From contig DATEGZ010000257.1 of the NCBI GenBank assembly GCA_035279905.1, positions 30,086 through 94,085 on the forward strand: DNA of 64,000 nt. Reading direction: 5' to 3'. Each line of letters opens with the position of its first letter. The first letter of the stretch is position 1. Source of the stretch: Vicinamibacterales bacterium. Lineage in GTDB: Bacteria; Acidobacteriota; Vicinamibacteria; Vicinamibacterales; SCN-69-37. The position numbers and the translations under genes were made by a program. Shown here one piece after another: positions 1 to 64,000 of the stretch. The notes beneath the pieces are model-generated. The model saw nothing but the letters and a program-made list of their open reading frames with translations. It had not been told where the DNA came from and searched no databases.

Positions 1-261
1 CCGTTCGACTGGGACGCGATCGCGGCCGCGGTCAAGAAGACCAGCCGCATCGTGATCGCGCACGAAGATCAGCTCACGTGCGGATTCGGCGCGGAGCTGG
101 CCGCCCGCGTGGCGAGCGATTTGTTCGAGTATCTCGACGCGCCGGTCAAGCGCGTCGCCGCCATGGACACACCGGTCGCCTACTGCCCGGATCTCGAGGA
201 AGTCATTCTGCCGAGCTCGGCGGACGTGCTTGCGGCGATCGTCGAGACCGCGAAGTACTAG
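1..261 (+). CDS. 2-oxoacid dehydrogenase E1 component beta subunit, C-terminal fragment (5' end outside window)
   Basis: Frame 1 is open from base 1. The tail RIVIAHEDQLTCGFGAELAARVA...LDAPVKRVAAMDTPVAYCPDLEEVILPS resembles the C-terminal domain of E1-beta subunits. Confidence 0.75.
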   Translation, partial: PFDWDAIAAAVKKTSRIVIAHEDQLTCGFGAELAARVASDLFEYLDAPVKRVAAMDTPVAYCPDLEEVILPSSADVLAAIVETAKY

Positions 262-264
262 ACG

Positions 265-2418
265 TCAGCGAACGATCAGTCCAATCTCCTTTGTCGCGGT
301 CGCCTTGCCGTCCGTCGCGGTGGCACGGACGCGGTACGCCCCAGGCTTCACATCCTTGAGCGGCATCTTCAGATCGACGAGCCCGACGCCCGCGCCGGTC
401 ATCGACGGCGTCTGCGTGGCAACCGTCTTGTTGGTGTAGTCGACCAGCGTCACGGTCGCCTTCGTCGCCGCGGGATTCTTGCACGCCACCTCGAAGAAGA
501 CGCGCACGGTGTCGGTGGTCTTGAACTCGCGATCGAGCGACGGATCGAACGGAATGATCTGGATCGCGCCCGGCGGCTTGGCCTGCGTGACGTGCGGGCC
601 GTCGGCGTAGCCGACGGCCAACCCGCTCAGCATCACCGCATCTTTCGTGAAATCCGGCACCTCGAGATCGAGGAAGACGCTGCCGCTTCGCGACAGCTTC
701 GAGCTGATCGCCGACGCGCGGAACTGATACCGGCCGGGCGGCAGCTCGACGCTCATCGGCATCTGGTACTTGATGCCCGCGGGCTCCGACTCGCCCACGG
801 GCTTCGCCGACGAGACGTTCGCGGTGTTCGTCAGCTGCTTGAGGACCTTGCCGTTCTTCACGTCGGCCACGGCCAGCAAGTACCGAAGCGAATCCTGGAT
901 ATTGTGGTTCGCGTCTTCGAGATCGCGGCGCGGCGCGGTCACTTCGATCGTCGCCGCCACGCGCGAGAGCTTGCCGCGGCTCGGAAAGGCGTCGGCGACG
1001 AGCCGCAGCGGCAGGTCGCGCTTCGGGGTCATCCCCAACGCGAGCGCCGTGAGCGGATTGTTCGTTTTCGGCCCGGCCGGCGGCGCGCCGCCCACTTCGT
1101 AGCCCATCCGGAACCGCAGCAGCACGCCCGGCTGATCGACCGTCACCATCAGCGCGCGGAAGCCGCCGCCGCTCGTGTCCTTCGGGTAGAAGCCGAGCAG
1201 ATAGTAGTTGTCGAGATCGGAGACGATGCGCTCGACGCCGCGCTCGAAGTCGTCGGAGTTGGTCACGGCGAAGCCGCCGGTCGCGTCGGCAGTCATCTCG
1301 AGGCCTTCCTGCGCGAGATGGAGCGCGCCGCTGAAGTGCGTGAGGCCGCTCGAGCACGGATCCATGGCCCCGAACCCGCCCGGCGACGGCGAGCACTCCT
1401 TCATCATGTTCGCCTGCGTCACCTCGCCGCGCGGGTCGAGGACGTAGGTCGCGATGTTCGATCGCCGCATCGCGCGCATCATGTCGAGGATCGCGTAGTC
1501 GTGGAAGGCCGTGACCGGCAGGTTCGACGGGTCGCGCGAGCCGACTTGCGCGTCCTGGCCCTCGCTCGGCGGCCGCAGCTCGGGCAGCCACGCCATGTCC
1601 TTTCCGATGCCTTCCGAGATCAGCACGAACGTCTTGCGGCGATCGTTGTCGCCCGCGAGCATGTGCGACGCGTCCTGCAGCGTCTTGTAGTACGACATGT
1701 TGTCGTAGAAATCCTGCAGGCTGACGTTGTTGGCGGCGCTCGCCGCCGCGGCGCGGGCCTCGACGTTGCCCGGATCGATGCCGCCCATGCGCGCCATCTG
1801 CTGATCGATCGCCGACGCCGGCCGCCGGACACTGCGCATGCCCTTGAGCGTGTCCGCGGCGTTCAGGATGACCGACCGGTCCTCGGTCACGGGCACGTTG
1901 TGCTTGCCGCTCGTGAAGAGCAGCGCCATCGGCGTCTTCGTGCCGAGCTTGTCCACGAGCATCTTGATCAGATCCCTGGAGCGCTGGGCCCGGTCCTTGA
2001 AGATGTGCAGGTCGTCGGCCACGATGACGACGAGCCGATCGTCGAGCTGGACGTTGTTCGTCGCCACGTCGTGCTTGAGATTCGGCGGCAGGGTGAACGC
2101 CGGCGTCGTCGGCGTGTCCTCGTGCGAGATCTCGTCGAACACGTCGATCTGCTGAGGCTTCTTCCGGTCGGTGACGGTGAAGTTGTCTTTCGTGAGGCCG
2201 TGCACCGGCTGGTCGGCGGCATCCACCGCGACGACGTAGACGGACACCAGATCGGTGCGGGCGCGGAAGACGGGTTGCTGCTGGGACGCCGGCGGCGGCT
2301 GGGATGGCGGGGGCGGCTGCCCGCGCCGCTGGGCCGTCAGGCCGGGCGTCAACACGGTCAGCGCCGTGGCGGCGATCCCGAAGGTCACGAGTCGACCGAA
2401 TGGTCTCGGCATGCGCAT
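265..2418 (-). CDS. VWFA-related acidobacterial-domain protein (TIGR03436-like), long secreted form
   Basis: Part of ORF 265..2568. Start moved to ATG 2418, giving the signal peptide MRMPRPFGRLVTFGIAATALTVLTPGLTAQ. The N-terminal module FRARTDLVSVYVVAVDAADQPVHGLTKDNFTVTDRKKPQQIDVF is shared with three other genes in the window. The MIDAS position reads VADDLH, not DxSxS. Confidence 0.75.
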   Translation of the reverse strand: MRMPRPFGRLVTFGIAATALTVLTPGLTAQRRGQPPPPSQPPPASQQQPVFRARTDLVSVYVVAVDAADQPVHGLTKDNFTVTDRKKPQQIDVFDEISHEDTPTTPAFTLPPNLKHDVATNNVQLDDRLVVIVADDLHIFKDRAQRSRDLIKMLVDKLGTKTPMALLFTSGKHNVPVTEDRSVILNAADTLKGMRSVRRPASAIDQQMARMGGIDPGNVEARAAAASAANNVSLQDFYDNMSYYKTLQDASHMLAGDNDRRKTFVLISEGIGKDMAWLPELRPPSEGQDAQVGSRDPSNLPVTAFHDYAILDMMRAMRRSNIATYVLDPRGEVTQANMMKECSPSPGGFGAMDPCSSGLTHFSGALHLAQEGLEMTADATGGFAVTNSDDFERGVERIVSDLDNYYLLGFYPKDTSGGGFRALMVTVDQPGVLLRFRMGYEVGGAPPAGPKTNNPLTALALGMTPKRDLPLRLVADAFPSRGKLSRVAATIEVTAPRRDLEDANHNIQDSLRYLLAVADVKNGKVLKQLTNTANVSSAKPVGESEPAGIKYQMPMSVELPPGRYQFRASAISSKLSRSGSVFLDLEVPDFTKDAVMLSGLAVGYADGPHVTQAKPPGAIQIIPFDPSLDREFKTTDTVRVFFEVACKNPAATKATVTLVDYTNKTVATQTPSMTGAGVGLVDLKMPLKDVKPGAYRVRATATDGKATATKEIGLIVR

Positions 2419-2467
2419 CCTCACGCTCGTGCTGGCACCGGGGCGACGATTATGGCAGAAATACCCC

Positions 2468-3499
2468 GTGAATCCCGCTCGCCGCCGCGTGGCGTCCGTT
2501 GCGGCGCTCGCTGGCGTGCTCGCCGTCGGCCCGCCTTCCCGAGCCTCGATGGGTCCGCCCGTCGACACCCTGGCGGCCGTCGGCGGCCTGCCCGCTCACA
2601 TGGTTGGACAGCTCGAAGCCCCGATAGGTTTCGTCCAGACCTCGACGGGCGAATACCTCGTCCTGGACCGCCGCCAGCACACCGTGTACGGCGTCAACGC
2701 GGCCAAGACCACGATGCGCACGGTCCTGCAAATCGGCTTCGAGCAGGGCCGCGTGCTCGAGCCGGGCGTGCTGGCGCTCGGACCGGCCGACATCTTTGCG
2801 GTCGCCGACGCGCCGAGCGGCAATGAGCGCATTCAGTACTTCACGACGGCCGGGCAGTTTCTCGGCGGGTTCTACCTGCAGTCGAAAGTCGCGCCGCGCA
2901 TCGTGCTCGGCCCCATTGTCATCAACGGCGTCGGATCGATGGCGTTCGCGGAGAAGACGTTTCTCGTGAATCGTCCCGACTCCGGCGCGTTGATTTCGGA
3001 GTTCGACGTCTCGGGCGCGGTCGTGCGGCATTTCGGCATGCTGCGCCGCACGGGATTCGAATCGGACCGCGACGTCCACCTCGCGCTCAACATCGGCCTG
3101 CCGCTCGTCGATCCGACGGGCGGGTACTTCTTCGTGTTTCAGACGGGCGCGCCGATGTTTCAGAAATATGATGCGCAGGGCACATTGGTGTTCGAGCGGC
3201 ACATCGAAGGCGTGGAGCTGGACCCGTCGATCGTCTCGCTGCCGACGGTCTGGCCGCGGCAGCGCGAGGGCGCGCTGCCCGTGGTGCCGCCGCTGGTGCG
3301 CACGGCGGCTGTCGACGGCAAAGGCCAGCTGTGGGTATCGTTGATGACGCCGTTCACGTACGTGTACGACGCGCACGGCGAGAAGACGCGGACGGTGCAA
3401 TTCCAGGCCGCCTCCCTGCTGTCGCCGGCGAGCCTGTTCTTCACGCCACAGGGCCGGCTGCTCGTCACGCCCGGCTGCTACGAATTCGCGACACGCTGA
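2468..3499 (+). CDS. secreted hypothetical protein, possibly beta-propeller-like
   Basis: Protein-like part of ORF 2255..3499. GTG 2468 gives a signal-like N-terminus (NPARRRVASVAALAGVLAVGPPSRAS) and avoids overlap with the divergent start at 2418. ATG 2411 is the alternative start. Confidence 0.55.
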   Translation: MNPARRRVASVAALAGVLAVGPPSRASMGPPVDTLAAVGGLPAHMVGQLEAPIGFVQTSTGEYLVLDRRQHTVYGVNAAKTTMRTVLQIGFEQGRVLEPGVLALGPADIFAVADAPSGNERIQYFTTAGQFLGGFYLQSKVAPRIVLGPIVINGVGSMAFAEKTFLVNRPDSGALISEFDVSGAVVRHFGMLRRTGFESDRDVHLALNIGLPLVDPTGGYFFVFQTGAPMFQKYDAQGTLVFERHIEGVELDPSIVSLPTVWPRQREGALPVVPPLVRTAAVDGKGQLWVSLMTPFTYVYDAHGEKTRTVQFQAASLLSPASLFFTPQGRLLVTPGCYEFATR

Positions 3500-3502
3500 T
3501 CG

Positions 3503-4807
3503 ATGTCCGAGCTGCGTCCCTCGCTCGGGCTGACGCATGCCACCGCGATGGTGGTGGGGACGATCATCGGCGCGTCGATCTTCGTGCAGCCGTCGGAGAT
3601 CACCAGGCTGATGCCGTCGGTGTCGGGCATTCTGATCGCCTGGCTGGCCGCCGGCGTGCTCACGCTCGCGGGCGCGCTCGTCTGCGCGGAGCTGGCGTCG
3701 GCGTTTCCGCAGACGGGCGGCGTCTACGTGTTTCTGAAGGAAGCCTACTCGCCCGCGCTCGGCTTCCTCTGGGGCTGGGCGATGTTCTGGAGCATGCACT
3801 CCGGCATCATCGCGGCCATCGCCACCGTGTTTGCCCGGTACGCCGCCGAGTTCTTTCCGCTGACGGACACGGGCCGCCGGCTGACCGCGGTCTCCGTGAT
3901 TGTGGTGCTCTCCGCCGTGAACTATGTCGGCGTCCGGCATGGCGGCCGGATTCAGAACGTCTTCACGGCGGCGAAGGTGCTGGCCATCGTGGCGATCATC
4001 TCGGCGGGCCTGGCCTGGCACGGTCCGGCCCAGGCGGCCGCGAGCGTGGGCGCGGCCGGTGAGAGCGTGCGCGGCCTGATCCTCGCCATCGCCGCCGGGC
4101 TTTTCGCCTATGGCGGCTGGCACATGGTGACCTACGCGGCCGGCGAGACGAAGGATCCGGCGCGGACGATCCCGCGCGCCCTGCTCATCGGCACGCTCCT
4201 CGTCACCGCGTGCTACGCGGGGCTCAACGCGATCTACCTGCGCGTGCTGCCGCTCGACGCGGTGCGCGCGTCGAGCCGCGTCGCGGCCGACGCGGCCGAT
4301 GTCCTGCTCGGCGGCGGCGGCGCCTCGCTCATGGCGGCGCTCGTGATGATCTCGACGTTTGGCGCGGTCAACGGGATCATCCTCGTCGGTCCGCGCGTGT
4401 ACTACTCGATGGCGCGCGACGGCCTGCTGTTCAAGCCGCTGGCGGCGGCGCATCCCGTGTTCGGCACGCCGCATCGCGCGATCGTGCTGCAGGCGATCTG
4501 GGCGTCGGCGCTCGCGCTCACCAACACGTACGGCGCGCTGTTCTCGCGGGTGATCTACACCGAGTGGATCTTCTTCGCGCTGATGGCGGCGGGGCTGATG
4601 CGGTTGCGCCGCCGGCCGGACTACCGGCCGTCGTATCGCATCGCCGGGTATCCGCTCGTGCCCGTGACGTTCGTCATCGCGTCGATCGTGATCGTGGCGA
4701 TCCAGATGTCGGCGTCGCCCCGCGACAGTCTGATCGGCATGGCCATCGTGATCGCGGGCCTGCCGGTGTATGGTTGGTGGTCGCGCCGGAGGGGCGCCAC
4801 CGCATGA
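3503..4807 (+). CDS. APC-family amino acid permease
   Basis: 434 aa and polytopic. The N-terminus LGLTHATAMVVGTIIGASIFVQP is typical of the APC superfamily. Confidence 0.85.
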   Translation: MSELRPSLGLTHATAMVVGTIIGASIFVQPSEITRLMPSVSGILIAWLAAGVLTLAGALVCAELASAFPQTGGVYVFLKEAYSPALGFLWGWAMFWSMHSGIIAAIATVFARYAAEFFPLTDTGRRLTAVSVIVVLSAVNYVGVRHGGRIQNVFTAAKVLAIVAIISAGLAWHGPAQAAASVGAAGESVRGLILAIAAGLFAYGGWHMVTYAAGETKDPARTIPRALLIGTLLVTACYAGLNAIYLRVLPLDAVRASSRVAADAADVLLGGGGASLMAALVMISTFGAVNGIILVGPRVYYSMARDGLLFKPLAAAHPVFGTPHRAIVLQAIWASALALTNTYGALFSRVIYTEWIFFALMAAGLMRLRRRPDYRPSYRIAGYPLVPVTFVIASIVIVAIQMSASPRDSLIGMAIVIAGLPVYGWWSRRRGATA

Positions 4808-5784
4808 TCATCGACGTTCACAACCACTACTACCCGCCCGAATACCTGGATGCGCTCGCGCCGTCGGGCAGCACGCTCAAAATCACGCACGACGCCGAGG
4901 GCAATCCGGTCGTCCACTACCCGGGCGACTACAACGTCATGGTGCGCGGGCACCGGGACATCGCGTACCGGCAGACGGTGCTCGATGAGACGGGCGTGGA
5001 CGTGCAGGTGATCTCGCTGACGACCCCGGGGACGCACGTCGAGACGCCGCCGGTGGCGGCGAAGCTCGCGACGATCACGAACGACGCGTTCGCGCGCGTG
5101 CGGGCCGAGCGGCCGAAGCGTTTCATCCCGCTTGCGACGCTGCCGCTCTGCGATCCGAAGGCGTCGGTCGCCGAATTCACGCGCGCGGTGGACCAGCTCA
5201 GGATGCCGGGCGCGATGCTGTTCAGCAACGTCAACGGCGTCGGGCTCGATGACCAGCGGTTCTGGCCGATCTACGAGGTGGCGAACGACCGCGGCGCCAT
5301 TCTGATGATCCACCCGACCTATCCGGTCGGCGTCGAGGCGATGCGTGAGTACTGGCTCATGCCGCTCAACGGGTTTCTCTTCGACACGACGCTCGCCGCG
5401 TCCAAGCTCGTCTTCAGCGGCGTCGTGAAGCGCTATCCGAAGATCCGCTGGATCCTCGGGCACCTGGGCGGAACGATTCCGTACCTGGCCGAGCGGCTCG
5501 ATCGCGGGTTCCGCGCGTTCAAGGAGTGCCGCACGCACATCGACGAGCCGCCGACGTCGTACCTCAAGCGGCACTTCTGGTACGACACGGTCAACTTCGC
5601 CGCGGGCCCGCTGAAGCTCGCCATCGACTTCGCCGGCGCCGACCACGTCGTCGCCGGCAGCGACTACCCGCACAAAATCGGCAGCATCCCTCTCATGCTC
5701 GAGGCGATTCGCGGCCTGCCGATCGACGATCGGGACAAGGCGAAGATTCTGGGGACGGATCTGTTTTCCACAGATCGGGGCTGA
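4804..5784 (+). CDS. amidohydrolase-2 family protein (ACMSD-like metal-dependent hydrolase/decarboxylase)
   Basis: Real start is ATG 4804 (MIIDVHNHYYPPEYL, HxH metal motif), overlapping the permease stop (ATGA). The upstream part of ORF 4210..5784 is Arg-rich junk. The last 11 codons lie inside palindrome 5751-5862. Confidence 0.8.
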   Translation: MIIDVHNHYYPPEYLDALAPSGSTLKITHDAEGNPVVHYPGDYNVMVRGHRDIAYRQTVLDETGVDVQVISLTTPGTHVETPPVAAKLATITNDAFARVRAERPKRFIPLATLPLCDPKASVAEFTRAVDQLRMPGAMLFSNVNGVGLDDQRFWPIYEVANDRGAILMIHPTYPVGVEAMREYWLMPLNGFLFDTTLAASKLVFSGVVKRYPKIRWILGHLGGTIPYLAERLDRGFRAFKECRTHIDEPPTSYLKRHFWYDTVNFAAGPLKLAIDFAGADHVVAGSDYPHKIGSIPLMLEAIRGLPIDDRDKAKILGTDLFSTDRG

Positions 5785-5862
5785 TTGGGGACAGGTCTCG
5801 AGAAAATGACGCCGAGACCTGTCCCCTTTTAGCCCCGATCTGTGGAAAACAGATCCGTCCCC
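5751..5862. repeat. 112-bp near-perfect palindrome between convergent genes; probable bidirectional terminator or REP/MITE-like element
   Basis: Arms 5751-5800 and 5813-5862 are complementary apart from two T:T mismatches, with a 12-nt loop. Each arm holds its own sub-hairpin GATCTGT-N5-ACAGATC. Confidence 0.85.
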
Positions 5863-6917
5863 TAACAGATCCGCGGCAGCTGCTCGCCGGTGAGCATGTC
5901 GATGATGCGGGAGGCGCCAATCCGGCTGCCCGCGGTGACCAGGCCGGCGGGCGCCTCGGAGACGACGCCAATCACTGCCGCGCCGGCAGTCACGTCGAAG
6001 GCCTGCAGGACGCGCAAGGTGCGGTCGGCGGCGCCGCGCGGGACGATCGCGACGAAGCGGCCCTCGTTGGCGACGTAGAGCGGATCGAAGCCCAGAATCT
6101 CGCACGCCCCGCGGACGTCCTCGCGCACGCGAATCGCGATCTCCTCGATCCGCAGATGACACCGTGACGCCTCCGCGATTTCGACGAGCGACGTCGCCAG
6201 GCCGCCGCGTGTCAGATCGCGCAGGCAATGCACGTCGATGCCGTCGTCGAGAAGCGCGAGCACGGGCGCCGCAAGCGGCGCGCAGTCGCTCTCGATCGCC
6301 GACTCGAACTCGAGCCCCTCGCGCGCGCCCATGACCGCCATGCCGTGCCGCCCGATATCGCCGGACAGTACGATCACGTCCCCGGGCCGCACGCTCGCCG
6401 GCGCCACCACCTGCGAGTGCTCGATCGCCCCCACGCCCGCCGTGTTCACGTACAGTCCATCGGCCTTGCCGCGATCGACGACCTTCGTATCGCCGGTCAC
6501 CAGCAGCACTCCCGCCGCGCTGGCCGCTGCCTTCATCGAGGACACGACGCGTGCGAGCGTCGCCATCTCGAGTCCCTCCTCGAGGATGAAGCCCGCGCTC
6601 AGAAACAACGGCCGCGCCCCGCACATGGCCAGATCGTTGACCGTGCCGTTGACCGCCAGCGTCCCGATGTCGCCTCCGGGAAAGAACATCGGCCGGACGA
6701 CGTAGGAATCGGTCGTGAACGCGAGCGTTGCGCCGGCGATCTGCACCAGCGCGCCGTCATGGCGGGCGCCGAGCGCCGGATTGTCGAACGCGGGCACGAA
6801 CAGCTGCTCGATGAGCTGATGCGTCAGCGCGCCGCCACCCCCATGCGCCAATTGCACGTGCGTGTGCGAGCTGACCGGCACCGGACACGTGATGCCAGTC
6901 GAGAGATCAACGGCCAT
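5862..6917 (-). CDS. hypE: hydrogenase maturation protein HypE
   Basis: Start at [14 protein letters not shown] within ORF 5862..7043. AIR-synthase-like body and the canonical C-terminal ...GEQLPRIC. Confidence 0.9.
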
Positions 6918-8034
6918 GACTGCCCGCCTCTCTTGTTTCCGCGTGCAGGTGCACGCGTCGATATCGGTAATAGGCCGCGCACGCGCCCTCCGACGACACC
7001 ATCGTGGCGCCGAGCGGATGTTCGGGGGTGCACCGCCCGCCAAAGGCCGGACACTCGGGCGGTTTGTTGAGGCCTTGCATGATCAACCCGGCAATGCACT
7101 CCGACGGCTCGTCGATCGTCGTGCTGGCGACGCCAAACCGGCGCTCGGCGTCGAACGCGCGATAGCGATCCTGCAGTCCCAATCCGCTGGCCGGGATCTC
7201 GCCGACGCCGCGCCACTTTCGCGGCACGATGGTGAACACCTCTCGAATGAGCTGCTGCGCCGGAATGTTGCCGCGGTGACGCACCGCCCGCGCGTACTGA
7301 TTCTCGACGTCCGCGCGCCCTTCCTCGAGCTGCTTCACGCACATCAGCACGCCCTGCAGGATGTCGAGCGGCTCGAACCCGGTGACCACGATCGGGACGT
7401 GGTACCTTGCGGCGATCGGCTCGTATTCGGTGACGCCCATGATCGTGCACACGTGGCCCGCGGCGAGAAAGCCCTGCACGCGATTCCGCGACGACGACAG
7501 AATCGCCTCCATGGCCGGCGGCACCAGCACGTGCGACACGAGAATCGAGAAATTCTGAATCCCGCCTTCGGCCGCGTGGAACACGGCCATCGCATTCGCC
7601 GGCGCCGTCGTCTCGAAGCCCACCGCGAAGAAGACGACCTCGCGCCGCGGATTCGTTCGGGCGATCTGCACGGCATCGAGCGGCGAGTACACGATGCGCA
7701 CGTCGCCGCCGCGCGCTTTGACCGATAACAGGTCCGTCGACTTGCCGGGCACCCGCAGCATGTCGCCGAAGGAACAGAAGATCACCCCCGGCCGCGACGC
7801 GATCTCGATCGCCTTCTCGATCAGCTCGAGGGGCGTCACGCACACCGGACAGCCCGGACCGTGCACCAGGGTGATGCCTGGAGGCAGGAGCTCATCCACG
7901 CCGAACTTGACGATGGCGTGGGTCTGGCCGCCGCACACCTCCATCAGCGTCCACGGCCGGGTGGTGACCTGGTGCAGCGCGCGGGCGTAGGCGTGCGCCT
8001 GACCGGCGTCCCGGTACTCGTCGATGTACTTCAC
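6907..8034 (-). CDS. hypD: hydrogenase maturation protein HypD
   Basis: MKYIDEYRD...MEVCGGQTH...GPGCPVCV motifs. Overlaps the hypE start. Confidence 0.92.
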
Positions 8035-8288
8035 GATGACTCTCCGTCCTCGAGCTCGGCCAGGTCGCCGATCTCGCGCAGATACGAGAACACCTTCCCC
8101 GCTTCGTCCTGATCGACGGTGGAGATCGCAAAGCCCACGTGCACGAGCACGTAGTCGCCCGGCTTGGCCTCGGGCGTGTAGCTCAGGTTCACGCGCTTGA
8201 CGATGCCGGCGAAGTTGACCCGGCCGCTGCGCAGCACGGGATCCTCGCCCTCAACGTCGATGATTTGTCCAGGAATCGCCAGACACAT
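8031..8288 (-). CDS. hypC: hydrogenase assembly chaperone HypC
   Basis: 85 aa. The N-terminal MCLAIPGQI is the HypC/HupF signature. Confidence 0.92.
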
Positions 8289-8299
8289 CGTGCACCTCG

Positions 8300-10639
8300 T
8301 CAGCTCGCCCCGGCGCCGGCGAGCGCGGCCAGCGTCTGAGCCGTTCGATCGTCGTCCTTCGCCTTGCGGCGTCCGGGCGGCCCGGTCAGGCCGCGGACGA
8401 GCGCGGCGATTTGTCCCAGCGCGATGCCGCCGTCATTCGTCGGCACCCGTTGATGCCAGCACGGCGAGAATCCTGCCTCGCGAAGCCGTGCGATCGTCCG
8501 CTCGAGCAGGAGTCGATTCTGAAAGCAGCCGCCCGACAGCACGACGCGATCGCGCCCGGCGATCCTGGCGACCGCGACAATCATCCGCGCCAGCGTCTCG
8601 TGAAACCGTGCCGCCATCGTCGCCGCCGGCGCACCGATCGCAAGGTCGTCGAGCAGCGCGCGAATCATCGGCGCCCAGTCCACGGCAAGACACACGCCTG
8701 GAATCAGCTCGAACGGATACGCATCGGCAACGGCCTCGTCCGACACCCACTCCAGCAGCATCGCCGCCTGGCCTTCGAAGGTCGCACGCTGCTTGAGGTC
8801 CAGGAAGGCCGCCACCGCGTCGAAGAGGCGGCCGGCGCTGGTCGTCACCGGCGCGTTCAGGCCGCGGTCCAGCGCCTGGCGCAGCAGCCGGCGTTCGGCG
8901 GGGTCGAACGCTCGAATGGGCGCGACATCGCGATCGAGCGCGCGGGAACCTTCCATCGCGTAGAGCACGCCCAGCGCGGACCGTCGAGGCTCACGCACCG
9001 CGTGTTCGCCGCCGGGCAGCCGGAACGGCCGCAGGCACGCGACGCGATCCCACGTGTCGTCGTCGACGGTGAGGAACTCGCCGCCCCAGATCGTGCCGTC
9101 CGCGCCGTAACCCGTGCCGTCCCACGACACGCCGAGCACGGGGCCGTCGATGTCGTGTTCGGCCAGGCATGACGCGATGTGCGCGAGGTGATGCTGCACC
9201 GTGGCGACGGGCAGCCCGAGCCGGCGGGCGTACTGGCTCGAGAAGTAGTCCGGATGCTGGTCGGCGACGGCGGTCTCGGGCACGGCGTGGAACAACGCGC
9301 CGAGACTCTTCATGACGCGATCGAACGCCTCGATCGACTGCGGCGTCTCGAGATCGCCAAGGTGCTGGCTCACGAAGACGTTGGCGCCTGACGTCACCGC
9401 GACCGCGCTCTTCAGATGCGCGCCGACGGCAACGGCGCGCGGCGCCTCGGCCGCGAGCCGAATCGGCAGCGGCGCGTAGCCGCGCGCGCGGCGCAGGATC
9501 ATCTCGCGTCCGGCCACGACCCGAACGATCGAGTCGTCGACGTGACGCGCGATCGGCCGGTCGTGCACCAGAAACCCGTCAGCGATCCGCGACAATCGGC
9601 GCAGGGCCTCTCGCTCATCGGTGCAGATCGGTTCGTCCGAGAGATTCCCGCTCGTTGCGACCAGCGGTCCGCCGAAATCGGCCGCGATCAAATGGTGCAG
9701 CGGTGTATACGGCAGCATGACGCCGAGCGTCGGGACGCCCGGCGCCACCGCGGACGCCAGACTTCCGCGCACCATCCGCCGCCGAAGCAGCACGATGGGC
9801 GCCTCAGCGGACGCGAGCAGCCGCGCGTCGGCCGGCGAGACGACGCAGTCCCGCCGCACGTCGTCGATCGACGGATACATGGTCGCGAGCGGTTTTTCTT
9901 CGCGATGTTTGCGCTGTCGAAGGCGCCGGACGGCGCACTCCTGCCGTGCGTCGACCATCAGATGAAATCCGCCGATTCCCTTGACGGCCACGATGGAGCC
10001 ACCGCGCAGGGCGTCGACGGCGGCGCGAATGGCCTCGTCGTCCTCGGCCAAAACCGCGCCGCGCCCGCTCCACCAGGCGACCCGGGGGCCGCACACGGGG
10101 CAGGCATTCGGCTGCGCGTGGAACCGGCGGTCCGACGGATCGTGGTACTCGTGCTCGCACGCCTGACACATGACGAAGCCGCGCATGGACGTCCGCGGCC
10201 GGTCGTACGGCAGCGCGTCGATGATGCTGAACCGCGGCCCGCAATGCGTGCAGTTGATGAAGGGATACCGATACCGCCGGTCGTCGGGATCGAAGAGCTC
10301 GCGCCGGCACGCGTCGCACGTCGCGAGGTCCGGCAGCACGATCGCCGTCGGCTCGCCCGCAACTTGACTGTCTCTTATCTCGAACGCCGCCGAGCCGGCC
10401 GGATCCAGCCAGCTCGCCTCGAGGTCGACGATCGTGGCATGCGGCGGCGGCTCGCACACCAGCCGCGCGCGAAATCGATCGATCCGCTCACGCGGTCCCT
10501 CGACCTCGATGACGACACCATCCGGGCCGTTCAGCACCCAGCCGGCCAGGTCGAGCGCCCGCGCCAGCCGGTAGACGAACGGCCTGAACCCGACGCCCTG
10601 GACGGCGCCGCGCACGGACAGCCGCAGCCGCTCACGCAT
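8300..10639 (-). CDS. hypF: carbamoyltransferase HypF
   Basis: 779 aa. Acylphosphatase-like N-terminus (VRGAVQGVGFRPFVY), two CxxC...CxxC zinc-finger pairs, and YrdC plus Kae1-like domains. Confidence 0.92.
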   Translation of the reverse strand: MRERLRLSVRGAVQGVGFRPFVYRLARALDLAGWVLNGPDGVVIEVEGPRERIDRFRARLVCEPPPHATIVDLEASWLDPAGSAAFEIRDSQVAGEPTAIVLPDLATCDACRRELFDPDDRRYRYPFINCTHCGPRFSIIDALPYDRPRTSMRGFVMCQACEHEYHDPSDRRFHAQPNACPVCGPRVAWWSGRGAVLAEDDEAIRAAVDALRGGSIVAVKGIGGFHLMVDARQECAVRRLRQRKHREEKPLATMYPSIDDVRRDCVVSPADARLLASAEAPIVLLRRRMVRGSLASAVAPGVPTLGVMLPYTPLHHLIAADFGGPLVATSGNLSDEPICTDEREALRRLSRIADGFLVHDRPIARHVDDSIVRVVAGREMILRRARGYAPLPIRLAAEAPRAVAVGAHLKSAVAVTSGANVFVSQHLGDLETPQSIEAFDRVMKSLGALFHAVPETAVADQHPDYFSSQYARRLGLPVATVQHHLAHIASCLAEHDIDGPVLGVSWDGTGYGADGTIWGGEFLTVDDDTWDRVACLRPFRLPGGEHAVREPRRSALGVLYAMEGSRALDRDVAPIRAFDPAERRLLRQALDRGLNAPVTTSAGRLFDAVAAFLDLKQRATFEGQAAMLLEWVSDEAVADAYPFELIPGVCLAVDWAPMIRALLDDLAIGAPAATMAARFHETLARMIVAVARIAGRDRVVLSGGCFQNRLLLERTIARLREAGFSPCWHQRVPTNDGGIALGQIAALVRGLTGPPGRRKAKDDDRTAQTLAALAGAGAS

Positions 10640-11294
10640 GGCTCCTCAACACCGAGTGCTCGAGCCACTGGCACCACTCGCCGAGGCCCGCCCCGCTGGT
10701 ACACGACGTCTCGAAGACTTTCAGCTTCGGGTTGATCTGCCACGCGTGGCGGCGAATGGCGCGGATATCGGCGCCGACAAACGGCAGGAGATCCGTCTTG
10801 TTGATGACGAGCACCGAGGCGTTGCGGAACATCGCGGGATACTTCAGCGGCTTGTCGTCGCCTTCGGTCGTGCTGAGCACGACGACCTTCATCGCTTCGC
10901 CCAGGTCGTAGTTCGCCGGACACACGAGGTTGCCGACGTTCTCGATGAGGAGGAGATCGAGCGCGTCCAGGTCGAACTGGTCGAGCGCCTGCAGCACGAG
11001 ATTCGCTTCGAGATGGCAGCCGCCGTTGGTCACGATCTGGACGACGGGCACGCCATACGCCGCGACGCGGCGTGCATCGAGATCGGTCTGCACGTCGCCC
11101 TCGATCACGCCGACGTGGAGGGACCCCTTCAACCGCTCGAGCGTCCGCTCGAGCAGCGTCGTCTTGCCGGCGCCGGGCGAGCTGACGATGTTCAACACGC
11201 ATACGCCGTGCCTGGCAAAGCGCGTGCGGTTGACCGCCGCGATCGCGTCGTTCTTCTCGAGCACCTTGCGCTCGACCGTCACAATTTCGCTCAC
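10632..11294 (-). CDS. hypB: hydrogenase nickel incorporation GTPase HypB
   Basis: P-loop SSPGAGKTTLL and the G3E-family CH motif (GGCHLEA). GTG start overlaps the hypA stop (GTGA). Confidence 0.9.
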   Translation of the reverse strand: MSEIVTVERKVLEKNDAIAAVNRTRFARHGVCVLNIVSSPGAGKTTLLERTLERLKGSLHVGVIEGDVQTDLDARRVAAYGVPVVQIVTNGGCHLEANLVLQALDQFDLDALDLLLIENVGNLVCPANYDLGEAMKVVVLSTTEGDDKPLKYPAMFRNASVLVINKTDLLPFVGADIRAIRRHAWQINPKLKVFETSCTSGAGLGEWCQWLEHSVLRSHA

Positions 11295-11545
11295 GGCGTT
11301 TCCTCCTCGAGCTCGATGTCCGCGACCTGCAGCTCCTGCCCCGCTACGCGATCGATCGCGAGCGACGCGCGGTCATACGGCGTCTCCGACGTCACCGCGC
11401 TGAAGCACCACGCCAGCGAGTCGGGCTCGACACCCGCGAGCTCGCCGACGCGAACGCGCACCGACCGGACCAGCGGCGCCCGATCGACCGGCACGTACTG
11501 TCGGACGATGTCGAAGATGCTGTTCGCGAGGCTCAGCTCATGCAC
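11291..11545 (-). CDS. hypA: HypA-like nickel metallochaperone, short form lacking the zinc-ribbon module
   Basis: 84 aa beginning with MHELSL (the MHE nickel-binding N-terminus). No CxxC...CxxC pair is present. The position immediately upstream of hypB is canonical. Confidence 0.7.
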   Translation of the reverse strand: MHELSLANSIFDIVRQYVPVDRAPLVRSVRVRVGELAGVEPDSLAWCFSAVTSETPYDRASLAIDRVAGQELQVADIELEEETP

Positions 11546-11554
11546 GTCGTGCTC

Positions 11555-11953
11555 TCACTTCCGCCCGGCGAGCGACAGCACGTAGGCCGTCAGGTCCCAC
11601 GCGTCCTGCTCGCTCAAGCTCTTCCAGCTCGGCATCGCGGTGCCGCGCCGCCCTTCCCGAATCGCGAAGAACACGTGGCGCGGTGTCGCGGCCGCGTGCC
11701 ACCCGGCGTCCCTGAAATCACGCGGCGGTGGCTGGAGTCCCTCGCGCTGGAGGCCGTAGCCGTCACCCCGCACCCCGTGGCAGAGCGTGCAGTACTTCTG
11801 GAACAGCAGCGCTCCGCGCTCGGCCGCCTCCGGCGACGCCAGTGTCGTTGGCACCGCGATCGCGCGGTACTCGCGCGGGAGATCGCCGTCGGCGCTATGA
11901 CATGCCGACAAGACGAGCGACATCCAGCCCGCGATCAGGAGCGGCCGCTTCAT
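11555..11953 (-). CDS. monohaem class I c-type cytochrome, lipoprotein
   Basis: Start ATG 11953 within ORF 11555..12253. MKRPLLIAGWMSLVLSAC is a lipobox, CTLCH is the haem-binding site, and GTAMPSW carries the distal Met. Confidence 0.8.
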   Translation of the reverse strand: MKRPLLIAGWMSLVLSACHSADGDLPREYRAIAVPTTLASPEAAERGALLFQKYCTLCHGVRGDGYGLQREGLQPPPRDFRDAGWHAAATPRHVFFAIREGRRGTAMPSWKSLSEQDAWDLTAYVLSLAGRK

Positions 11954-12446
11954 GCCCCACCTTCGGACGACACCGGAACCCGATCGCCGCAGCCTCGTCC
12001 ACGACACGGTCCACCAGATCGTCGAGGGCGGCCGCGACGCGCGGCGACAGGCCGACGCCGAGCTCGATCGATTCGGGCACGAGGCCGAGGAGCACGACCC
12101 GGGTGGGATAGCGATCGCGCCAACGCGCGCCGTCGAGCAGGTCCGACACGCCGACCTGATGCGGAGACAGGCGCGTCGCCACTGCCGGCGCCACGTCGTC
12201 GCCGTCGAGCCGCACGAATGTCCCCGCAGGTCCATCGCCGCGAATCGCGTCAACGAGGATCACGGCCTCCGCCTCCTCCACATACGGAAGCAAGGCGAGA
12301 CCGAGCGTTCCGCCGTCCAGGACGTGCACGTCCGGCGGAACGATGAAGTGGTCGCGCAAGCGAACGACCGCCGCCGCTCCCAGGCCGTCGTCGCCGAGCA
12401 GGACGTTGCCCAGGCCCAGCACAAGGAGTGGCACGCGGTTACTCAT
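11895..12446 (-). CDS. hydrogenase maturation endopeptidase (HyaD/HybD family)
   Basis: MSNRVPLLVLGLGNVLLGDDGLG...ILVDA motifs. Its 3' end overlaps the cytochrome c start by 59 nt. Confidence 0.85.
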   Translation of the reverse strand: MSNRVPLLVLGLGNVLLGDDGLGAAAVVRLRDHFIVPPDVHVLDGGTLGLALLPYVEEAEAVILVDAIRGDGPAGTFVRLDGDDVAPAVATRLSPHQVGVSDLLDGARWRDRYPTRVVLLGLVPESIELGVGLSPRVAAALDDLVDRVVDEAAAIGFRCRPKVGHEAAAPDRGLDVARLVGMS

Positions 12447-13167
12447 CGACCTGACCTTCGCGGTTGATGAAGCGGTAGCCGGAGTACTCGAGATCTTCGG
12501 GCGGGACGAACTTGTAGCCGGAGAAGATCGATTCCATCGTCCCGTTCGCTTCGATGATCGACATCAACACGCCGCTGTAGACGTGATGGGCGGCGAAGCC
12601 CAGCAGCAGCCACATCACGACGTGATGAATCCAGCGCACCATCTGGAATCCGCCAAGCATCCCCGCGAACGACGCGAACCACCGGAACGGCGAGCCGACG
12701 TCGGCGTAGGGCGCGTGGAGCGCCAAGCCGGTGAGAATCGCGAGGAAATACAACCCGAACACCAGGACGTAGGTCAGGCCGGCCACCGGGTTGTGGCCGA
12801 CGAAGCCCGGCGGCTTGCGCAACGCAAACAGGTAGAACTTCAGCGTCGGCCAGAGCCCGCGGAAGCGCGACGCGTGGACGGGCAGGAACTTGTCCCACCG
12901 CGCGTACTTGTTGCCCGTGAACATCCAGATGATGCGCACGGCGACGGCGCCGATGAAGACGAAGGCCGTGTAGAGATGGATGGTGCGAATCCAGCCCATG
13001 ACGAACGACGTGCGCGCCTCTCCCGAAACCGTCATGAACGGATGCCCGATGTACAGGCCCGTCACCGACAGGACGACGATCGCGCCTGCGATGAGCCAGT
13101 GCGTGACGCGGACGGGAATCTGCCACACGTAGGTGCAGACCACCCGTTCCGGCAGTGCGGTCGTCAT
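12439..13167 (-). CDS. Ni/Fe-hydrogenase b-type cytochrome subunit
   Basis: Start ATG 13167 (MTTALPERVVCTYVWQIPVRVTHWL), overlapping the large-subunit stop (ATGA). Four TM helices with conserved His. Confidence 0.85.
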   Translation of the reverse strand: MTTALPERVVCTYVWQIPVRVTHWLIAGAIVVLSVTGLYIGHPFMTVSGEARTSFVMGWIRTIHLYTAFVFIGAVAVRIIWMFTGNKYARWDKFLPVHASRFRGLWPTLKFYLFALRKPPGFVGHNPVAGLTYVLVFGLYFLAILTGLALHAPYADVGSPFRWFASFAGMLGGFQMVRWIHHVVMWLLLGFAAHHVYSGVLMSIIEANGTMESIFSGYKFVPPEDLEYSGYRFINREGQVDE

Positions 13168-14870
13168 ACCACCCTCACGGCAGCCAGCTCGCGGCGCTTC
13201 GGATCGACGACGTGCACGCCGCAAGCCATGCAGGGATCGAACGAATGGATCGTGCGCAGGATTTCGATCGGCCGCTTCGGATCGGCGACCGGCGTGTTGA
13301 CGAGCGCTTCTTCGTACGGCCCGCGGTGGCCTTGCGCGTCGCGCGGACCGGCATTCCACGTGCTCGGCACGACGCACTGGTAGTTGCTGATGATCCCGTT
13401 CTTGATGCGGACCCAATGGCCGAGCGCCCCGCGCGGCGCCTCATGGAAACCCGCGCCCGTGGCCTCGGCGGGCCAGCTCGACGGATCCCACTTCGAGTTG
13501 TCGTGAATGCGGAGCTCGCCGCTCGCCATGTTGGCCGCGAGCGCGTCGACCCAGTCCTCGATCTTCTCGGCCAGCACCTGCGTTTCGATCCCGCGCGCCG
13601 CCACCCGGCCCAGCGTGGAGAACAACGCCTCGGGCCCAACGCCGAGCTTCTTCAGCACGGCGTCGACGAGGTCCTTCACTCGCGAATGGCCCGAGGCATA
13701 CGACACGAGCATGCGCGACAGCGGGCCCACCTCCATCGGCTGGTCGTCGTACCGCGGCGACTTGAGCCACGAGTACTTCTTCTCGACTTCGAGGTGTTCG
13801 TACGGCGGCTTGGGCCCGGTGTAATGGGGCGCGGTTTCGCCCTCGAGCGGATGGAGCGCCGCGCCATCGCCTTTCTGATAGTCGTACCAGGAGTGCGACA
13901 CGTATTCGGTGACCTTCGCAGGATCGAAGGGCTCGACCTTCGCGAGATTGCGCTGACGAATCACGCCGGCCGGCAGAAAGAGCCTGGGCTTGGCGGAGTC
14001 GTCGTCCGGATACTCGCCGTAGACGAGATAGTTGCCGACGCCCTGACCGTGACTCGCCCAGTCCTTGTAAAAGCTCGCGACGGCCAGCAAATCCGGCACG
14101 TACACGCGCGTCACGAAGTCGCGCGCCTTCGCGATGAGCTCCTTGCAGGCGGCGATCGTGCCCGCATTCAGCGCGGCCTGACTGTTCGGATCGACCGGCG
14201 TGGCCATGCCGCCCACGAGGAAGCTCTGCAGGTGCGGGTTCTTGCCGCCGAGCACGGCGTGCATCTTGATGAACTCGCGCTGCCAGTCGAGCGCCTCGAG
14301 GTAGTGCGCGACGGCCATCAGGTTCGCTTCAGGCGGCAGCTTGTAGGCGGGGTGTCCCCAGTACGCGTTTGCGAAGGGGCCAAGCTGTCCGCGATCCACG
14401 AAACCTTTGACACGATCGCGCACACCCCCGAAGTACGTGGCGCTCGACAGCGGCCAGTCCGAGATCGACTGCGCCAGGGCAGACGTCTTCGCTGGATCCG
14501 CTGAGAGCGCCGACACGATGTCCACCCAGTCGAGCGCGTGCAGGTGGTAGAAGTGGACGACATGATCCTGGACGCACTGCGAGGCGATGATCAGATTGCG
14601 CAGCAGCCGGGCGTTGGGCGGCGGGGCCGCGCCAATCGCGTTTTCCACGGCGCGAATCGACGTGATCGCGTGCACCGTCGTGCACACGCCGCAGATTCGT
14701 TGCGCGAACGCCCACGCGTCCCGTGGATCGCGGCCCTTGAGAATCAGCTCGATCCCCCGGAACATCGTCGACGAGGACCACGCGTCCTTGACGAGGCCGC
14801 CGTCGACTTCGGCCTCGATCCGGAGATGGCCTTCGATCCGCGTGACCGGATCGACCACGATGCGGCTCAT
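13164..14870 (-). CDS. [NiFe] hydrogenase large subunit (group 1, membrane-bound uptake type)
   Basis: VDPVTRIEGH..., RICGVCTTVH (L1) and DPCMACGVH (L2). A 15-aa C-terminal extension matches protease processing. Confidence 0.95.
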   Translation of the reverse strand: MSRIVVDPVTRIEGHLRIEAEVDGGLVKDAWSSSTMFRGIELILKGRDPRDAWAFAQRICGVCTTVHAITSIRAVENAIGAAPPPNARLLRNLIIASQCVQDHVVHFYHLHALDWVDIVSALSADPAKTSALAQSISDWPLSSATYFGGVRDRVKGFVDRGQLGPFANAYWGHPAYKLPPEANLMAVAHYLEALDWQREFIKMHAVLGGKNPHLQSFLVGGMATPVDPNSQAALNAGTIAACKELIAKARDFVTRVYVPDLLAVASFYKDWASHGQGVGNYLVYGEYPDDDSAKPRLFLPAGVIRQRNLAKVEPFDPAKVTEYVSHSWYDYQKGDGAALHPLEGETAPHYTGPKPPYEHLEVEKKYSWLKSPRYDDQPMEVGPLSRMLVSYASGHSRVKDLVDAVLKKLGVGPEALFSTLGRVAARGIETQVLAEKIEDWVDALAANMASGELRIHDNSKWDPSSWPAEATGAGFHEAPRGALGHWVRIKNGIISNYQCVVPSTWNAGPRDAQGHRGPYEEALVNTPVADPKRPIEILRTIHSFDPCMACGVHVVDPKRRELAAVRVV

Positions 14871-15979
14871 GACGCCTCCCCTTTTTGATCCGTCCTGGGC
14901 GCGTCACCCTTGCGGCCCGCGTGTTTGATGATCTGAATCAGGCCGTGGCCGGCGAACGTCGCCGCGACGCCGACGACGGCCGCCGCGCCGATCGTGTCCA
15001 CGCTGGACTGGATGCCGAACCCTGGGATGCCGGTGAGGTGCTGATAGAACGGCGTCATGCGATCCCAGAAGGCCGGCTCCGCACAGCCGATGCACGGATG
15101 GCCGCAGCCGATCGGCCAGTTCGTGCCGCCGTTCCAGCGCACGTTCGGACAGTTCTGGAAGCTGACCGGGCCCTTGCAGCCCATCTTGTAGAGGCAATAG
15201 CCGGCGCGATGACCCGCATCGCCCCAGGCTTCGACGTACTGCCCGGCGTCGAAGTGCGCGCGCCGCTCGCAGTTGTCGTGAATGGCCTTGCCATACGCAA
15301 AGAGCGGCCGCCGGTACTGATCGAGCGCCGGCCACTTCTTGAACGTCAAGTAGTGCACGATGAGCGCGGTCAGGTTCTCGACGTTCGCGGGACACGCCGG
15401 CAGGTTGATGAGGGTCTTGAGGCCCGGGACGGCGTCTGCGACGGCCAGCGCCCCGGTAGGGTTGGGCGCCGCAGCCGGGAGGCCGCCAAAGGCGGCGCAC
15501 GTGCCGATTGCAATCGTCGCAGCCGCGCCGCCACAGACCTCGCGTGCGATGTCGAGAGCTGAGCGCCCGCCAATTGTGCAATAGGCGCCGTCGGCGCCAG
15601 TCGGGATCGAGCCCTCCACCACCGCGATGTACTGTCCGGCGCGTTCTTTCACCGCCCGGGCGAGATTCTCTTCAGCCTGCGACCCGGCCGCCGCCATGAT
15701 CGTCTCGTGGTAGTCGACCGAGAGCACGTCGAGCACGACCTCGGCAGCGGTCGGACGCGAGGCACGCAAGAACGACTCGGTGTTCCCGGCGCAATCCTGG
15801 AATTCCAGCCACACGAGCACCGGCTTCTCGGCTTTGGCCACTGCACGCGCGATCTGCGCCGCCACGGCATCCGGGAGCGAGAGCGCCGCGGCCATCGTCG
15901 TGCAGAACGCCATGAACTCGCGGCGAGACACGCCGTGCCGTGCGAGCTCCGTCTTGACCCAAGAACGTTGCCCGCTCAT
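14867..15979 (-). CDS. [NiFe] hydrogenase small subunit, Tat-exported, C-terminal membrane anchor
   Basis: Start ATG 15979 within ORF 14867..16450, preceded by GGGAGG. Twin-arginine signal SRREFMAFCTTMAAAL. FeS motifs GTCAAFGG, ACPAN, IHDNC and CKGPVSFQNCP...GHPCIGC. Confidence 0.95.
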   Translation of the reverse strand: MSGQRSWVKTELARHGVSRREFMAFCTTMAAALSLPDAVAAQIARAVAKAEKPVLVWLEFQDCAGNTESFLRASRPTAAEVVLDVLSVDYHETIMAAAGSQAEENLARAVKERAGQYIAVVEGSIPTGADGAYCTIGGRSALDIAREVCGGAAATIAIGTCAAFGGLPAAAPNPTGALAVADAVPGLKTLINLPACPANVENLTALIVHYLTFKKWPALDQYRRPLFAYGKAIHDNCERRAHFDAGQYVEAWGDAGHRAGYCLYKMGCKGPVSFQNCPNVRWNGGTNWPIGCGHPCIGCAEPAFWDRMTPFYQHLTGIPGFGIQSSVDTIGAAAVVGVAATFAGHGLIQIIKHAGRKGDAPRTDQKGEAS

Positions 15980-16064
15980 CCTGCACCTCCCACGACCGCT
16001 ACCGCGAGTGTTGGAAGCCGAGGCGAAGGCTTGCGCCTGAAACCCCGAGCCGATCCGCGCTAAC

Positions 16065-16079
16065 GCATATGGCGTGCCA
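16065..16079 (-). promoter_or_regulatory. candidate sigma-54 (-24/-12) promoter of the hydrogenase structural operon
   Basis: The minus strand reads TGGCACGCCATATGC. The GG and GC dinucleotides have exactly the spacing of the consensus TGGCACG-N4-TTGC. It lies about 86 nt upstream of the small-subunit ATG. Confidence 0.45.
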
Positions 16080-16173
16080 GACCGGCACGGCCGCGGCGAC
16101 TCCGCGATGAAGTGAAATCGATGAAATCCAGAGATGAGGACTGCGAGTTTTCCCGCAGTGACCGGCGGAGTTT

Positions 16174-17238
16174 TCAGTGCTCGCCGAAGCGGCGAATCTT
16201 CCAGACGCCTGCCGAGACGACCCAGGACGCCACGAAGAGCGCGAAGACCGTGTAGCCGGTGGCCACCGAGTTCCAGTGCCGTACGGCTTCCCAGAACCGT
16301 CCCTGAAGACCGGGAAGGCGGCCCGCGGCGATCGACAGGAGCTCGATCGTACCGACGGAGAGCGCGACGACCACCGATAGACCAGTCACGGTCAGGTTGT
16401 AGAAGATCTTGCGCATCGGATTGGCGAATGCCCAGCCGTAGGCTCCGCACATGACGATGCCGTCCGCGGTGTCGAGGAGCGTCATCCCGGCCGCGAACAC
16501 GATCGGCAGGGTGAGGACGGCGGCGAGCGGCAGCGACTGGGACGCCGCCAGGCCTGCCACGGTCAGAAGCGCGATCTCGGTGGCCGTGTCGAAGCCCAGC
16601 CCGAACAGAAACCCGACCAGGTACATCTGGCTCGGGTGCTTGACGAGCCTGAACAAGCCGCCGAACCAGCGCGAGATCAGCCCTCCCTGGAGCAGGACGG
16701 CCTCGGCGGCTTCGGCGTCGTACTCTCCGCGGCGCATCCGGCGGAACACGCGGTAGACATCGACCATGACGAGGAGATTGAGGCCGCCAATGAGATAGAG
16801 GAACAGGCCGGAGATCGTGGTACCGACGAGCGATCCGATTTCATGCAGGCGCGGCAGCTCGCGGGCGATCGTTTGCGTGGTGAGCGCCAGGGTGAGCGTC
16901 ATCAGCAGCACAACGCTCGAGTGGCCCAGCGAGAAGTACAGGCCCACGCCGAGCGGACGCCGGTTTTCGTTCATCAGCCGCCGCGCGGTGTTGTCGATCG
17001 CCGCGATGTGGTCGGCATCGAACGCGTGCCGCAGTCCAAACGCATAGGCCAGGCCCGCCAGTCCGAGCAGCGTCGGGTGCGCCGCGCCGCCAAACCACCA
17101 CACGCCGCCCCAGCCAACGACATGCAACACCACGATCGTGAGCACGAGCGGCAGGATTTCGCGCGCGAGAGTCCGAGCCGGACGGCCAGCGGTCATCTTC
17201 CCCGCTATCCTTTCACATTTCGTGCCGCGCGCGAGCAC
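16174..17238 (-). CDS. NiCoT-family high-affinity nickel/cobalt transporter (HoxN/HupN/NixA type)
   Basis: Signature GLRHAFDADHIAAIDN, 8-TM layout. The start could instead be ATG 17196 (MTAGRPARTL). Confidence 0.85.
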   Translation of the reverse strand: MLARGTKCERIAGKMTAGRPARTLAREILPLVLTIVVLHVVGWGGVWWFGGAAHPTLLGLAGLAYAFGLRHAFDADHIAAIDNTARRLMNENRRPLGVGLYFSLGHSSVVLLMTLTLALTTQTIARELPRLHEIGSLVGTTISGLFLYLIGGLNLLVMVDVYRVFRRMRRGEYDAEAAEAVLLQGGLISRWFGGLFRLVKHPSQMYLVGFLFGLGFDTATEIALLTVAGLAASQSLPLAAVLTLPIVFAAGMTLLDTADGIVMCGAYGWAFANPMRKIFYNLTVTGLSVVVALSVGTIELLSIAAGRLPGLQGRFWEAVRHWNSVATGYTVFALFVASWVVSAGVWKIRRFGEH

Positions 17239-17241
17239 ACG

Positions 17242-18813
17242 TCACAGCGCGCGTTTGAGCACCTTGCCCGTCGGGCCGACCGGTAAAGTCTCGCGGAACT
17301 CGATCGTCCGCGGATACTTGAACGCCGCCATCTGCCCGCGGCTCCACTCGATGAGCTCGTCGGCCGACAACGTCGCGCCCGGCCGCAGGACGACGAACGC
17401 CTTCACCTCTTCACCAAGGCGATCGTCGGGCACGCCGACCACGGCCGCGAGCGACACGGCCGGATGCGTCATGAGCACGTCCTCGATTTCGCGCGGAAAG
17501 ACGTTGGTCCCGCCGCGCAGGATCAGCTCCTTCTTGCGATCGACGATCGACAGGTACCCGTCCGCGTCGAGGACGCCGATGTCGCCGGTGTGGAACCAGC
17601 CATTTCGCAGCGTTTCCGCGGTCTCGGCCGGGCGCTTGTAGTAGCCCTTCATCACGTTGTGCCCGCGAATGACCACTTCCCCGCGCTCGCCTATGGGCAG
17701 CGCCCGATCGTCGTCGCCGACGATCGCCACCTCACATGCGAAGACCGGCAGTCCGACGGTGCCCGGTTTGCACGGCCGATGCAGCTGGTTGAAGCACGCG
17801 ACCGGCGACGTCTCAGAGAGCCCGTAGCCCTCGAGCACGCGCACGCCGAACGTCCGCTCGAAATCCTGCAGCACCGCGGGCGGCATCGCGGCGCCGCCCG
17901 AGACGACGCAGCGCAGCGAGGCCGCGACGCGCCCGACGTCGATTCCTTCTTTTCGCACGTGCTGCAGCAGGGTCCAGTACATCGTCGGCACCCCGACCCA
18001 GCAGCTGATGCGCTCGGCGGCGAACGCCTGCAGCACGGCCGCCGGCTCGAAGCGCGGCAGCAGCACGAACGTCCAGCCGCCGGCGATCGCGGCGTTCATC
18101 TGGCAGCTCTGTCCGGTCGAGTGGAACAGAGGCAACGTGATGAGCGTGACGTTCACGGCGTCGACGCCAGGATCGAGCGCGGGCATCAGCATGTCGCGCG
18201 ATGCCATCGCGTTGAGCGTCATGTTCAGATGCGTGAGCTCGGCGCCCTTCGGCTGACCGGTCGTGCCGGAGGTGTAGAGAATCACCGCGGTGTCGTCGGG
18301 CGCGGTCGCGTGTGTGTCGAACACCGGCGGCTGGCCCGCGCCCAGCTGCCCGAGCGTGCGCGATCGCTCGACCGGGCTCGCCGCCTTCGGATCGACGGTC
18401 ATCACGATCAGCTCGCGGCACGCGGGCGCCTCGTTGCACGCCTCGCGCGCCATCGCCGCCATCGGCAGCTGCGGCGTGCCTTCGAAGACGAACAGCGCTT
18501 TCGCGTCGCTGTCTTTCAGCTGATTCGCGATCTCACGCGGCTTCAGCAGAACGTTGAACGGCACGACGACGGCGCCGATTTTGAGGATGGCGTAGTACGC
18601 GATCGGAAAGTGCGGCGTGTTGGGACACGAGAGGCCGATGTGATCGCCGGGACCGAAGCCGAGCGCGCGCAGCCCGCCGGCGACCTGGCACGCGAGCGCG
18701 TTGACCTCGCGGTACGTGAGCGCGAACGGCCGCAGCACAACGGCCAACCGATCGGGCGTCAGTCTCGCTTGCTGGTCGAGCAAGGACGCCAGATTCAGCG
18801 TCGTCGCAGGCAC
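17242..18813 (-). CDS. AMP-dependent acyl-CoA synthetase/ligase (long-chain fatty acid-CoA ligase-like)
   Basis: AMP-binding motif YTSGTTGQPKGA plus later GWFHTGD and GKV...R motifs. GTG start preceded by AGGAGG. Confidence 0.85.
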   Translation of the reverse strand: MPATTLNLASLLDQQARLTPDRLAVVLRPFALTYREVNALACQVAGGLRALGFGPGDHIGLSCPNTPHFPIAYYAILKIGAVVVPFNVLLKPREIANQLKDSDAKALFVFEGTPQLPMAAMAREACNEAPACRELIVMTVDPKAASPVERSRTLGQLGAGQPPVFDTHATAPDDTAVILYTSGTTGQPKGAELTHLNMTLNAMASRDMLMPALDPGVDAVNVTLITLPLFHSTGQSCQMNAAIAGGWTFVLLPRFEPAAVLQAFAAERISCWVGVPTMYWTLLQHVRKEGIDVGRVAASLRCVVSGGAAMPPAVLQDFERTFGVRVLEGYGLSETSPVACFNQLHRPCKPGTVGLPVFACEVAIVGDDDRALPIGERGEVVIRGHNVMKGYYKRPAETAETLRNGWFHTGDIGVLDADGYLSIVDRKKELILRGGTNVFPREIEDVLMTHPAVSLAAVVGVPDDRLGEEVKAFVVLRPGATLSADELIEWSRGQMAAFKYPRTIEFRETLPVGPTGKVLKRAL

Positions 18814-18820
18814 GTCCCTC

Positions 18821-20401
18821 CTATTTCTTGGCCGCCAGCCACGCCGCGATGGCGTGGATCTCCTCGGTTGTCAGACGGCCCGCGAAGGCCGGCATCTCGG
18901 CGTCGGGCTTCACGTCCACGGGATTGTTGATCCGCCGCTCGATCAACGCCAAGTCGTACTTGCTGCCGACGTTCGAGAGGTCGGGGCCTTCGGTGCCGCC
19001 GACGCCGTCGATCAGATGACATCCGAGGCACGTGCGATTGACGACGACGTTGAGGTGGGCCGCGGCGGCGTCGATCGTGGGCGGAGCTTCAGCGCGCAGC
19101 CTCGCCAGCGCGGCGACGATCGCGGCCGTATCGCGCTGATTCGTCTCGGGCGGCTCGCGCAAACCGGGCGCGATCACCTCGGGATCGACGACGTGCGCCG
19201 CGAGCCAGTCGGCCGGACGGCTGATGTGGCCGGCTTCAATCGGCGCGGCGAGGCCATCCGCCTTGTGGCATCGCGTGCAGCGATTCTCGGTGGCCATGAG
19301 CGACGCACCGGCCAGCTCGCGCACGTTCCACCCTGTGGTGCTCGCTCGTGGCTTGTCGCGCGCGCCGAGCAGCGTCAGCGTAGCGATCAAGGCCAGCCCG
19401 CCGCTGAACATGGACAGCAGCATGCGCCGGCCGCGCAACTCGCGGGACGAAGCGCGATCGAGCCACGGCAACAGCGCGAGGAGCGTCATCGCGACGCCCG
19501 GAATCACGATCGCGCCGACCACTTCCAGTCGCCCAGGAAAGTACTTCAGCAACTGGAAGAGCCCGAGGAAGTACCATTCCGGCCGCGGCACGTAGTCGCT
19601 CGCCGTCGGATCGGCGGGCGGCTCGAGCGCCGGGGCGCCCTTCCACGCGAGGACCGCGAGCAGCGTCCCGACGGCGATCGCCATCAACAGATCGCGTCCG
19701 GCCTGGGACGGAAAGAACGGGAACGGCTTGCCCGCGCGCTCGCGCACCGGACCGGAAATACCCTGCCGCCGCATCAGGAAGAGATGCAGGACGACCAGCG
19801 CGACCAACGCCGGCGGCAGCACGAGCACGTGAATCGCGTACCATCGCGTGAGCGTCAACGCGCCGATGTCCGGACCGCCTCGCAGCAGCGCGGCCACGGT
19901 CTCCCCTGCCAACGGCGTCAGCTTCGAGATGTTGATCGCCACCACCGTCGCCCAGTACGAGCGTTGATCCCATGGCAGCAGGTAACCCGTCAGCCCGAAC
20001 GCCAGAATCAGGTGAAGCAGGATGAGCCCGACAATCCAGTTGAGCTCGCGCGGCTTGCGATAGCTCCCGAAGAACACGACGCGCGCCAGATGCACCACGG
20101 CTGCGACGACCACCACGCTCGCGCCCCAATGATGCAACCCTCGCAGGAACGCCCCGCCAGGGATCATGGTCATGACGAAACGGACACTCTCCCACGCGTG
20201 GTCCGGCGTCGGCGCGTAGAACAACGCGAGCGCGATGCCCGTGACGATCTGCACGGTCAGCCCGAACAGCAGGACGCTCCCGAGCGTGAACCACCATCCG
20301 GTGCCCGGCGGAAGCGGCTCATCGAGCAGGTGATGACGCGCTGTGCGGAAGGCCGTACGGTCGTCGAGCCAGGCGAGGAGATCCCGGAGCCGCGCGTTCA
20401 C
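18821..20401 (-). CDS. cytochrome b (bc/b6f type) fused to a C-terminal dihaem c-type cytochrome
   Basis: GTG 20401 overlaps the Rieske stop (GTGA). Cytochrome b N-terminal motifs ([11 protein letters not shown]..., RGLHHWGAS). Two CxxCH sites (CTRCH, CLGCH) in the last ~150 aa. Confidence 0.8.
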
Positions 20402-20868
20402 AGCTCGACCTCGAGGTCGGACGTCTTCGGATTGACGCGGACGTTGAGCCGCTCGAGCGGCCGCGGCGGCGGGCCCGCGACCACGCGGCCTTCGCGATCG
20501 TAGACGCCGCCGTGGCACGGACACTTGAACTGCTGCGCGCCATCGTCCCAGTGGACGCGGCAGCCGAGGTGCTGGCAGACCGCCGACAGCGCGCGGTAGC
20601 CGTCGCCGTCACGGTCGATGAAGATCACCGACTGTTTGCGCGTTTCGTACCACCCGTCGGCGTGGCGCTCGGCGACCACCGCGCTCGTCGGCGCGTTCGG
20701 AACGAGATCGATAGTGGAAATCGCGCGGCGCCATCTTTTGGCCGGCCCCGACGCCCGCGGCGTGGCGACCAGGCCGACGAGACCGGCCAAGCCGGCCGTG
20801 ATGAACCCCACACCGGCGATCACGATGCGGGCGAGCGCCGAACGACGACTATCATCAGGCGTAGTCAC
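20398..20868 (-). CDS. Rieske [2Fe-2S] protein
   Basis: [10 protein letters not shown] ... CPCHGGVYD boxes and an N-terminal TM/Tat-like anchor. Confidence 0.88.
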
Positions 20869-20971
20869 GACAATCCTTTCGAAAAGCGAAACTGATCATA
20901 CTTTCAACGAAAGCCGGAAACCCGGCCGAGAGGCCGCACCACGGGACATCGCCCGTGGGTGGGCCGGGCGG

Positions 20972-20977
20972 TATACT
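20972..20977 (+). promoter_or_regulatory. candidate -10 hexamer TATACT for typA (leaderless geometry)
   Basis: An AT-rich hexamer in GC-rich DNA, exactly 6 nt upstream of ATG 20984. Confidence 0.4.
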
Positions 20978-20983
20978 GAGAGG

Positions 20984-22822
20984 ATGTCTGGATCCACGGC
21001 GGCCCCGCAGGAGATCGCCAATCCCAACCGCCGGAACGTCGCGATCATCGCCCACGTCGATCACGGCAAGACGACGCTCGTTGACGCACTGTTACACCAG
21101 AGTGGCATTTTCCGTGCCAACGAGCGGGTCGCCGAGCGCGTGATGGACTCCAACGAGCTCGAGCGGGAGCGCGGCATCACGATTCTGGCGAAGAACACCG
21201 CCGTTCACTACGGCGACGTCCTGATCAACATCGTCGACACCCCCGGGCACGCGGACTTCGGCGGCGAGGTCGAGCGCACGCTGTCGATGGTCGACGGGGT
21301 GATGCTGCTGGTCGACGCCTCGGAGGGCCCGCTGCCCGGCACGCGCTTCGTGCTGCGCAAGGCGCTCGAGAGCCGGCTCGTGCCGATGGTCGTGATCAAC
21401 AAGATCGACCGTGGCGACGCGCGCTCGCAGGCCGTGCTGAACGAGGTGTACGACCTGTTCATCGACCTCGACGCGACGGAAGATCAGCTCGACTTCCCCG
21501 TCCTCTACACGAACGCGCGCAACGGCACGGCGACGACGGATCTGGCGAAGCCGGGTGAGGACCTGCGGCCGCTGTTCCGCGCCATGATCGACCGCATGCC
21601 GCCGCCCCGCGGGTCGCAGGCGGCGCCGCTGCAGGCGCTCGTCGCCAATCTCGACTCGAGCGACTATCTCGGCCGGCTCGCGATCGCGCGCGTCTTCAAC
21701 GGCCGCGTGAAGCTGAACGACCCGATCGCCGTGTGCAAGCTCGACGGTTCGATCGCGCGCACGACGGTGACGAAGCTCTACACGTTCGACGGCCTGAAGC
21801 GCGTGGACGCCACCGAAGTCGGCGCGGGCGACATCATCTGCCTGGCGGGCATCGAGAACATCATGATCGGCGAGACGATCGCCGACGCGGAGTCGCCGAC
21901 GCCGCTCTCGACGGTGGCCATCGACGAGCCGACGGTGTCCACGATCTTCGGCGTCAACACGTCGCCGTTCGCCGGTCGTGACGGCCAGTTCGTCACGTCA
22001 CGCCAGATCAAGGACCGGCTCGACAAGGAACTGCTTGGCAACGTCTCGATTCGCGTCGAGCCGACCGAGTCGCCGGAGCAGATGAAAGTGATCGGACGCG
22101 GGGAGCTGCAGCTCTCGATCCTCATCGAGATGATGCGCCGCGAGGGCTACGAGCTTCAGGTCTCGCGCCCCGAGATCGTCATCAAGGAAGTCGACGGCGC
22201 GAAGATGGAACCCGTCGAAGATCTCGTCGTCGACGTCGCCGAGGAGTTTCAGGGCATGGTCATCGCGCAATGCGGCATCCGCCGCGGCGCGATGTCGAAG
22301 ATGATCAACCACGGCAGCGGCCGTGTCCGTCTCGAGTTCCGGATCCCGTCACGCGGTCTCATCGGGTTCCGATCGCAGTTCCTGACGGAAACCCGAGGCA
22401 CTGGCCTGATGCACCATGTGTTCGCCGGCTGGGAGCCGTGGCACGGCCCGATTCCCGCTCGGCCAAGTGGCGCCCTGGTCGCCGATCGACCGGGGCCGGC
22501 AACCGCCTACGCGATCGCCAACCTCCAGGAGCGCGGCGAGATGTTCATCGAGCCCGGGATGCCGGTGTACGAGGGCATGATCGTCGGTGAGAACGCGCGG
22601 CCGAACGACCTCGACGTGAACATCACGAAAGAAAAGAAGCAGACGAACATGCGCGCGTCGACCGCCGACGAAGCGATCCGGCTGATTCCGCCACGCCTGC
22701 TCAGCCTCGAGCAGGCGATCGAGTTCATCAACGACGACGAGCTCGTCGAAGTCACGCCGAAGAGCCTGCGCGTGCGCAAGCGCGTGCTGGCGGCGAACAT
22801 GCGACCGCGACGCCCGGAATAG
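20984..22822 (+). CDS. typA: translational GTPase TypA/BipA
   Basis: Start ATG 20984 within ORF 20618..22822. [39 protein letters not shown]. Confidence 0.95.
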
Positions 22823-22827
22823 TCGCA

Positions 22828-22863
22828 GGAACCCGCGGGAACCCCCAGGAACCACGAGGAACC
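22828..22863 (+). promoter_or_regulatory. four phased GGAACC direct repeats (exact 10-bp period) upstream of the GT87 operon
   Basis: GGAACC starts at 22828, 22838, 22848 and 22858. The array ends 5 nt before a TATACT hexamer. Confidence 0.5.
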
Positions 22864-22868
22864 CCCGG

Positions 22869-22874
22869 TATACT
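22869..22874 (+). promoter_or_regulatory. candidate -10 hexamer TATACT for the GT87 operon
   Basis: Lies 8 nt upstream of GTG 22883. The same GGTATACT context occurs at typA. Confidence 0.4.
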
Positions 22875-22882
22875 CCCCGAAC

Positions 22883-24025
22883 GTGAGTCCACGGCTTCGC
22901 GCTTTTATCTGGCCGCTCCTGCTCACGGTCCTGGGTGCGACCATCTACGGGGTCGTGCGCTTCCCGCGCGGCCGGCAGTTCGTCGATTTCGAGGTGTACA
23001 GCCGCGCCGGCGGCCGCCTGTGGGCCGGCGAACCGCTGTACCGCGCCGACGACGGCCACTTCCAGTTCAAGTACCTGCCGGCGTTCGCCTTCGCCACGGT
23101 ACCGTTCGCGAAGGTCGCTCAAGACACCGCGAAGGCCGCGTGGTTCACGCTCACGTTCGGCCTCATGGTCGCGTTCGTCCGTCGATCGGTCCGCGCGCTG
23201 CCCGATCGACGGATGCGCGAACGATCGCTCGCGTGGCTCACGTGGTTGTTTCTCGGCCGCTTCTTCGTCGCGGAGCTGAGCCTCGGCCAGGCGAATGTAC
23301 TGTTCGGCTTGCTGCTGATCCTCGCGTTGAGTGACGTGCAGGCACGCCGCATGGGCCGCGCCGGTGCGCTCGTCGCCCTCGCGACGTTCATCAAGCCGTA
23401 CGGCATCTTGTTGTTGCCGTGGCTCGCGGTCGTCGGCGGGCTCACGGCAGTCGTGACGTCATCAGTCGTCGTGCTGATCGGCCTCGCGCTGCCCGCGACC
23501 GTGTACGGCTGGCAAGGCAACCTCGGTTTGCTCGCCGATTGGTACCGCACCGTGACGGACACGACGCCCGAGAACCTGATGTTCGGCCAGAACATTTCGA
23601 TGCCGGCGATGTGGGTGAAGTGGCTGGGACTCGGCCGGCCCGCGATTGCGCTCGGCGCCGCGACGGGCGCCGCGCTCCTCGGCGTGGCCGTGTGGGTGTG
23701 GGCGAGGCGCAAGCGCGTGGCCGCGCCCGAGTATCTCGAGTTCGCGCTCCTCTTGCTGCTCATCCCGCTGTTGTCACCGCAAGGCTGGGACTACATGTTG
23801 CTGCTCGGCGTGCCCGCCGTCGCGTGCCTGGTGGACCGTTTTCGCGCGCTCTCGCCGCCCTGGCAGATCGTCCTTGGTGTAGCGCTGCTCGTCGTGGGCT
23901 TCACGATCTTCGATCTCGTGGGCCGGACCATGAACGACCTCGTCGCCTGGACGGGGCTCATCAGCGTCGGAGCAGTCGTCTTCGTCGCGGCCCTCGCGCA
24001 CCTTCGCGCGCGCGCGCTGGCATGA
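22883..24025 (+). CDS. GT87/DUF2029-family GT-C glycosyltransferase (PimE-like), paralog 1
   Basis: 380 aa and polytopic. First loop DFEVYSRAGGRLWAGEPLYRADDGHFQFKYLPAFAF matches the DxxVY...LY...FxYxP pattern of GT87 enzymes. Colinear with the two paralogs downstream. Confidence 0.75.
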   Translation: MSPRLRAFIWPLLLTVLGATIYGVVRFPRGRQFVDFEVYSRAGGRLWAGEPLYRADDGHFQFKYLPAFAFATVPFAKVAQDTAKAAWFTLTFGLMVAFVRRSVRALPDRRMRERSLAWLTWLFLGRFFVAELSLGQANVLFGLLLILALSDVQARRMGRAGALVALATFIKPYGILLLPWLAVVGGLTAVVTSSVVVLIGLALPATVYGWQGNLGLLADWYRTVTDTTPENLMFGQNISMPAMWVKWLGLGRPAIALGAATGAALLGVAVWVWARRKRVAAPEYLEFALLLLLIPLLSPQGWDYMLLLGVPAVACLVDRFRALSPPWQIVLGVALLVVGFTIFDLVGRTMNDLVAWTGLISVGAVVFVAALAHLRARALA

Positions 24026-25155
24026 CGCGACGACAGGCGGCCATCTGGCTCGTCGCGCTGGCGGCGCTTGCCGCGGCGATGTACCTGGTCATCCGGCAGA
24101 CCCGCGATCTCACGGACTTCGAGGTCTATCGCACGGCCGGCACGCGCCTGCTCCACGCCGAGCCGCTCTACCGCGCCGAGGACGGCCACTTCGTCTTCAA
24201 GTACCTGCCCGCGTTTGCGTTCGGCCTCGTGCCGTTTGCGCTGCTGGGATCGGAGGCGGCGAAGGCGGCGTGGTTTGCGCTGACGTTCGCCTTGCTCGTC
24301 GCGTTCATCGCGGGATCGGTCCGCGCGCTGCCCAATCGCCGGCGCCCGCTCGGTCCGCTCGTCGCGCTGACGCTCATCGTCATCGCCAGGCTCGCGATCC
24401 GGGAGTTGTCGCTCGGTCAGATCGACGTGCTGCTCGGCGCGCTGCTCGTCGCCGCCTTCAGCGCGACGACACGCGGTGCGCGCGGCGTGGCCGGCACGCT
24501 GGTGGGGCTTGCGACGTTCGCCAAGCCGTACGCGATTCTGCTGGCGCCGTGGCTGGCGGCAACCGTCGGCGCCGGCGCCCTGGTGGCCGCGGTCGCGGCG
24601 ATCGTCGCCGGACTCGCGCTGCCGGCCATCGTATACGGGTGGACCGGCAACCTCGATCTGCTCGCCGCCTGGTTCCGCACGGTGACCGAGACCACGGCGC
24701 CCAACATGCTGCTCCCCGAGAACGTCTCGATCGTGTCGGCGTGGGCCAGGTGGATTGGCGCGGGCCCGCTGGCGGCGGGGCTGGCGGCCGCGACCGTGAT
24801 CGGCCTCATCGCCCTGGCGGCGTTCGTGCTCACCCGGCGCGAGCCGGTGGCCTCGCCGGCGTATCTGGAATTTGCGCTGCTGTTGCTCCTGATTCCGCTG
24901 CTCACGCCGCAAGGCTGGGACTACATGCTCCTGCTCGGCACGCCGGCCATCCTGTGCCTGCTCGACCGCTGGCGGGACCTCGGTCGCTATTGGCAACTTG
25001 TCGTCGCGGCGGCGCTGGCACTCATCGCGCTGCCCATGCGCGAGGTGCTGGGCCTCGCCATCACCCGCCAGGTCATGGGATCGGGGATTCTGACGGTCAC
25101 CGCACTCGTCCTCGTCGCGGCGCTGGTCCAGTTGCGGCTCCAGCGCGCGGCATGA
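24022..25155 (+). CDS. GT87/DUF2029-family GT-C glycosyltransferase, paralog 2
   Basis: ATG 24022 overlaps the upstream stop (ATGA). DFEVYRTAGTRLLHAEPLYRAEDGHFVFKYLPAFAF. Shares KPY..LL.PWLA and LLSPQGWDYMLLL blocks with paralogs 1 and 3. Confidence 0.75.
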   Translation: MTRRQAAIWLVALAALAAAMYLVIRQTRDLTDFEVYRTAGTRLLHAEPLYRAEDGHFVFKYLPAFAFGLVPFALLGSEAAKAAWFALTFALLVAFIAGSVRALPNRRRPLGPLVALTLIVIARLAIRELSLGQIDVLLGALLVAAFSATTRGARGVAGTLVGLATFAKPYAILLAPWLAATVGAGALVAAVAAIVAGLALPAIVYGWTGNLDLLAAWFRTVTETTAPNMLLPENVSIVSAWARWIGAGPLAAGLAAATVIGLIALAAFVLTRREPVASPAYLEFALLLLLIPLLTPQGWDYMLLLGTPAILCLLDRWRDLGRYWQLVVAAALALIALPMREVLGLAITRQVMGSGILTVTALVLVAALVQLRLQRAA

Positions 25156-25195
25156 CGAGCCGCGACAGTTTTATACTGTGGCGGGAGTTTCCTCT

Positions 25196-26095
25196 ATGCT
25201 GACCACACTTCACCGCTCGTCGGGCGCGTGCTGTCTGGCGTTGGTGGCAGCGGCGCTCGTCGTTCATCCTTCGCCAGCACTCCATGCGCAATCCAACAAG
25301 ACCCGAATCTTCGTGTCGGTGACCGACGCGAAGGGCAAGCCCGTCAAAGGACTCACGAAGGACGACTTCATCGTCAAGCTCGACGGCGGCGATCAGGAAG
25401 TGCTCAGCGTGCAACCCGCCACCGAACCGGCGTCGATCGTGATCATGACGGACCGGCTGGGCCTCGTGCCGACGTATCCGGCCTACGAGGCGCACGCCGC
25501 GCTCGGAAATTTCGTCAAAGCCATCCGCGCGGGCATCCCCGACAGCAAGATGGCGTTGATGACGTTCGACGGCACCGTGATCACGCTCAACTCGTTTTCG
25601 AGCGGGCCCGCGGAGCTCGACAAGAACCTCGGCAAGTTGACGAGCATCGCGCAGGACGCGGTGGTGCTCGATGGGCTGTTCGAGGCCGCGAAAGTCCTGC
25701 GCACGGCGCCGACGCCCAGAAAAGTGATCTTCGCTGTCGTCGCCGGCTATCGTCCGGACCAAAGCAACGTTCGCACCGACACCCTGGGCGAAGTGCTCCG
25801 GCTCTCGGGCGCGCAGGTCTGGGTGATCGAAGTCCGATCCTCACAGGGCGGCAACTGGGCGAACGACGCGCGCGAAACGGTCCTCGATCGGACCAGCAAG
25901 CTCAGCGGCGGCTGGATCGACATCGTCGCCTCGCCGAACGGCCTCGAAACGATGTGCCGTCAGATGGCGGAGCAGCTCGCGGGACAGTACGACCTCACGT
26001 ACGGCCCGGGCGGCGGCGTGTCGGCGAGCCAGCTCACAGTGAACGTCAAGCAGGCCGGGCTGAAGGTCCTCGCGCCAATCTGGACCGATCGGTGA
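25196..26095 (+). CDS. VWFA-related acidobacterial-domain protein (TIGR03436-like), short exported form without MIDAS
   Basis: Signal peptide MLTTLHRSSGACCLALVAAALVVHPSPALHAQ. N-terminal module RIFVSVTDAKGKPVKGLTKDDFIVKLDGGDQEV. The DxSxS position reads MTDRLG. GTG 25178 is unlikely because it abuts TATACT 25172-25177. Confidence 0.7.
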   Translation: MLTTLHRSSGACCLALVAAALVVHPSPALHAQSNKTRIFVSVTDAKGKPVKGLTKDDFIVKLDGGDQEVLSVQPATEPASIVIMTDRLGLVPTYPAYEAHAALGNFVKAIRAGIPDSKMALMTFDGTVITLNSFSSGPAELDKNLGKLTSIAQDAVVLDGLFEAAKVLRTAPTPRKVIFAVVAGYRPDQSNVRTDTLGEVLRLSGAQVWVIEVRSSQGGNWANDARETVLDRTSKLSGGWIDIVASPNGLETMCRQMAEQLAGQYDLTYGPGGGVSASQLTVNVKQAGLKVLAPIWTDR

Positions 26096-27216
26096 ACGTT
26101 CGACCGTTCCTCTGGCCCGCGCTGCTCATCGTCGTCGCCGCGGCGATTTACCTCCGCGTCCAGCGCGAGATGCCGGACTTCGGCGTCTACCGCACGGCGG
26201 CGACGCGCGCGCTGCAGGCCGAGCCGCTCTATCGCGCTGAGGACGGTCACTATCAGTTCAAGTACCTGCCCGCGTTCGCGCTGGCCATGGCGCCGTTTGC
26301 GCTGGTCGATCCCGACGCCGCCAAGACGATCTGGTTCGCGCTGTCAGTGGGACTGCTGACGGCGTACCTGCGGTGGTCCGTGCGCGCGTTGCCCGAGCGG
26401 CGGCGGCCGGATCGCGTCCTGCTCCTGCTCACGGTCGCGCTCATGGCGAAGTTCTACCTGCACGAGCTCACGCTGGGCCAGACGAACATCCTGCTCGGCA
26501 CGCTGCTCGTCGCGGCGCTGCTCGCGGTGCAAATCGATCATCCGCTCGTCGCCGCGGGGCTGATCGGCGTCGCCGCGTTCGTCAAGCCGTACGCGCTCGT
26601 CCTGATGCCGTGGCTCGCGTTCAGCTACGGCCTCGCGACGATCGGCGTCGCGCTCGCCGTGCTCGGTGCCGGCCTCGCGCTGCCGGCCCTGGTCTACGGC
26701 TGGAGCGGCAATCTCCAGCTGCTGATCGGGTGGTATCAGACGGTCACGACGTCGACCGGCCCCAATCTGCTCGGCGCGGACAACATCTCGCTGGCCGCGA
26801 TGTGGGCGAAGTGGCTCGGGCCGGGCAGCGCGGCCGGCGCGCTCGCGACGGCGTCGAGCGTCGGGCTGCTTGGGGTCGTCGCGGCCGTGTGGCTCAAGCG
26901 CACGTCAGTGAACATCCCGGACTACCTCGAGTTTGCGCTGCTGATGCTCGCGGTCCCGTTGCTGTCGCCGCAGGGCTGGGACTACGTGCTGCTGCTCGCG
27001 ACGCCGGCGGTCGTGTGCCTGATGGATCGCTGGCCGGAAGTCACGAGCGGCTGGCGCCTGTTCACGGGCGCCGCGCTCGCACTGATGGGGCTCACGATCT
27101 TCGATCTCATGGGGCGTGAGCTGTACGGCCGCTTCATGGCGCGATCGATCGTCAGCGTCGCCGCGCTCGCGGCGGTCGCCGCGCTCGCGCACTTGCGGTG
27201 GAGAGCCCTCGCGTAA
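26092..27216 (+). CDS. GT87/DUF2029-family GT-C glycosyltransferase, paralog 3
   Basis: GTG 26092 overlaps the upstream stop (GTGA). DFGVYRTAATRALQAEPLYRAEDGHYQFKYLPAFAL. Colinear with paralogs 1 and 2. Confidence 0.75.
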   Translation: MNVRPFLWPALLIVVAAAIYLRVQREMPDFGVYRTAATRALQAEPLYRAEDGHYQFKYLPAFALAMAPFALVDPDAAKTIWFALSVGLLTAYLRWSVRALPERRRPDRVLLLLTVALMAKFYLHELTLGQTNILLGTLLVAALLAVQIDHPLVAAGLIGVAAFVKPYALVLMPWLAFSYGLATIGVALAVLGAGLALPALVYGWSGNLQLLIGWYQTVTTSTGPNLLGADNISLAAMWAKWLGPGSAAGALATASSVGLLGVVAAVWLKRTSVNIPDYLEFALLMLAVPLLSPQGWDYVLLLATPAVVCLMDRWPEVTSGWRLFTGAALALMGLTIFDLMGRELYGRFMARSIVSVAALAAVAALAHLRWRALA

Positions 27217-27246
27217 AAACCACGCCATCGAGAAAGAGAGGGTGTT

Positions 27247-28002
27247 GTGTCTGACAACCTCGTCGAACTTCAACAGCGAGTCCAACGCCTGGAAACACGT
27301 CTCACCGCAGCGACCCTGGAGGTGGAGCGGCTGCGCAGGATGAAACGACGATCCGCCGGACCGTCGCTCCTCGTCGCGCTCGGCCTGGTGGGCTGCGCCT
27401 GCTGGTCGCTTGCCGCGCAAGCCCCCGCGCCAGGTTGCTCGCGGGCCAAGGCGCCGTTCAAAGTGGTCGATGCGGCCGGGAACGCGATCTTCGAGGTCGG
27501 CACCACCGCCGTCACCGATGACAAAGGCAAACCGGCGGGATCCACCAGGTTTTTCAGATTGGACAACGCCGAAGGCAAACCTGTGGCGTTCGCGTCAGCC
27601 ACGCCGGATGGCAAGGCGTTCCTCAAGGCAATGACGCCCGACGAGAAGACTCAGGTCGTGATGGGCGTCACGGGCGCAAAGGACGCGTTGGTCGACCTTC
27701 GGTACGACGGCCCGTCGAAAGACCGGGCGTCGCTCTCGGTGATCCGGGGCCAGCCCGCTCTCTACATGTACAACGACGACTTCAAGAACATCGTCGAGCT
27801 CAGTCAGGCATCGAGCGGCGGCGGCCACCTGCTCATCAACAACGCCAAAGGTGAACCGATGGTCGAAGCCGGCGTCACACCAACAGGCGTCGGGTTCGTG
27901 CAGGCGCTTCCGAAGGGGAACCCGGGCGTCACGATGCTCGGGCTCCCGGGCACGTTCATCGTGGGCCGAGGCGCAGCGGGTGGCGGTGGCGGAGGCCGAT
28001 AG
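27247..28002 (+). CDS. hypothetical membrane-anchored protein: N-terminal coiled-coil helix, one TM helix, periplasmic beta-rich domain, Gly-rich tail
   Basis: GTG start preceded by GAGAGGG. LVELQQRVQRLETRL helix and TM segment PSLLVALGLVGCACWSLAA. Paralogous to the next gene (FKVVDAAGNAIFEV vs FQVVDDADRVVFEV; NNAKGEPMVEAGV vs GDAKGNPMVQAFV). Confidence 0.65.
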   Translation: MSDNLVELQQRVQRLETRLTAATLEVERLRRMKRRSAGPSLLVALGLVGCACWSLAAQAPAPGCSRAKAPFKVVDAAGNAIFEVGTTAVTDDKGKPAGSTRFFRLDNAEGKPVAFASATPDGKAFLKAMTPDEKTQVVMGVTGAKDALVDLRYDGPSKDRASLSVIRGQPALYMYNDDFKNIVELSQASSGGGHLLINNAKGEPMVEAGVTPTGVGFVQALPKGNPGVTMLGLPGTFIVGRGAAGGGGGGR

Positions 28003-28004
28003 CC

Positions 28005-28658
28005 ATGGATGAGATCACTTCTCTTCGCCAGGACATCGAGCGCATCGAGACGCTGCTCGATCGGACGGCGTCCGTCATCGAGCAGCAGCGCGTTCAGGAG
28101 CACGGGAGTCACGCACCGCGCTTGACGTGCGCCGTGGCCATCGGCCTGATCGCCATCGGCGGCTGGTCGCTGTCAGCGCAGACGCCCTCACCCGCGCGCT
28201 TCCAGGTCGTGGACGACGCGGACCGAGTCGTGTTCGAAGTCGTGCAGACGCCGGACGGGCTGCGTGGGATCGGCTTGAACACCGAGTCCGGCAAGCCCGC
28301 GGCGGTGATGAGCGTCCGGCCCGACGGCCGCACGCTCCTGAAGACCATGTCTCCGGACGACACGAGCGAGGCCGTGATGGGCGTCGGGGTGACGAAAGAG
28401 CCCGTCGTCACGCTGCGATGGGGCGGCAACACCAACGGTCTCGCGACGTTCGCGGTCACTGACCGCCGACCCATCCTGGGGCTCTCGAGTGGCGCCCAGC
28501 TCAGCCTCGGCGTTGCCGACGGCGGCCAACTGGCGCTCGGCGATGCCAAGGGCAATCCGATGGTTCAGGCGTTTGTCACGCAGGGCGGACTCGGCATGGT
28601 GAACGCCTTTCCGCTGGGCAATCCGATCGGCAGCTTTCTTCTCGGCAAGCCCAGGTAG
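28005..28658 (+). CDS. hypothetical membrane-anchored protein, paralog of 27247..28002
   Basis: Starts 2 nt after the upstream stop. Same architecture: LRQDIERIETLL helix, TM segment LTCAVAIGLIAIGGWSLSA, then a beta-rich domain. Confidence 0.65.
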   Translation: MDEITSLRQDIERIETLLDRTASVIEQQRVQEHGSHAPRLTCAVAIGLIAIGGWSLSAQTPSPARFQVVDDADRVVFEVVQTPDGLRGIGLNTESGKPAAVMSVRPDGRTLLKTMSPDDTSEAVMGVGVTKEPVVTLRWGGNTNGLATFAVTDRRPILGLSSGAQLSLGVADGGQLALGDAKGNPMVQAFVTQGGLGMVNAFPLGNPIGSFLLGKPR

Positions 28659-28673
28659 CGGTGCGCGAGCCGC

Positions 28674-29345
28674 TCATCGGGCCGCCGGTGTTCTGGTCTC
28701 GAGATCCATCGCCCAGATTCGCCGCTGCGTGACATAGACGAGCACCGCCAGCGCGACCCCGCCGCCGGCCGCGACGTACGGCAGCGCGTGCGCCATCGTC
28801 GTCGTGCCGAATCGAATCACGAGCGCGTTGACGATCACGAGCGCGAGCCGGAACTCCGTCGGGCCGAGCTTGACGTAGCTGATCTGCAGCGTCTGGTTGA
28901 CCGACATCGAGAGAAACGAGTGCGCCATGAAGCCGGCGAAGACCGCGAGCAGGCAAAACAGGTCGAAGGACGATCGATCGGGCAGGATCCACGCGTAGCC
29001 GGCGACCACGACGCAGAGGAACACGTAGTCGAGGAAGTGGTCCATGTAGAAACCCCACTTCACGAGGCCGGTGTTCCGGAACTTCCCCACTTTGCCGTCG
29101 AAGTGATCGGTCGCCCACTGCAGCACGATCATGAGTGACACCAGCCACAGCCAGCGGAGATCGGCGGCGGCTTTCGCGCTGAACCAGAGGATGCCGGCGC
29201 ACCAGACGATCGTGAGCAGCGTCAGGTGGTGCGTCTCGATCCAGCTCGGGATGCGCGGCAGCACCCACGGCGCCAGGCGGCGCTCGAGCGGCGCGAGCAG
29301 CGATTCGTTCGTCTTCCGGGCCCCGGCAAAGTCCTCGCGCGGCAT
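28674..29345 (-). CDS. CDP-alcohol phosphatidyltransferase family protein
   Basis: Start ATG 29345 (MPREDFAGARK) within ORF 28674..29594. Motif DHFDGKVGK...GFYMDHFLD matches DxxDGxx(A/G)(R/K)...GxxxDxxxD. Confidence 0.75.
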   Translation of the reverse strand: MPREDFAGARKTNESLLAPLERRLAPWVLPRIPSWIETHHLTLLTIVWCAGILWFSAKAAADLRWLWLVSLMIVLQWATDHFDGKVGKFRNTGLVKWGFYMDHFLDYVFLCVVVAGYAWILPDRSSFDLFCLLAVFAGFMAHSFLSMSVNQTLQISYVKLGPTEFRLALVIVNALVIRFGTTTMAHALPYVAAGGGVALAVLVYVTQRRIWAMDLETRTPAAR

Positions 29346-29387
29346 CGACCCTCCTCGCTTCCGATGCCGGGATCGTATACCTGCGCG

Positions 29388-29393
29388 TAGAAT
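29388..29393 (+). promoter_or_regulatory. candidate -10 hexamer TAGAAT (leaderless geometry)
   Basis: Exactly 6 nt upstream of ATG 29400. Confidence 0.4.
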
Positions 29394-29399
29394 GACGGC

Positions 29400-29918
29400 A
29401 TGCGCCTGATGCTTGCCGCCACGCTCGCGTTCGTCCTCGCCGGGCCGCTCGCCGCGCTCAAGTTCGACGCGCCGCCGCAGTGGGTCTCGAAAGCGCCGTC
29501 CTCGTCCATGCGGGTCGCCGAGTTCGCGTTGCCGAAAGTGGCCGGCGACGCCGAAGACGCGACGCTCACGATCTTCTTCTTCGGCGCCACGCAAGGCGGC
29601 AACGTGCAGGCGAACATCGATCGCTGGATCGGCCAGATGTCACAGCCGGACGGTCGGGCGTCGAAGGACGTCGCCAAAACGTCGTCGCTCACGTCGCACG
29701 GCCTCAAGATCTCGATGGTCGACGTCGCCGGCACGTACGTCGCCGAAGTCAGCCCGGGCTCGACCGAACACTTCAACAAGCCGAACTTCCGCCAGCGCGC
29801 CGGCTACATCGACACGCCGGGCGGGCCGTACTTCGTCAAGTTGGTCGGACCTGAAAAGACCGTCGCCAAGTGGAACGACAGCGTCGACGCTTTTCTCAAG
29901 ACGTTACGTTACGAATGA
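29400..29918 (+). CDS. secreted hypothetical protein
   Basis: 172 aa. Signal peptide MRLMLAATLAFVLAGPLAA. Normal amino acid composition. No motif recognised. Confidence 0.6.
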   Translation: MRLMLAATLAFVLAGPLAALKFDAPPQWVSKAPSSSMRVAEFALPKVAGDAEDATLTIFFFGATQGGNVQANIDRWIGQMSQPDGRASKDVAKTSSLTSHGLKISMVDVAGTYVAEVSPGSTEHFNKPNFRQRAGYIDTPGGPYFVKLVGPEKTVAKWNDSVDAFLKTLRYE

Positions 29919-29921
29919 GTT

Positions 29922-29961
29922 GGGGTCGCGGGTCTTGATGGCGTCAGCCAGACCCGACCCC
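29922..29961. terminator. GC-rich hairpin between convergent genes
   Basis: GGGGTCG(CG)GGTCT - 14 nt - AGACCCGACCCC forms a 12-bp stem with a 2-nt bulge. Only a weak T-tract follows. Confidence 0.35.
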
Positions 29962-30001
29962 TTGGCACGCTCGAAGCGATCCGTTGAACCCGCGGCTCTC
30001 G

Positions 30002-32341
30002 CTACGAGTCGGTTCGCTGCAGGATCGACATCGGATCGAGATGAATCGCGCGCCACACGGGGCCGATCGACGCTGACACGCCGACGACAGCGATCGCGCT
30101 GGACGCCTCGAGCCAGAATCGCCAGTCGGTGCCGGCCACGAGAAACGCCTCGGGCCAGACGGCCTTGGTGATCGCCAGCGTCACGATCACGCCGGCTCCG
30201 GCTCCCGCCGTCACGAGCACGGTATCCCGGACGATCGCCAGCCAGGCCATCGACGAGGGACTCGCACCGAGGGCGAGGCGAATCGCGAAGCTTCGCCGCC
30301 GGCGCGCGATCGATTGACTCATCGACGCATAGATCCCCGTCGTCACAAGAATGAGCGACACAGTGGCGAGCGCGCCGAACAGCGCGACAAGGGTCCCGGC
30401 CCCTTCACGCTGTCGGCCAACGATGTCCGCCAGAGTCGAGTTCTCGTCCACGCTCAACGCGCCAGCGCTCGCCTGATCGACAGCCCGACGAACCTCGACG
30501 TCCGTCGGCGCAAGCCCGGGCTGGCGGCGAAACACGAGATAGGCACTCTCGCCCAGCGTGCGCTCGAGTGCTGGAACATAGAGGTCCGCGGCTTGCAGAC
30601 TGGCGATCTTCCCGCTCCGGCCGACGTCTGACACGACGCCCGCGATCTCGAATCGATAGGCGGACGGGCCGCGCTTGACCGAGACCTGCCGGCCGACGGC
30701 GCCGGTGTTCCAGCACTTTCGCGAGAGCGTCGCACTCGCGACCGCAGTATCTCGGTCAACAATCGCTCCGAAACCGCTCTCGACGTTCAGTCCGAGCACC
30801 GAGAAGTATTCGGGCGTGACGGCCCGCACCACTGCGTGACAGCTGTCCGAGCCATCTGCGGCGTCGGTCGTGACGATGGCGGTCGGGGCGGCCGGCAGCG
30901 GACGCGTGTCGCTCAACGCCGCGGTACTGACGCCCGGAAGGTCCCGAATGGCGTCGCGCGCGCGGGCAGCCGTGCTGGTCTCGACGGCCGCCCCGGCGGC
31001 GGACACGAGGCGCACCACACCGATCTGCTCGAGCGAACCGTGCGGCGCGGTGCCGGCGACCTCCTCGATCACCGAATGAAAGAGCAAAGTGACCACGACG
31101 AGCACGACGGAGAGCGCCACCTGGATGAGCACGAGCAGGTCGGCCACGCCGTACGCGCCGGGACGCCAGATTGTCCGGTTCCGTGCCGCTGGCAGAATCG
31201 GCGCGAGATCTGTGCGCGCGGCGAGAATCGCTGGAACGAGTCCCGTCAGCGCCACCGACACCGCAACCGTGGCGAGGCCAAATGCGATGGCTCCCGTCTC
31301 GAGCACGATCGAAGCCGCCGTTCCCGCGCTCAGCGGCACGATCATCGCCCTGAGAATTCGCACACCAGCAAACGACAGCGGCAGCGCCAGGGCGCCCGCG
31401 GAGACGGCCACCAGCGCGGATTCGATAACGGCCTCGCGAGCCATCCGCCATGGCCCAGCGCCGAGGCTCACCCGGATCGCGAGCTCGCGTTCGCGACGGA
31501 GCGCGCCTGCGACCAGCACGGCTGACGCGTTGCCGCACGCGACGAGGAGGACGAGCAGCGCCGGTCCGAGTAATCCGATGACCGCTTGCGCGCCTCGGCG
31601 GACGGATGGATCTGTCAGCGGCACCGCGACCACGCGCTGCTCCACCGGCCCCTCGGCAAAGCGCGCGCTCACGCGGACCCACGTCTCGGGCCCGTCCAAT
31701 CTGCCGAACAGGTCGACGCCCGCGCCGGTCGCGGTCTGTGGAGCGCGTACCCACACGTCCGTATCGCGGTCGCCGAACCAGAAGCCATCAGGCATGACGC
31801 CCACAACATCGTACGCGTCGCCCTCGACTCGGATCGGTCGGCCGATGATCGCGGTGTCAGCGGCGCAGGCGGTGCGCCAGAACGCAGCGCTCAACAGCGC
31901 CTCAGACCCGTGCGAATCTCGCGTCAGGGCGCGGCCGAGCTGCGGCGCCACCCTGATGACGTCACTGAAGTTCGGCGAGACCCAACGCACGGTCGAGGAT
32001 CTCGCCTCGGCGACACAGCCGTTGATGTCGACGGGAGCAGGCCGCCGTGTGCTCCTCGTGACGACCAGTTGCCCAGCCGCGCGATCGATGACGCCCTGGA
32101 TCTCGGCCGGCCGGAACGGACGACGGCCCATGGGCGCGGATCGGTCAACGGCGTACAGACGGGCCACTCGCTCCGGCTCAGGAACGGGCGCCACATCGTC
32201 GGCCACGGCTCTGAAGGCGGTGTAGAGGGTAACGGCTGCGGCGAGACCGAGGCCGAGCGCCAGAACGGGTGCGGCGAATTGTCCTGGGGCGGCTGCGGTG
32301 GTCCGCGCCGCCCGCTTTACGTCGACCCACACAGACTTCAT
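30002..32341 (-). CDS. ADOP-family duplicated orphan permease (MacB/FtsX-like, TIGR03434-like)
   Basis: 779 aa with two MacB-periplasmic-domain plus FtsX four-helix units. No adjacent ABC ATPase. Confidence 0.8.
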   Translation of the reverse strand: MKSVWVDVKRAARTTAAAPGQFAAPVLALGLGLAAAVTLYTAFRAVADDVAPVPEPERVARLYAVDRSAPMGRRPFRPAEIQGVIDRAAGQLVVTRSTRRPAPVDINGCVAEARSSTVRWVSPNFSDVIRVAPQLGRALTRDSHGSEALLSAAFWRTACAADTAIIGRPIRVEGDAYDVVGVMPDGFWFGDRDTDVWVRAPQTATGAGVDLFGRLDGPETWVRVSARFAEGPVEQRVVAVPLTDPSVRRGAQAVIGLLGPALLVLLVACGNASAVLVAGALRRERELAIRVSLGAGPWRMAREAVIESALVAVSAGALALPLSFAGVRILRAMIVPLSAGTAASIVLETGAIAFGLATVAVSVALTGLVPAILAARTDLAPILPAARNRTIWRPGAYGVADLLVLIQVALSVVLVVVTLLFHSVIEEVAGTAPHGSLEQIGVVRLVSAAGAAVETSTAARARDAIRDLPGVSTAALSDTRPLPAAPTAIVTTDAADGSDSCHAVVRAVTPEYFSVLGLNVESGFGAIVDRDTAVASATLSRKCWNTGAVGRQVSVKRGPSAYRFEIAGVVSDVGRSGKIASLQAADLYVPALERTLGESAYLVFRRQPGLAPTDVEVRRAVDQASAGALSVDENSTLADIVGRQREGAGTLVALFGALATVSLILVTTGIYASMSQSIARRRRSFAIRLALGASPSSMAWLAIVRDTVLVTAGAGAGVIVTLAITKAVWPEAFLVAGTDWRFWLEASSAIAVVGVSASIGPVWRAIHLDPMSILQRTDS

Positions 32342-32393
32342 ATCTCGTCTATCGGCGTCGTCCTGGCCGCGAACCAGATCGCCGCATCCCGGT

Positions 32394-33365
32394 CTACCCC
32401 GGCAGTGACCAATCCGTGTGCGGCATCTTGTTCTGCACGAGCCACCCGTACAGCAGCCCGCGATAGTTCTGCCACTGCATCTTGCGTTCGGCGTAGAACG
32501 GCCGGAGCGCGCGTTGGAGCGCGGGCAGGTGGTAGAACGGCACGCCCGGGAAGTAGTGGTGCTCGAGGTGGTAGTTCGAGTTGATGAACGCGAAATCCCA
32601 GAACCAGTTGCCGCGCATCAGCGTGCCCCACTTCGCGGGGTCGGTCGGATCGATGTCGTAGTGCTGGCCGAGGCGGTTCAGCGTGAACGCGATCGGAAAG
32701 ACGAAGAACACCGGGATCACGCTCGCGCGCAGCGCCGCACCGGACCCGAACGCCCACCAGATCAACGCGAGCGCGCCGAGATGAAAGAGGATCGCGGCCC
32801 GCCGCTCCCAGCCGATCGTCCGCTGGAGCTCCGCCGGGTAACTCACGGTCTCCTTCCGCGCGGCGCGGAAGTAGATCGGAAACAGCGCGGGCGTCGCGTA
32901 CAGCAGCTTGTACCAGCGCGCGTTGATCTTCGGAGACAGGTAGTGGCGCTTCGGGTCGTCTTCCGGCGACCCGAGCTCGGCGTGGTGATCCAGATGCCAC
33001 CGCGTGAACTGGCTCGCGGAGATCCCGCTCGGAATCGCGTAGGCGAGCGCGAGGAACCGCTCGACGCCGGCGTGCCGGCGCTCGAACACGTTGTGGTGCA
33101 GCACCTCGTGGAGCAGCACCGTGAAGTTGAAGATCGTGAAGCCCTGCACGAGGGCCAGCGGGATCCAGATCACCGGGTTCTCGAATCGGATCAGGCCCCA
33201 GGTGCAGAGGCCCAGGATCGCGAACTGCCGGATCGCGACCACGAAGTGCCGCGCGGGCGCCTTGCCGTGAAACACCCGCATCTGCTCGCGCGTGATCGCG
33301 CGGCCCAGGTCGGCCCGCAGCCCCACCGCGTGCTGACTGTAGTAGTGCGACTTCACTCCCGTCAT
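32394..33365 (-). CDS. membrane fatty acid desaturase
   Basis: Start ATG 33365 (MTGVKSHYY). Three His boxes: HEVLHH, HLDHHAELG and HLEHHYF. Confidence 0.85.
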   Translation of the reverse strand: MTGVKSHYYSQHAVGLRADLGRAITREQMRVFHGKAPARHFVVAIRQFAILGLCTWGLIRFENPVIWIPLALVQGFTIFNFTVLLHEVLHHNVFERRHAGVERFLALAYAIPSGISASQFTRWHLDHHAELGSPEDDPKRHYLSPKINARWYKLLYATPALFPIYFRAARKETVSYPAELQRTIGWERRAAILFHLGALALIWWAFGSGAALRASVIPVFFVFPIAFTLNRLGQHYDIDPTDPAKWGTLMRGNWFWDFAFINSNYHLEHHYFPGVPFYHLPALQRALRPFYAERKMQWQNYRGLLYGWLVQNKMPHTDWSLPG

Positions 33366-33470
33366 TGTACGACCGGGTCCCAATGTGCCCCTTGCGTGCT
33401 CTCGACTAAGCCCGCGGGAGGCCGTGCCTCGGCAACTCGCGCGGGTCGCGGGATCGGTCAACGACCGTTC

Positions 33471-34418
33471 TTACTTCTGGATCGGCAAAGCCACGGCCGC
33501 CCGCGCCAAACGCGTCAGAAACAGCCCCGTCAGCACCGCGGCCGCGCCAATTGCCTTGGTCGCCGTGATCGGCTCGTGCAGCCACACCGCTGCCGTCACG
33601 AGCGCGACGATGGGGATCGCGTTCGAGTAGATCGACGTCCGGGCCGGGCCCAGCCGCTGCACGCCTGTGTACCAGATCAAGTACGACAGGCACAGCGCGA
33701 GCCAGGCCGAGAGGACGAGCGCGCCCCACGTCCAGGCGCTCACGCGGGCCCAGTCCATCCGGAAGAACTGCGGCAGCACGATCAACGCGTACGGAATCGC
33801 GCCGATGATCATCGTCATGCCCGTCACGTAGAGCGGAGAGTGGCGCGCGATGAGCCGCGACGCGCCCAGCGTGTAGGCGACCCAACACGCCACGGACACC
33901 ATCACGAGCGCGTCGCCCGTCCAGTTCGCGCCGCCAAAGGACGCCCCACGCCCCACCACGAAGTAGATGCCGGTGAGCGCGACGGCGAGGCCAAGCCAGT
34001 GAATGCGCGGAATACGCTCCTTGCCGAGGAGCGCGGAGGTCGTGGCAATCGCGACGGGCGTCGACCCGATGATGAGCGCGGCGTTCGAGACGCTCGTCGC
34101 CGCCACACCGCCGGCAAAGCACGTTTGATACGCGAGGTGGCCGACCAGGCCGAGCCAGAGAAGGTCAACGCGATCGCGCCTCGTGAGCGGCGCGGCCGTG
34201 GAAAAGACCGACGACAGCCGCCCGCCGGACTCGCGCGCCTGGCGCGCGGCGCGGATCGCGAGGTAGAACGTCGATGCGGCGATGACGAGCCGCAGCGCGT
34301 TGAACGGCTGGGGCGGGATCTCGGCGAAACAGCGTTTGATCACGCTGTAGTTCGTGCCCCAGATCACGACCATCAGCACCAGGGCGGCGTCGATGCCCCA
34401 GCTCGGCCGGCGCATCAT
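33471..34418 (-). CDS. DMT superfamily (EamA-like) transporter
   Basis: 315 aa, 10-TM duplicated EamA layout, with VIWGTNYSVIK at the N-terminus. Confidence 0.8.
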   Translation of the reverse strand: MMRRPSWGIDAALVLMVVIWGTNYSVIKRCFAEIPPQPFNALRLVIAASTFYLAIRAARQARESGGRLSSVFSTAAPLTRRDRVDLLWLGLVGHLAYQTCFAGGVAATSVSNAALIIGSTPVAIATTSALLGKERIPRIHWLGLAVALTGIYFVVGRGASFGGANWTGDALVMVSVACWVAYTLGASRLIARHSPLYVTGMTMIIGAIPYALIVLPQFFRMDWARVSAWTWGALVLSAWLALCLSYLIWYTGVQRLGPARTSIYSNAIPIVALVTAAVWLHEPITATKAIGAAAVLTGLFLTRLARAAVALPIQK

Positions 34419-34443
34419 TCGAATCCCGCCTCCCGCGGACCGG

Positions 34444-34944
34444 CTATTCCGACGGCTGAATCTGCTTGATCGTCTCGTCGATCAACTTGAGGTTGTCGTC
34501 TGTGGTGATGTTGCGGTTCAGCAGCTTGGTCGCAATCGCGAGCGAGAGATCGACCGTCTCGCGGCGGATGTCCTTGATCGCCCGGTTCTTCTCGAGCTCG
34601 ATCTGTTTCTGCGCGCGTTCGACGATCCCCTGGCCCTCAGCGACCGCCTTCTGGCGCATTTCCTCGCCCAAGGCGCTCGCGTCGCTGTGCGCGCGCGTGA
34701 GGATCGCTTCGGCGTCCACCCGCGCCTTGGTCAGCACCTGGGCGGACTCCTGCTTCACGCGCTCGATTTCCTCGCGCGCCTTCTTCGCGTCGTCGACGGC
34801 TTTCGCGATCATCTGCTGCCGCGCGTCGAGCGCAGCGAGCAGCGGCTTCCACGCGAACTTCGCGAGGAGCCCCAGCAGGACGAGGAACGTCAGGATCGTC
34901 CAGATGAACAGCCCCGGATCGGGCTGGACGAGCGGATTGTCCAT
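34444..34944 (-). CDS. atpF: F0F1 ATP synthase subunit b
   Basis: Start at MDNPLVQPDPGLFIWTILTFLVLLGLLAKFAWKPL, followed by a long charged helix. Confidence 0.9.
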   Translation of the reverse strand: MDNPLVQPDPGLFIWTILTFLVLLGLLAKFAWKPLLAALDARQQMIAKAVDDAKKAREEIERVKQESAQVLTKARVDAEAILTRAHSDASALGEEMRQKAVAEGQGIVERAQKQIELEKNRAIKDIRRETVDLSLAIATKLLNRNITTDDNLKLIDETIKQIQPSE

Positions 34945-35005
34945 ATCTCTATCTCTGTCCTTTCGGCCGCCGGCGCCACTCACGCGGCGCCGGCCCGTCC
35001 GCCGA

Positions 35006-35248
35006 CTACTTCATCAGCACGATCAGGAGACAGAAGACCTCGCCGAGAATGGCGACGCCTTCGAGCAGGAACAGCGGCAGGTTCGTCGCGCCCGAGATCT
35101 GCGCCGCCGCACTCGGCTGCCGTGCGACGCCTTCCGCGACGCCCTGCGCCAGACGGCCGATACCGAGGCCGGCTCCAATCACGACGAGCCCCAGCCCGAT
35201 GCCAGCGCCCGCATACGCCCACTGCAGTAGACCTTTTGCCGCTTCCAT
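35006..35248 (-). CDS. atpE: F0F1 ATP synthase subunit c
   Basis: 80-aa hairpin with the ARQP loop and carboxylate in LFLLEGVAI. Confidence 0.92.
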   Translation of the reverse strand: MEAAKGLLQWAYAGAGIGLGLVVIGAGLGIGRLAQGVAEGVARQPSAAAQISGATNLPLFLLEGVAILGEVFCLLIVLMK

Positions 35249-35283
35249 ACCATCTGCTCCTTATCGCGAATCGAGTACCCGAC

Positions 35284-36228
35284 TTAGTGATGTGCGTGAA
35301 TGGCCATGCCGATGAACACGGCCGACAGCAACGTGAAGACGTACGCCTGCACGAGGATGACGATGATCTCGAGGACCGAGAGCAGCGCCGACAGCGGCAC
35401 CGAGAACGCCAATCCGGTGCCGACGCCCGTCGCGGCGCCCGCCATGCCCGTAAAGATGAACACGAACGAGAGGATCGCGAGAATCGCGATGTGGCCGCCG
35501 GTCATGTTGGCGGCCAGTCGCATCGTGAGCGCGAACGGCCGGACCAGCGTGCTGATCAGTTCCATGGGAACCAGCAGGAAATAGAGCGACCAATGCTGCC
35601 CCGGCGGCACCAGGTTCTTCCAGTGCTGGATGAACCCGTGCGCTTTGGTGCCGGCGGCAATGATCGCTCCGAACGAAATGACGGCCAGTCCCGCGGTGAC
35701 GTTGTAGTTGCCGGTCGCCGTCGAGCTGCCGTGCACCAGACGGCTGATGAACGATCCCTCGGCGGTGTGCAGCACGTAGTGATCGAGCAAGCCGAGCGCG
35801 TCGAAGATGGGAATCAACCCGATGAGATTCGCGCCGAGGATGAAGACGAAGAACGTGAGAATCAGCGGCGTCCACGTGTCCGCCCACTTCTTGCCGATGT
35901 TGGGCAGCACGACGAGGTCGCGAATGAACTCGACGACGATTTCGAGCATGTTCATCGGGCGCGTCGGCACCAGACGATTGCTCCGGACCGACCGGCGCAC
36001 GAGCACCGTCACGATCACGAACACGAGCGCCGCGACCAGCCACAGCATGAACACGTGCTTGGTCACCGACAGATCGACGCCGCCGATCGTCGGCAGGTGA
36101 ATCAGCGCGTGATCGTGGCTGCTGTTCGAGACGTGGCCGATGATCACCTCGCCGGCGTCGAACTGGCCGGCGGCGGCGTGGGCTTCCTGCGAGCCCGTGG
36201 CGATCTCCTGGGCGACTGCGGGGTTCAT
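35284..36228 (-). CDS. atpB: F0F1 ATP synthase subunit a
   Basis: 314 aa. Conserved RPFALTMRLAANMTGGH stretch containing the essential Arg. Confidence 0.92.
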   Translation of the reverse strand: MNPAVAQEIATGSQEAHAAAGQFDAGEVIIGHVSNSSHDHALIHLPTIGGVDLSVTKHVFMLWLVAALVFVIVTVLVRRSVRSNRLVPTRPMNMLEIVVEFIRDLVVLPNIGKKWADTWTPLILTFFVFILGANLIGLIPIFDALGLLDHYVLHTAEGSFISRLVHGSSTATGNYNVTAGLAVISFGAIIAAGTKAHGFIQHWKNLVPPGQHWSLYFLLVPMELISTLVRPFALTMRLAANMTGGHIAILAILSFVFIFTGMAGAATGVGTGLAFSVPLSALLSVLEIIVILVQAYVFTLLSAVFIGMAIHAHH

Positions 36229-36238
36229 CGATGAAAGT

Positions 36239-36616
36239 TTAGGATGCGACGCGGGTGCGGCTGGAGAGTTTGTGCAGCAGAACCGCTTCAGCGACGTACA
36301 AGCCGACGAAACACAGCGTGAAGCTGGCGATGAACGGCACGGCCGCGACCTGCAGCGCGCGCAAGGCGATCGCCACGTAGACGCCGAAGAACACGAGCTT
36401 GACGGCGAAAGCTGACATCATCACACCTGACAGCCCGGCCGGATTCGCGCGCCATGTCCGATCGATCAACCACCACGTGACGCTCGCGGCGACCAGCGGC
36501 CCCGCCACGCCAACGGCGACGTCAGCGCGCGTCCATCCGGGCACGAGCGACAACGCGGCGCCCACGGCCACACACGCGCCGGTCATCCACCCGATTACGC
36601 TGACGGACGTTGCCAT
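36239..36616 (-). CDS. atpI: ATP synthase protein I
   Basis: Start ATG 36616 (MATSVSVIGWM) within ORF 36239..36865. Small 4-TM protein directly upstream of atpB. Confidence 0.6.
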   Translation of the reverse strand: MATSVSVIGWMTGACVAVGAALSLVPGWTRADVAVGVAGPLVAASVTWWLIDRTWRANPAGLSGVMMSAFAVKLVFFGVYVAIALRALQVAAVPFIASFTLCFVGLYVAEAVLLHKLSSRTRVAS

Positions 36617-36849
36617 GTCGATTTGACCAGCTCGTAGAAGCCTACCGCGATGCCCAGCAGCAACCCGACGAAGACGCCCCACGGCGCCGTGTTCAGCCAC
36701 CGGTCGAGCAGGTATCCCCCGCCCCCCAGCATCACGATGGCACCCACCAGCGTGTAGGCGGCTGCGGCCGCCGGACCGGCGCTGGTCGCGGATTGCTGGA
36801 AAAAACCCAGCGATCTCAATAGCCAGTGCTTTCGGTCGTCCTTCGCCAT
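36595..36849 (-). CDS. AtpZ/AtpI-family small membrane protein
   Basis: 84 aa, two TM helices. GGGGYLLDRWLNTAPWGVFVGLLLG resembles AtpZ proteins. First gene of the F0 operon. Confidence 0.65.
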   Translation of the reverse strand: MAKDDRKHWLLRSLGFFQQSATSAGPAAAAAYTLVGAIVMLGGGGYLLDRWLNTAPWGVFVGLLLGIAVGFYELVKSTWQRPSA

Positions 36850-36963
36850 ACCGGTGCGGCTCCACGGCCCCGGTTCAACCGGAGATTCTATCGTACTCCC
36901 TCAGGGGTGCTGGCCCGCGCCCGGCGAACGCGGACTCGATATACTGCGGACGGGGGCGTCAAC

Positions 36964-37857
36964 ATGACTTCACGCAGGCAACCGCTCGTCGTCGCCGTCG
37001 TCGCGCTGTCGCTCTGCGCCGCGACTGCGCTCACCGCACAGCGCGAGACGCGCGAGAAACGCATCCTCGTCACGGTGACCGGCAAGGACGATGCCCCGGT
37101 GAAGGATCTCGCGGTGACCGACTTCAAGGTGCGCGAAGACGGCGTCTCGCGCGAGGTGCTCCGCGTCCAACCTGCGGCAGACCCGATGTCGGTGGTGCTG
37201 CTCGTCGACGACAGCGAGATCGCCGAGCTTTCCATCAACGAGATCCGTCAGGGCGTCTCGGCCTTCATCAAGCAGATCCTCGCGGCGAATCCGCAGAACG
37301 AGATCACGCTGATGACCATCGGCGATCGGCCGACGGTGGCGGTGCCGGCCAGCTCGAGCGCCGCATCACTCAACCGCGCCGTCGAGCGGATCTTCGCGCG
37401 GAAAGGGTCGGGGGCGTACGTGCTGCAGGGCATCACGGACGCGGCGAAGATCCTCACCAAGAAGGAAGCCATGCGGCGGCTCATCGTCGCGTTCGACATC
37501 GAGGACGGCACGGAGTTCAGCAACGACTCGCACGAGTCGGTGACTACCGCGCTCAAAAACGCCAGGTCGATGCTCTGGACCGTGGTGCTGCAGGAAAGGC
37601 ACGTCAATCCGACGACGCCCGAAGCCCGCGAGCGCGCCATGGTGCTCACCGACGTGGCCGTGGCCAGCGGCGGCGGCAGCAAGGCCGTGCTCACGCGCAT
37701 GGCGATTCCGCAGGGCCTCGCGTGGGCCGCCACGATGCTGACCAGCCAGCTCGATCTGGGCTACAGCCATCCGGAGTCGCTGATTCCGGCGTCGAAGCTC
37801 GAGGTGGACGTCACGCGGAAAGACGTGCGCCTCTTCGCGCCGCATTGGGGTTCCTAG
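36964..37857 (+). CDS. VWFA-related acidobacterial-domain protein (TIGR03436-like), MIDAS-less, exported
   Basis: ATG 36964, with TATACT 18 nt upstream. Signal MTSRRQPLVVAVVALSLCAATALTAQ. Module RILVTVTGKDDAPVKDLAVTDFKVREDGVSREV. The MIDAS position reads VDDSEI. Confidence 0.7.
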   Translation: MTSRRQPLVVAVVALSLCAATALTAQRETREKRILVTVTGKDDAPVKDLAVTDFKVREDGVSREVLRVQPAADPMSVVLLVDDSEIAELSINEIRQGVSAFIKQILAANPQNEITLMTIGDRPTVAVPASSSAASLNRAVERIFARKGSGAYVLQGITDAAKILTKKEAMRRLIVAFDIEDGTEFSNDSHESVTTALKNARSMLWTVVLQERHVNPTTPEARERAMVLTDVAVASGGGSKAVLTRMAIPQGLAWAATMLTSQLDLGYSHPESLIPASKLEVDVTRKDVRLFAPHWGS

Positions 37858-38783
37858 TGCGGCGCGTTCCGCTCGCGATTGCCGCGGTCCTGGCGGTGCT
37901 CTTTGCCGCCACGGGACAAGCCGCGCGCCAGGAGGTCTTCCGCGGCGGCACGGACACGGTGCAGCTCAACGTCACCGCGATCGACGCCGCGCAGCACTTC
38001 GTGAGCGGGCTGGGCAAGGACGACTTCCAGATCTTCGAGGACGGCGTGCTGCAGGACGTCACGCTCTTCTCGGCGGAGCGCCAGCCCATCGCGCTCTCGA
38101 TCCTGCTCGACTCGAGCACGAGCATGGACACCAAGCTCGCCGTGGCGCAGGAAGCCGCGATCGGCTTCGCCCGGCGGCTCGGCCCGCGCGATCTGGCCGA
38201 GGTCATCGACTTCGACAACCACGAGCGCATCCTGCAGGACTTCACGGCGGACCACGTCGCGCTCGAGAAAGCGATCCGCCAGACGGCGGCGGGCGGCTCG
38301 ACGTCGCTCTACGACGCGGTCTACATCGCGCTGCGGGATCTCGGCCGCCAGCGCGCCGCCTGGGGCGACCAGGTGCGGCGTCAGGCCGTGGTCGTCCTGT
38401 CCGACGGCGAAGACACCGCGAGTCTCAAGAACTACGACGATGTGCTCGACGAGTCGAAGCGCGCGGAGGCCGTGATCTACGCGATCGGCCTGCGGTCGAA
38501 GGAAGAGATGTCGCCGCGTCACGGCTACAGCGAGGGCGACTTCGTGATGCGCTCGCTCGCGACGGGCACGGGCGGCTGGGCGTTCTTCGTCGAGGATCTG
38601 ACGCAGCTGGCCGCCGTCTACGTGAAGATCGCGGACGAGCTCTCCAACCAGTACGTGATCGGCTACGTGTCGAAGAACAAGAAGCACGACGGCACGTGGC
38701 GCAAGGTCGCGGTGCGCGTGACCAAGCCCGACGTCAACGCGCGCACGCGCAGCGGATACTACGCCCCGGCGGCCAATCGGTGA
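37857..38783 (+). CDS. VWA domain protein (TIGR03436-like) with intact MIDAS, exported
   Basis: GTG 37857 overlaps the upstream TAG by 1 nt. Signal peptide, FRGGTDTVQLNVTAIDAAQHFVSGLGKDDFQIFEDG module, DSSTSM (DxSxS), and later GGSTSLYDA and LSDGEDT. Confidence 0.8.
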   Translation: MRRVPLAIAAVLAVLFAATGQAARQEVFRGGTDTVQLNVTAIDAAQHFVSGLGKDDFQIFEDGVLQDVTLFSAERQPIALSILLDSSTSMDTKLAVAQEAAIGFARRLGPRDLAEVIDFDNHERILQDFTADHVALEKAIRQTAAGGSTSLYDAVYIALRDLGRQRAAWGDQVRRQAVVVLSDGEDTASLKNYDDVLDESKRAEAVIYAIGLRSKEEMSPRHGYSEGDFVMRSLATGTGGWAFFVEDLTQLAAVYVKIADELSNQYVIGYVSKNKKHDGTWRKVAVRVTKPDVNARTRSGYYAPAANR

Positions 38784-40312
38784 CCCCGACCGGACGCGTC
38801 TTCATCATCGGCGCCGGTCCAGGCGACCCCGGCCTCATCAGCGCGCGCGGCCTGAAGCTGCTCGCCGACGCGGACGTCGTCGTCTACGACCGCGCGGTCG
38901 AGACGATGCTCCGCTGGGCGCGGCCCGACGCGGAGCGGATTGCCGCGGGCGCGCCGGCCGAGCGCGAGGTCGCGCAGGACGCGATCTCGATGCTGCTGGC
39001 GGAAAAGGCCCGCGACGGACACACCGTCGCGCGGCTCAAGTGGGGCGACGCGTTCGTCTTCGACAGCGGCGCCAAAGAGGCGCTCTTCCTCCACGAACAA
39101 GGCGTGCCGTTCGAAGTCGTGCCGGGCATCCCGGCGGCGATTGGCGCGACGGCCTACGCGGGCGTGCCGGTGACGTACCCGGGCGCGGGCGACGCGCTGG
39201 TGCTCCTGCGCGGCCAGGAAGCGGAGGCCGATTCGGCGCCCGACGTGGACTGGGGCGCGGTCGCGAAGCTCGACGGCACGCTCGTCTGCTACGCGGGCGG
39301 GCGCATGGTGCCGTCGATTCTGCAGTCGCTCGTGGACAACGGCGCGCCGATCGACACGTCGGCCGCGCTGATCTATCGCGGCACGCAACCCGCGCAGCGG
39401 ACGGTCTCGGGCACGATCGAAGAGCTGCTCGAGGCGTCAACGGCGACCACGGCCGCCGAGCCCGCGATTCTCGTCGTCGGCGAGGTGACGGTGCTGCGCG
39501 ATCACCTCCGGTGGTTCGACGAGCGCCCGCTCTTCGGGCGGAGGATCGTCGTCACGCGATCGCGGGAGCAGGCGCGCGATCTGGTCGAGGGCCTGGAGAA
39601 TCTCGGGGCCCAGGCGATCGAAGCGCCGACGTTCCGGATCGCGCCGCCGGAGGATCCGGAGTCGGTCGACCGGGCAGCGGCGTCGGTCGACGGCTACGAC
39701 TGGGTGATCTTCGAATCGGCGAACGCCGTCGCGCGCTTTTTCGCGGCGCTGCGGCGCGGGCCGCGCGATTTGCGCGCGCTCGGCCGCGTCTCGGTCTGCG
39801 CGATCGGCGCGTCCACGGCCGAGTGGCTCGGCGCCAACGGCATCCGGCCGGACGTCACCCTGCCGGAGTTCCGCGTCGAGGCCATCGGCGAAGCGCTCGG
39901 TGCCAAGGGCCCGCTGGCCGATCAGCGCGTCCTCATCGTCCGCCCCGATCATCTGCGCGACGTGCTGGCTGACGATCTGGGGCGGCGCGGGGCGAGCGTC
40001 ACTGATCTCGTCGCGTACCGCACGGCGCCCGAGTCCGCCGACTCGCCAGTCATCCAGGGCCTGTACGGGATGCTGCTCGAGGGCAAGATCGACGCGGTCA
40101 CGTTCACCAATCCGACGGCGGTGGGCGTGTTCGCATCGCTCTTCGGCCAGGATCAAGCCGCCGATCTGCTCAACACGACCACGGTCGCAGCGATTGGCCC
40201 GGTCACGGCCGCGGCCGCGACGGAGCTGGGCATCCGCACCACGCTCGTGCCGCTCACGTACACGGTGGACGGTCTCCTCGCCGCGCTCGTCGATCACTTC
40301 AAGAAGCTGTAG
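38780..40312 (+). CDS. cobA: uroporphyrinogen-III C-methyltransferase / uroporphyrinogen-III synthase fusion
   Basis: GTG 38780 overlaps the upstream stop (GTGA). N-terminal VFIIGAGPGDPGLISARGLKLLADADVVVYDR SAM-methyltransferase domain, followed by a HemD-like C-terminal half. Confidence 0.8.
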   Translation: MTPTGRVFIIGAGPGDPGLISARGLKLLADADVVVYDRAVETMLRWARPDAERIAAGAPAEREVAQDAISMLLAEKARDGHTVARLKWGDAFVFDSGAKEALFLHEQGVPFEVVPGIPAAIGATAYAGVPVTYPGAGDALVLLRGQEAEADSAPDVDWGAVAKLDGTLVCYAGGRMVPSILQSLVDNGAPIDTSAALIYRGTQPAQRTVSGTIEELLEASTATTAAEPAILVVGEVTVLRDHLRWFDERPLFGRRIVVTRSREQARDLVEGLENLGAQAIEAPTFRIAPPEDPESVDRAAASVDGYDWVIFESANAVARFFAALRRGPRDLRALGRVSVCAIGASTAEWLGANGIRPDVTLPEFRVEAIGEALGAKGPLADQRVLIVRPDHLRDVLADDLGRRGASVTDLVAYRTAPESADSPVIQGLYGMLLEGKIDAVTFTNPTAVGVFASLFGQDQAADLLNTTTVAAIGPVTAAAATELGIRTTLVPLTYTVDGLLAALVDHFKKL

Positions 40313-40320
40313 TTCTTCAG

Positions 40321-40445
40321 GTACGACCGGTACGACAAGTACGTCAGGTGCCTGGAGCGCGCTATCGCGGGCCAACATTCTTTTGGGTTTACTCAACGAA
40401 GCTGACAAAGATGCAGGTTCCTCGGACCTGACGTACGCGTCGTAC
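40321..40445. repeat. inverted arrays of GTACGAC-type units (9-nt period) flanking a 76-bp spacer
   Basis: Left arm GTACGACcgGTACGACaaGTACGTCAGGT (40321-40349). Right arm ACCTGACGTACgcGTCGTAC (40426-40445). This is a 20-bp inverted repeat with 2 mismatches. Confidence 0.7.
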
Positions 40446-40492
40446 GACACCAGTTAACCGTTGAGCAGGTCGCTGCGTAATAGCGGTACCCC

Positions 40493-42898
40493 ATGGGCGA
40501 GTTCCTGTCCGATCTCCGGTACGGCGTGCGCATGCTGCTCAAGCGGCCGGGCACGTCGCTCATCGCGATCGTCGCGTTTTCGCTCGGCATCGGCCTCACG
40601 ACGACGATGTTCTCGATCGTGCAGGGCGTGATTCTGCGCGGCCTGCCGTTCGAGGAAAGCGACCGTATCCAGCTCGTCTCGCGGGCGACAGTGAAGGAGC
40701 CGGCGCGCATCGACGGCGCGCCGCTCGACGACCTGGCGGACTGGCGCCGCCAGCAGAAGAGCTTCGAATCGCTCGCGGGCTACGGCGATGCCAACGTGAT
40801 CATGTCGACCGACGAGGGCTACCCGGAGCGCGTGCGCGGCCTGCGCATGACGCCCAACACGCTCAGCGTGCTTCGCGTGCGTCCGATTGTCGGGCGGGAT
40901 TTGTCCGACGCGGATGCGGCGCCGGGGGCACAACAGGTGGCGCTCATCGGCTACCAACTTTGGCAGACGCGCTTCGCCGCCAATCCCGCGGTGAGCGGCA
41001 CGACGATTCGCGTCAACGGCACGCCGACCATCATCGTCGGCGTCCTGCCGGAGAAATTCGGCTTTCCCGAAGCGGCGCAAATGTGGCTGCCGGCGGACGC
41101 GACGCCGCCCGTTCAACGCGGCGGCGGATCGCGGCTGCGCGTGATCGGCCGGCTTCGCCCGGGCGTGACTCAGGAAGCCGCTCGAGCGGAAATGGCCGGC
41201 ATCGGGCGGCAGCTCGCGACGACGTATCCGGAGAACAAGGACGTCATCGTCAACGTCGCGCGGCTCATCGACACGATGATCCCGACGCGGATCCGCACGA
41301 CGTTCTACGCGATGATGACGGCCGTCCTCGGGGTGATGCTGATCGCGTGCGTGAACGTCACGAACCTGCAGGTGGCGCGCGCCGCCGAACGCGCGAAAGA
41401 GTTTGCCGTCCGCACGGCACTCGGATCGGGCAAGTGGCGCGTCGTCCGGCAATCGCTCGCGGAGGGTGTCGTCCTGGCGGTCATCGGCGCGGCGGGCGGC
41501 CTGGCCATCGCGCAAGCCGCCGTGATCTACTTCATGCGCGCGATCGTCGACACGCAGCCGCCGTTCTTCATCGACGTCAAGCTCGATCCGACGGTACTCG
41601 TGTTCGTCACGGCGATTACCGCCGCAGCCGCGATCATCTCGAGCGTCGGTCCCGGCCTTGGCGTCGCGCGATCCGATACCAACGCCATTCTCAAAGACGA
41701 CACGCGCGGCACGACCAGCTTGCGGATGGGCCGCTTCGGACGCTGGCTGGTCGTCGTCGAGGTGGCCGTGTCATGCACGCTGCTGGTGGTGTCCGGCCTC
41801 ACGATTCGCAGCATCCTGCTGAACAGCCGGCTCGACTACCCGTTCGCGACGCGCGACGTGTTCTTCGGGAACACGTATTTCGAGTCGCGCACCCATCCGG
41901 ACATGCCGGCCGTGGTGCGCGCGGCGGACCAGCTCGAGGAGGGGCTCGCGCGGCTTCCGGGCGTGCGATACGTCGCGCTCGCCACCGCGACGCCTGGGAC
42001 CGGCGGGACGCCGTCGTTCGGCCTCGAGGGCCAGACGTACGCGTCGGCCGATGCGCAGCCGCGAGCGCAGCAGATCGCGGCGACGGCCGGATACTTCGAC
42101 ACGCTCGACATCACGCTGCGACAAGGCCGGCTGTTCGGGCGCGCGGACAACGCGGGAGCGGATGCCGTCGCGGTGGTCGACGAGGCGTTCGCGGCGCGGC
42201 ACCTGGCCGGCGGCGCAGCGATCGGGCGTCGAATCAAGTTCAGCGGCGAGAAGTCGCCGTGGCTCACAATCGTCGGCGTCGTCTCGAGCGTCGTCGTCGC
42301 GCAGCGTGCGGACCAGATCGTGGAAACGGTGTATGTACCGTACGCCCAGCTTCCGCAGCGATCGTTCACGATCCTGGCGCGCACCAACGCCGATCCGGTG
42401 ACGTTGACGTTGGCCGTGCGCGCGGCGCTGGTGGCCGTGAATCCGGAGGCGTCGGTGAACTCGCCCAACTCGCTCTCGGCCGAGTTGTGGCGGCAGAGCT
42501 GGGCGTCGCGGCTGTTCGGCGGGATCTTTCTCGCGTTCGGCGCGGCGGCGCTGATCCTCGCCGCGGCCGGGCTCTACGGCGTGATGGCGTTCACCGTCCG
42601 GCGGCGGACCCACGAGATCGCCGTTCGCATGGCGCTCGGCGCCCACCGGCGCGGTGTGCTGGGCATGGTGCTGTGGCAGGGCTGCTGGCGCGTCGCGCTC
42701 GGCGTCGCGATCGGCCTCGTGCCCGGCTGGTACCTTGCCACGTTCATGCGCGCGCTGCTGCAGAACGTGTCGGCGACCGATCCGGTCGTGTTCGTCACGA
42801 CCGCGATCACGCTGCTGGCCGCGGGCGCCGTCGCCAGCCTGGTCCCGGCGATGCGCGCCTCGTCGGTCGATCCGCTCACGGCGCTGCGAACGGACTAG
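40493..42898 (+). CDS. ADOP-family duplicated orphan permease (MacB/FtsX-like)
   Basis: 801 aa. The N-terminus DLRYGVRMLLKRPGTSLIAIVAFSLGIG is typical of ADOP proteins. Duplicated FtsX units. Confidence 0.85.
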   Translation: MGEFLSDLRYGVRMLLKRPGTSLIAIVAFSLGIGLTTTMFSIVQGVILRGLPFEESDRIQLVSRATVKEPARIDGAPLDDLADWRRQQKSFESLAGYGDANVIMSTDEGYPERVRGLRMTPNTLSVLRVRPIVGRDLSDADAAPGAQQVALIGYQLWQTRFAANPAVSGTTIRVNGTPTIIVGVLPEKFGFPEAAQMWLPADATPPVQRGGGSRLRVIGRLRPGVTQEAARAEMAGIGRQLATTYPENKDVIVNVARLIDTMIPTRIRTTFYAMMTAVLGVMLIACVNVTNLQVARAAERAKEFAVRTALGSGKWRVVRQSLAEGVVLAVIGAAGGLAIAQAAVIYFMRAIVDTQPPFFIDVKLDPTVLVFVTAITAAAAIISSVGPGLGVARSDTNAILKDDTRGTTSLRMGRFGRWLVVVEVAVSCTLLVVSGLTIRSILLNSRLDYPFATRDVFFGNTYFESRTHPDMPAVVRAADQLEEGLARLPGVRYVALATATPGTGGTPSFGLEGQTYASADAQPRAQQIAATAGYFDTLDITLRQGRLFGRADNAGADAVAVVDEAFAARHLAGGAAIGRRIKFSGEKSPWLTIVGVVSSVVVAQRADQIVETVYVPYAQLPQRSFTILARTNADPVTLTLAVRAALVAVNPEASVNSPNSLSAELWRQSWASRLFGGIFLAFGAAALILAAAGLYGVMAFTVRRRTHEIAVRMALGAHRRGVLGMVLWQGCWRVALGVAIGLVPGWYLATFMRALLQNVSATDPVVFVTTAITLLAAGAVASLVPAMRASSVDPLTALRTD

Positions 42899-43902
42899 AG
42901 CGCCTTTCCTCCAAAGAACGACGGCAGCGCCACGTCCCGCATGGTGCGAAGCCCCGGCGGTGCGGCGAGCACTTTCGGAATCGAATTGACGGTGATCGAC
43001 GTCGTCGCGATGTCGCCGTGAACGCCGCCGGCGAGCTTCATCGAAAGCGGCGGCTTGCCGGCGATGCGCACGGCGTCGTACGACTCCGGCGCGCCGAGGT
43101 ACGCCTCCATGTGCAGCTTGATGATCGGCTGGCCTTTCCGGTAGCCGACGCCGTCCTGGATCAAGCCGGCGACCTGGCCGGCTTCGACGGTGAGGAACTC
43201 GCTCGTCACGCGCTTCTCGGCGATCTTCGGCTGGATGTCGTCGGTCACGCGGTCGAGCTTCCAGCCCATCGCGTCGGCGATCATCGTGATCGATTCGGCG
43301 AGGCCGACGTGGCGGACGGTGCCGTCCTTGACGCGGTCCATGAACTGCTCGCGCGTGTCGCCCGCGCCGATTTTCTTCTGGAACGGCAGCCGGCGGACGC
43401 GCGCGTCCTGCACGCGATCTACTTCGATGGCCTGCACGCTCTCGCAGACGCCCGTCAGCATGATCGGCAGCGCGTCCATGAGGAAGCCGGGGTTGACGCC
43501 GGTGCCGAGCACGGCGACGCGGCTGCGCTTGGCGAGCGCGTCGATCTTCTTCGCGGCCGACGCGTTGCTCTTCACGGGATACGCGAGCTCTTCGGTCGTC
43601 GAGACGATCGGCACTTTCAGCTTCAGCACGGCCTCGAACTCGGGGACGACTTTCTTGAGCGACGAGCTCGTGCACAGCACCGCGACGTCCGGACGCGAGG
43701 CCTTGATGGCTTTCGCGATGTCGTCGGCGACCTTCACGTTGAGCTTGCGCCCGACGCTGCACACCTCGCCCAAATCCTTGCCGGCCTTGGCCGGATCGAT
43801 GTCCACGGCGCCGACGATGAGAAACCCTTTGCGACTGGCGACCTGACGCACGACCCCGGCACCGATGGGCCCAAGACCGATGTGAATGACTCTGATAGGC
43901 AA
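42895..43902 (-). CDS. NAD(P)-binding dihydrodipicolinate-reductase-like protein (2,4-diaminopentanoate / amine dehydrogenase family)
   Basis: TTG start preceded by GGAG. Rossmann N-terminus IRVIHIGLGPIGAGVV. 335 aa. Confidence 0.65.
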   Translation of the reverse strand: MPIRVIHIGLGPIGAGVVRQVASRKGFLIVGAVDIDPAKAGKDLGEVCSVGRKLNVKVADDIAKAIKASRPDVAVLCTSSSLKKVVPEFEAVLKLKVPIVSTTEELAYPVKSNASAAKKIDALAKRSRVAVLGTGVNPGFLMDALPIMLTGVCESVQAIEVDRVQDARVRRLPFQKKIGAGDTREQFMDRVKDGTVRHVGLAESITMIADAMGWKLDRVTDDIQPKIAEKRVTSEFLTVEAGQVAGLIQDGVGYRKGQPIIKLHMEAYLGAPESYDAVRIAGKPPLSMKLAGGVHGDIATTSITVNSIPKVLAAPPGLRTMRDVALPSFFGGKAL

Positions 43903-43955
43903 GTGGAATACTCCTCGTTCAGCGTCAACATGCTAGCATTGCGCCGACCCGCCCC

Positions 43956-44876
43956 ATGACGCCGTCTCCTTCAGCCGACCGCCGCGCGATCGGGGTACTC
44001 GGCGCGTTCGTTGAAGGCTGGCGGCGCGCGTTACGAGCGCCGGCGATCTGGATCGGCCTCTTCACCATGACGTTGCTGCTGGTGTGGGCCATCAGCGATG
44101 TCGCGGGGTTTGGGACGCTCCGGGGCCGCCTGATGACGCCAGGCATCGATCTCCAACTCCGTGACTTCGCGGAGGACGTGCTGGCGCTGGGCGGCCCGCT
44201 GGCCGGCGAGAGCGTCGCCCTGGACGAGCGCGTGATGGCGCGCGCGGTCGCCGCGCGGACGATCGGCCAGGTCCTGGTCCTCATCTTTCTCTTCGGCGGC
44301 GTGCTCGATCGCCTGGCCCGCGGCCGGCGCGTCGGTCCGGCGGCCTTCTTCGGCGCTTGTGGCGGCTACTTCGGCCGGCTCCTGCGTCTGTACGTCCTCG
44401 TCGGGCTGGCCTACTGGACGGTGGCGCGCGCGACGGCGAGCGTCCCTGCTCTCGGCATCGTGTTGTTCGCGCTCGTGAATCTCGTCGCCGATTTCGCCAG
44501 AGTCCGCGCCGTGGTCGAGGATCGGCGCAGCGCGGTCGGCGCGCTGCTCGCCTCCGGCCGCTTCTTGCGAAGGCACGCCGTGGCCGCGCTCGGCCTGTCC
44601 GTGATGAGCCTGATCGCGTGGAAGGCCCTCAACTGGGCGGTGGTGACGGTGATGGGTCCTGGCGGGCTCTCGTACCTGTCGGTGCTGCTGCTGGTGATCC
44701 TGATCTCGATCCTGGCGCAGATGGCGCTGGCCGCCAGTGAGATCGTCTACTTCCAGCACGCGCTCGCGCACGCCGACTACACCGCGGCGCCGCTGCCGAT
44801 CTGGCCGGACTCTCCCGCCGCGGAAGCGATCGAGAATCTCGTCGAGCAACGCGGACCGAGCGGCCCTGGGGCCTGA
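43956..44876 (+). CDS. polytopic membrane protein, unknown function
   Basis: 306 aa with several hydrophobic helices and normal composition. No motif recognised. Confidence 0.55.
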   Translation: MTPSPSADRRAIGVLGAFVEGWRRALRAPAIWIGLFTMTLLLVWAISDVAGFGTLRGRLMTPGIDLQLRDFAEDVLALGGPLAGESVALDERVMARAVAARTIGQVLVLIFLFGGVLDRLARGRRVGPAAFFGACGGYFGRLLRLYVLVGLAYWTVARATASVPALGIVLFALVNLVADFARVRAVVEDRRSAVGALLASGRFLRRHAVAALGLSVMSLIAWKALNWAVVTVMGPGGLSYLSVLLLVILISILAQMALAASEIVYFQHALAHADYTAAPLPIWPDSPAAEAIENLVEQRGPSGPGA

Positions 44877-44894
44877 TTGATATCATTCACGCCT

Positions 44895-45650
44895 ATGTCG
44901 AGTCGCGCTGATCGCATTGTCGCCTGGCTTCGTGAGCGCGCGGAATCCGCCGGCGCGCGCGGTTTCGTGTTTGGCCTGAGCGGGGGCATCGATTCCGCCG
45001 TGGTCGCGCGATTGTGCCAGCTCGCGGCGCCGTCGCGGGTGCTGGGCGTGCTGCTGCCCTGCTACAGCCATCCTCAGGACGAGGAGGACGCGCGTCTGGT
45101 GGCGTCGGCGTTCAACCTGCCGCTCGCGCGCGTGGATCTCGGGCCGGCCTTCGACGCGTTGACTGAAGCGCTGCAACACGCCGTGAAGGGACTGCCGACG
45201 CACGTCGACACGGTCGACATCAAGCAGCAGCTGCCGGAAGCGAACACGAAGCCGCGGCTTCGCATGACGTCGCTGTACTTTCTGGCGAACTCGTTGAACT
45301 ACCTCGTGGCCGGCACGGGCAACCGCAGCGAAATCACGCTCGGCTACTACACGAAGTACGGCGACGGCGGCGTCGACCTGCTGCCGATTGGCGCGCTGCT
45401 CAAGAGCGAGGTGCGCTCGCTCGCGCGCGAGCTGGCCGTGCCCGCGCGCGTGATCGACAAACCGCCGACCGCGGGGCTCTGGGTCGGCCAGACCGACGAG
45501 GCGGAGATGGGCTTCTCGTACGACGCGCTCGAGAAGTACCTTGCCGAGGGCCCGAAGGCGGTGCCGGCCAACGTCGCCGAGCGCATCGAGCGCCTGCAGC
45601 GGGCGTCCGACCACAAGCGCGCGATGCCGCCGATCGCGCCGATCGCCTGA
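44895..45650 (+). CDS. nadE: NH3-dependent NAD+ synthetase
   Basis: PP-loop FGLSGGIDSAV. ATG 44895 lies 8 nt after a TATCAT hexamer (44881-44886). ATG 44877 is an alternative start. Confidence 0.85.
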   Translation: MSSRADRIVAWLRERAESAGARGFVFGLSGGIDSAVVARLCQLAAPSRVLGVLLPCYSHPQDEEDARLVASAFNLPLARVDLGPAFDALTEALQHAVKGLPTHVDTVDIKQQLPEANTKPRLRMTSLYFLANSLNYLVAGTGNRSEITLGYYTKYGDGGVDLLPIGALLKSEVRSLARELAVPARVIDKPPTAGLWVGQTDEAEMGFSYDALEKYLAEGPKAVPANVAERIERLQRASDHKRAMPPIAPIA

Positions 45651-45694
45651 CTTCGTACTACAATGCGCGCGTTTTGTTTCTTCTGGAGGTCTTC

Positions 45695-46144
45695 ATGCGC
45701 CGTGTGATTACCCGCTCGATGCTTTTCGCTACGCTCGCCGCCATCATTCCCGTCGCCATGCTCGCGGCTCAAGCCAGACCCAACGTCAAGCTCGGGCTGT
45801 GGGAGACCGTGATGACGATGGAGGGCATGGGCCCGGGGCAGCCGCAAAAGCTCTGCATCACTGCCGCGAAGCTCGCGAACGGCGCGTTCGATGAAGTGCC
45901 CAACCAGGAATGCAAGCGCACCGTGACGGGCTCGACCGCGACCTCGATGGACGTCTCTGAAGCGTGCGCGAACCCGAAGGACCCGGCGATGACCGGCACG
46001 GGCACGCTGCACATTCAGGTCCTGACCCCCGAGAGCGTCAAGGGCACGCTGGCCACAAAGCTATCGATGGGCGGCCGCGCGATGACGATGAACGGCACGT
46101 TCACGTCGAAGTTCGTCTCGGCCGACTGCGGGAGCATTAAGTAG
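45695..46144 (+). CDS. DUF3617-like secreted/lipoprotein
   Basis: ATG 45695 is preceded by GGAGG, with TACAAT further upstream. Signal peptide and the pattern GLWE...C...C...G. Confidence 0.6.
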   Translation: MRRVITRSMLFATLAAIIPVAMLAAQARPNVKLGLWETVMTMEGMGPGQPQKLCITAAKLANGAFDEVPNQECKRTVTGSTATSMDVSEACANPKDPAMTGTGTLHIQVLTPESVKGTLATKLSMGGRAMTMNGTFTSKFVSADCGSIK

Positions 46145-46157
46145 GACGAGTGCCTAA

Positions 46158-46252
46158 CTTAGAACTTAGAACTCAAAACTTAGAACTGCAGATTGTCACG
46201 CGTAATTCGTGTGATCCTCTGTAGTTCTAAGTTCTAAGTTTCAAGTTCTAAG
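46158..46252. repeat. AT-rich imperfect palindrome built from TTAGAAC-type heptamer arrays, filling a convergent junction
   Basis: Left arm CTTAGAA CTTAGAA CTCAAAA CTTAGAA CTGCAG. Right arm CTGTAG TTCTAAG TTCTAAG TTTCAAG TTCTAAG. Flanked by stop codons at 46142-46144 and 46254-46256. Confidence 0.85.
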
Positions 46253-46253
46253 T

Positions 46254-49200
46254 TTATCTAGGTGTTGCCGTTCCGTGTGACCGCCGCGGTTCGGCGCCGC
46301 CGGTGACGGTGCCCTTGGCCGCGTTGATGACCGCCGCGGCCGCGTAGCCGTACATCACCTCGCCCTTGCGGCCGACCTTCTGGAACGTGTGGCCGCGCGC
46401 CTCGAGGTCCGCGAGCATCGCGCGCGAGAAGCGATCCTCGATCTGCACGCGTGACCCGCCGCCCGGCCCGCCGCCGATGAGGAACCGCGGCGCCTCGATC
46501 GCGTGCTGCGCGTCCATGTTGCCGTCGACGACGTTGAGAATCACGTCGTAGACCGACGCGGGTATCCAGTTGTTGCCGGCGCACCCGACCGCGAGCCGCG
46601 GCGTGAAGCCCTGAATGCCGTAGCGTCCCGGATCGGTCGTGCTGGGCGCGAACACCAGCGTCGGCACGCTCGTCGAGCTCGACCGCATCAGCGGCAGCAT
46701 CGATCCAAATCCCGTCCCGCGCCCGCCGCGGAAGTGATCGTTGTAGAGGAAGCCGAGCCCCTTCGAGACGTAGAAGTTGCCGCCCCACGTCGAGAGCGTC
46801 TGTGTGAAGGCAATCATGTTGCCTTCCGCGTCCGCGACGACGAACGCGGTCGTGCCGGTCTGGATCGGCCCGGATTCGTCTTCGGATTGATATGCAGTTG
46901 GCACAAGAGCGGTGCCACCGCCGCCGCGTCCCCCGCCCTGCGCCGTGTACACCTTCTTCGGATCGATCAGCTTGTACCGCTCGAGCGCATGCGGCGCCTC
47001 GAGGTGGTTCCCGAGATCGACAGGCCAGCGCTCCGGATCCGCGATGCGGCCGCCGCCGTCGCGCACGCGCCACGCTTCGATCGCGTAGTGCAGGTAGTCC
47101 GGATCGGTCGTGTAGGTCGCGCCTGGCTTCGGCAAGTAATTGTCGAGGATGTTCAGCGTCTCGACCATCTGCGCGCCGTTCGAGACCGGCGGCGGCACCG
47201 AGTACACCGCGTGCCCGCGGTAATGCCCGGCGAGCGGCTTGCGCTCCATCGCACGGTACTGCCCGAGGTCCTCGAGCGTGATCACGCCGCCGTTCGCGGC
47301 CATGTCGTCCGCGATCTTGCGCGCGAGCGATCCGCGGTAGAACGACTGCGCGCCTTCCTTTGCGATCGTCCGCAGCGTTTCCGCGTAGTCCTTGTTGACG
47401 AAGCGATCGCCGGGCTTCGGCACCTTCCCGCCCGGGAGGAACAGCTTCGCCGATTCGGGATACTTCGCCAGCGACGCGCGGCCTTCGGCGATCGACGTCG
47501 GCAGCGCCTCGTCGAGCACGAAGCCCTCGTCGGCCAGCTTGATCGCCGGCGCGATCAGATCCGCCCACTCGACTTTCTTGCTGCCGTACTTCTGATACAG
47601 CAGGTCGAGCCCCGCGACGACGCCAGGAATGTTGGCGACCGTGGGACCATCATTGGCCGTGCGCGCGCCCGTCGCCGTGAAGAGCTTCGGGTTGTCGCCC
47701 GTCGCGTGCCCCGGCGTCATGTCCTTGTATTCGATGACGACCGGCTCGGTCATGCCCTTGAGAAACAGAATCGCCTGGCCGTCGCCGCCGACGCTCGTCG
47801 CATCCGGCTCGACGACGCCGAGCGCGAACGCGACGGCGATGCCGGCGTCGACGACGTTGCCGCCCTTCTCGATCATGAGCGCGCCCGCTTGCGAGGCGAG
47901 CGGGCTGCCGGACGCGACGACTGCGCGCGACGACTCAACGTCCGGCTTGATGAGCGGCTGCTCCCCGATCATCTTGTCGATGACGGCTTCAGCCGACGCG
48001 GCGTCCTTGGCCTGAGCGGCCTGCGGACGATACTTCGCCGCGAGCGCATCCCAGGCCGCCGCCGACGGCCCGGTCGCGTAGTACATCGTCTTCAACGTCT
48101 GCCAGACCTGGTCGAACGTGGACGTCCAGCGCGCCGCGGCCGGCGCAGGCAACTGGAGTGCGGTCGCTGATTCGTCGACCGCGCGCGGCGCCGCCAGCCG
48201 CCACAGCGCGTACTCGGACGCGGCGCTGAACGCCATCGGCGGATCCGCGTCGTTGCGATCGGGATTGCCGTTGTAGCCGGCGACCGCCGTCGGGAACGTC
48301 GCGACGAGCAGCGTCTGTCCGTCGGGCGACCAGGCGGGCACGCCGGGATGACGCGAGGTCAGGACCGGCGTGTCCGCGACGGTCGAGGTGGCGGCAGGAT
48401 CGCCGCCGTCGGGCGGCGGGCCTCCGCGTCCACCGCGTCCGGGACCGCCTGGTCCTCCGCCGCGGCCCGCCGGCGCGTCGAGCGACGGCACGGCCGTTGC
48501 CCACACCGCGCTTTGATTTCCGCGCATCGTCACGTACGCGAGCCGCGCGTTGTCGGGCGCCCACGCCGGATGCGCTTCCGTGCCCGCGAGGCGCGTCACG
48601 CGCACCGAACGCGGATTCGACGCGGCCGCGTCTCTCGCGGGCAGTTCGCGCACCCAGATGTCCGACTCGTTGCCCGCTTCGGGCTCGCGGGTCGAGACGT
48701 ACGCAATGAGCTTGCCGTTTGGCGAGACGCTGCCCTGCCACTCTTCGGCGGTGTCTGGTGAGATCTTCGTCGTCGTCCCGGCGTGCTCTTCCTGGGTGTA
48801 CACGAACAGCTGCCACGCGCCCTTGGGCTCGCGATGCGAAAAGACGATTCGCCGGTCGTGCGTCCACGACGGCCACCGCTCGTCGCCGGGCATCGACGTG
48901 ACGCGAATGGCCGCGCCGCCTTTCGCGGGCGCGATCCAGATGTCGAATTGGCCGTTCTGCTCGGCGCTGAAGGCGATCGATTGGCCGTCGGGCGACCACG
49001 CGGGGTCGCGCTCGACGGTCAGGTCAGTCGGAGAGGTCACGACGCGCCTGGCGTCCTTGCCGTCCGGCGTCATGGTCCAGATCGCGTCGAACCAGCTCGC
49101 GGCGAGGTGCTTGCCGTCCGGCGCCCATGCGGCCTCGCGCACGCCGGTCGGCGTTTGCTCGCTCGCGCTGCGGAGGGAAACGGACGCGAGCAGCAAGAGG

Positions 49201-49268
49201 ATGACGCCGGGAGTAGTTTTTACAATTTTACGTCTGCGGGAAATTGTAAAAACTACTCCCGGCGTCAT
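46254..49268 (-). CDS. ggt: PD40/TolB-like beta-propeller fused to gamma-glutamyltransferase
   Basis: Real start ATG 49268, preceded by GGAG. PD40 repeats (DPAWSPDGQSIAF, SPNGKLIAYVS, HPAWAPDNARLAYV, PAWSPDGQTLLV), a Gly/Pro linker, then the GGT domain with nucleophile context QTGTTAFVVADAEGNMIAFTQTLS. The upstream 232 aa of ORF 46254..49964 are off-frame tkt sequence. Confidence 0.8.
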   Translation of the reverse strand: MTPGVVFTISRRRKIVKTTPGVILLLLASVSLRSASEQTPTGVREAAWAPDGKHLAASWFDAIWTMTPDGKDARRVVTSPTDLTVERDPAWSPDGQSIAFSAEQNGQFDIWIAPAKGGAAIRVTSMPGDERWPSWTHDRRIVFSHREPKGAWQLFVYTQEEHAGTTTKISPDTAEEWQGSVSPNGKLIAYVSTREPEAGNESDIWVRELPARDAAASNPRSVRVTRLAGTEAHPAWAPDNARLAYVTMRGNQSAVWATAVPSLDAPAGRGGGPGGPGRGGRGGPPPDGGDPAATSTVADTPVLTSRHPGVPAWSPDGQTLLVATFPTAVAGYNGNPDRNDADPPMAFSAASEYALWRLAAPRAVDESATALQLPAPAAARWTSTFDQVWQTLKTMYYATGPSAAAWDALAAKYRPQAAQAKDAASAEAVIDKMIGEQPLIKPDVESSRAVVASGSPLASQAGALMIEKGGNVVDAGIAVAFALGVVEPDATSVGGDGQAILFLKGMTEPVVIEYKDMTPGHATGDNPKLFTATGARTANDGPTVANIPGVVAGLDLLYQKYGSKKVEWADLIAPAIKLADEGFVLDEALPTSIAEGRASLAKYPESAKLFLPGGKVPKPGDRFVNKDYAETLRTIAKEGAQSFYRGSLARKIADDMAANGGVITLEDLGQYRAMERKPLAGHYRGHAVYSVPPPVSNGAQMVETLNILDNYLPKPGATYTTDPDYLHYAIEAWRVRDGGGRIADPERWPVDLGNHLEAPHALERYKLIDPKKVYTAQGGGRGGGGTALVPTAYQSEDESGPIQTGTTAFVVADAEGNMIAFTQTLSTWGGNFYVSKGLGFLYNDHFRGGRGTGFGSMLPLMRSSSTSVPTLVFAPSTTDPGRYGIQGFTPRLAVGCAGNNWIPASVYDVILNVVDGNMDAQHAIEAPRFLIGGGPGGGSRVQIEDRFSRAMLADLEARGHTFQKVGRKGEVMYGYAAAAVINAAKGTVTGGAEPRRSHGTATPR
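49201..49268. repeat. palindromic element, copy 1 (27-nt arms ATGACGCCGGGAGTAGTTTTTACAATT)
   Basis: Arms 49201-49227 and 49242-49268 are perfectly complementary, with a 14-nt loop. The arms are identical to those at 59185-59253. Confidence 0.9.
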
Positions 49269-49276
49269 TTCGTCTC

Positions 49277-51130
49277 CTACAGCTCTTTGACGGCAGCGGC
49301 GATCGCGCGTGCGCTGATCCCGTAACGGTCGAGCAGCTCGTCGGGCGCGCCGCTGCGCGGAATCTCGCGAACGGCCAGCCGCCTCACGCGGAAGCCCTGA
49401 TCCCAGACCGCCTCGCTCACGGCATCGCCCAGCCCGCCGTGCGCGTAGTGATCCTCGACCGTGATGATGCGGCCGTTCGTCGCGCGGCCGGCGGCGACAA
49501 GCCCATCGCGATCGATCGGCTGGACCGAGTACGCGTCGATCACGCGGATGTTGGTGCCGGCCGCCTTGAGCGTGTCGTACGCCTTGAGCGCTTCGAACAC
49601 GGTCACGCCGGCGGCAACGATCGTCGCGACGTCCTTGTCGCTCTGCCGCAGCGTCTTCGAGCCGCCTGCCTTGAATGTTTCGTTCGCGTCGTAGATGACC
49701 GGCGTCTTCGGACGCGACGTGCGGATGTACACGGGCCCGGGCACGGACGCCGCGATCGCCATGAGCCGCGTCGCGCTCATGCCATCGCACGGGTACAGCA
49801 CGGTGCAGTTCGGCACGCCGCGCGCCATCGCGAGATCCTCGAGCGCCATCTGCGACGGCCCGTCCTCCCCGATCGACACGCCGGCGTGCGATCCGGCCAG
49901 CTTGATGCCGAGGTTCGAGATGCCGGCCATGCGGATGAAGTCGCTCGCGCGCTCGAGGAAGCACGCGAACGTCGACGGGAACGGAATCGCGCCGCGCGCG
50001 GCCAGCCCCATCGCCGCGCCGATCATCACCTGCTCGGCGATGTAGACCTCGTAGAACCGATCCTGATGCGCGTGCTCGAACTTCTCGCTGAACGTCGAGT
50101 TGCCGACGTCAGCGTCGAGCGCGACGATGCGCCGATCGATCGCGCCGAGCGCGGCAAGCGCCGCGCCGTACGCCTCGCGCGTCGCCACCAGCTCGCCCGG
50201 CTTGTACGCCGGCGCCGGCAGCACCTTCTCGAACGCCGGCAGCGGCCCCTCGACGCGCCGGCTGGCCGGCCTCGGAATCTCCGGCTTCGGATCGGACGTC
50301 TTCACGACCTGGCTGTTGAGTTCCGCCAGCGCCTGGTCGAGCTCGGCGCCCTTCTTGAGCGCCTTGCCGTGCCAGCCTTCCTTCCCTTCGAAAATCGAGC
50401 AGCCCTTGCCCTTGACCGTGCCGGCCACGATCATCGTCGGGCGGCCTTTGGTTTTGCGGGCTTCGTCGAGCGCCTGGAGGATTGCCGCGAGGTCGTGTCC
50501 GTCAACCGCGATGGCGTGCCAGCCGAACGCGTTCCAGCGCGACGTGAACGCCGACAGATGATGATCCCACTGCGTCGCGCGGCTCTGTCCGAGGCCGTTG
50601 ACGTCTGTGATCGCGCAGAGATTGTCGAGCTTTTGATTGGACGCGACTTCCGCCGCTTCCCAGACGGAGCCTTCAGCGCTCTCGCCGTCGCCGAGCAGCA
50701 CGTAGGTGCGGTAGTCGGACTTGATCCGCCGCGCGTTGAGCGCGATGCCCACGGCCGCGGCCAGTCCCTGGCCGAGCGATCCGGTGGCGACGTCGACGAA
50801 CGGCAGGCGCGGCGTCGGATGGCCTTCGAGGTCGGACGTGATCTTGCGCAGGTTGAGCAGATCCGCGCGCGGAAACAATCCCGCCTCGGCCCACGCCGCG
50901 TAGAGAATCGGCGCGCCGTGGCCCTTCGACAGCACGAAGCGATCCGCTTCGGGGTGCTGCGGGTCCTTCGGATCGAACCGCATCTCGGCAAAGAACAGAG
51001 CCGCGACGATCTCCGCCGCCGACAGACACGTCGTCGGGTGGCCGGAGCCGGCTTCCGAGGTCGAGGTCACGGAGTCGATCCGGAGCTGCGTCGCGAGGTT
51101 GTGGAGAACAGCGAGCGATGGTGCGGACAT
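49277..51130 (-). CDS. tkt: transketolase
   Basis: 617 aa. SGHPTTCLSAAEIV (ThDP motif region), GDGESAEGSVWEA and the C-terminal transketolase domain. Confidence 0.92.
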   Translation of the reverse strand: MSAPSLAVLHNLATQLRIDSVTSTSEAGSGHPTTCLSAAEIVAALFFAEMRFDPKDPQHPEADRFVLSKGHGAPILYAAWAEAGLFPRADLLNLRKITSDLEGHPTPRLPFVDVATGSLGQGLAAAVGIALNARRIKSDYRTYVLLGDGESAEGSVWEAAEVASNQKLDNLCAITDVNGLGQSRATQWDHHLSAFTSRWNAFGWHAIAVDGHDLAAILQALDEARKTKGRPTMIVAGTVKGKGCSIFEGKEGWHGKALKKGAELDQALAELNSQVVKTSDPKPEIPRPASRRVEGPLPAFEKVLPAPAYKPGELVATREAYGAALAALGAIDRRIVALDADVGNSTFSEKFEHAHQDRFYEVYIAEQVMIGAAMGLAARGAIPFPSTFACFLERASDFIRMAGISNLGIKLAGSHAGVSIGEDGPSQMALEDLAMARGVPNCTVLYPCDGMSATRLMAIAASVPGPVYIRTSRPKTPVIYDANETFKAGGSKTLRQSDKDVATIVAAGVTVFEALKAYDTLKAAGTNIRVIDAYSVQPIDRDGLVAAGRATNGRIITVEDHYAHGGLGDAVSEAVWDQGFRVRRLAVREIPRSGAPDELLDRYGISARAIAAAVKEL

Positions 51131-51209
51131 TAGGATGGCGCGAAAAGTCTACTGTACCCGGCGAGCGAGGCGCTAGCGCCGCCGCCGTCACCGTTGACAT
51201 AATCGGTTG

Positions 51210-51704
51210 ATGTCCGTGCTGCGGTTCGTGTCGGTGGTGCTGCTGGCACTCTGGGTCGGCGGCCTCGCCGCGCTGGGCACGATCGGCGCGCCCGCGATTT
51301 TCGCGACGCTCGAAGCGCAGGACCCGTCGGGCGGCCGCACGCTGGCGGGCGCGGTGTTTGGCGCGGTCTTCTCGCGCTTTCAGCACGCCGCCTGGGTGAT
51401 CGGCGGCCTGCTCCTCGCGGTGCTGGGCGCGCGCGCGGCGCTCGGGCCGCGGCCGCGGCGGTTCGGGCTGCGCATGTGGACGATCGCCGGCATGCTGGCG
51501 TTGAGCCTGGTGACGGCCTTCGTGCTCGCGCCGCGGATCGATCGACTCCGCGAAACGACGCCAGGCACCATTGCTGCGCTGCCGGACACCGATCCACGCA
51601 AGATCGCGTTCGGACGCCTGCACGGACTCTCCAACGGCTTGATGCTCGTGACGCTCGTCGCGGGCCTCGGGCTCATCTTCGCGGAAACACGGGACACGAA
51701 CTGA
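51210..51704 (+). CDS. DUF4149-like membrane protein
   Basis: Four TM helices. ATG 51210 lies 6 nt after CATAAT (51198-51203). The track starts the ORF at TTG 51207. Confidence 0.6.
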   Translation: MSVLRFVSVVLLALWVGGLAALGTIGAPAIFATLEAQDPSGGRTLAGAVFGAVFSRFQHAAWVIGGLLLAVLGARAALGPRPRRFGLRMWTIAGMLALSLVTAFVLAPRIDRLRETTPGTIAALPDTDPRKIAFGRLHGLSNGLMLVTLVAGLGLIFAETRDTN

Positions 51705-52156
51705 TGACTCAACAAGTCGCGCAACTCACCGACGACGTCGTGAAGCAGGTAGCCGCCGCGCCCGATCGACAGGCCGCGATGGAGCGCGCTGTCGCGGCGC
51801 TCAAGGCCGCCGTTCCGCACTACTCCTGGGTCGGCATCTACCTGATGGACGGCGATGAGCTCGTGCTGGGACCGTTTCTCGGCAAGCCGTCTCCGCACAC
51901 GCGCATCCCGCTCAACCGCGGCATCTGCGGCGCCGCCGCCAGTCAGAAGACCACGATCATCGTGGACGACGTGAACAGCGACCCGCGTTATCTGGCGTGC
52001 AGCCTCGAGACGAAATCAGAGATTGTGGTGCCGATCATGCGCGGCGCGGAGGTACTCGGCGAGATCGACATCGACAGCGATCAGCCGGCGGCGTTCGGGG
52101 CGGCGGATCGAACTTTGCTCGAAGCCGTCGCAGCTGCGATAGCAACCCGTCTGTAG
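51704..52156 (+). CDS. msrC: GAF-domain protein, free methionine-(R)-sulfoxide reductase-like
   Basis: ATG 51704 overlaps the upstream stop (TGATG). RGICGAAA ... YLACSLETKSEIVVPI resembles the fRMsr/YebR family. Confidence 0.7.
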   Translation: MTQQVAQLTDDVVKQVAAAPDRQAAMERAVAALKAAVPHYSWVGIYLMDGDELVLGPFLGKPSPHTRIPLNRGICGAAASQKTTIIVDDVNSDPRYLACSLETKSEIVVPIMRGAEVLGEIDIDSDQPAAFGAADRTLLEAVAAAIATRL

Positions 52157-52171
52157 CCTGGGCCCTCGGGC

Positions 52172-55006
52172 CTATCTCCTGACGCTTCCGTCAACGCTCC
52201 TGATCTCTACCGCGCCCAGGTTCAGCTTTCTCAAGTCCGCTTCGATCTTCTTCCGATCGCCGACCGCGATGACGATGATCTTGTCGGGGTGCAGGTACTT
52301 CTTCGCGGCGGCTTGCACCGCCTCGGCCGTGACCGTCGAGACGGCCGCCGGGAACGTCGAGTAGTAGTCGAGCCCGAGATTGTAGATGTAGAGGCCGCTG
52401 AGGCTGTCCACGGCGCTTGCGCTGGTCTCGAAATCCGCCGGCAGCGATCGCGTCAGCGAGTCGCGGCCCATGTTCAGCTCGTCGGGCGTCACCGTCGTGT
52501 CGGTCATGCGCTTGAGCTCTTTCATGATCTCGGCGACCGCCGGCGCGGTGACGTTCGTCCGCACGCCCGACCCGACCCAGAACGGCCCGGCGTGCTTGCG
52601 GAAGATGAACTGCGAGAACGCGCCGTACGTGTAGCCGTGGGCCTCGCGCAGGTTGAGGTTGATACGGCTCGAGAAGAGTCCGCCCAGAATCAAGTTCATC
52701 ACGTTGAGCGCGGCGTAGTCGGACACCGATCGCGGCGCGCCGATCTCGGCCACGCGCAGCTGCGTCTGCTCCGCGCCTGGACGATCGACCAGCACCAGCC
52801 GCACAGGCGCCGAGATGAACGTGTCGGTCGCGCCCGCCGCGGGCGTGCCCTTCGCCCACGACCCGAACGCCTTCTCAGCGAGCGCCTTCACGTCCGCCTG
52901 GCTGATCGGCCCGGCGACGACGAGCGCCGCGTTGTTCGGCACGAAGTTCTGCTTCCAGAAGCCCGCCAGATCGTCGCGCTTCGTGGCTTGAATCGACGAC
53001 TCGGTGCCGAGCTCGATGTACCCGTACGGGTGGTTGTCTCCGTAGAGCACCCGCACCGCGACCGTCTGCGCGACCGCATTGGGATCCTGCCGGCTCTGGA
53101 TCAGCTGGCCCAGGCGGCTTGCGCGCTCGCGATCGATCTCCTTGTCGGGAAAGCTCGGATGGAGCGCGACGTCAGCCAGCAGATCGAGCGCCGCGCCGAA
53201 GTTCTTCCGGAGCGACTGGACCGTGACGAACGAGGCGTCCTTGGCGGAGGCGGTCGACAGCGACGCGCCCAGGTGGGCGACGTCGTCGGCAATCGTGAGC
53301 GCGTCGCGCGATGCGGTGCCCTGGTCGAGCATCGCGCCCGTGAAGTTCGCGAGCCCCGCGCGATCTGTCGGATTGCTGTCGCCGCCGGTCCTGATCACCA
53401 GGCTCGCGGCCACGACGGGCATCCCGGGCCGCTCGTAGTGCAGTACGGTCAGGCCGTTCGGCAGCTGGAAGGACTGCGGCGTGGGCAGCGTGATTGGCCG
53501 CTGGGCCGCGGGCTTCGGCTGATCCTTCCGCCACGCTTCGTCGGCGTTCACGGCCTCGGCGCCGGTGCCCGGCGCGACTTTCGGCGCCGGCGGCGTCGGC
53601 ACCTGCGCGCCGAGATCCGGATCGCCGGGCACGCCAAAGACGACCACCCGCGCGCTCGGCTTGAGCGACGTCTGCACGAACGTCTTGACGCTCGCCGCCG
53701 TCACCGCGCGATGCCGCGTGAGGTCCTCGCCGAGGTATCCCGGATTCTTCACGTAGTGGTTGTAGAGATTGAGCGTGTCGGCCACGCCGCCAAATCCGCC
53801 CAGCACCTGCAGCCCGCTGAGCAGGCTGGTTTCGAACACGTTGCGCGCGCGCTCGACTTCCTTGGCGTCCGGCCCGGATGATGTCAGCGCCTTGAGCTGC
53901 TCATCGATCGCGGCCGTGAGCTCTTCGGCCGTGTGTCCCGGCCGAGCGGTCGCGCTGATGCGGAACACCGAGGAGAGCGACAGCGACTGCTGCGCGGCCG
54001 AGACGTCCTGCGCGATCTGCTTGTCGTAGACAAGCGCCTTGTACAGCCGGCTCGAGTGCCCGCCGCCGAGGATGCCCGCGGCAATGTCGGCGTCCGCGTC
54101 GCCGGGCGCGAAGTACGACGGCGTGAGCCACGTCATGTACACGCGCGGCAGCTGGACGTGGTCCTTGACGACGACCTTGCGCTCGCTCGTGATCGGCGGC
54201 GTCTGCACGGTCACCTTCGGCACGTCCGGCCCGCGCTTGAGCGTGCCGAAGTACTTCTCGACGAGCGTCTTGACCTGCGCCTTGTCCACGTCGCCGACGA
54301 TCGCGAGGCTCGCGTTGTTCGGCGTGTAGTACTGCTTGAAGAAGCCCTTCACGTCCTCGAGCTTCGCGGCCTGGATGTCGGCGTGCGATCCAATCACGTC
54401 CGCGTAGTACGGATGACCTTGCGGAAACAGGTTGTGGTATACCGCCTCGTCAACGACGCCGTACGGCTCGTTCTCGACGCTTTGCCGCCGCTCGTTGCGC
54501 ACGACGTCCTGCTGATTCGAGAGCTTCGCCTGATCGAGCTCGTCGAGGAGGTAGCCCATGCGATCGGACTCGAGCCACAAACCGAGCTCGAGCTGATTCG
54601 CCGGCAGCGTCTCGAAGTAGTTCGTTCGATCGAAATCGGTCGTGCCGTTGAGGTTCGTGCCGCCGGCCGCCTCGAGCAATCTGAAATGCGAGTCGCCGGG
54701 CACGTGCTTCGATCCCTGAAACATCATGTGCTCGAAGAGGTGCGCGAAGCCCGTGCGCCCGGCCGCCTCGTTGGCCGGTCCGACGTGATACCAGAGATCG
54801 ACGGCGACGAGCGGCAGCCGATGATCTTCCGAGACGATCACTTCGAGTCCGTTCGCAAGCGCGTACTTCTCGAACTGGAGGCTCGGCGTGTCAGGCGTCG
54901 CGGATGACGACGCTGTGCTGGAGGTCGCCGGCGCGGACGTCTGGCCGCACGCGGCAAGGCTCAGCGCGAGCGGCACGAGCAGCAGCAACCTGCGCGGATG
55001 GATCAT
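52172..55006 (-). CDS. M16-family zinc peptidase, duplicated (two M16 units), lipoprotein
   Basis: Lipobox LALSLAAC. Zinc motif HLFEHMMFQGS (HxxEH). 944 aa with a second inactive-type M16 repeat. Confidence 0.85.
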   Translation of the reverse strand: MIHPRRLLLLVPLALSLAACGQTSAPATSSTASSSATPDTPSLQFEKYALANGLEVIVSEDHRLPLVAVDLWYHVGPANEAAGRTGFAHLFEHMMFQGSKHVPGDSHFRLLEAAGGTNLNGTTDFDRTNYFETLPANQLELGLWLESDRMGYLLDELDQAKLSNQQDVVRNERRQSVENEPYGVVDEAVYHNLFPQGHPYYADVIGSHADIQAAKLEDVKGFFKQYYTPNNASLAIVGDVDKAQVKTLVEKYFGTLKRGPDVPKVTVQTPPITSERKVVVKDHVQLPRVYMTWLTPSYFAPGDADADIAAGILGGGHSSRLYKALVYDKQIAQDVSAAQQSLSLSSVFRISATARPGHTAEELTAAIDEQLKALTSSGPDAKEVERARNVFETSLLSGLQVLGGFGGVADTLNLYNHYVKNPGYLGEDLTRHRAVTAASVKTFVQTSLKPSARVVVFGVPGDPDLGAQVPTPPAPKVAPGTGAEAVNADEAWRKDQPKPAAQRPITLPTPQSFQLPNGLTVLHYERPGMPVVAASLVIRTGGDSNPTDRAGLANFTGAMLDQGTASRDALTIADDVAHLGASLSTASAKDASFVTVQSLRKNFGAALDLLADVALHPSFPDKEIDRERASRLGQLIQSRQDPNAVAQTVAVRVLYGDNHPYGYIELGTESSIQATKRDDLAGFWKQNFVPNNAALVVAGPISQADVKALAEKAFGSWAKGTPAAGATDTFISAPVRLVLVDRPGAEQTQLRVAEIGAPRSVSDYAALNVMNLILGGLFSSRINLNLREAHGYTYGAFSQFIFRKHAGPFWVGSGVRTNVTAPAVAEIMKELKRMTDTTVTPDELNMGRDSLTRSLPADFETSASAVDSLSGLYIYNLGLDYYSTFPAAVSTVTAEAVQAAAKKYLHPDKIIVIAVGDRKKIEADLRKLNLGAVEIRSVDGSVRR

Positions 55007-55653
55007 CGGAGGCTCCCGAATCGCGACTTCACCCGCGTCATGCGGGTGATCTCCACGGCCGTGACGAGGTATTGGACGTTGCGTTCCTGCAGCGGGCCTT
55101 GCTGCTGGATCTTCTTGACGACGTCGAGCCCGGACAGCACGCGCCCGAACGCGGCCGCGCCCTGCTCATCGTCGAATCGCTTGCCCCCGAAATCGAGCGA
55201 GGGTTGATCGTCGAGCAGAATGAAAAACTCGGTGGTCGCCGAGTCCGGCGTGCCCCGCGCCATCGACACCGTGCCGGCGACGTGCTTGAGACCGGTGACG
55301 CTCGTACGCTCGAGCGGAATCGGCGGCAGCCGTTGCGCGGATGTCGACGGATCGATCCCGCCCTGAATGATGTTCATCTGCGGCCGATTGGGCGGGGTGC
55401 CGGGATAGTTGTCGGGCCGCGTCACGCGGTAGAAACGGCCGCCGTCGTAGATGCCGGCGTCGACGTACTTGAGAAAGTTGCCGGCCGTGATCGGCGCGTG
55501 CGCGAGATCGACGGCGATCGTGATCGTGCCGAGGGCCGTTTCGATGGCGACGGTGACTTCCGCGGGCGGCGGCGGCGCCTGAGGCGGCGTCTGTACGGAC
55601 GCGACGGCGCTCGTCGAAATCACGAACGCCGCAGCGACGAGCACGCGTGTCAT
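55003..55653 (-). CDS. cyclophilin-type peptidyl-prolyl cis-trans isomerase, exported
   Basis: Start ATG 55653 (MTRVLVAAAFVISTSAVASV). Contains GNFLKYV...FYRV...QGG...GTVSMAR...EFFI. Confidence 0.85.
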   Translation of the reverse strand: MTRVLVAAAFVISTSAVASVQTPPQAPPPPAEVTVAIETALGTITIAVDLAHAPITAGNFLKYVDAGIYDGGRFYRVTRPDNYPGTPPNRPQMNIIQGGIDPSTSAQRLPPIPLERTSVTGLKHVAGTVSMARGTPDSATTEFFILLDDQPSLDFGGKRFDDEQGAAAFGRVLSGLDVVKKIQQQGPLQERNVQYLVTAVEITRMTRVKSRFGSLR

Positions 55654-55661
55654 GCTCTCGC

Positions 55662-57029
55662 TCAGATGGCTCCGTTGGCCAGCATCGCGTCGGCCACCTT
55701 CGCGAAACCGGCGCGATTGGCGCCGTCCACGTAGTTGACCCGGCCGTCCGGGCGCCGGCCGTACTCGACACAGCGCTCGTGGATGCGCTTCATGATCTCG
55801 CCAAGGCGGTGATCGACTTCCTCGCGGCTCCAGACCAGGCGCTGCGCGTTCTGGCTGATCTCGAGGCCCGACACCGAGACGCCGCCGGCGTTGGCGGCCT
55901 TGCCCGGCCCGAACGCCACGCCGCCGTCGATGAGAATGTGCGTCGCTTCGAGCGACGTCGGCATGTTCGCGCCCTCGCCCACGACCTTGCAGCCGTTCTT
56001 GACGAGCATCTCCGCGTCGCTCTTGTCGATCTCGTTCTCGTGCGCGCTCGGGAACGCCGCCTGACACGGCACCGCCCACGGCCGCTTGCCCGGGTGGAAC
56101 TCGCACTTGAAGTGATCCGCGTACTCCTTGATGCGGCCGCGCCGGATCTCCTTCAGCTCCTTCACCCACGCGAGCTTGCCCTCGTCGATCCCCGCCGGGT
56201 CGTGAATGAACCCGTCGGAATCGGAGAGCGTCACCACTTTCCCGCCGAGCTGCGTCGCCTTCTCGACCGTGTAGGTCGCGACGTTGCCGGATCCGGAAAC
56301 GACGCAGGTCTTGCCGCGCAAGCCGTCGCCGACGTGACGGAGCATGTTCTCGACGAAGTACACGCACCCGTACCCCGTCGCCTCCGGCCGGATGAGGCTG
56401 CCGCCGTAGGCGAGGCCCTTACCCGTCAGCACGCTGTTGAAGCGGCCGGTGATCCGGCGGTACTGCCCGAACAGATAACCGATCTCGCGCCCGCCCACGC
56501 CGATGTCGCCCGCGGGCACGTCGACGTCGTCGCCGATGTAGCGATAGAGCTCGGTCATGAACGCCTGACAGAAGCGCTCGACCTCCGCGTCGGACTTGCC
56601 TTTCGGATCGAAATTCGATCCGCCCTTCGCGCCGCCCATCGGCAGGCCCGTCAGGCTGTTCTTGAGGATTTGTTCGAAGCCGAGAAACTTGAGGACCGAC
56701 AGATTGACCGTCGGATGAAATCGCAGCCCGCCTTTATAGGGACCGATCGCGTTGCTGAACTGCACGCGATAGCCGCGGTTGATCTGGACGTCGCCCGTGT
56801 CGTCGAGCCACGTCACGCGGAAGATGATGATCCGGTCGGGCTCGGTGAGCCGATCGAGGATGCGGGCCTTCTGATACTCGGGACGTTCGAGCACGAACGG
56901 CATCAGGGATTCGGCGACTTCCCGTACGGCCTGATGGAATTCCGGCTGGTCCGGACTGCGCCTGGTGAGCTGCGCCATGAAGTCGTTGACGGCCTTGGTG
57001 GCCTCGCTCGCACGGTCCAGTTTGCCCAT
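55662..57029 (-). CDS. gdhA: NADP-specific glutamate dehydrogenase
   Basis: 455 aa. Contains GPYKGGLRFHP, GGAKGGS and the Rossmann motif GSGNVA. Confidence 0.93.
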   Translation of the reverse strand: MGKLDRASEATKAVNDFMAQLTRRSPDQPEFHQAVREVAESLMPFVLERPEYQKARILDRLTEPDRIIIFRVTWLDDTGDVQINRGYRVQFSNAIGPYKGGLRFHPTVNLSVLKFLGFEQILKNSLTGLPMGGAKGGSNFDPKGKSDAEVERFCQAFMTELYRYIGDDVDVPAGDIGVGGREIGYLFGQYRRITGRFNSVLTGKGLAYGGSLIRPEATGYGCVYFVENMLRHVGDGLRGKTCVVSGSGNVATYTVEKATQLGGKVVTLSDSDGFIHDPAGIDEGKLAWVKELKEIRRGRIKEYADHFKCEFHPGKRPWAVPCQAAFPSAHENEIDKSDAEMLVKNGCKVVGEGANMPTSLEATHILIDGGVAFGPGKAANAGGVSVSGLEISQNAQRLVWSREEVDHRLGEIMKRIHERCVEYGRRPDGRVNYVDGANRAGFAKVADAMLANGAI

Positions 57030-57106
57030 CTAGGGAGTCTCCTCGGCGGCCAATCCTAGTGCCGTTCCTCTGTTCCACCAAGGGAAATCCCGCGTACCTT
57101 GTCTGG

Positions 57107-57112
57107 TATAGT
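57107..57112 (+). promoter_or_regulatory. candidate extended -10 (TGgTATAGT)
   Basis: TATAGT is preceded by TGg and lies 8 nt upstream of GTG 57121. Confidence 0.4.
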
Positions 57113-57120
57113 TCGAGCCC

Positions 57121-58248
57121 GTGAGAGCCGACGACATCACGCGGGCCGTACTCGCGCGGGACGACGTCGCACGGTACCTGCGTGGCGTGCAGGGGGTGCC
57201 GGCCGGCGAGGCGCGTCAGCGCATCGAAGAGTACCTGGTCGAGCTCCGGACCACGCAGCGGTACCGCTTCTACCGCGCGCTGCAGCATCCGCTGTACCCG
57301 ATCCTGCGAAAAGTACGCCGAGTGGCCGAGGGCATCGAGCACGCGGCCGATGCGACGCGGCGCGGCCGCGTCGTCTACGTGTCGAATCACAAGAGTCATC
57401 TCGATTACCTCGTCGAGCCGCTCGTGCTCGACGATCACGGTGTGCGGCCGCCGTTGATGGCCGCGGGCATCAACCTGTTCGGCGGCGCGCTCGGCCTGCT
57501 CCATCGCCATGTCACGGGCGCGATTCCGATCCGGCGCAACAGCAAGGACCCCGTGTACCTCGTCACGCTCCGCGCGTACGTCGCGGAGATCCTGAAGGTT
57601 CACGATCTGCTGTACTACGCCGAAGGCGGGCGCAGCTACAGCGGCGAGTTGAAGTCGCCGAAGACCGGCCTGCTCCAAGCCGCGCTGCTGGCGGATCGAC
57701 ACGAGATCTCCGTCGTGCCGATGGCGGTGGCGTACGATCTCGTGCTCGAGGATCGGATCATCTCGCGCGCGGCGACGCGCAAGCGCACGCGGCCGTTCGG
57801 CCAGGAAGTCGCCGAGATGGTCCGGCACGCCGTCGGATATCAGTCGCGCGCGTTCGTGACGTTCGGCAAACCGATCGCGCTCGGCGACTACGATCCGGAA
57901 GCCCGCAGAGATCTCGTCGCGCTGGCCCATCGCATTCAGGACGACATCGGGCGGCTCTACAAAGTGCTGCCGACGGCGCTCGTCGCCGCGGCCATGCGGC
58001 CGCAGATGACCCGAGCCGGCCTCACCTCCCGGATCGACGAGCTCCTCGTCTCGTTCCGCGCGGAGGGCGCCAACCTCGCCGTGCAGACGCCACAGCAGGC
58101 GGTCGACGAAGGCGTCGAGCAGCTCACCGAGCGCGGCGTGCTCGTGCAGGACCGACAGCGGTTGCGAATCCGCGATCGATTTGCCCTCCGCTACTACGCG
58201 CGCACGATCGAACACCTCGTGACGCGACGCCGCGGAACCACGCACTGA
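57121..58248 (+). CDS. glycerolipid acyltransferase (PlsB/PlsC-type HX4D family)
   Basis: NHKSHLD catalytic motif, then YAEGGRSYSG. Confidence 0.7.
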   Translation: MRADDITRAVLARDDVARYLRGVQGVPAGEARQRIEEYLVELRTTQRYRFYRALQHPLYPILRKVRRVAEGIEHAADATRRGRVVYVSNHKSHLDYLVEPLVLDDHGVRPPLMAAGINLFGGALGLLHRHVTGAIPIRRNSKDPVYLVTLRAYVAEILKVHDLLYYAEGGRSYSGELKSPKTGLLQAALLADRHEISVVPMAVAYDLVLEDRIISRAATRKRTRPFGQEVAEMVRHAVGYQSRAFVTFGKPIALGDYDPEARRDLVALAHRIQDDIGRLYKVLPTALVAAAMRPQMTRAGLTSRIDELLVSFRAEGANLAVQTPQQAVDEGVEQLTERGVLVQDRQRLRIRDRFALRYYARTIEHLVTRRRGTTH

Positions 58249-59183
58249 TGTTGGACGCGCTGCCCAAAGCGTTCTTCTCCATCCTGGCGGGCAGCCACAC
58301 CCTCAAGAACGCAGCCTCACGCTACGGCATGCGCCGGCCGGACAGCTTCGCGCGCCGGTTCGTGGCCGGCGAGCACGTCGGCGACGCGATCGCCGCCGCC
58401 CAGGTGCTCGAGCAGAACGGCCTCGCGGTGACGCTCGACCTGCTTGGCGAAAGCGTCAGCTCGACCGAAGCCGCCGGTGAAGCGACACGGGCGTATCTCT
58501 CGACGATCCAGGACATCGAACGCGGCGGAATCAGCCGCAATATCTCGCTCAAGCTCACGCAGCTGGGCCTGGGCGTCGATCGGGCCACCTCGGTCGACAA
58601 CCTCCGGCGCGTGCTCGACGTGGCCGGCAAGCACGGGTTCTTCGTGCGGATCGACATGGAGAACTCGCCGTACACCGCGCAGACGCTCGAGACGTTCGAG
58701 ACGACGTGGGGGATCGGGTATCGCAACGTCGGCGTGGTGCTCCAGTCGTATCTCCGTCGGTCGATGAGCGACGCCAGGCGGATGATCGCGCTCGGCGTGC
58801 CGGTCCGGCTGGTGAAGGGCGCGTATCGCGAGCCGCGCAGCGTGGCGTTTCAGCGAAAAACCGAGGTCGACGCGTCGTATGTCGCGCTGATGGAAGTGCT
58901 GATGCGCGAGGGCAAGTCGCCCGCGATTGCCACGCACGACCCGCACATGATCGACGCGACGCGCCAGTTCGCGACCGCGCACGGCATCGGCAAGGAGCAC
59001 TTCGAGTTCCAGATGCTGTACGGCATCCGCCGCGACCTGCAGGCGCAGCTCGCCAACCAGGGCTATCGCGTGCGCATCTACGTTCCGTTCGGCCGCGAAT
59101 GGTTCCCGTATTTCATGCGCCGGCTCGGCGAGCGGCCCGCGAACGCGAGCTTCGTGCTGAAGAGCTTGATGCGGGAGAGGTGA
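58248..59183 (+). CDS. proline dehydrogenase (monofunctional)
   Basis: ATG 58248 overlaps the upstream stop (TGATG). Contains SLKLTQLGL, RIDMENS, VRLVKGAY and FEFQMLYGIR. Confidence 0.85.
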   Translation: MLDALPKAFFSILAGSHTLKNAASRYGMRRPDSFARRFVAGEHVGDAIAAAQVLEQNGLAVTLDLLGESVSSTEAAGEATRAYLSTIQDIERGGISRNISLKLTQLGLGVDRATSVDNLRRVLDVAGKHGFFVRIDMENSPYTAQTLETFETTWGIGYRNVGVVLQSYLRRSMSDARRMIALGVPVRLVKGAYREPRSVAFQRKTEVDASYVALMEVLMREGKSPAIATHDPHMIDATRQFATAHGIGKEHFEFQMLYGIRRDLQAQLANQGYRVRIYVPFGREWFPYFMRRLGERPANASFVLKSLMRER

Positions 59184-59184
59184 A

Positions 59185-59253
59185 ATGACGCCGGGAGTAG
59201 TTTTTACAATTCGTGTGTCGCACGCGAATTGTAAAAACTACTCCCGGCGTCAT
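59185..59253. repeat. palindromic element, copy 2; fills the gap between convergent stop codons
   Basis: Arms 59185-59211 and 59227-59253 are identical to copy 1. The 15-nt centre CGTGTGTCGCACGCG is itself self-complementary. Pairing extends (GAA/TTC) into both flanking stop codons. Confidence 0.9.
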
Positions 59254-59254
59254 T

Positions 59255-60382
59255 TCATTTCACCCACGCCCGCGCCACATCCACCAGAATGTCGCGACAG
59301 GCGTAGACGTCGTCGACGGTCACGTACTCCTCGGTGCTGTGCAGCCCGGCGCCGCCGGGGCCGAGCAGGACTGACGGCGTCCCGGCCGCCGACAGAATCG
59401 CGGCGTCCGTCCAGAACGACATGCCCATGGGCGTCGCCGAGCGTCCCGCCCGCGCGAGCGCCCCGCCCACCGTGCTCGTCAACGGGTGATCCGCGCCGAC
59501 CAGGTGCGCGGGGCGATACGTGACGAGCCGCGCCTCAGCCCGGAACTCGGGATCGTCGCGCTTGAGCCGCTCGAGGATGGTGTGGACCTCGTGGAGCACG
59601 CTCTGGCCGTCCTCGCTCGCCACCGTGCGGCGCTCCATTTCGAGCGTGCACCGGTCCGGGTAGCTGCTGAGCTCGCGGCCGCCGCTGATGAGCGACGCGT
59701 GCAGCGATCCGGTCCCTTGAAACGCGACCGGCGACTGCGCGCGCAGCTCCCGGTCGCGCCCTTCGAGCGCTGTCAACACGCGTCCCATCCGCGCGATCGC
59801 GTCACGCCCGTCCTCGGGCCGGCTGCCGTGCGCCGCCTTGCCATGCGTCACGATCTGGAGCCACGCGAAGCCCTTGTGGCCGATGGCGAGGCCGAGATCC
59901 GTGGGCTCGGTCACGATCGCGGCGTCCGCGTGCCAGTCCTTGACCAGCGCTTCCGCGCCTAAACTCTCGTACTCTTCGTCGACGACCGCCGCGATGATCA
60001 GACGCCCGCGGGTCCACTCCCTGGCGAGCACGCCCGCGGCCGCGATCATCGCCGCGACGCCGCCTTTCATGTCCTGCGATCCGCGCGCGTAGAGCCGGCC
60101 GTTGCTGACGCGCGGGACGAACGGATCGGTCATGCCCTCGACGCCCACGGTGTCGAGGTGGCCGCAGAACATCAGCGACGGTCCGGGCGCTCGCCCCTCC
60201 AGCACGCCGATCACATTGGGCCGGCCCGGCGCGGCTTCCTGGAGCACGACGTCGAGTCCCGCGCCCGCCATGGCCGCCCGCGCGACCTCAGCCGCCTCGG
60301 CTTCGCCGGGCGCGCCCGGCACGAGCGACGGGTTGACGGAATTCGCGGCCACGAGGTCGCGAAGCAGCGGTAGCGGGTCCAT
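59255..60382 (-). CDS. M20-family metallopeptidase (ArgE/DapE-like deacylase)
   Basis: 375 aa. Contains GHLDTV, RGSQDMKGG, VVDEEYES and the dimerisation-domain layout. Confidence 0.8.
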   Translation of the reverse strand: MDPLPLLRDLVAANSVNPSLVPGAPGEAEAAEVARAAMAGAGLDVVLQEAAPGRPNVIGVLEGRAPGPSLMFCGHLDTVGVEGMTDPFVPRVSNGRLYARGSQDMKGGVAAMIAAAGVLAREWTRGRLIIAAVVDEEYESLGAEALVKDWHADAAIVTEPTDLGLAIGHKGFAWLQIVTHGKAAHGSRPEDGRDAIARMGRVLTALEGRDRELRAQSPVAFQGTGSLHASLISGGRELSSYPDRCTLEMERRTVASEDGQSVLHEVHTILERLKRDDPEFRAEARLVTYRPAHLVGADHPLTSTVGGALARAGRSATPMGMSFWTDAAILSAAGTPSVLLGPGGAGLHSTEEYVTVDDVYACRDILVDVARAWVK

Positions 60383-60413
60383 GAACGGCGTCTCAGATTA
60401 CCATTCGGATCAC

Positions 60414-61241
60414 ATGCCTCGTCTTTCGGGCCGCGTCGTCGCCATCACTGGAGCCTCCGCCGGCATCGGGCGCGCAACGGCCGAGCACTGCGCGGCCGAA
60501 GGCGCCGCCGTGGTGCTCTCGGCGCGGCGGGCCGATCGACTCGACGAGATCGTGCGCGGCATCACGTCGCGTGGCGGGCGCGCGCTGGCGGTGCCGGGCG
60601 ACGTCACGAGTGAAGGAGACATGGACGCGCTCGTCGCGCGCGCCGTCGAGGCGTTCGGATCGCTCGACGTGATGGTCTGCAACGCGGGCATCGGCTATCA
60701 CGGCCCGCTCGACGAGACGCCGCCCGCGGCGATGCGGCGGATCGTGGACGTCAACCTGATGGGCACGCTCTACGCGGCCGCGTCGGCGATGCGCGTGTTC
60801 CGGCGGCAGGGCCGCGGGCACATCATCGCCGTGTCGTCGATCGTCGGCCGGCGCGGAGTCGGCGGCTCCGGGATCTACGCCGCGACTAAAGCCGCGCAGC
60901 TCGCGTTCGTCGAATCGCTCCGCGCCGAGTTCGTCGGCACGCCTTTTCGCGCGTCCGTCGTCTTCCCCGTCGTCACGGTCACGGAATTTCACGAGACGAT
61001 CGCGCGCGATTTCGGCTACGCCGTCAGCGGCACCGGGCCCAGACAGACGGCGGCGCAGGTCGCCGACAAGATCGTCGACTGCATCGTCTCGCCGCGCGCC
61101 GAGGTGTATCCGCTGCGCAAGGCGTGGTGGCTCGCCGTGCTGAGCGTGATTGCGCCGGCGCAGGCCGACAAAGTCGTGCAGAAGTTCGCGCGCCGCCGGA
61201 AGCCGGTGGCCGCCGCTCCCGATGCTCATCGGCCTTCCTGA
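60414..61241 (+). CDS. SDR-family oxidoreductase
   Basis: ATG 60414. Contains ITGASAGIGRA (TGxxxGxG), NAG and YAATKAA (YxxxK). Confidence 0.85.
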   Translation: MPRLSGRVVAITGASAGIGRATAEHCAAEGAAVVLSARRADRLDEIVRGITSRGGRALAVPGDVTSEGDMDALVARAVEAFGSLDVMVCNAGIGYHGPLDETPPAAMRRIVDVNLMGTLYAAASAMRVFRRQGRGHIIAVSSIVGRRGVGGSGIYAATKAAQLAFVESLRAEFVGTPFRASVVFPVVTVTEFHETIARDFGYAVSGTGPRQTAAQVADKIVDCIVSPRAEVYPLRKAWWLAVLSVIAPAQADKVVQKFARRRKPVAAAPDAHRPS

Positions 61242-62610
61242 TCTCGCGCGGGCGATTGCCGCGGCCGTCCGCGACGAGGGCGGGCGCGCGCTCGTCGTCG
61301 GCGGCTGGGTGCGCGACGCGCTCCTCGACCGAGCGTCCAAGGACGTGGACCTCGAAGTGTTTGGCGTGCCGGCGGATCGACTGCTGCCGCTCGTCAGCGG
61401 ATTCGGGCGCGTCGACACGGTCGGCGAAAGCTTCACGGTCTACAAGGTCGGCGGAATCGACGTCTCGCTTCCGCGCCGCGAATCGAAGACCGGCCGCGGG
61501 CACACGGGGTTCACCGTGCACGGCGATCCGGCGCTCTCGATCGACGAGGCCGCGCGCCGGCGCGACTTCACCGTCAACGCGATCTCGCTCGATCCGCTGA
61601 CCGGCGAGATCCTCGATCCATTCAACGGACGCGCTGACCTCGCGGCCGGACGTTTGCGCGTCGTCGACCCGAAGACGTTCGGCGACGACAGCTTGCGAGT
61701 GCTGCGCGCGCTCCAGTTTGCGGCGCGATTCGAGCTCGAGCTCACCGAGGAATCACGCGCACTATGCCGCACGATTCCGCTCGACGATCTGCCATCCGAG
61801 CGAGTGTGGGGCGAGATGGAAAAGCTCCTGCTCCAGGCCCGGCGCCCGTCGATCGGTTTCGCGCTCGCGCTCGATCTCGGCGTCGTCGATCGCCTGTGGC
61901 CGGAGATGAAAGCGCTCGTCGGCTGCCCGCAGGAGCCGGAGTGGCACCCGGAGGGCGACGTGTGGGTGCACACGCTGATGGTCGTCGACCAGGCGCGCGC
62001 GCGCATCGACGGGCTCGAGCGTGGCCCGGCGGCCGCGATGATGCTGGGCGCCGTCACGCACGATTTCGGCAAGCCGATGACGACCGCGGTGATTGACGGA
62101 CGGATCCGATCGCCCGGCCACGAGGAAGCCGGCGTCGAACCGGCGACGCGGTTCCTCGATCGGCTCAACGTGCACTCGCTGGACGGATACGACGTCCGCC
62201 AGGCCGTGCTCGGCCTTGTTGCGCAGCACCTGAAACCGAGCGCGTTTCAAAAGTCGTCGACGCCCGTGAGCGACGGCGCGTTCCGCCGGCTCGCGCAGAA
62301 GATCGATCTCGAGCTGCTCGCACGGTTCGCGATGGCGGATTGCACCGGCCGCACGGGCACGTTCGATTGCTCAGCGATCGACTGGTTCCTCGAACGCGCG
62401 CGTGCGCTCGGCGTCGAGCACGCTGCGCCGGCGCCGCTCCTGATGGGGCGACATTTGCTCGAGCTCGGCGTCAAGCCAGGCCCGCGCATGGGCGAGCTGC
62501 TCGCCAAGATCTACGACGCGCAGCTCGACGGGACGGTCACGGTGTTGGACGAGGGCATCGCGATGGCCCGTGATCTCCTGGCGGCAAGCCAGACAAAGAG
62601 CCGCGATTGA
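61222..62610 (+). CDS. cca: CCA-adding tRNA nucleotidyltransferase with HD domain
   Basis: ATG 61222. Contains GGWVRDALL...DVDLEV, RDFTVNA and the HD region HTLMVVD...HDFGKP. Confidence 0.8.
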   Translation: MLIGLPDLARAIAAAVRDEGGRALVVGGWVRDALLDRASKDVDLEVFGVPADRLLPLVSGFGRVDTVGESFTVYKVGGIDVSLPRRESKTGRGHTGFTVHGDPALSIDEAARRRDFTVNAISLDPLTGEILDPFNGRADLAAGRLRVVDPKTFGDDSLRVLRALQFAARFELELTEESRALCRTIPLDDLPSERVWGEMEKLLLQARRPSIGFALALDLGVVDRLWPEMKALVGCPQEPEWHPEGDVWVHTLMVVDQARARIDGLERGPAAAMMLGAVTHDFGKPMTTAVIDGRIRSPGHEEAGVEPATRFLDRLNVHSLDGYDVRQAVLGLVAQHLKPSAFQKSSTPVSDGAFRRLAQKIDLELLARFAMADCTGRTGTFDCSAIDWFLERARALGVEHAAPAPLLMGRHLLELGVKPGPRMGELLAKIYDAQLDGTVTVLDEGIAMARDLLAASQTKSRD

Positions 62611-62617
62611 TCGAAAC

Positions 62618-62642
62618 CACGAAGTTCACGAAGGACACGAAG
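62618..62642. repeat. 3 x CACGAAG tandem repeat (9-nt period) in a convergent intergenic gap
   Basis: CACGAAGtt CACGAAGga CACGAAG, between the stop codons at 62608-62610 and 62646-62648. Confidence 0.8.
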
Positions 62643-62645
62643 GAG

Positions 62646-63146
62646 CTATTTCGAACCTTGTTGCTGCGACTGCGCGGTCGCGTCGGAGAATCGATCGAAG
62701 AGTTTCATGCAGACAAAAGAAAACACCACCGTAAACACGGCGGTCTCAACAGCAGCGGCCATCCACGCACCGGCGCTGCGACCGGGCCAATCCATGAGCA
62801 GGATCAAACCGAAATACACCGGCGGCATGAAGATCGTGAGGCGCCGCTTGACGCGGCTCCGCATCTCTTCCGTGGAGTAAGCACGACCGGCGGGACGCTT
62901 GCGGCTCGTGGTTGGTAGTTCACCGCCCCACTTGTCCACTTCAGTGCCGCACGACAAGCAGGTGCCTCCGCCCCAGAGTGCCTGTCGCAGACTCGACGGC
63001 TGGCGGAACTGTGGCAGTGTCGAACCGCAACGCGGACACGAAACGGGAGCCGTGTTGATGCCGAATCCGTTCTTGGCGTACGTGCCGTACGCGACCGCGA
63101 ACATTCCGACAGCGAACAGGCCGGAGAGTAGCGCGAAGGTCGTCAT
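62646..63146 (-). CDS. membrane protein with a zinc-ribbon loop (CPRCG...CLSCG), unknown function
   Basis: 166 aa: TM helix, CxxC-N22-CxxC, then two TM helices. Visibly lower GC than its neighbours. Confidence 0.55.
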   Translation of the reverse strand: MTTFALLSGLFAVGMFAVAYGTYAKNGFGINTAPVSCPRCGSTLPQFRQPSSLRQALWGGGTCLSCGTEVDKWGGELPTTSRKRPAGRAYSTEEMRSRVKRRLTIFMPPVYFGLILLMDWPGRSAGAWMAAAVETAVFTVVFSFVCMKLFDRFSDATAQSQQQGSK

Positions 63147-63162
63147 GGCACGGACGCGACGT

Positions 63163-63218
63163 CAATAGCCCGATGACCCAATAGCCCAATGACCCAATGA
63201 CCTAATGGCCCAATGGTT
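63163..63218. repeat. 7 x CAATRRCC octamer tandem array
   Basis: CAATAGCC CGATGACC CAATAGCC CAATGACC CAATGACC TAATGGCC CAATGGTT. Lies between the cupin stop and the start of the downstream gene. Confidence 0.85.
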
Positions 63219-63682
63219 CACTGCCCGATCTGCGTCGTCCTGACCGGCCCCATCCCGATGATCTGGACGATGCACTCCTCGTCCTTCGCGCCGTCGTAGT
63301 GGTGCGCGCCGGCCGGGTGCTTGACGAAGCTCCCGGTTTTCATCGGCTTGGTCTTGGACGGATCGAATTTGTCGGCCTCAGGACCGAGCGCCACCCACCA
63401 GGTGCCTTTGATCACGGTCACCAGTCGATCCTGATCGTGGAAGTGCGGCTTGCTCATGTTGCCTGGTGAAAACCGGATGCGAATGACGTACAGGCCGGGC
63501 TTGCTCGGATCGCCGACGAGCGCCACCTGGCTCTGCGCGCCAGCCGGGAACGGGACGTCGTCCGGTGCAACCACGGTGAACCCGAGCGCGTCGGGCTTGA
63601 TGGCCTGATCGGCCGCGAGTGGCGCGGTGAGCAGAACGGCGGCGAAAGTTCCGGCGAGGCGGACGGCGGTGGCGCGGGTCAT
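63218..63682 (-). CDS. exported cupin-domain protein
   Basis: Signal peptide MTRATAVRLAGTFAAVLLTAPLAA. Cupin-like PHFHDQDRLVTVIKGTW...HPAGAHHY. Confidence 0.65.
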   Translation of the reverse strand: MTRATAVRLAGTFAAVLLTAPLAADQAIKPDALGFTVVAPDDVPFPAGAQSQVALVGDPSKPGLYVIRIRFSPGNMSKPHFHDQDRLVTVIKGTWWVALGPEADKFDPSKTKPMKTGSFVKHPAGAHHYDGAKDEECIVQIIGMGPVRTTQIGQ

Positions 63683-63783
63683 GTCTTGATCTCCTTGGCG
63701 GGTGCATCATAGCCCACCGCCCCGGTTACGCTCGTGTTGCCGGATCTTTGTAAACTTCGGGCGAATCGGGGAGACTGAAAATC

Positions 63784-64000
63784 ATGACCGTGAAGAAGCC
63801 GTCAGCCTGGCTCGTCAGCCTCGCCGTGGTCGCCATCTGGAGCCTGGCGCACGTCACGAGCGCGATCCAGCCGCGCCGCAACGCGATCATCTTCGTCGCC
63901 GACGCGATGCGCCACGGCTCGGTCAACGCCGAGGACACGCCTGCGCTGTGGAAGGTGCGCACCGAAGGCGTGCACTTCGAGAACAGCCACTCGCTCTTCC
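63784..64000 (+). CDS. alkaline-phosphatase-superfamily (phosphodiesterase/nucleotide pyrophosphatase-like) protein, N-terminal fragment
   Basis: Not in the ORF track because it runs off the window. ATG 63784 is preceded by GGGGAG. Signal peptide MTVKKPSAWLVSLAVVAIWSLAHVTSA, then NAIIFVADAMRHG (metal-binding Asp region). Confidence 0.5.
   Translation, partial: MTVKKPSAWLVSLAVVAIWSLAHVTSAIQPRRNAIIFVADAMRHGSVNAEDTPALWKVRTEGVHFENSHSLF

Follow-up and report, generated by a model that had tools for sequence, protein, structure and literature searches.

Asparagine at a proximal-cluster ligand position in a probable group 1f [NiFe]-hydrogenase of Acidobacteriota

The locus examined here raises the question of what an asparagine signifies at a position where the small subunits of standard group 1 [NiFe]-hydrogenases present the second cysteine of the proximal-cluster CxxC motif. 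A preliminary description of the window (the whole stretch of 64,000 nucleotides that was analysed) had noted this residue in an enzyme with a Tat signal and a cytochrome b partner and, holding that non-Cys proximal ligands belong to classes that lack this architecture, had suggested an unusual redox tuning or O2-tolerance solution. Our findings place the residue differently, as the apparently odd ligand characterizes a whole class that is widespread and already has a name, group 1f, and that is abundant in soil Acidobacteriota. HupS, the protein in question, is very probably the small subunit of an enzyme of this group: a respiratory [NiFe]-hydrogenase for H2 uptake from Acidobacteriota (Vicinamibacterales-like), exported by the Tat pathway and anchored through cytochrome b, with Asn or Asp as the norm of its clade. 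The substitution itself is already known for group 1f, and the window adds an ordinary further member.

The hupS gene, its cluster ligands and its operon

The small-subunit gene and the proximal-cluster sites that it encodes are as follows.

14867..15979 (stop codon included), minus strand: hupS/hyaS, [NiFe]-hydrogenase small subunit, 370 aa (TIGR00391, homologues)
15911..15928, minus strand: Tat (twin-arginine) motif S-R-R-E-F-M, HupS residues 18-23 (read from the translation)
15782..15793, minus strand: C63-A64-G65-N66, the proximal CxxC site with Asn for the second Cys, AAC codon at 15782-15784 (read from the DNA)
15497..15499, minus strand: Cys161 (GTCAAFGG), third proximal-cluster ligand (alignment to 1H2A_S and MBH chains)
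15392..15394, minus strand: Cys196 (ACPAN), fourth proximal-cluster ligand (alignment)

HupS passes the thresholds of the group 1 small-subunit family at full length. The family profile search gave TIGR00391 417.9 bits (cutoff 179.5) over residues 10-353, and the homologues, which are 370-372 aa long and cover 100% of the ORF, carry the PF01058 and PF14720 domains. The best matches among solved group 1 small subunits have E-values of 4e-96 to 1e-88, with 1H2A_S of D. vulgaris Miyazaki at 4e-96 in phmmer. The gene starts with the ATG at 15979, preceded at 7 nt by a GGGAGG Shine-Dalgarno sequence; the twin-arginine motif pairs with SRRDFL of the 1H2A_S (DvMF) precursor in the alignment, and the C-terminal hydrophobic anchor, IGAAAVVGVAATFAGHGLIQII, is present.

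The codons are gat tgc gcc ggg aac acc gag tcg, for D62-C63-A64-G65-N66-T-E-S, within the context WLEFQD-C63-A-G-N66-TESFLRA. In phmmer alignments FQDCAGNTESFLRA of HupS pairs without gaps with naECTGCSESvLRA of 1H2A_S and with ECT(G/C)CSESFIRS of the R. eutropha MBH chains, and in a MAFFT alignment of 178 sequences the CAGN columns are the CTGC/CTCC columns. No shift of the alignment puts a Cys on the ligand position, either in the phmmer comparison with about 40 solved small subunits or among the 178 sequences, so the event that the preliminary description had named as fatal to its observation did not occur. The replacement of the second proximal Cys by Asn is real, with the first Cys (C63) kept and Gly (G65) at the supernumerary position. 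The remaining ligands are as conventional as had been claimed: 11/12 of the canonical group 1 set (4 Cys proximal, 3 Cys medial, His and 3 Cys distal) are found in HupS, the alignment giving H234, C237, C262 and C268 as distal and C277, C296 and C299 as medial ligands. At the second supernumerary-Cys site of O2-tolerant enzymes HupS has G166, which pairs with Gly or Cys of engineered MBH chains, the residue of wild-type MBH being Cys120. Two residues past Cys196 HupS has Ala198; Cys-type enzymes carry Pro there (CPPN).

The surrounding genes, in the order nicO-hupS-hupL-cytb-hupD-cytc-hypABFCDE, are listed below.

16174..17238, minus strand: NicO/HoxN-type high-affinity nickel transporter, upstream of hupS (Pfam PF03824, 310 bits)
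13164..14870, minus strand: hupL/hyaL, [NiFe] large subunit, 568 aa (NCBIfam large-subunit models, E = 1e-184 to 1e-187)
12439..13167, minus strand: Ni/Fe-hydrogenase b-type cytochrome subunit, 242 aa (TIGR02125 equivalog, 156.8 bits, cutoff 121.5)
11895..12446, minus strand: hupD/hyaD, large-subunit maturation endopeptidase (TIGR00072, 140.4 bits, cutoff 47.45)
11555..11953, minus strand: small monohaem c-type cytochrome, 132 aa, within the operon (Pfam Cytochrome_CBB3, Cytochrom_C)
5862..11545, minus strand: maturation gene block hypA-hypE (translations, Pfam, inspection)
11291-11545, minus strand: hypA (inspection; matched in related loci)
10632-11294, minus strand: hypB (inspection; matched in related loci)
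8300-10639, minus strand: hypF (characteristic sequence, inspection)
8031-8288, minus strand: hypC (characteristic sequence, inspection)
6907-8034, minus strand: hypD (Pfam HypD)
about 5862-7043, minus strand: hypE (Pfam AIRS/AIRS_C)

The hupL ATG and the hupS stop codon share 4 nt. HupL, whose NCBIfam large-subunit matches fall below the equivalog cutoffs, has the motifs RICGVCTTVH (L1) and SFDPCMACGVH (L2) and, at the C-terminus, an extension for proteolytic maturation; among solved structures it is closest to 3MYR_B (59% identity). The b-type cytochrome subunit is the predicted membrane anchor and quinone reductase; its gene comes directly after hupL, with that of the protease also downstream, in essentially all related loci on long enough contigs. 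The monohaem cytochrome has a CTLCH motif and a signal- or lipoprotein-like N-terminus, and its gene is kept at this operon position only in an Acidobacteriota/Gemmatimonadota subclade. An Rfam scan of the window gave zero matches.

Asn and Asp at position 66 among relatives

In an alignment of 27 sequences, whose columns average 75% identity, N66 never varies, and in the nearest 120 protein clusters (90%-identity clusters, 74-93% identical to HupS) the residue is Asn in 119 and Asp in one. We extended the count to the 80 nearest GTDB species genomes, drawn from Acidobacteriota, Gemmatimonadota, Roseiflexus/Chloroflexota, Geobacteraceae and Nitrospirota; the motif was readable in 78, with Asn in 50, Asp in 26 and Cys in 2. 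The stretch WLEFQDCAGNTESFLRA is identical in HupS and its Roseiflexus relatives, and Geobacteraceae mostly have Asp. Both Asn codons occur among relatives (AAC 43, AAT 7), and one nucleotide separates Asn from Asp (AAC/GAC, AAT/GAT). Given the invariance in the alignment, the 119/120 clusters and the use of both codons, we infer that the residue at position 66 is under selection and is not a product of chance or error.

A neighbour-joining tree, built without the motif columns and rooted at its midpoint, with support values absent, gave a HupS clade of 35 Asn and one Asp sequences within a larger clade of 78 (47 Asn, 28 Asp, 3 Cys). A further 12-member Asn/Asp clade lies across the midpoint root, and the 78-member clade together with the further Asn/Asp clades accounts for Asn or Asp in 100/103 sequences. 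Cys-type sequences, including the DvMF and CTCC types, sit elsewhere in the tree. These data argue that Asn66 is an inherited, selected character of the clade and not an oddity of one gene; as a rule, the residue is Asn, chiefly in Acidobacteriota, Gemmatimonadota and Chloroflexota, or Asp, chiefly in Geobacterales and other anaerobes. The restriction of non-Cys proximal ligands to classes without Tat signal and cytochrome b consequently falls, since Asn or Asp is the norm of a clade that has both, in 76/78 genomes and 75/78 sequences of the tree clade and with the same operon on all contigs of sufficient length; Asn66 thereby loses its special appearance.

Other columns also separate Asn/Asp-type from Cys-type sequences. 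A Jensen-Shannon ranking returned positions 198, 252, 149, 62 and 64, with 198 the second most discriminating column, and a strict filter for further specificity positions between the two types found none. Cys149 is present in 83/100 Asn/Asp-type sequences, and the top three residues at that column in 57 Cys-type sequences are Ala, Ser and Val. A CCGN variant occurs in 10/80 genome relatives, HupS having Ala64. The Asn/Asp type amounts essentially to a single clade, which makes such positions inseparable from shared ancestry.

Assignment to group 1f

The group 1f label rests on proxies, namely the nearest named taxa, the operon structure and the published description of the class. After Acidobacteriota the nearest named genomes are Geobacteraceae, Roseiflexus/Chloroflexaceae and Nitrospirota. 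HupS is 55-69% identical to its counterparts in Roseiflexus, Geobacteraceae and Nitrospirota, and HupL is 63-71% identical to those of Geobacter, Roseiflexus and Nitrospirota loci against 59% for the group 1e enzyme of A. vinosum, a modest margin. The window and related loci have the hupS-hupL-cytochrome b-protease operon (small and large subunit, b-type cytochrome, endopeptidase) that we take, from HydDB and G. sulfurreducens hya, to be the group 1f organization. A proximal Cys replaced by Asn or Asp, as in HupS and nearly all its relatives, has been reported for group 1f in Roseiflexus, Geobacter and Frankia (Mohammadi et al. 2017, PMC5364354), and Geobacter sulfurreducens Hya, Roseiflexus, Frankia synton-3 and Acidobacterium ailaaui have the change at the same second ligand. 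Earlier work described natural changes of the Cys at proximal position 2, to Asp in Geobacter metallireducens and to Asn in Nostoc punctiforme, and the engineered C81D and C81N variants were active (Yonemoto et al. 2014, PMC4070099). Chloroflexales strains are reported to encode group 1f and/or 2a enzymes (PMC6776052), and aerobic H2 oxidation, even at sub-atmospheric levels, has been linked to organisms encoding group 1f (PMC6776052, PMC7174314). Thus the outcome under which the preliminary description would have withdrawn its reading, Asn as the norm of an already described subclass, has essentially come about, the description being genomic and physiological; no paper on a purified group 1f enzyme turned up in the literature searched, and the HydDB paper does not discuss cluster ligands. 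Within group 1f, the window belongs to an Acidobacteriota/Gemmatimonadota subclade (72-90% identical internally), which differs from other members by the cytochrome c gene inside the operon and by an extra Cys292 adjoining the medial-cluster ligands; Geobacter-type members mostly have Asp where the window has Asn.

The neighbouring classes fit less well. The best solved matches are A. vinosum HynSL (1e, 3MYR), R. eutropha MBH and E. coli Hyd-1 (1d) and D. vulgaris (1b), and these standard and O2-tolerant enzymes share with HupS the Tat signal, the C-terminal anchor, the 11/12 ligands and, in 1d, the cytochrome b partner, but have Cys in place of Asn66. Group 1d, with its six-Cys [4Fe-3S] cluster and O2 tolerance, carries two supernumerary Cys (C-T-C-C and G-S-C-A-S-W-G-C) at the sites that G65 and G166 occupy in the window. 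In group 1e the isp1 and isp2 genes separate those of the two subunits, and a cytochrome b is absent; in the window hupS overlaps hupL, after which comes the TIGR02125 cytochrome b. Group 2a (Huc and cyanobacterial HupSL) is cytosolic and lacks a Tat signal; its N-terminus is of the GGACSGNTMSFLNA type and its distal site is non-His. HupS has the Tat signal and the distal ligand His234, and the C-x-G-N motif is all that it has in common with this class. Group 1h/5, which we take to lack a cytochrome b subunit, is marked by L1 TSRICGICGDNH and L2 SFDPCLPCGVH; the window has its own L1 and L2, and the matches are distant (small subunit E = 1e-25, large subunit E = 1e-43). The R. eutropha AH of this class (PDB 5AA5) also has a non-Cys proximal residue, but it is Asp, and group 1h/5 enzymes are cytoplasmic, with neither Tat signal nor C-terminal anchor (PMC5364354).

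The nature of the proximal cluster

As only three thiolates are available at the site, the proximal cluster should not be a standard four-Cys [4Fe-4S] cluster. The C-x-G-N motif is shared with cyanobacterial HupS and with Huc of Mycobacterium smegmatis (group 2a; PDB 7UUR/7UTD), where GGA-C11-S-G-N14-TMSF of HucS (7UUR_D) stands in register with C63-A-G-N66, and this likeness offers a hypothesis for a high operating potential in these enzymes, with a [3Fe-4S] cluster set against an oxygen-ligated [4Fe-4S] alternative. In Huc all three clusters, the proximal one included, are [3Fe-4S], as established by cryo-EM at 1.52 A and EPR; [3Fe-4S] clusters lie about 250 mV above [4Fe-4S] clusters, and the three-Cys proximal cluster is associated with high-potential, O2-insensitive H2 oxidation (PMC10017518). 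We consider a group 1f enzyme with a Huc-like [3Fe-4S] proximal cluster the best explanation as a whole, with a probability of about 0.5. By this account HupL would cleave H2 at its NiFe site, and the electrons would travel along the HupS clusters (proximal, medial, distal) to cytochrome b and then quinone; Asn66 would pack or hydrogen-bond against a [3Fe-4S] proximal cluster, whose potential would be raised by about 0.2-0.3 V, biasing the enzyme toward H2 oxidation at high potential with O2 present. For the cluster type taken by itself, the register with HucS makes [3Fe-4S] in the Asn form a slightly likelier option, to be held tentatively. Huc is only distantly related (E = 1e-31, compared with 4e-96 for group 1 structures) and has a non-canonical distal site as well, unlike the His/3Cys site and Tat signal of the window; it also lacks a cytochrome b subunit, menaquinone being reduced directly on the HucM stalk, with a [3Fe-4S] distal site (PMC10017518). 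Moreover, a site that is almost strictly Asn or Asp, and exchanges with Asp, suits an oxygen ligand to a fourth iron better than an empty site.

That last point carries the principal competitor, a quite possible complete [4Fe-4S] cluster whose fourth iron would be bound by the side-chain oxygen (or amide nitrogen) of Asn66, in the manner of the 3Cys/1Asp cluster of group 1h and of the Geobacter-type Asp, and whose hard ligand might shift the potential and stabilize the cluster against oxidative damage. The restriction to Asn and Asp, in the genomes and tree sequences alike, and their interconversion by one nucleotide suggest that the carbonyl or carboxylate oxygen matters, and in group 1h the fourth proximal ligand is reported to be Asp (PMC5364354). 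Yet Huc, the sole C-x-G-N structure at high resolution, has a [3Fe-4S] cluster there. Asn ligation of Fe-S clusters is, to our knowledge, otherwise very rare. Should the two cluster types divide between the two residues, Asn-type group 1f enzymes would run a 3Fe/3Fe/4Fe relay in a classical Tat/cytochrome-b enzyme and Asn/Asp would be a natural one-nucleotide 3Fe/4Fe switch setting its potential, H2 affinity and O2 behaviour, a rather unlikely proposition.

It is improbable that another residue supplies the missing thiolate, with Asn66 a bystander. The candidates are the clade-specific Cys149, with its skewed distribution between the two types, and Cys64 of the CCGN variants; but the window has Ala64, Cys149 lies at a helix end 12 residues before Cys161 and, from the flavodoxin-like topology, presumably some 20 A from the cluster, and the strict Asn/Asp at position 66 would be left without explanation. 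AlphaFold2, run on the shallow 27-sequence alignment (all at least 74% identical), returned a mean pLDDT of 46.7, with the motif region below 50, too low for the model to be of use.

Still less credit is due to a hitherto unrecognised means of redox tuning or O2 tolerance that falls beyond the known non-Cys classes and is confined to this Tat and cytochrome b enzyme. The substitution is real and conserved, and no biochemical characterization of the class was found in the literature searched; however, the same residue and operon recur in dozens of species from at least five phyla, and the change was described in 2014 for Geobacter and in 2017 for group 1f. What survives of that suggestion is that the ligand change very plausibly tunes potential or O2 behaviour; what does not is its standing as an oddity, given that it is the norm of the clade. 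Sequencing error, misalignment or a decaying pseudogene we reject as having next to no likelihood, in view of the intact ORF with its ribosome-binding site, the gap-free alignments, the complete operon with maturation genes and nickel transporter, and a residue invariant in relatives that use both synonymous Asn codons.

With its naturally occurring Asn, Asp and Cys forms, the clade amounts to a ready mutational series. Among the taxa concerned, Asn is found mainly in aerobic Acidobacteriota, Gemmatimonadota and Chloroflexota and Asp mainly in anaerobic Geobacterales and Syntrophales. Apart from metagenome proteins, which form the bulk, the distant cluster representatives include a few Anaerolineales, Bacillota and Clostridia.

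Register of Asn66 and the remaining cluster ligands

The small subunit of the [NiFe]-hydrogenase, HupS, is encoded by an open reading frame whose ATG (15979) lies 7 nt downstream of a GGGAGG ribosome-binding site and which homologues of 370-372 aa cover over its full length. A longer, GTG-initiated reading frame at the same locus was rejected as the gene because these homologues span the ATG frame end to end. The product scores 417.9 bits against TIGR00391, the hydrogenase small subunit model (cutoff 179.5), bears a twin-arginine motif at residues 18-23 (SRREFM) and has a hydrophobic anchor at its C-terminus.

The hupS gene and the cluster ligands of HupS, the latter assigned by alignment to solved enzymes
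14867-15979, minus strand: hupS, open reading frame of 370 codons
15782-15793, minus strand: tgc gcc ggg aac, encoding Cys63-Ala-Gly-Asn66
Other proximal ligands: C161 in GTCAAFGG; C196 in ACPAN
Medial ligands: C277, C296, C299
Distal ligands: H234, C237, C262, C268

The preliminary description had placed Asn at the second Cys of the proximal CxxC motif, and this reading is borne out by the DNA and by gapless registers in phmmer and MAFFT. HupS residues 7-314 align with the Desulfovibrio vulgaris Miyazaki small subunit (1H2A_S) at E = 4e-96 (phmmer), with no gap near the proximal motif, where FQDCAGNTESFLRA falls onto NAECTGCSESVLRA. The membrane-bound hydrogenase (MBH) chains of R. eutropha, ECT(G/C)CSESFIRS, give an identical motif register, and CAGN, CTGC and CTCC share four columns in a MAFFT alignment of 178 sequences. 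Against the solved enzymes the rest of that account of the protein, including its conventional remaining ligands, was accurate in all details. Where O2-tolerant enzymes carry their two supernumerary Cys residues, HupS has Gly (G65, G166).

Other residues also vary with the type of small subunit, sorted here by the residue at position 66. After column 66 itself the most discriminating is column 198, two residues past the fourth proximal ligand, where HupS has Ala (C196-P-A198-N; 15386-15388, minus strand); Asn/Asp-type sequences carry Ala, Met or Val, whereas Cys-type sequences carry Pro (CPPN). Cys149 in REVC149GG (15533-15535, minus strand) is shared by 83 of the 100 small subunits of the Asn/Asp type, Cys-type sequences having most commonly Ala, Ser or Val and the D. 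vulgaris enzyme Leu; because the topology probably puts it far from the proximal cluster, it is perhaps a mere clade marker. An extra cysteine, Cys292 in WPIGC292GHPC296IGC299 (15104-15106, minus strand), stands four residues ahead of the medial ligand Cys296. It is invariant among close Acidobacteriota relatives and occurs in 34 of the 100 sequences of the Asn/Asp type. The commonest residue here is Ala for the Asn/Asp type and the Cys type alike, with Cys outside the top four in the latter.

Distribution of Asn and Asp at position 66

Asn66 is no oddity of this gene, a point on which the nearest clusters, diverse representatives, species genomes and codons concur. Asn occupies the position in 119 of the 120 90%-identity clusters closest to the window protein (74-93% identity) and Asp in the remaining one; N66 is invariant in a 27-sequence alignment with a mean column identity of 75%. 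The nearest representatives of 50%-identity clusters read CAGN, CAGD, CAAD, CTGD, CTGN, CGGN and also CAGE; CTGC and CTCC types first appear at about 56% identity and then dominate the remoter representatives, with a few Asn/Asp/Glu forms persisting down to about 39%. When genomes were scanned, one for each species, and the best 80 loci taken, these came from Acidobacteriota (Vicinamibacterales, Thermoanaerobaculia, Bryobacteraceae), Gemmatimonadota, Geobacteraceae/Desulfuromonadales, Nitrospirota, Syntrophales, Roseiflexus, Chloroflexaceae, Anaerolineae and Acidimicrobiia. The 78 readable loci divide into 50 Asn, 26 Asp (one with two copies) and 2 Cys, the Roseiflexus motif being exactly WLEFQDCAGNTESFLRA. 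The codons used by relatives are AAC (43), AAT (7), GAT (14) and GAC (13); Asn and Asp are one nucleotide change apart and Cys is two changes from either. Ten relatives (loci L010, L011, L014-L016, L025-L027, L050 and L056) read CCGN, in which the extra Cys directly follows the first proximal ligand; the supernumerary Cys of the O2-tolerant CTCC type sits elsewhere.

A neighbour-joining tree was built from the core alignment minus the four motif columns. The window's clade holds 35 Asn and 1 Asp sequences and its sister is mixed (27 Asp, 12 Asn, 3 Cys); Cys-type sequences such as D. vulgaris and the O2-tolerant CTCC types lie outside the resulting 78-member group, with a few further small Asn/Asp/Glu clades nested among them. 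On these sequences Asn/Asp is best read as a clade character with rare reversions, the sole use made of the tree, since it is midpoint-rooted and has no support values. A small subclade within the Asn/Asp clade, comprising two loci and one protein from Anaerolineales/Chloroflexota (L061, L071 and P0125), has reverted to Cys (CAGC) and could serve as a natural control in comparative biochemistry.

The substitution also has published precedents. Asparagine replaces one of the four proximal cysteines in HupS of mesophilic methanotrophs (Mohammadi et al. 2017), and a published table lists "Proximal, 2: Cys to Asp" for G. metallireducens and "Proximal, 2: Cys to Asn" for N. punctiforme; in the same work a standard enzyme engineered to carry the corresponding C81D or C81N change was active (Yonemoto et al. 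2014, PMC4070099). Group 1f, a HydDB class of membrane-bound uptake hydrogenases, has been reported in Chloroflexales, and bacteria with 1f enzymes, Acidobacterium ailaaui for one, oxidise H2 aerobically to sub-atmospheric levels (PMC6776052, PMC7174314); Frankia synton-3 carries group 1f as well (PMC11879354). Placement of the window enzyme in group 1f is provisional, resting on proxies, namely the nearest named taxa, operon structure and published descriptions. Asn66 is the recognised signature of a class that already has a name and for which the Tat signal and cytochrome b architecture is normal; the window gene joins this class as a new member within an Acidobacteriota subclade.

Chemistry of the proximal cluster

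The earlier suggestion of a special redox or O2-tolerance solution holds in part: Asn66 is a functional, selected feature and very likely tunes the proximal cluster, but it is the hallmark of a known class and its architecture is ordinary. What remains of interest is the proximal-cluster chemistry of group 1f, for which the literature searched yielded no description of a purified enzyme, and its parallel with Huc, the group 2a hydrogenase of Mycobacterium smegmatis.

Huc is the most informative structural precedent for an Asn-type proximal site. Its small subunit (7UUR_D) reads GGA-C11-S-G-N14-TMSF, in register with C63-A-G-N66, as the alignment pairs query residue 55 with Huc residue 3. All three Huc clusters, the proximal included, are [3Fe-4S] by 1.52 A cryo-EM and EPR; a [3Fe-4S] cluster lies about 250 mV above [4Fe-4S], which tunes Huc for high-potential, O2-insensitive H2 oxidation (Grinter et al. 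2023, PMC10017518). Based on this matching motif and cluster, we slightly favor a three-Cys [3Fe-4S] proximal cluster in the Asn form (probability roughly 0.45). The main rival, a complete [4Fe-4S] cluster with the Asn oxygen or nitrogen as ligand, is a serious candidate and a slightly less probable one, the Huc precedent pointing to the [3Fe-4S] form. A structure model of HupS had a pLDDT of 46.7, and no conclusion was drawn from its geometry.

Asn prevails in Acidobacteriota, Gemmatimonadota and Chloroflexota, and Asp in Geobacterales and Syntrophales. This division hints that oxygen exposure plays a part, but it is confounded with phylogeny.

Operon and neighborhood

Genes on the minus strand follow the order nicO, hupS, hupL (large subunit), b-type cytochrome, hupD, monohaem cytochrome c, hypA, hypB, hypF, hypC, hypD and hypE.

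Accessory genes, all on the minus strand
First in order, before hupS: nicO, nickel transporter
Between the b-type cytochrome and cytochrome c genes: hupD, maturation protease
11555-11953, between hupD and hypA: monohaem c-type cytochrome, 132 aa, with a CTLCH motif and a signal or lipoprotein-like N-terminus

The stop of hupS and the start of hupL share an overlap of 4 nt, and the b-type cytochrome matches TIGR02125 above the equivalog cutoff. From this parts list and from family membership we infer a respiratory role, in which H2 would be oxidised in the periplasm and its electrons passed through the three-cluster relay to cytochrome b and on to quinone. A Tat signal and cytochrome b together with a proximal residue other than Cys had been thought unprecedented; in a tblastn comparison of the 80 related loci with the proteins of the window this combination proved to be the standard layout of the clade, hupL, cytochrome b and the protease lying directly 3' of hupS in essentially all sufficiently long loci. 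The cytochrome c is kept at the equivalent position in Acidobacteriota/Gemmatimonadota relatives (loci L001-L029) and was not found in Geobacter, Roseiflexus or Nitrospirota loci, except for a weak 26% match in L059. It may constitute an extra periplasmic electron outlet of the Acidobacteriota/Gemmatimonadota subclade.

An Rfam scan of positions 1-64000 returned no family at the gathering threshold. Some 3 kb upstream of the hydrogenase genes, the translations show a putative Rieske-type protein (20398-20868, minus strand) with CxH...CPCH motifs, and a 567-aa protein (18821-20524, minus strand) that resembles a cytochrome b continuing into a c-type haem domain at its C-terminus.

Follow-up and report, generated by a model that had tools for sequence, protein, structure and literature searches.

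Where a repeated hairpin lies across the expected start of a gene, the question arises of whether the gene now begins within the repeat or behind it. Such a hairpin lies between the transketolase gene tkt and a PD40/Tricorn–GGT fusion gene (referred to here as GGT) in the stretch of DNA analysed, a window of 64,000 nucleotides. Public names of its proteins assign the window to an uncultured member of the Vicinamibacterales (Acidobacteriota). Palindromic and restricted to a narrow lineage of that order, the element is a previously undescribed repeat of the REP/REPIN/MITE kind. The explanation that we favour, with a probability of about 0.68, is that a small non-autonomous palindromic repeat with a habit of lying at gene ends has been captured as the start of GGT.

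Two copies of the palindrome in the window

The 27-mer ATGACGCCGGGAGTAGTTTTTACAATT has exactly four exact matches in the 64-kb window, arranged as two inverted pairs: 49201–49227 (+) with 49242–49268 (−), and 59185–59211 (+) with 59227–59253 (−). Against these four stand 0 matches after dinucleotide-preserving shuffles, which bears out the report in an earlier note on this DNA of identical 27-nt arms around differing loops at 49201–49268 and 59185–59253. An identity of 30 nt (GAAATGACG...) is shared by three of the four arms, the arm entering the GGT coding sequence having 27 nt only. The arm is described as about 30 nt, (T)GAAATGACGCCGGGAGTAGTTTTTACAATT, enclosing a short centre that varies between copies; the centres of copies 1 and 2 are unrelated in sequence.

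Copy 1 (variant V1; 49201–49268, minus strand) forms a perfect 28-bp stem with a 12-nt loop, comprising, in sense orientation, the 5′ arm (49241–49268), the loop (49229–49240) and the 3′ arm (49201–49228). Copy 2 (59181–59257, no strand assigned) forms a perfect 33-bp stem (59181–59213 paired with 59225–59257) with an 11-nt loop, and is embedded in an extended imperfect palindrome (59173–59265) with 45-nt arms that are 91% complementary. The inner half of each arm is AT-rich in a window of about 68% GC. Folded as RNA, either strand of the two copies is predicted to reach between −58 and −78 kcal/mol (z-scores between −10 and −14), with −62 kcal/mol for copy 1.

Filling exactly the gap between the convergent genes for Pro_dh (+) and an M20 peptidase (−) is copy 2, with both stops, the Pro_dh TGA (59181–59183, +) and the M20 TGA (59255–59257, −), inside its outermost pairs.

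The tkt–GGT junction

Upstream of copy 1 is tkt (49277–51130, minus strand), ending in a TAG (49277–49279) that is new relative to its orthologues, the proteins of which are 3–5 residues longer. Downstream is the GGT gene (46254–49268, minus strand; 1,004 aa from the ATG of the element), with its putative start ATG (49266–49268, minus strand) at the outer end of the 5′ arm of copy 1. Five nucleotides upstream of this ATG, and overlapping the tkt TAG, is a Shine–Dalgarno-like AGGAG (49274–49278, minus strand), which is outside the 27-nt core yet part of the sequence that was inserted or replaced. Translation of the minus strand gives MTPGVVFTISRRRKIVKTTPGVILLLLASVSLRSAS..., in the same frame as the GGT open reading frame. 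Copy 1 reads MTPGVVFTI-SRRRK-IVKTTPGVI in this frame, making codons 1–23 element-derived; they are followed by a retained ancestral signal-peptide core and cleavage region, LLLLASVSLRSAS. The retained core, LLLL(AFAAG)ASVSLRSA, is in frame with the ATG. The 8-nt distance between the tkt stop and the ATG and the common frame of the element and the hydrophobic core, both described in the earlier note, are as stated there.

Alignment of occupied and empty junctions (A1) shows homology ending at ...GAGCT in tkt and restarting within the signal peptide, close to its L-S codons. Between these points the ancestral junction has lost about 54 nt, comprising the last 3–5 tkt codons and stop, the Shine–Dalgarno sequence, the GTG start and the MRFIR codons (the first ~6 of the signal peptide). 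In its place are the TAG stop, the overlapping AGGAG, a 5-nt spacer (6 nt in L006, the closest relative, described below) and the element with its in-frame ATG. In relatives, a GGAGG Shine–Dalgarno sequence precedes the GTG start at the same spacing. Orthologues have N termini of the form MRFIRLSAFLLAFAAGASVSLRSA, beginning M/VRFIRLSAFLLAFAAGASVSLRSA..., and all carry signal peptides. The earlier note had allowed that orthologues without the element might start at a conserved codon also present here; comparison of the junctions shows that their GTG start (VRFIRLSAF...) no longer exists in the window.

Among the in-frame ATG, GTG and TTG candidates, only the element ATG has a Shine–Dalgarno sequence. 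A Sec-type signal peptide has a positive n-region, a hydrophobic core of about 10–15 residues and small residues at −3 and −1. As assessed by hydropathy and charge alone, the product of the ATG shows a 9-residue peak of 3.2 in hydropathy (GVILLLLAS), with five K/R residues ahead of it and SAS|EQ behind it; its n-region, of about 21 residues, is unusually long. In the product of the TTG at 49194–49196, MLLASVSLRSAS, hydropathy does not exceed 1.6 in any 9-residue window and no charge lies upstream (in the window genome). This agrees with the claim of the earlier note that no other start gives a signal peptide, the ATG alone combining a Shine–Dalgarno sequence with charges before the hydrophobic core. 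For the same genome, the ENA gene call has the same ATG start and a length of 1,004 aa; the JGI gene call in L006 has the downstream TTG start. The junction is of relevance to gene-start annotation because gene callers disagree on where GGT begins.

On this alignment, the element probably overwrote the GGT translation start and would now supply the start codon, and the inserted DNA is the most likely source of both start codon and n-region. The proposal of the earlier note that the element donates the ATG and a charged n-region is thereby kept for the ATG (the ancestral Shine–Dalgarno sequence and start are deleted, and the ATG has the sole Shine–Dalgarno sequence) and amended for the n-region, in which RRRK comes from the copy-specific loop rather than from the repeated arms.

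Occupied and empty sites in relatives

An orthologous copy, with a loop differing by one substitution, is present at the copy-1 site of L006 (95% GGT identity), where the perfect palindrome is longer (GGAGACTGAAATGACG...CGTCATTTCAGTCTCC). At 79% GGT identity (L007 and L008), the tkt–GGT junctions are empty, with the genes 23–26 nt apart, a GGAGG Shine–Dalgarno sequence and a GTG start. The M20/Pro_dh junction is also empty in L008, where the genes overlap by 26 nt, and the element is absent from the 10–34-nt gaps at this junction in three genomes with about 90% M20 identity (L017, L018 and L020). Empty sites are thus found in five related genomes in all.

Two further relatives (L015 and L016; 92% M20 identity, dS of 0.47–0.67) have a 118-nt composite at the M20/Pro_dh junction. 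Compared with the window arm, the outer palindrome of this composite, ATGACCTCGGGAGTCGTTT(T)GC, has three core pairs altered, each on both sides, and a fourth both-sided change in L015 is in the GAA/TTC extension just outside the core. Nested in the loop of this outer palindrome is a smaller copy, AAATGACGCCTGTAGTTG-TCTTGT-CAACTCCAGGCGTCATTT. The M20 stop of L015 is the TGA of ATGAC in the element.

A third locus, on a soil metagenome contig (L003), has the element between fabH and a convergent isoamylase-like gene. The loop of this copy, 20 nt long, bears no relation to the other loops, its arms carry GACTCC/GGAGTC in place of GACGCC/GGCGTC (a both-sided change that keeps the pairing), and it has AGGAC and no ATG. 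The isoamylase-like gene stops at the TAG within GAGTAG of the arm. A habit of lying at gene ends is apparent in that Pro_dh, M20 (in both the window and L015) and the isoamylase-like gene all stop in the element or at its edge.

A scan of 185,579 species-representative genomes for an exact 21-mer of the arm gave a single match, in a metagenome-assembled genome of 35% GC, and an exact 21-mer scan of metagenomes gave the same low-GC contig and one real extra locus (L003). The low-GC match (L001/L002) falls within an HMGL/LeuA-like gene, where identity with the L003-type arm runs over 26 nt that code for QTPGVVFTI of an RDGEQ motif. Its chance is estimated at ~0.5%; because homology stops at both its ends, it was taken as a probable coincidence and rejected as the source of the arm. 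The exact variant is known from three independent loci, with two copies in the 64-kb window. Searches for degenerate copies in the window and 21 loci (blastn-short and a fuzzy regular expression) found none beyond those listed here, except for the outer 10-mer AAATGACGCC in the loop of a palindrome at 5751–5862. No representative among 5.8 billion protein clusters shared words with the translated arms, which says little about further copies because the window GGT is itself a member of its cluster (P0001) and not the representative, and a plasmid similarity search and a scan of viral collections gave no match to the element.

Comparison of these loci shows that the element is duplicated at unrelated loci, is absent from the corresponding sites of relatives and can sit in the loop of another copy. 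The view of the earlier note that this is a dispersed palindromic repeat is borne out by the third locus, the orthologous copy, the nested variant and the empty sites; the contrary possibility that it had allowed, an element confined to two sites, does not agree with the copies in L003 and L006 and the variant in L015. We infer mobility from this distribution because the gene calls and Pfam matches of the 64-kb window include no transposase (RAYT, TIRYT or other; Y1_Tnp) and no target-site duplication is visible at the flanks of the element. Integron attC sites, CRISPR and invertons were rejected as identities for it, there being no R/L core sites, no direct repeats and a spacer (12–20 nt) too short to invert.

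Selection on the genes and on the stem

Site, loop and replaced segment are common to the window genome and L006, which places the insertion before their split. After that split, dN/dS has been 0.092 for GGT (dS of 0.25) and 0.039 for tkt (dS of 0.22). Indels in the signal-peptide region are of 6, 15 and 21 nt, all multiples of three. The low GGT ratio and the in-frame indels argue that the protein is made and constrained, and a dN/dS of 0.09 rules out a GGT pseudogene. The signal-peptide core is still coding, which is hard to reconcile with a start downstream of it.

In an alignment of five copies of the element, 95.9% of cells are paired and 5 of the 31 pairs have changed on both sides; neither value was reached in any of 500 shuffles, and slid controls were 35–51% paired. 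Of 56 arm positions, 2 differ between the window and L006, where about 11 would be expected at the synonymous rate (P = 4 × 10⁻⁴), a level close to the average rate of coding sites (P = 0.24 at 7%). Both substitutions in L006 give G–U pairs in the sense RNA, for which the chance is about 1 in 4. The arms of copies 1 and 2 are still identical (P = 6 × 10⁻⁶ if neutral, 0.02 at the coding-site rate), although the two copies separated no later than the window and L006. Together, these comparisons point to constraint on both sequence and pairing, or to homogenisation between copies. Template switching at quasipalindromes can also yield pair-preserving changes, and those seen here could come from templated mutation rather than from selection on RNA.

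Proposed mechanism

Insertion of the element, with deletion or replacement of about 54 nt, removed the tkt stop and the intergenic Shine–Dalgarno sequence, and with them the GTG start and ~6 initial codons of the ancestral signal peptide. Translation of GGT would now start at the ATG of the 5′ arm, behind the AGGAG that overlaps the new tkt TAG, and the arms and loop would be translated as a 23-residue extension, in which RRRK of the loop would serve as the n-region and the final GVI would lengthen the hydrophobic core.

With the ATG at the base of a 28-bp stem, initiation is proposed to depend on tkt ribosomes for that reason: ribosomes ending tkt 8 nt upstream probably open the base of the stem and thereby allow GGT to be initiated by translational coupling. 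Such coupling is probably ancestral, because tkt and GGT are also only 23–26 nt apart in relatives. The earlier note had proposed that the hairpin could terminate tkt transcription and would bury the ATG, as a conflict and possible switch over GGT expression, and the fold predicted at −62 kcal/mol makes this plausible. A hairpin of that predicted stability over the ATG should inhibit initiation strongly, and a perfect 28-bp RNA helix is a plausible substrate for RNase III. Cleavage by RNase III would part the AUG from the rest of the open reading frame, so the conflict would be real in principle.

At its other sites, the hairpin RNA is proposed to act as a 3′-end barrier or a bidirectional terminator-like structure, which is probable but the least supported step. 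In copy 2, the GC-rich stem segment CGCCGGGAG followed by UCAUUUCA on both strands may form a bidirectional terminator poor in U-tract. A scan of 45–61 kb for consensus terminators and promoters reported neither copy, and downstream of the copy 1 stem is CCUCUUGCUG, with no canonical U-tract. An outward promoter in the AT-rich arm (TACAAT, TTGTAA) was considered and rejected, the motifs having the wrong order and spacing and the scan being negative.

The junction thus gives an unusually clean natural case of a selfish hairpin repeat that probably overwrote a translation start and the n-region of a signal peptide in a gene that survives, supported by the empty sites, the orthologous occupied site and the selection statistics. 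It also offers a testable case for initiation where the AUG is at the foot of a 28-bp helix, with coupling set against RNase III or termination.

Alternative explanations

The element might instead be purely intergenic, with GGT starting at the TTG at 49194–49196 or at a later GTG, the hairpin acting as a terminator or attenuator and the open frame arising as a by-product of high GC content. The JGI call in L006 follows this arrangement, open reading frames stay open by chance in a genome of 68% GC (the GGT frame runs on without a stop as far as 49964), the stem would stand in the way of initiation at the ATG, and many REPs annotated at N termini are really extragenic (PMC3733652). Neither the TTG nor the GTG has a Shine–Dalgarno sequence, however, whereas the ATG has AGGAG at the spacing seen in relatives; nor does the TTG product have the hydrophobic window or charge described above. 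Orthologues all have signal peptides. With the signal-peptide core and cleavage region conserved, changed by in-frame indels only and part of a protein under a dN/dS of 0.09, we consider this arrangement unlikely, and capture of the repeat as the GGT start is preferred.

The pairing data bear on two further explanations. A conserved structured RNA with a host function, either a cis-regulatory hairpin or a small RNA rather than a mobile or selfish repeat, would account for the pair-preserving changes, the G–U-compatible substitutions in the sense strand, the very stable folds and an evolution of the arms about six times slower than that of synonymous sites. It is difficult to square with empty sites in close relatives at both loci, with the unrelated flanking genes (tkt/GGT, Pro_dh/M20 and fabH/isoamylase) and loops, with one copy nested in another, or with a comparison to Rfam that gave sub-threshold miRNA-hairpin noise and no match; the element is also fully palindromic and therefore has no preferred strand. 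We regard it as very improbable. Scarcely any weight is given to a site at the DNA level for a protein (a nucleoid protein, gyrase or IHF, as for BIMEs, or a recombinase or HUH enzyme), with the sequence conserved rather than an RNA fold, even though it is compatible with the capture of a mobile repeat. The arms of copies 1 and 2 are identical despite copy 1 predating a split at a dS of 0.25, and an unrelated palindrome has the 10-mer AAATGACGCC in its loop, both of which such a site would explain; but the window holds no candidate protein, and L015 changes three core pairs and one GAA/TTC extension pair with pairing kept, which indicates structure over sequence.

A bolder version of the capture explanation, which as a whole we hold to be rather doubtful, would make the elements self-nesting palindromic mobile DNAs of Vicinamibacterales that home to hairpin centres at gene boundaries, their end motif (A)AATGACGC(C) being recognised by a sequence-specific HUH/RAYT- or TIRYT-like enzyme. 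They would be portable gene-boundary cassettes, with stops in two frames on both strands, an open third frame led by ATG and a bidirectional terminator-like stem, of which the one at tkt–GGT was captured as a hairpin-gated, tkt-coupled start.

Other palindromes at gene ends

Several other palindromes were noted in the window and its relatives. One at 5751–5862 has 50-nt arms and carries the outer 10-mer of the element, AAATGACGCC, in its loop (four matches to this 10-mer, with 0.06 expected). Its arms carry the motif GGGGWSAS, reported for inverted repeats flanking genes for TIRYT, the TIR-associated tyrosine transposase (PMC3733652). A search beyond the window for more of the same genome gave one 5.2-kb contig, which breaks inside the palindrome at 5751–5862. 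Another palindrome (46156–46254) is directly after the GGT stop, and in L021 a different nested palindrome of about 175 nt is between tkt and an intact ancestral GGT start. In this clade, several palindrome families seem to have landed repeatedly at gene boundaries, and the presence of different palindromes at the same two junctions points to gene ends as hot spots for such elements.

Comparison with known repeats

A search of the whole window against Rfam at gathering thresholds gave 0 matches, with sub-threshold miRNA-precursor hairpin noise at the element, and no literature was found on such repeats in Vicinamibacteria. By analogy, the closest described kind is REP/REPIN. A REP is defined by an unpaired GTAG or CGTC at one end of a short stem-loop, and REPs occur in tens to thousands of copies per genome. 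In each arm of the element, an 11-bp inner stem, TTTTTACAATT, has GTAG (GTCG in L015) directly on its 5′ side, an arrangement in keeping with GTAG-REPs; GTAG is expected by chance in about 10% of 27-mers. Unlike the unpaired REP tag, the GTAG of the element is paired with CTAC of the other arm, and its helix is continuous over 28–33 bp, extending 13–19 bp beyond GTAG, whereas a REP stem is of 5–13 bp or consists of two separately folding REPs. The element also differs in having no RAYT known, an apparently low copy number (2 per 64 kb) and an AT-rich inner half.

REP/REPIN elements and GTAG-tagged palindromic repeats have been described previously (Di Nocera et al. 2013, PMC3733652; Bertels & Rainey 2011, PMC3116915). 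REPs are found between convergent or unidirectional open reading frames, within ~20 nt of 3′ ends, where they donate TAG stops. Their stems show G–U pairs and compensatory changes, their loops and spacers vary, and they can be embedded in larger palindromes or, occasionally, lie at N termini (PMC3733652). Similarly, the element is a short palindrome near the 3′ ends of convergent or co-directional genes that supplies stops, including the TAG of GTAG. Positions of this kind are occupied by copy 1 (8 nt after the tkt stop), copy 2, L003 (TAG of GTAG) and L015 (TGA of ATGAC). It also shares with REPs the compensatory stem changes, G–U pairs, variable loops, embedding and an occasional position at the N terminus of an open reading frame.

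A REPIN or REPtron comprises two REP units in inverted orientation with a spacer between them, each unit being a small palindrome, and a cognate RAYT (a Y1/HUH transposase) flanked by the repeat; the RAYT is single-copy and may lie anywhere in the genome. The element has an inverted pair of arms with a variable spacer; no internal palindrome was noticed on reading the arm by eye. A MITE has terminal inverted repeats and a direct target-site duplication and derives from a parent IS. Here the flanks are inverted-symmetric (GAA...TTC; GGAGACTGAA...TTCAGTCTCC in L006) rather than direct repeats, and no parent IS was found for the element.

An intrinsic terminator is a modest GC-rich hairpin followed by an unpaired U-tract. 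Between convergent stops, copy 2 resembles a bidirectional terminator in having a GC-rich segment (CGCCGGGAG/CUCCCGGCG) followed by U-rich UCAUUUCA on both strands. It differs in that its stem is far longer, UCAUUUCA is itself paired and the same sequence is present at unrelated loci. No unpaired U-tract is present at either copy, in agreement with the consensus scan, and termination at the element may occur without one.

Small palindromes with consequences for RNA are known elsewhere: Correia/NEMIS elements of Neisseria are processed by RNase III, SPRITE of Streptococcus pneumoniae forms a terminator-like structure, and the pneumococcal repeats BOX, RUP and SPRITE insert into one another (PMC10969869). 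Like Correia and SPRITE, the element is a small palindrome that would be co-transcribed with its neighbours as a long RNA hairpin, and its nesting recalls the mutual insertion of the pneumococcal repeats. In Correia elements the interior is conserved, the target TA is duplicated and the terminal inverted repeats are defined, whereas in the present element nothing between the arms is conserved and no target-site duplication is visible.

For the capture itself, the nearest parallel is provided by the Rickettsia palindromic elements (RPEs), palindromic repeats translated in frame within functional host proteins (PMC10969869). As with RPEs, the repeat at tkt–GGT is palindromic and in frame, and would be translated as part of a host protein under selection. 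RPEs are, however, about 100–150 bp long and internal, whereas here a 68-nt hairpin replaced the 5′ end and would give the start codon, Shine–Dalgarno context and n-region, a donation that we did not find documented for RPEs. Recruitment of selfish DNA into a gene, as proposed here, is tidy but not unprecedented, and with the element a new family joins the palindromic repeats, from a soil lineage that is abundant but little studied.

Other palindromes and element copies at gene junctions

Located at the tkt–GGT junction of a relative (L021, whose GGT has 81% identity) is a nested palindrome of ~175 nt (2690–2864, −123 kcal/mol) unlike the element under study. Its arms are composed of tandem 9-mers (CATGAAGGA) and contain GGAATGACGC. 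This junction has therefore been hit independently by another palindrome family. Downstream of the palindrome, the ancestral Shine–Dalgarno sequence and GTG start of GGT are intact, and the JGI gene call for this GGT begins 37 codons too late.

At the other end of the PD40-GGT gene in the window is a palindrome (46156–46254) whose 47-nt arms are 81% complementary and consist of tandem 7–8-mers (AACTTAGA...); it is flanked by the stops of the DUF3617 gene (46144) and of PD40-GGT (46254–46256). In the relative L008, the gap downstream of the GGT stop is just 9 nt (12962–12970).

At the M20/Pro_dh junction of L015 (3181–3273) and L016 (1127–1219), a diverged copy of the element holds a second copy within its loop. 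The L016 inner copy carries two additional mismatches and is apparently in decay.

Over 26 nt (L001/L002, 1703–1729), an HMGL/LeuA-like gene of a 35% GC MAG labelled Acholeplasmataceae is identical to the arm of the third, metagenomic locus (GACTCC/GGAGTC type); the shared stretch codes for QTPGVVFTI, part of the conserved RDGEQ motif. This match is probably due to chance (about 0.5%). Given the AT-rich inner arm, it is still odd.

The hydrogenase region and the palindrome at 5751–5862

The window encodes a NiFe hydrogenase large subunit together with hypF, hypB, hypD, hypE-like and NicO nickel-transporter genes (8300–17238), and no mobile-element genes are present within these coordinates. 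A further palindrome (5751–5862) occupies precisely the space that separates an Amidohydro_2 gene on the plus strand from a hypE-like AIRS gene on the minus strand (stop at 5862–5864). Its 50-nt arms are 94% complementary, and the predicted folding energy of its RNA is −109 kcal/mol.

Contig ends in long perfect palindromes or repeats are expected for de Bruijn assemblies. One short-read ENA contig of the same genome (L014) ends inside this palindrome (window ~5820), and another short-read contig from the same organism (L005, 2326–2350) terminates 25 nt into copy 2 of the element.

The 12-nt loop of palindrome 5751–5862 carries AAATGACGCC, known from the element under study as its outer 10-mer; this 10-mer has 4 matches in the window versus 0.06 expected. 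The arms of palindrome 5751–5862 include GGGGACAG, a match to GGGGWSAS, the motif reported for the TIRs of tyrosine-transposase (TIRYT) genes (PMC3733652).
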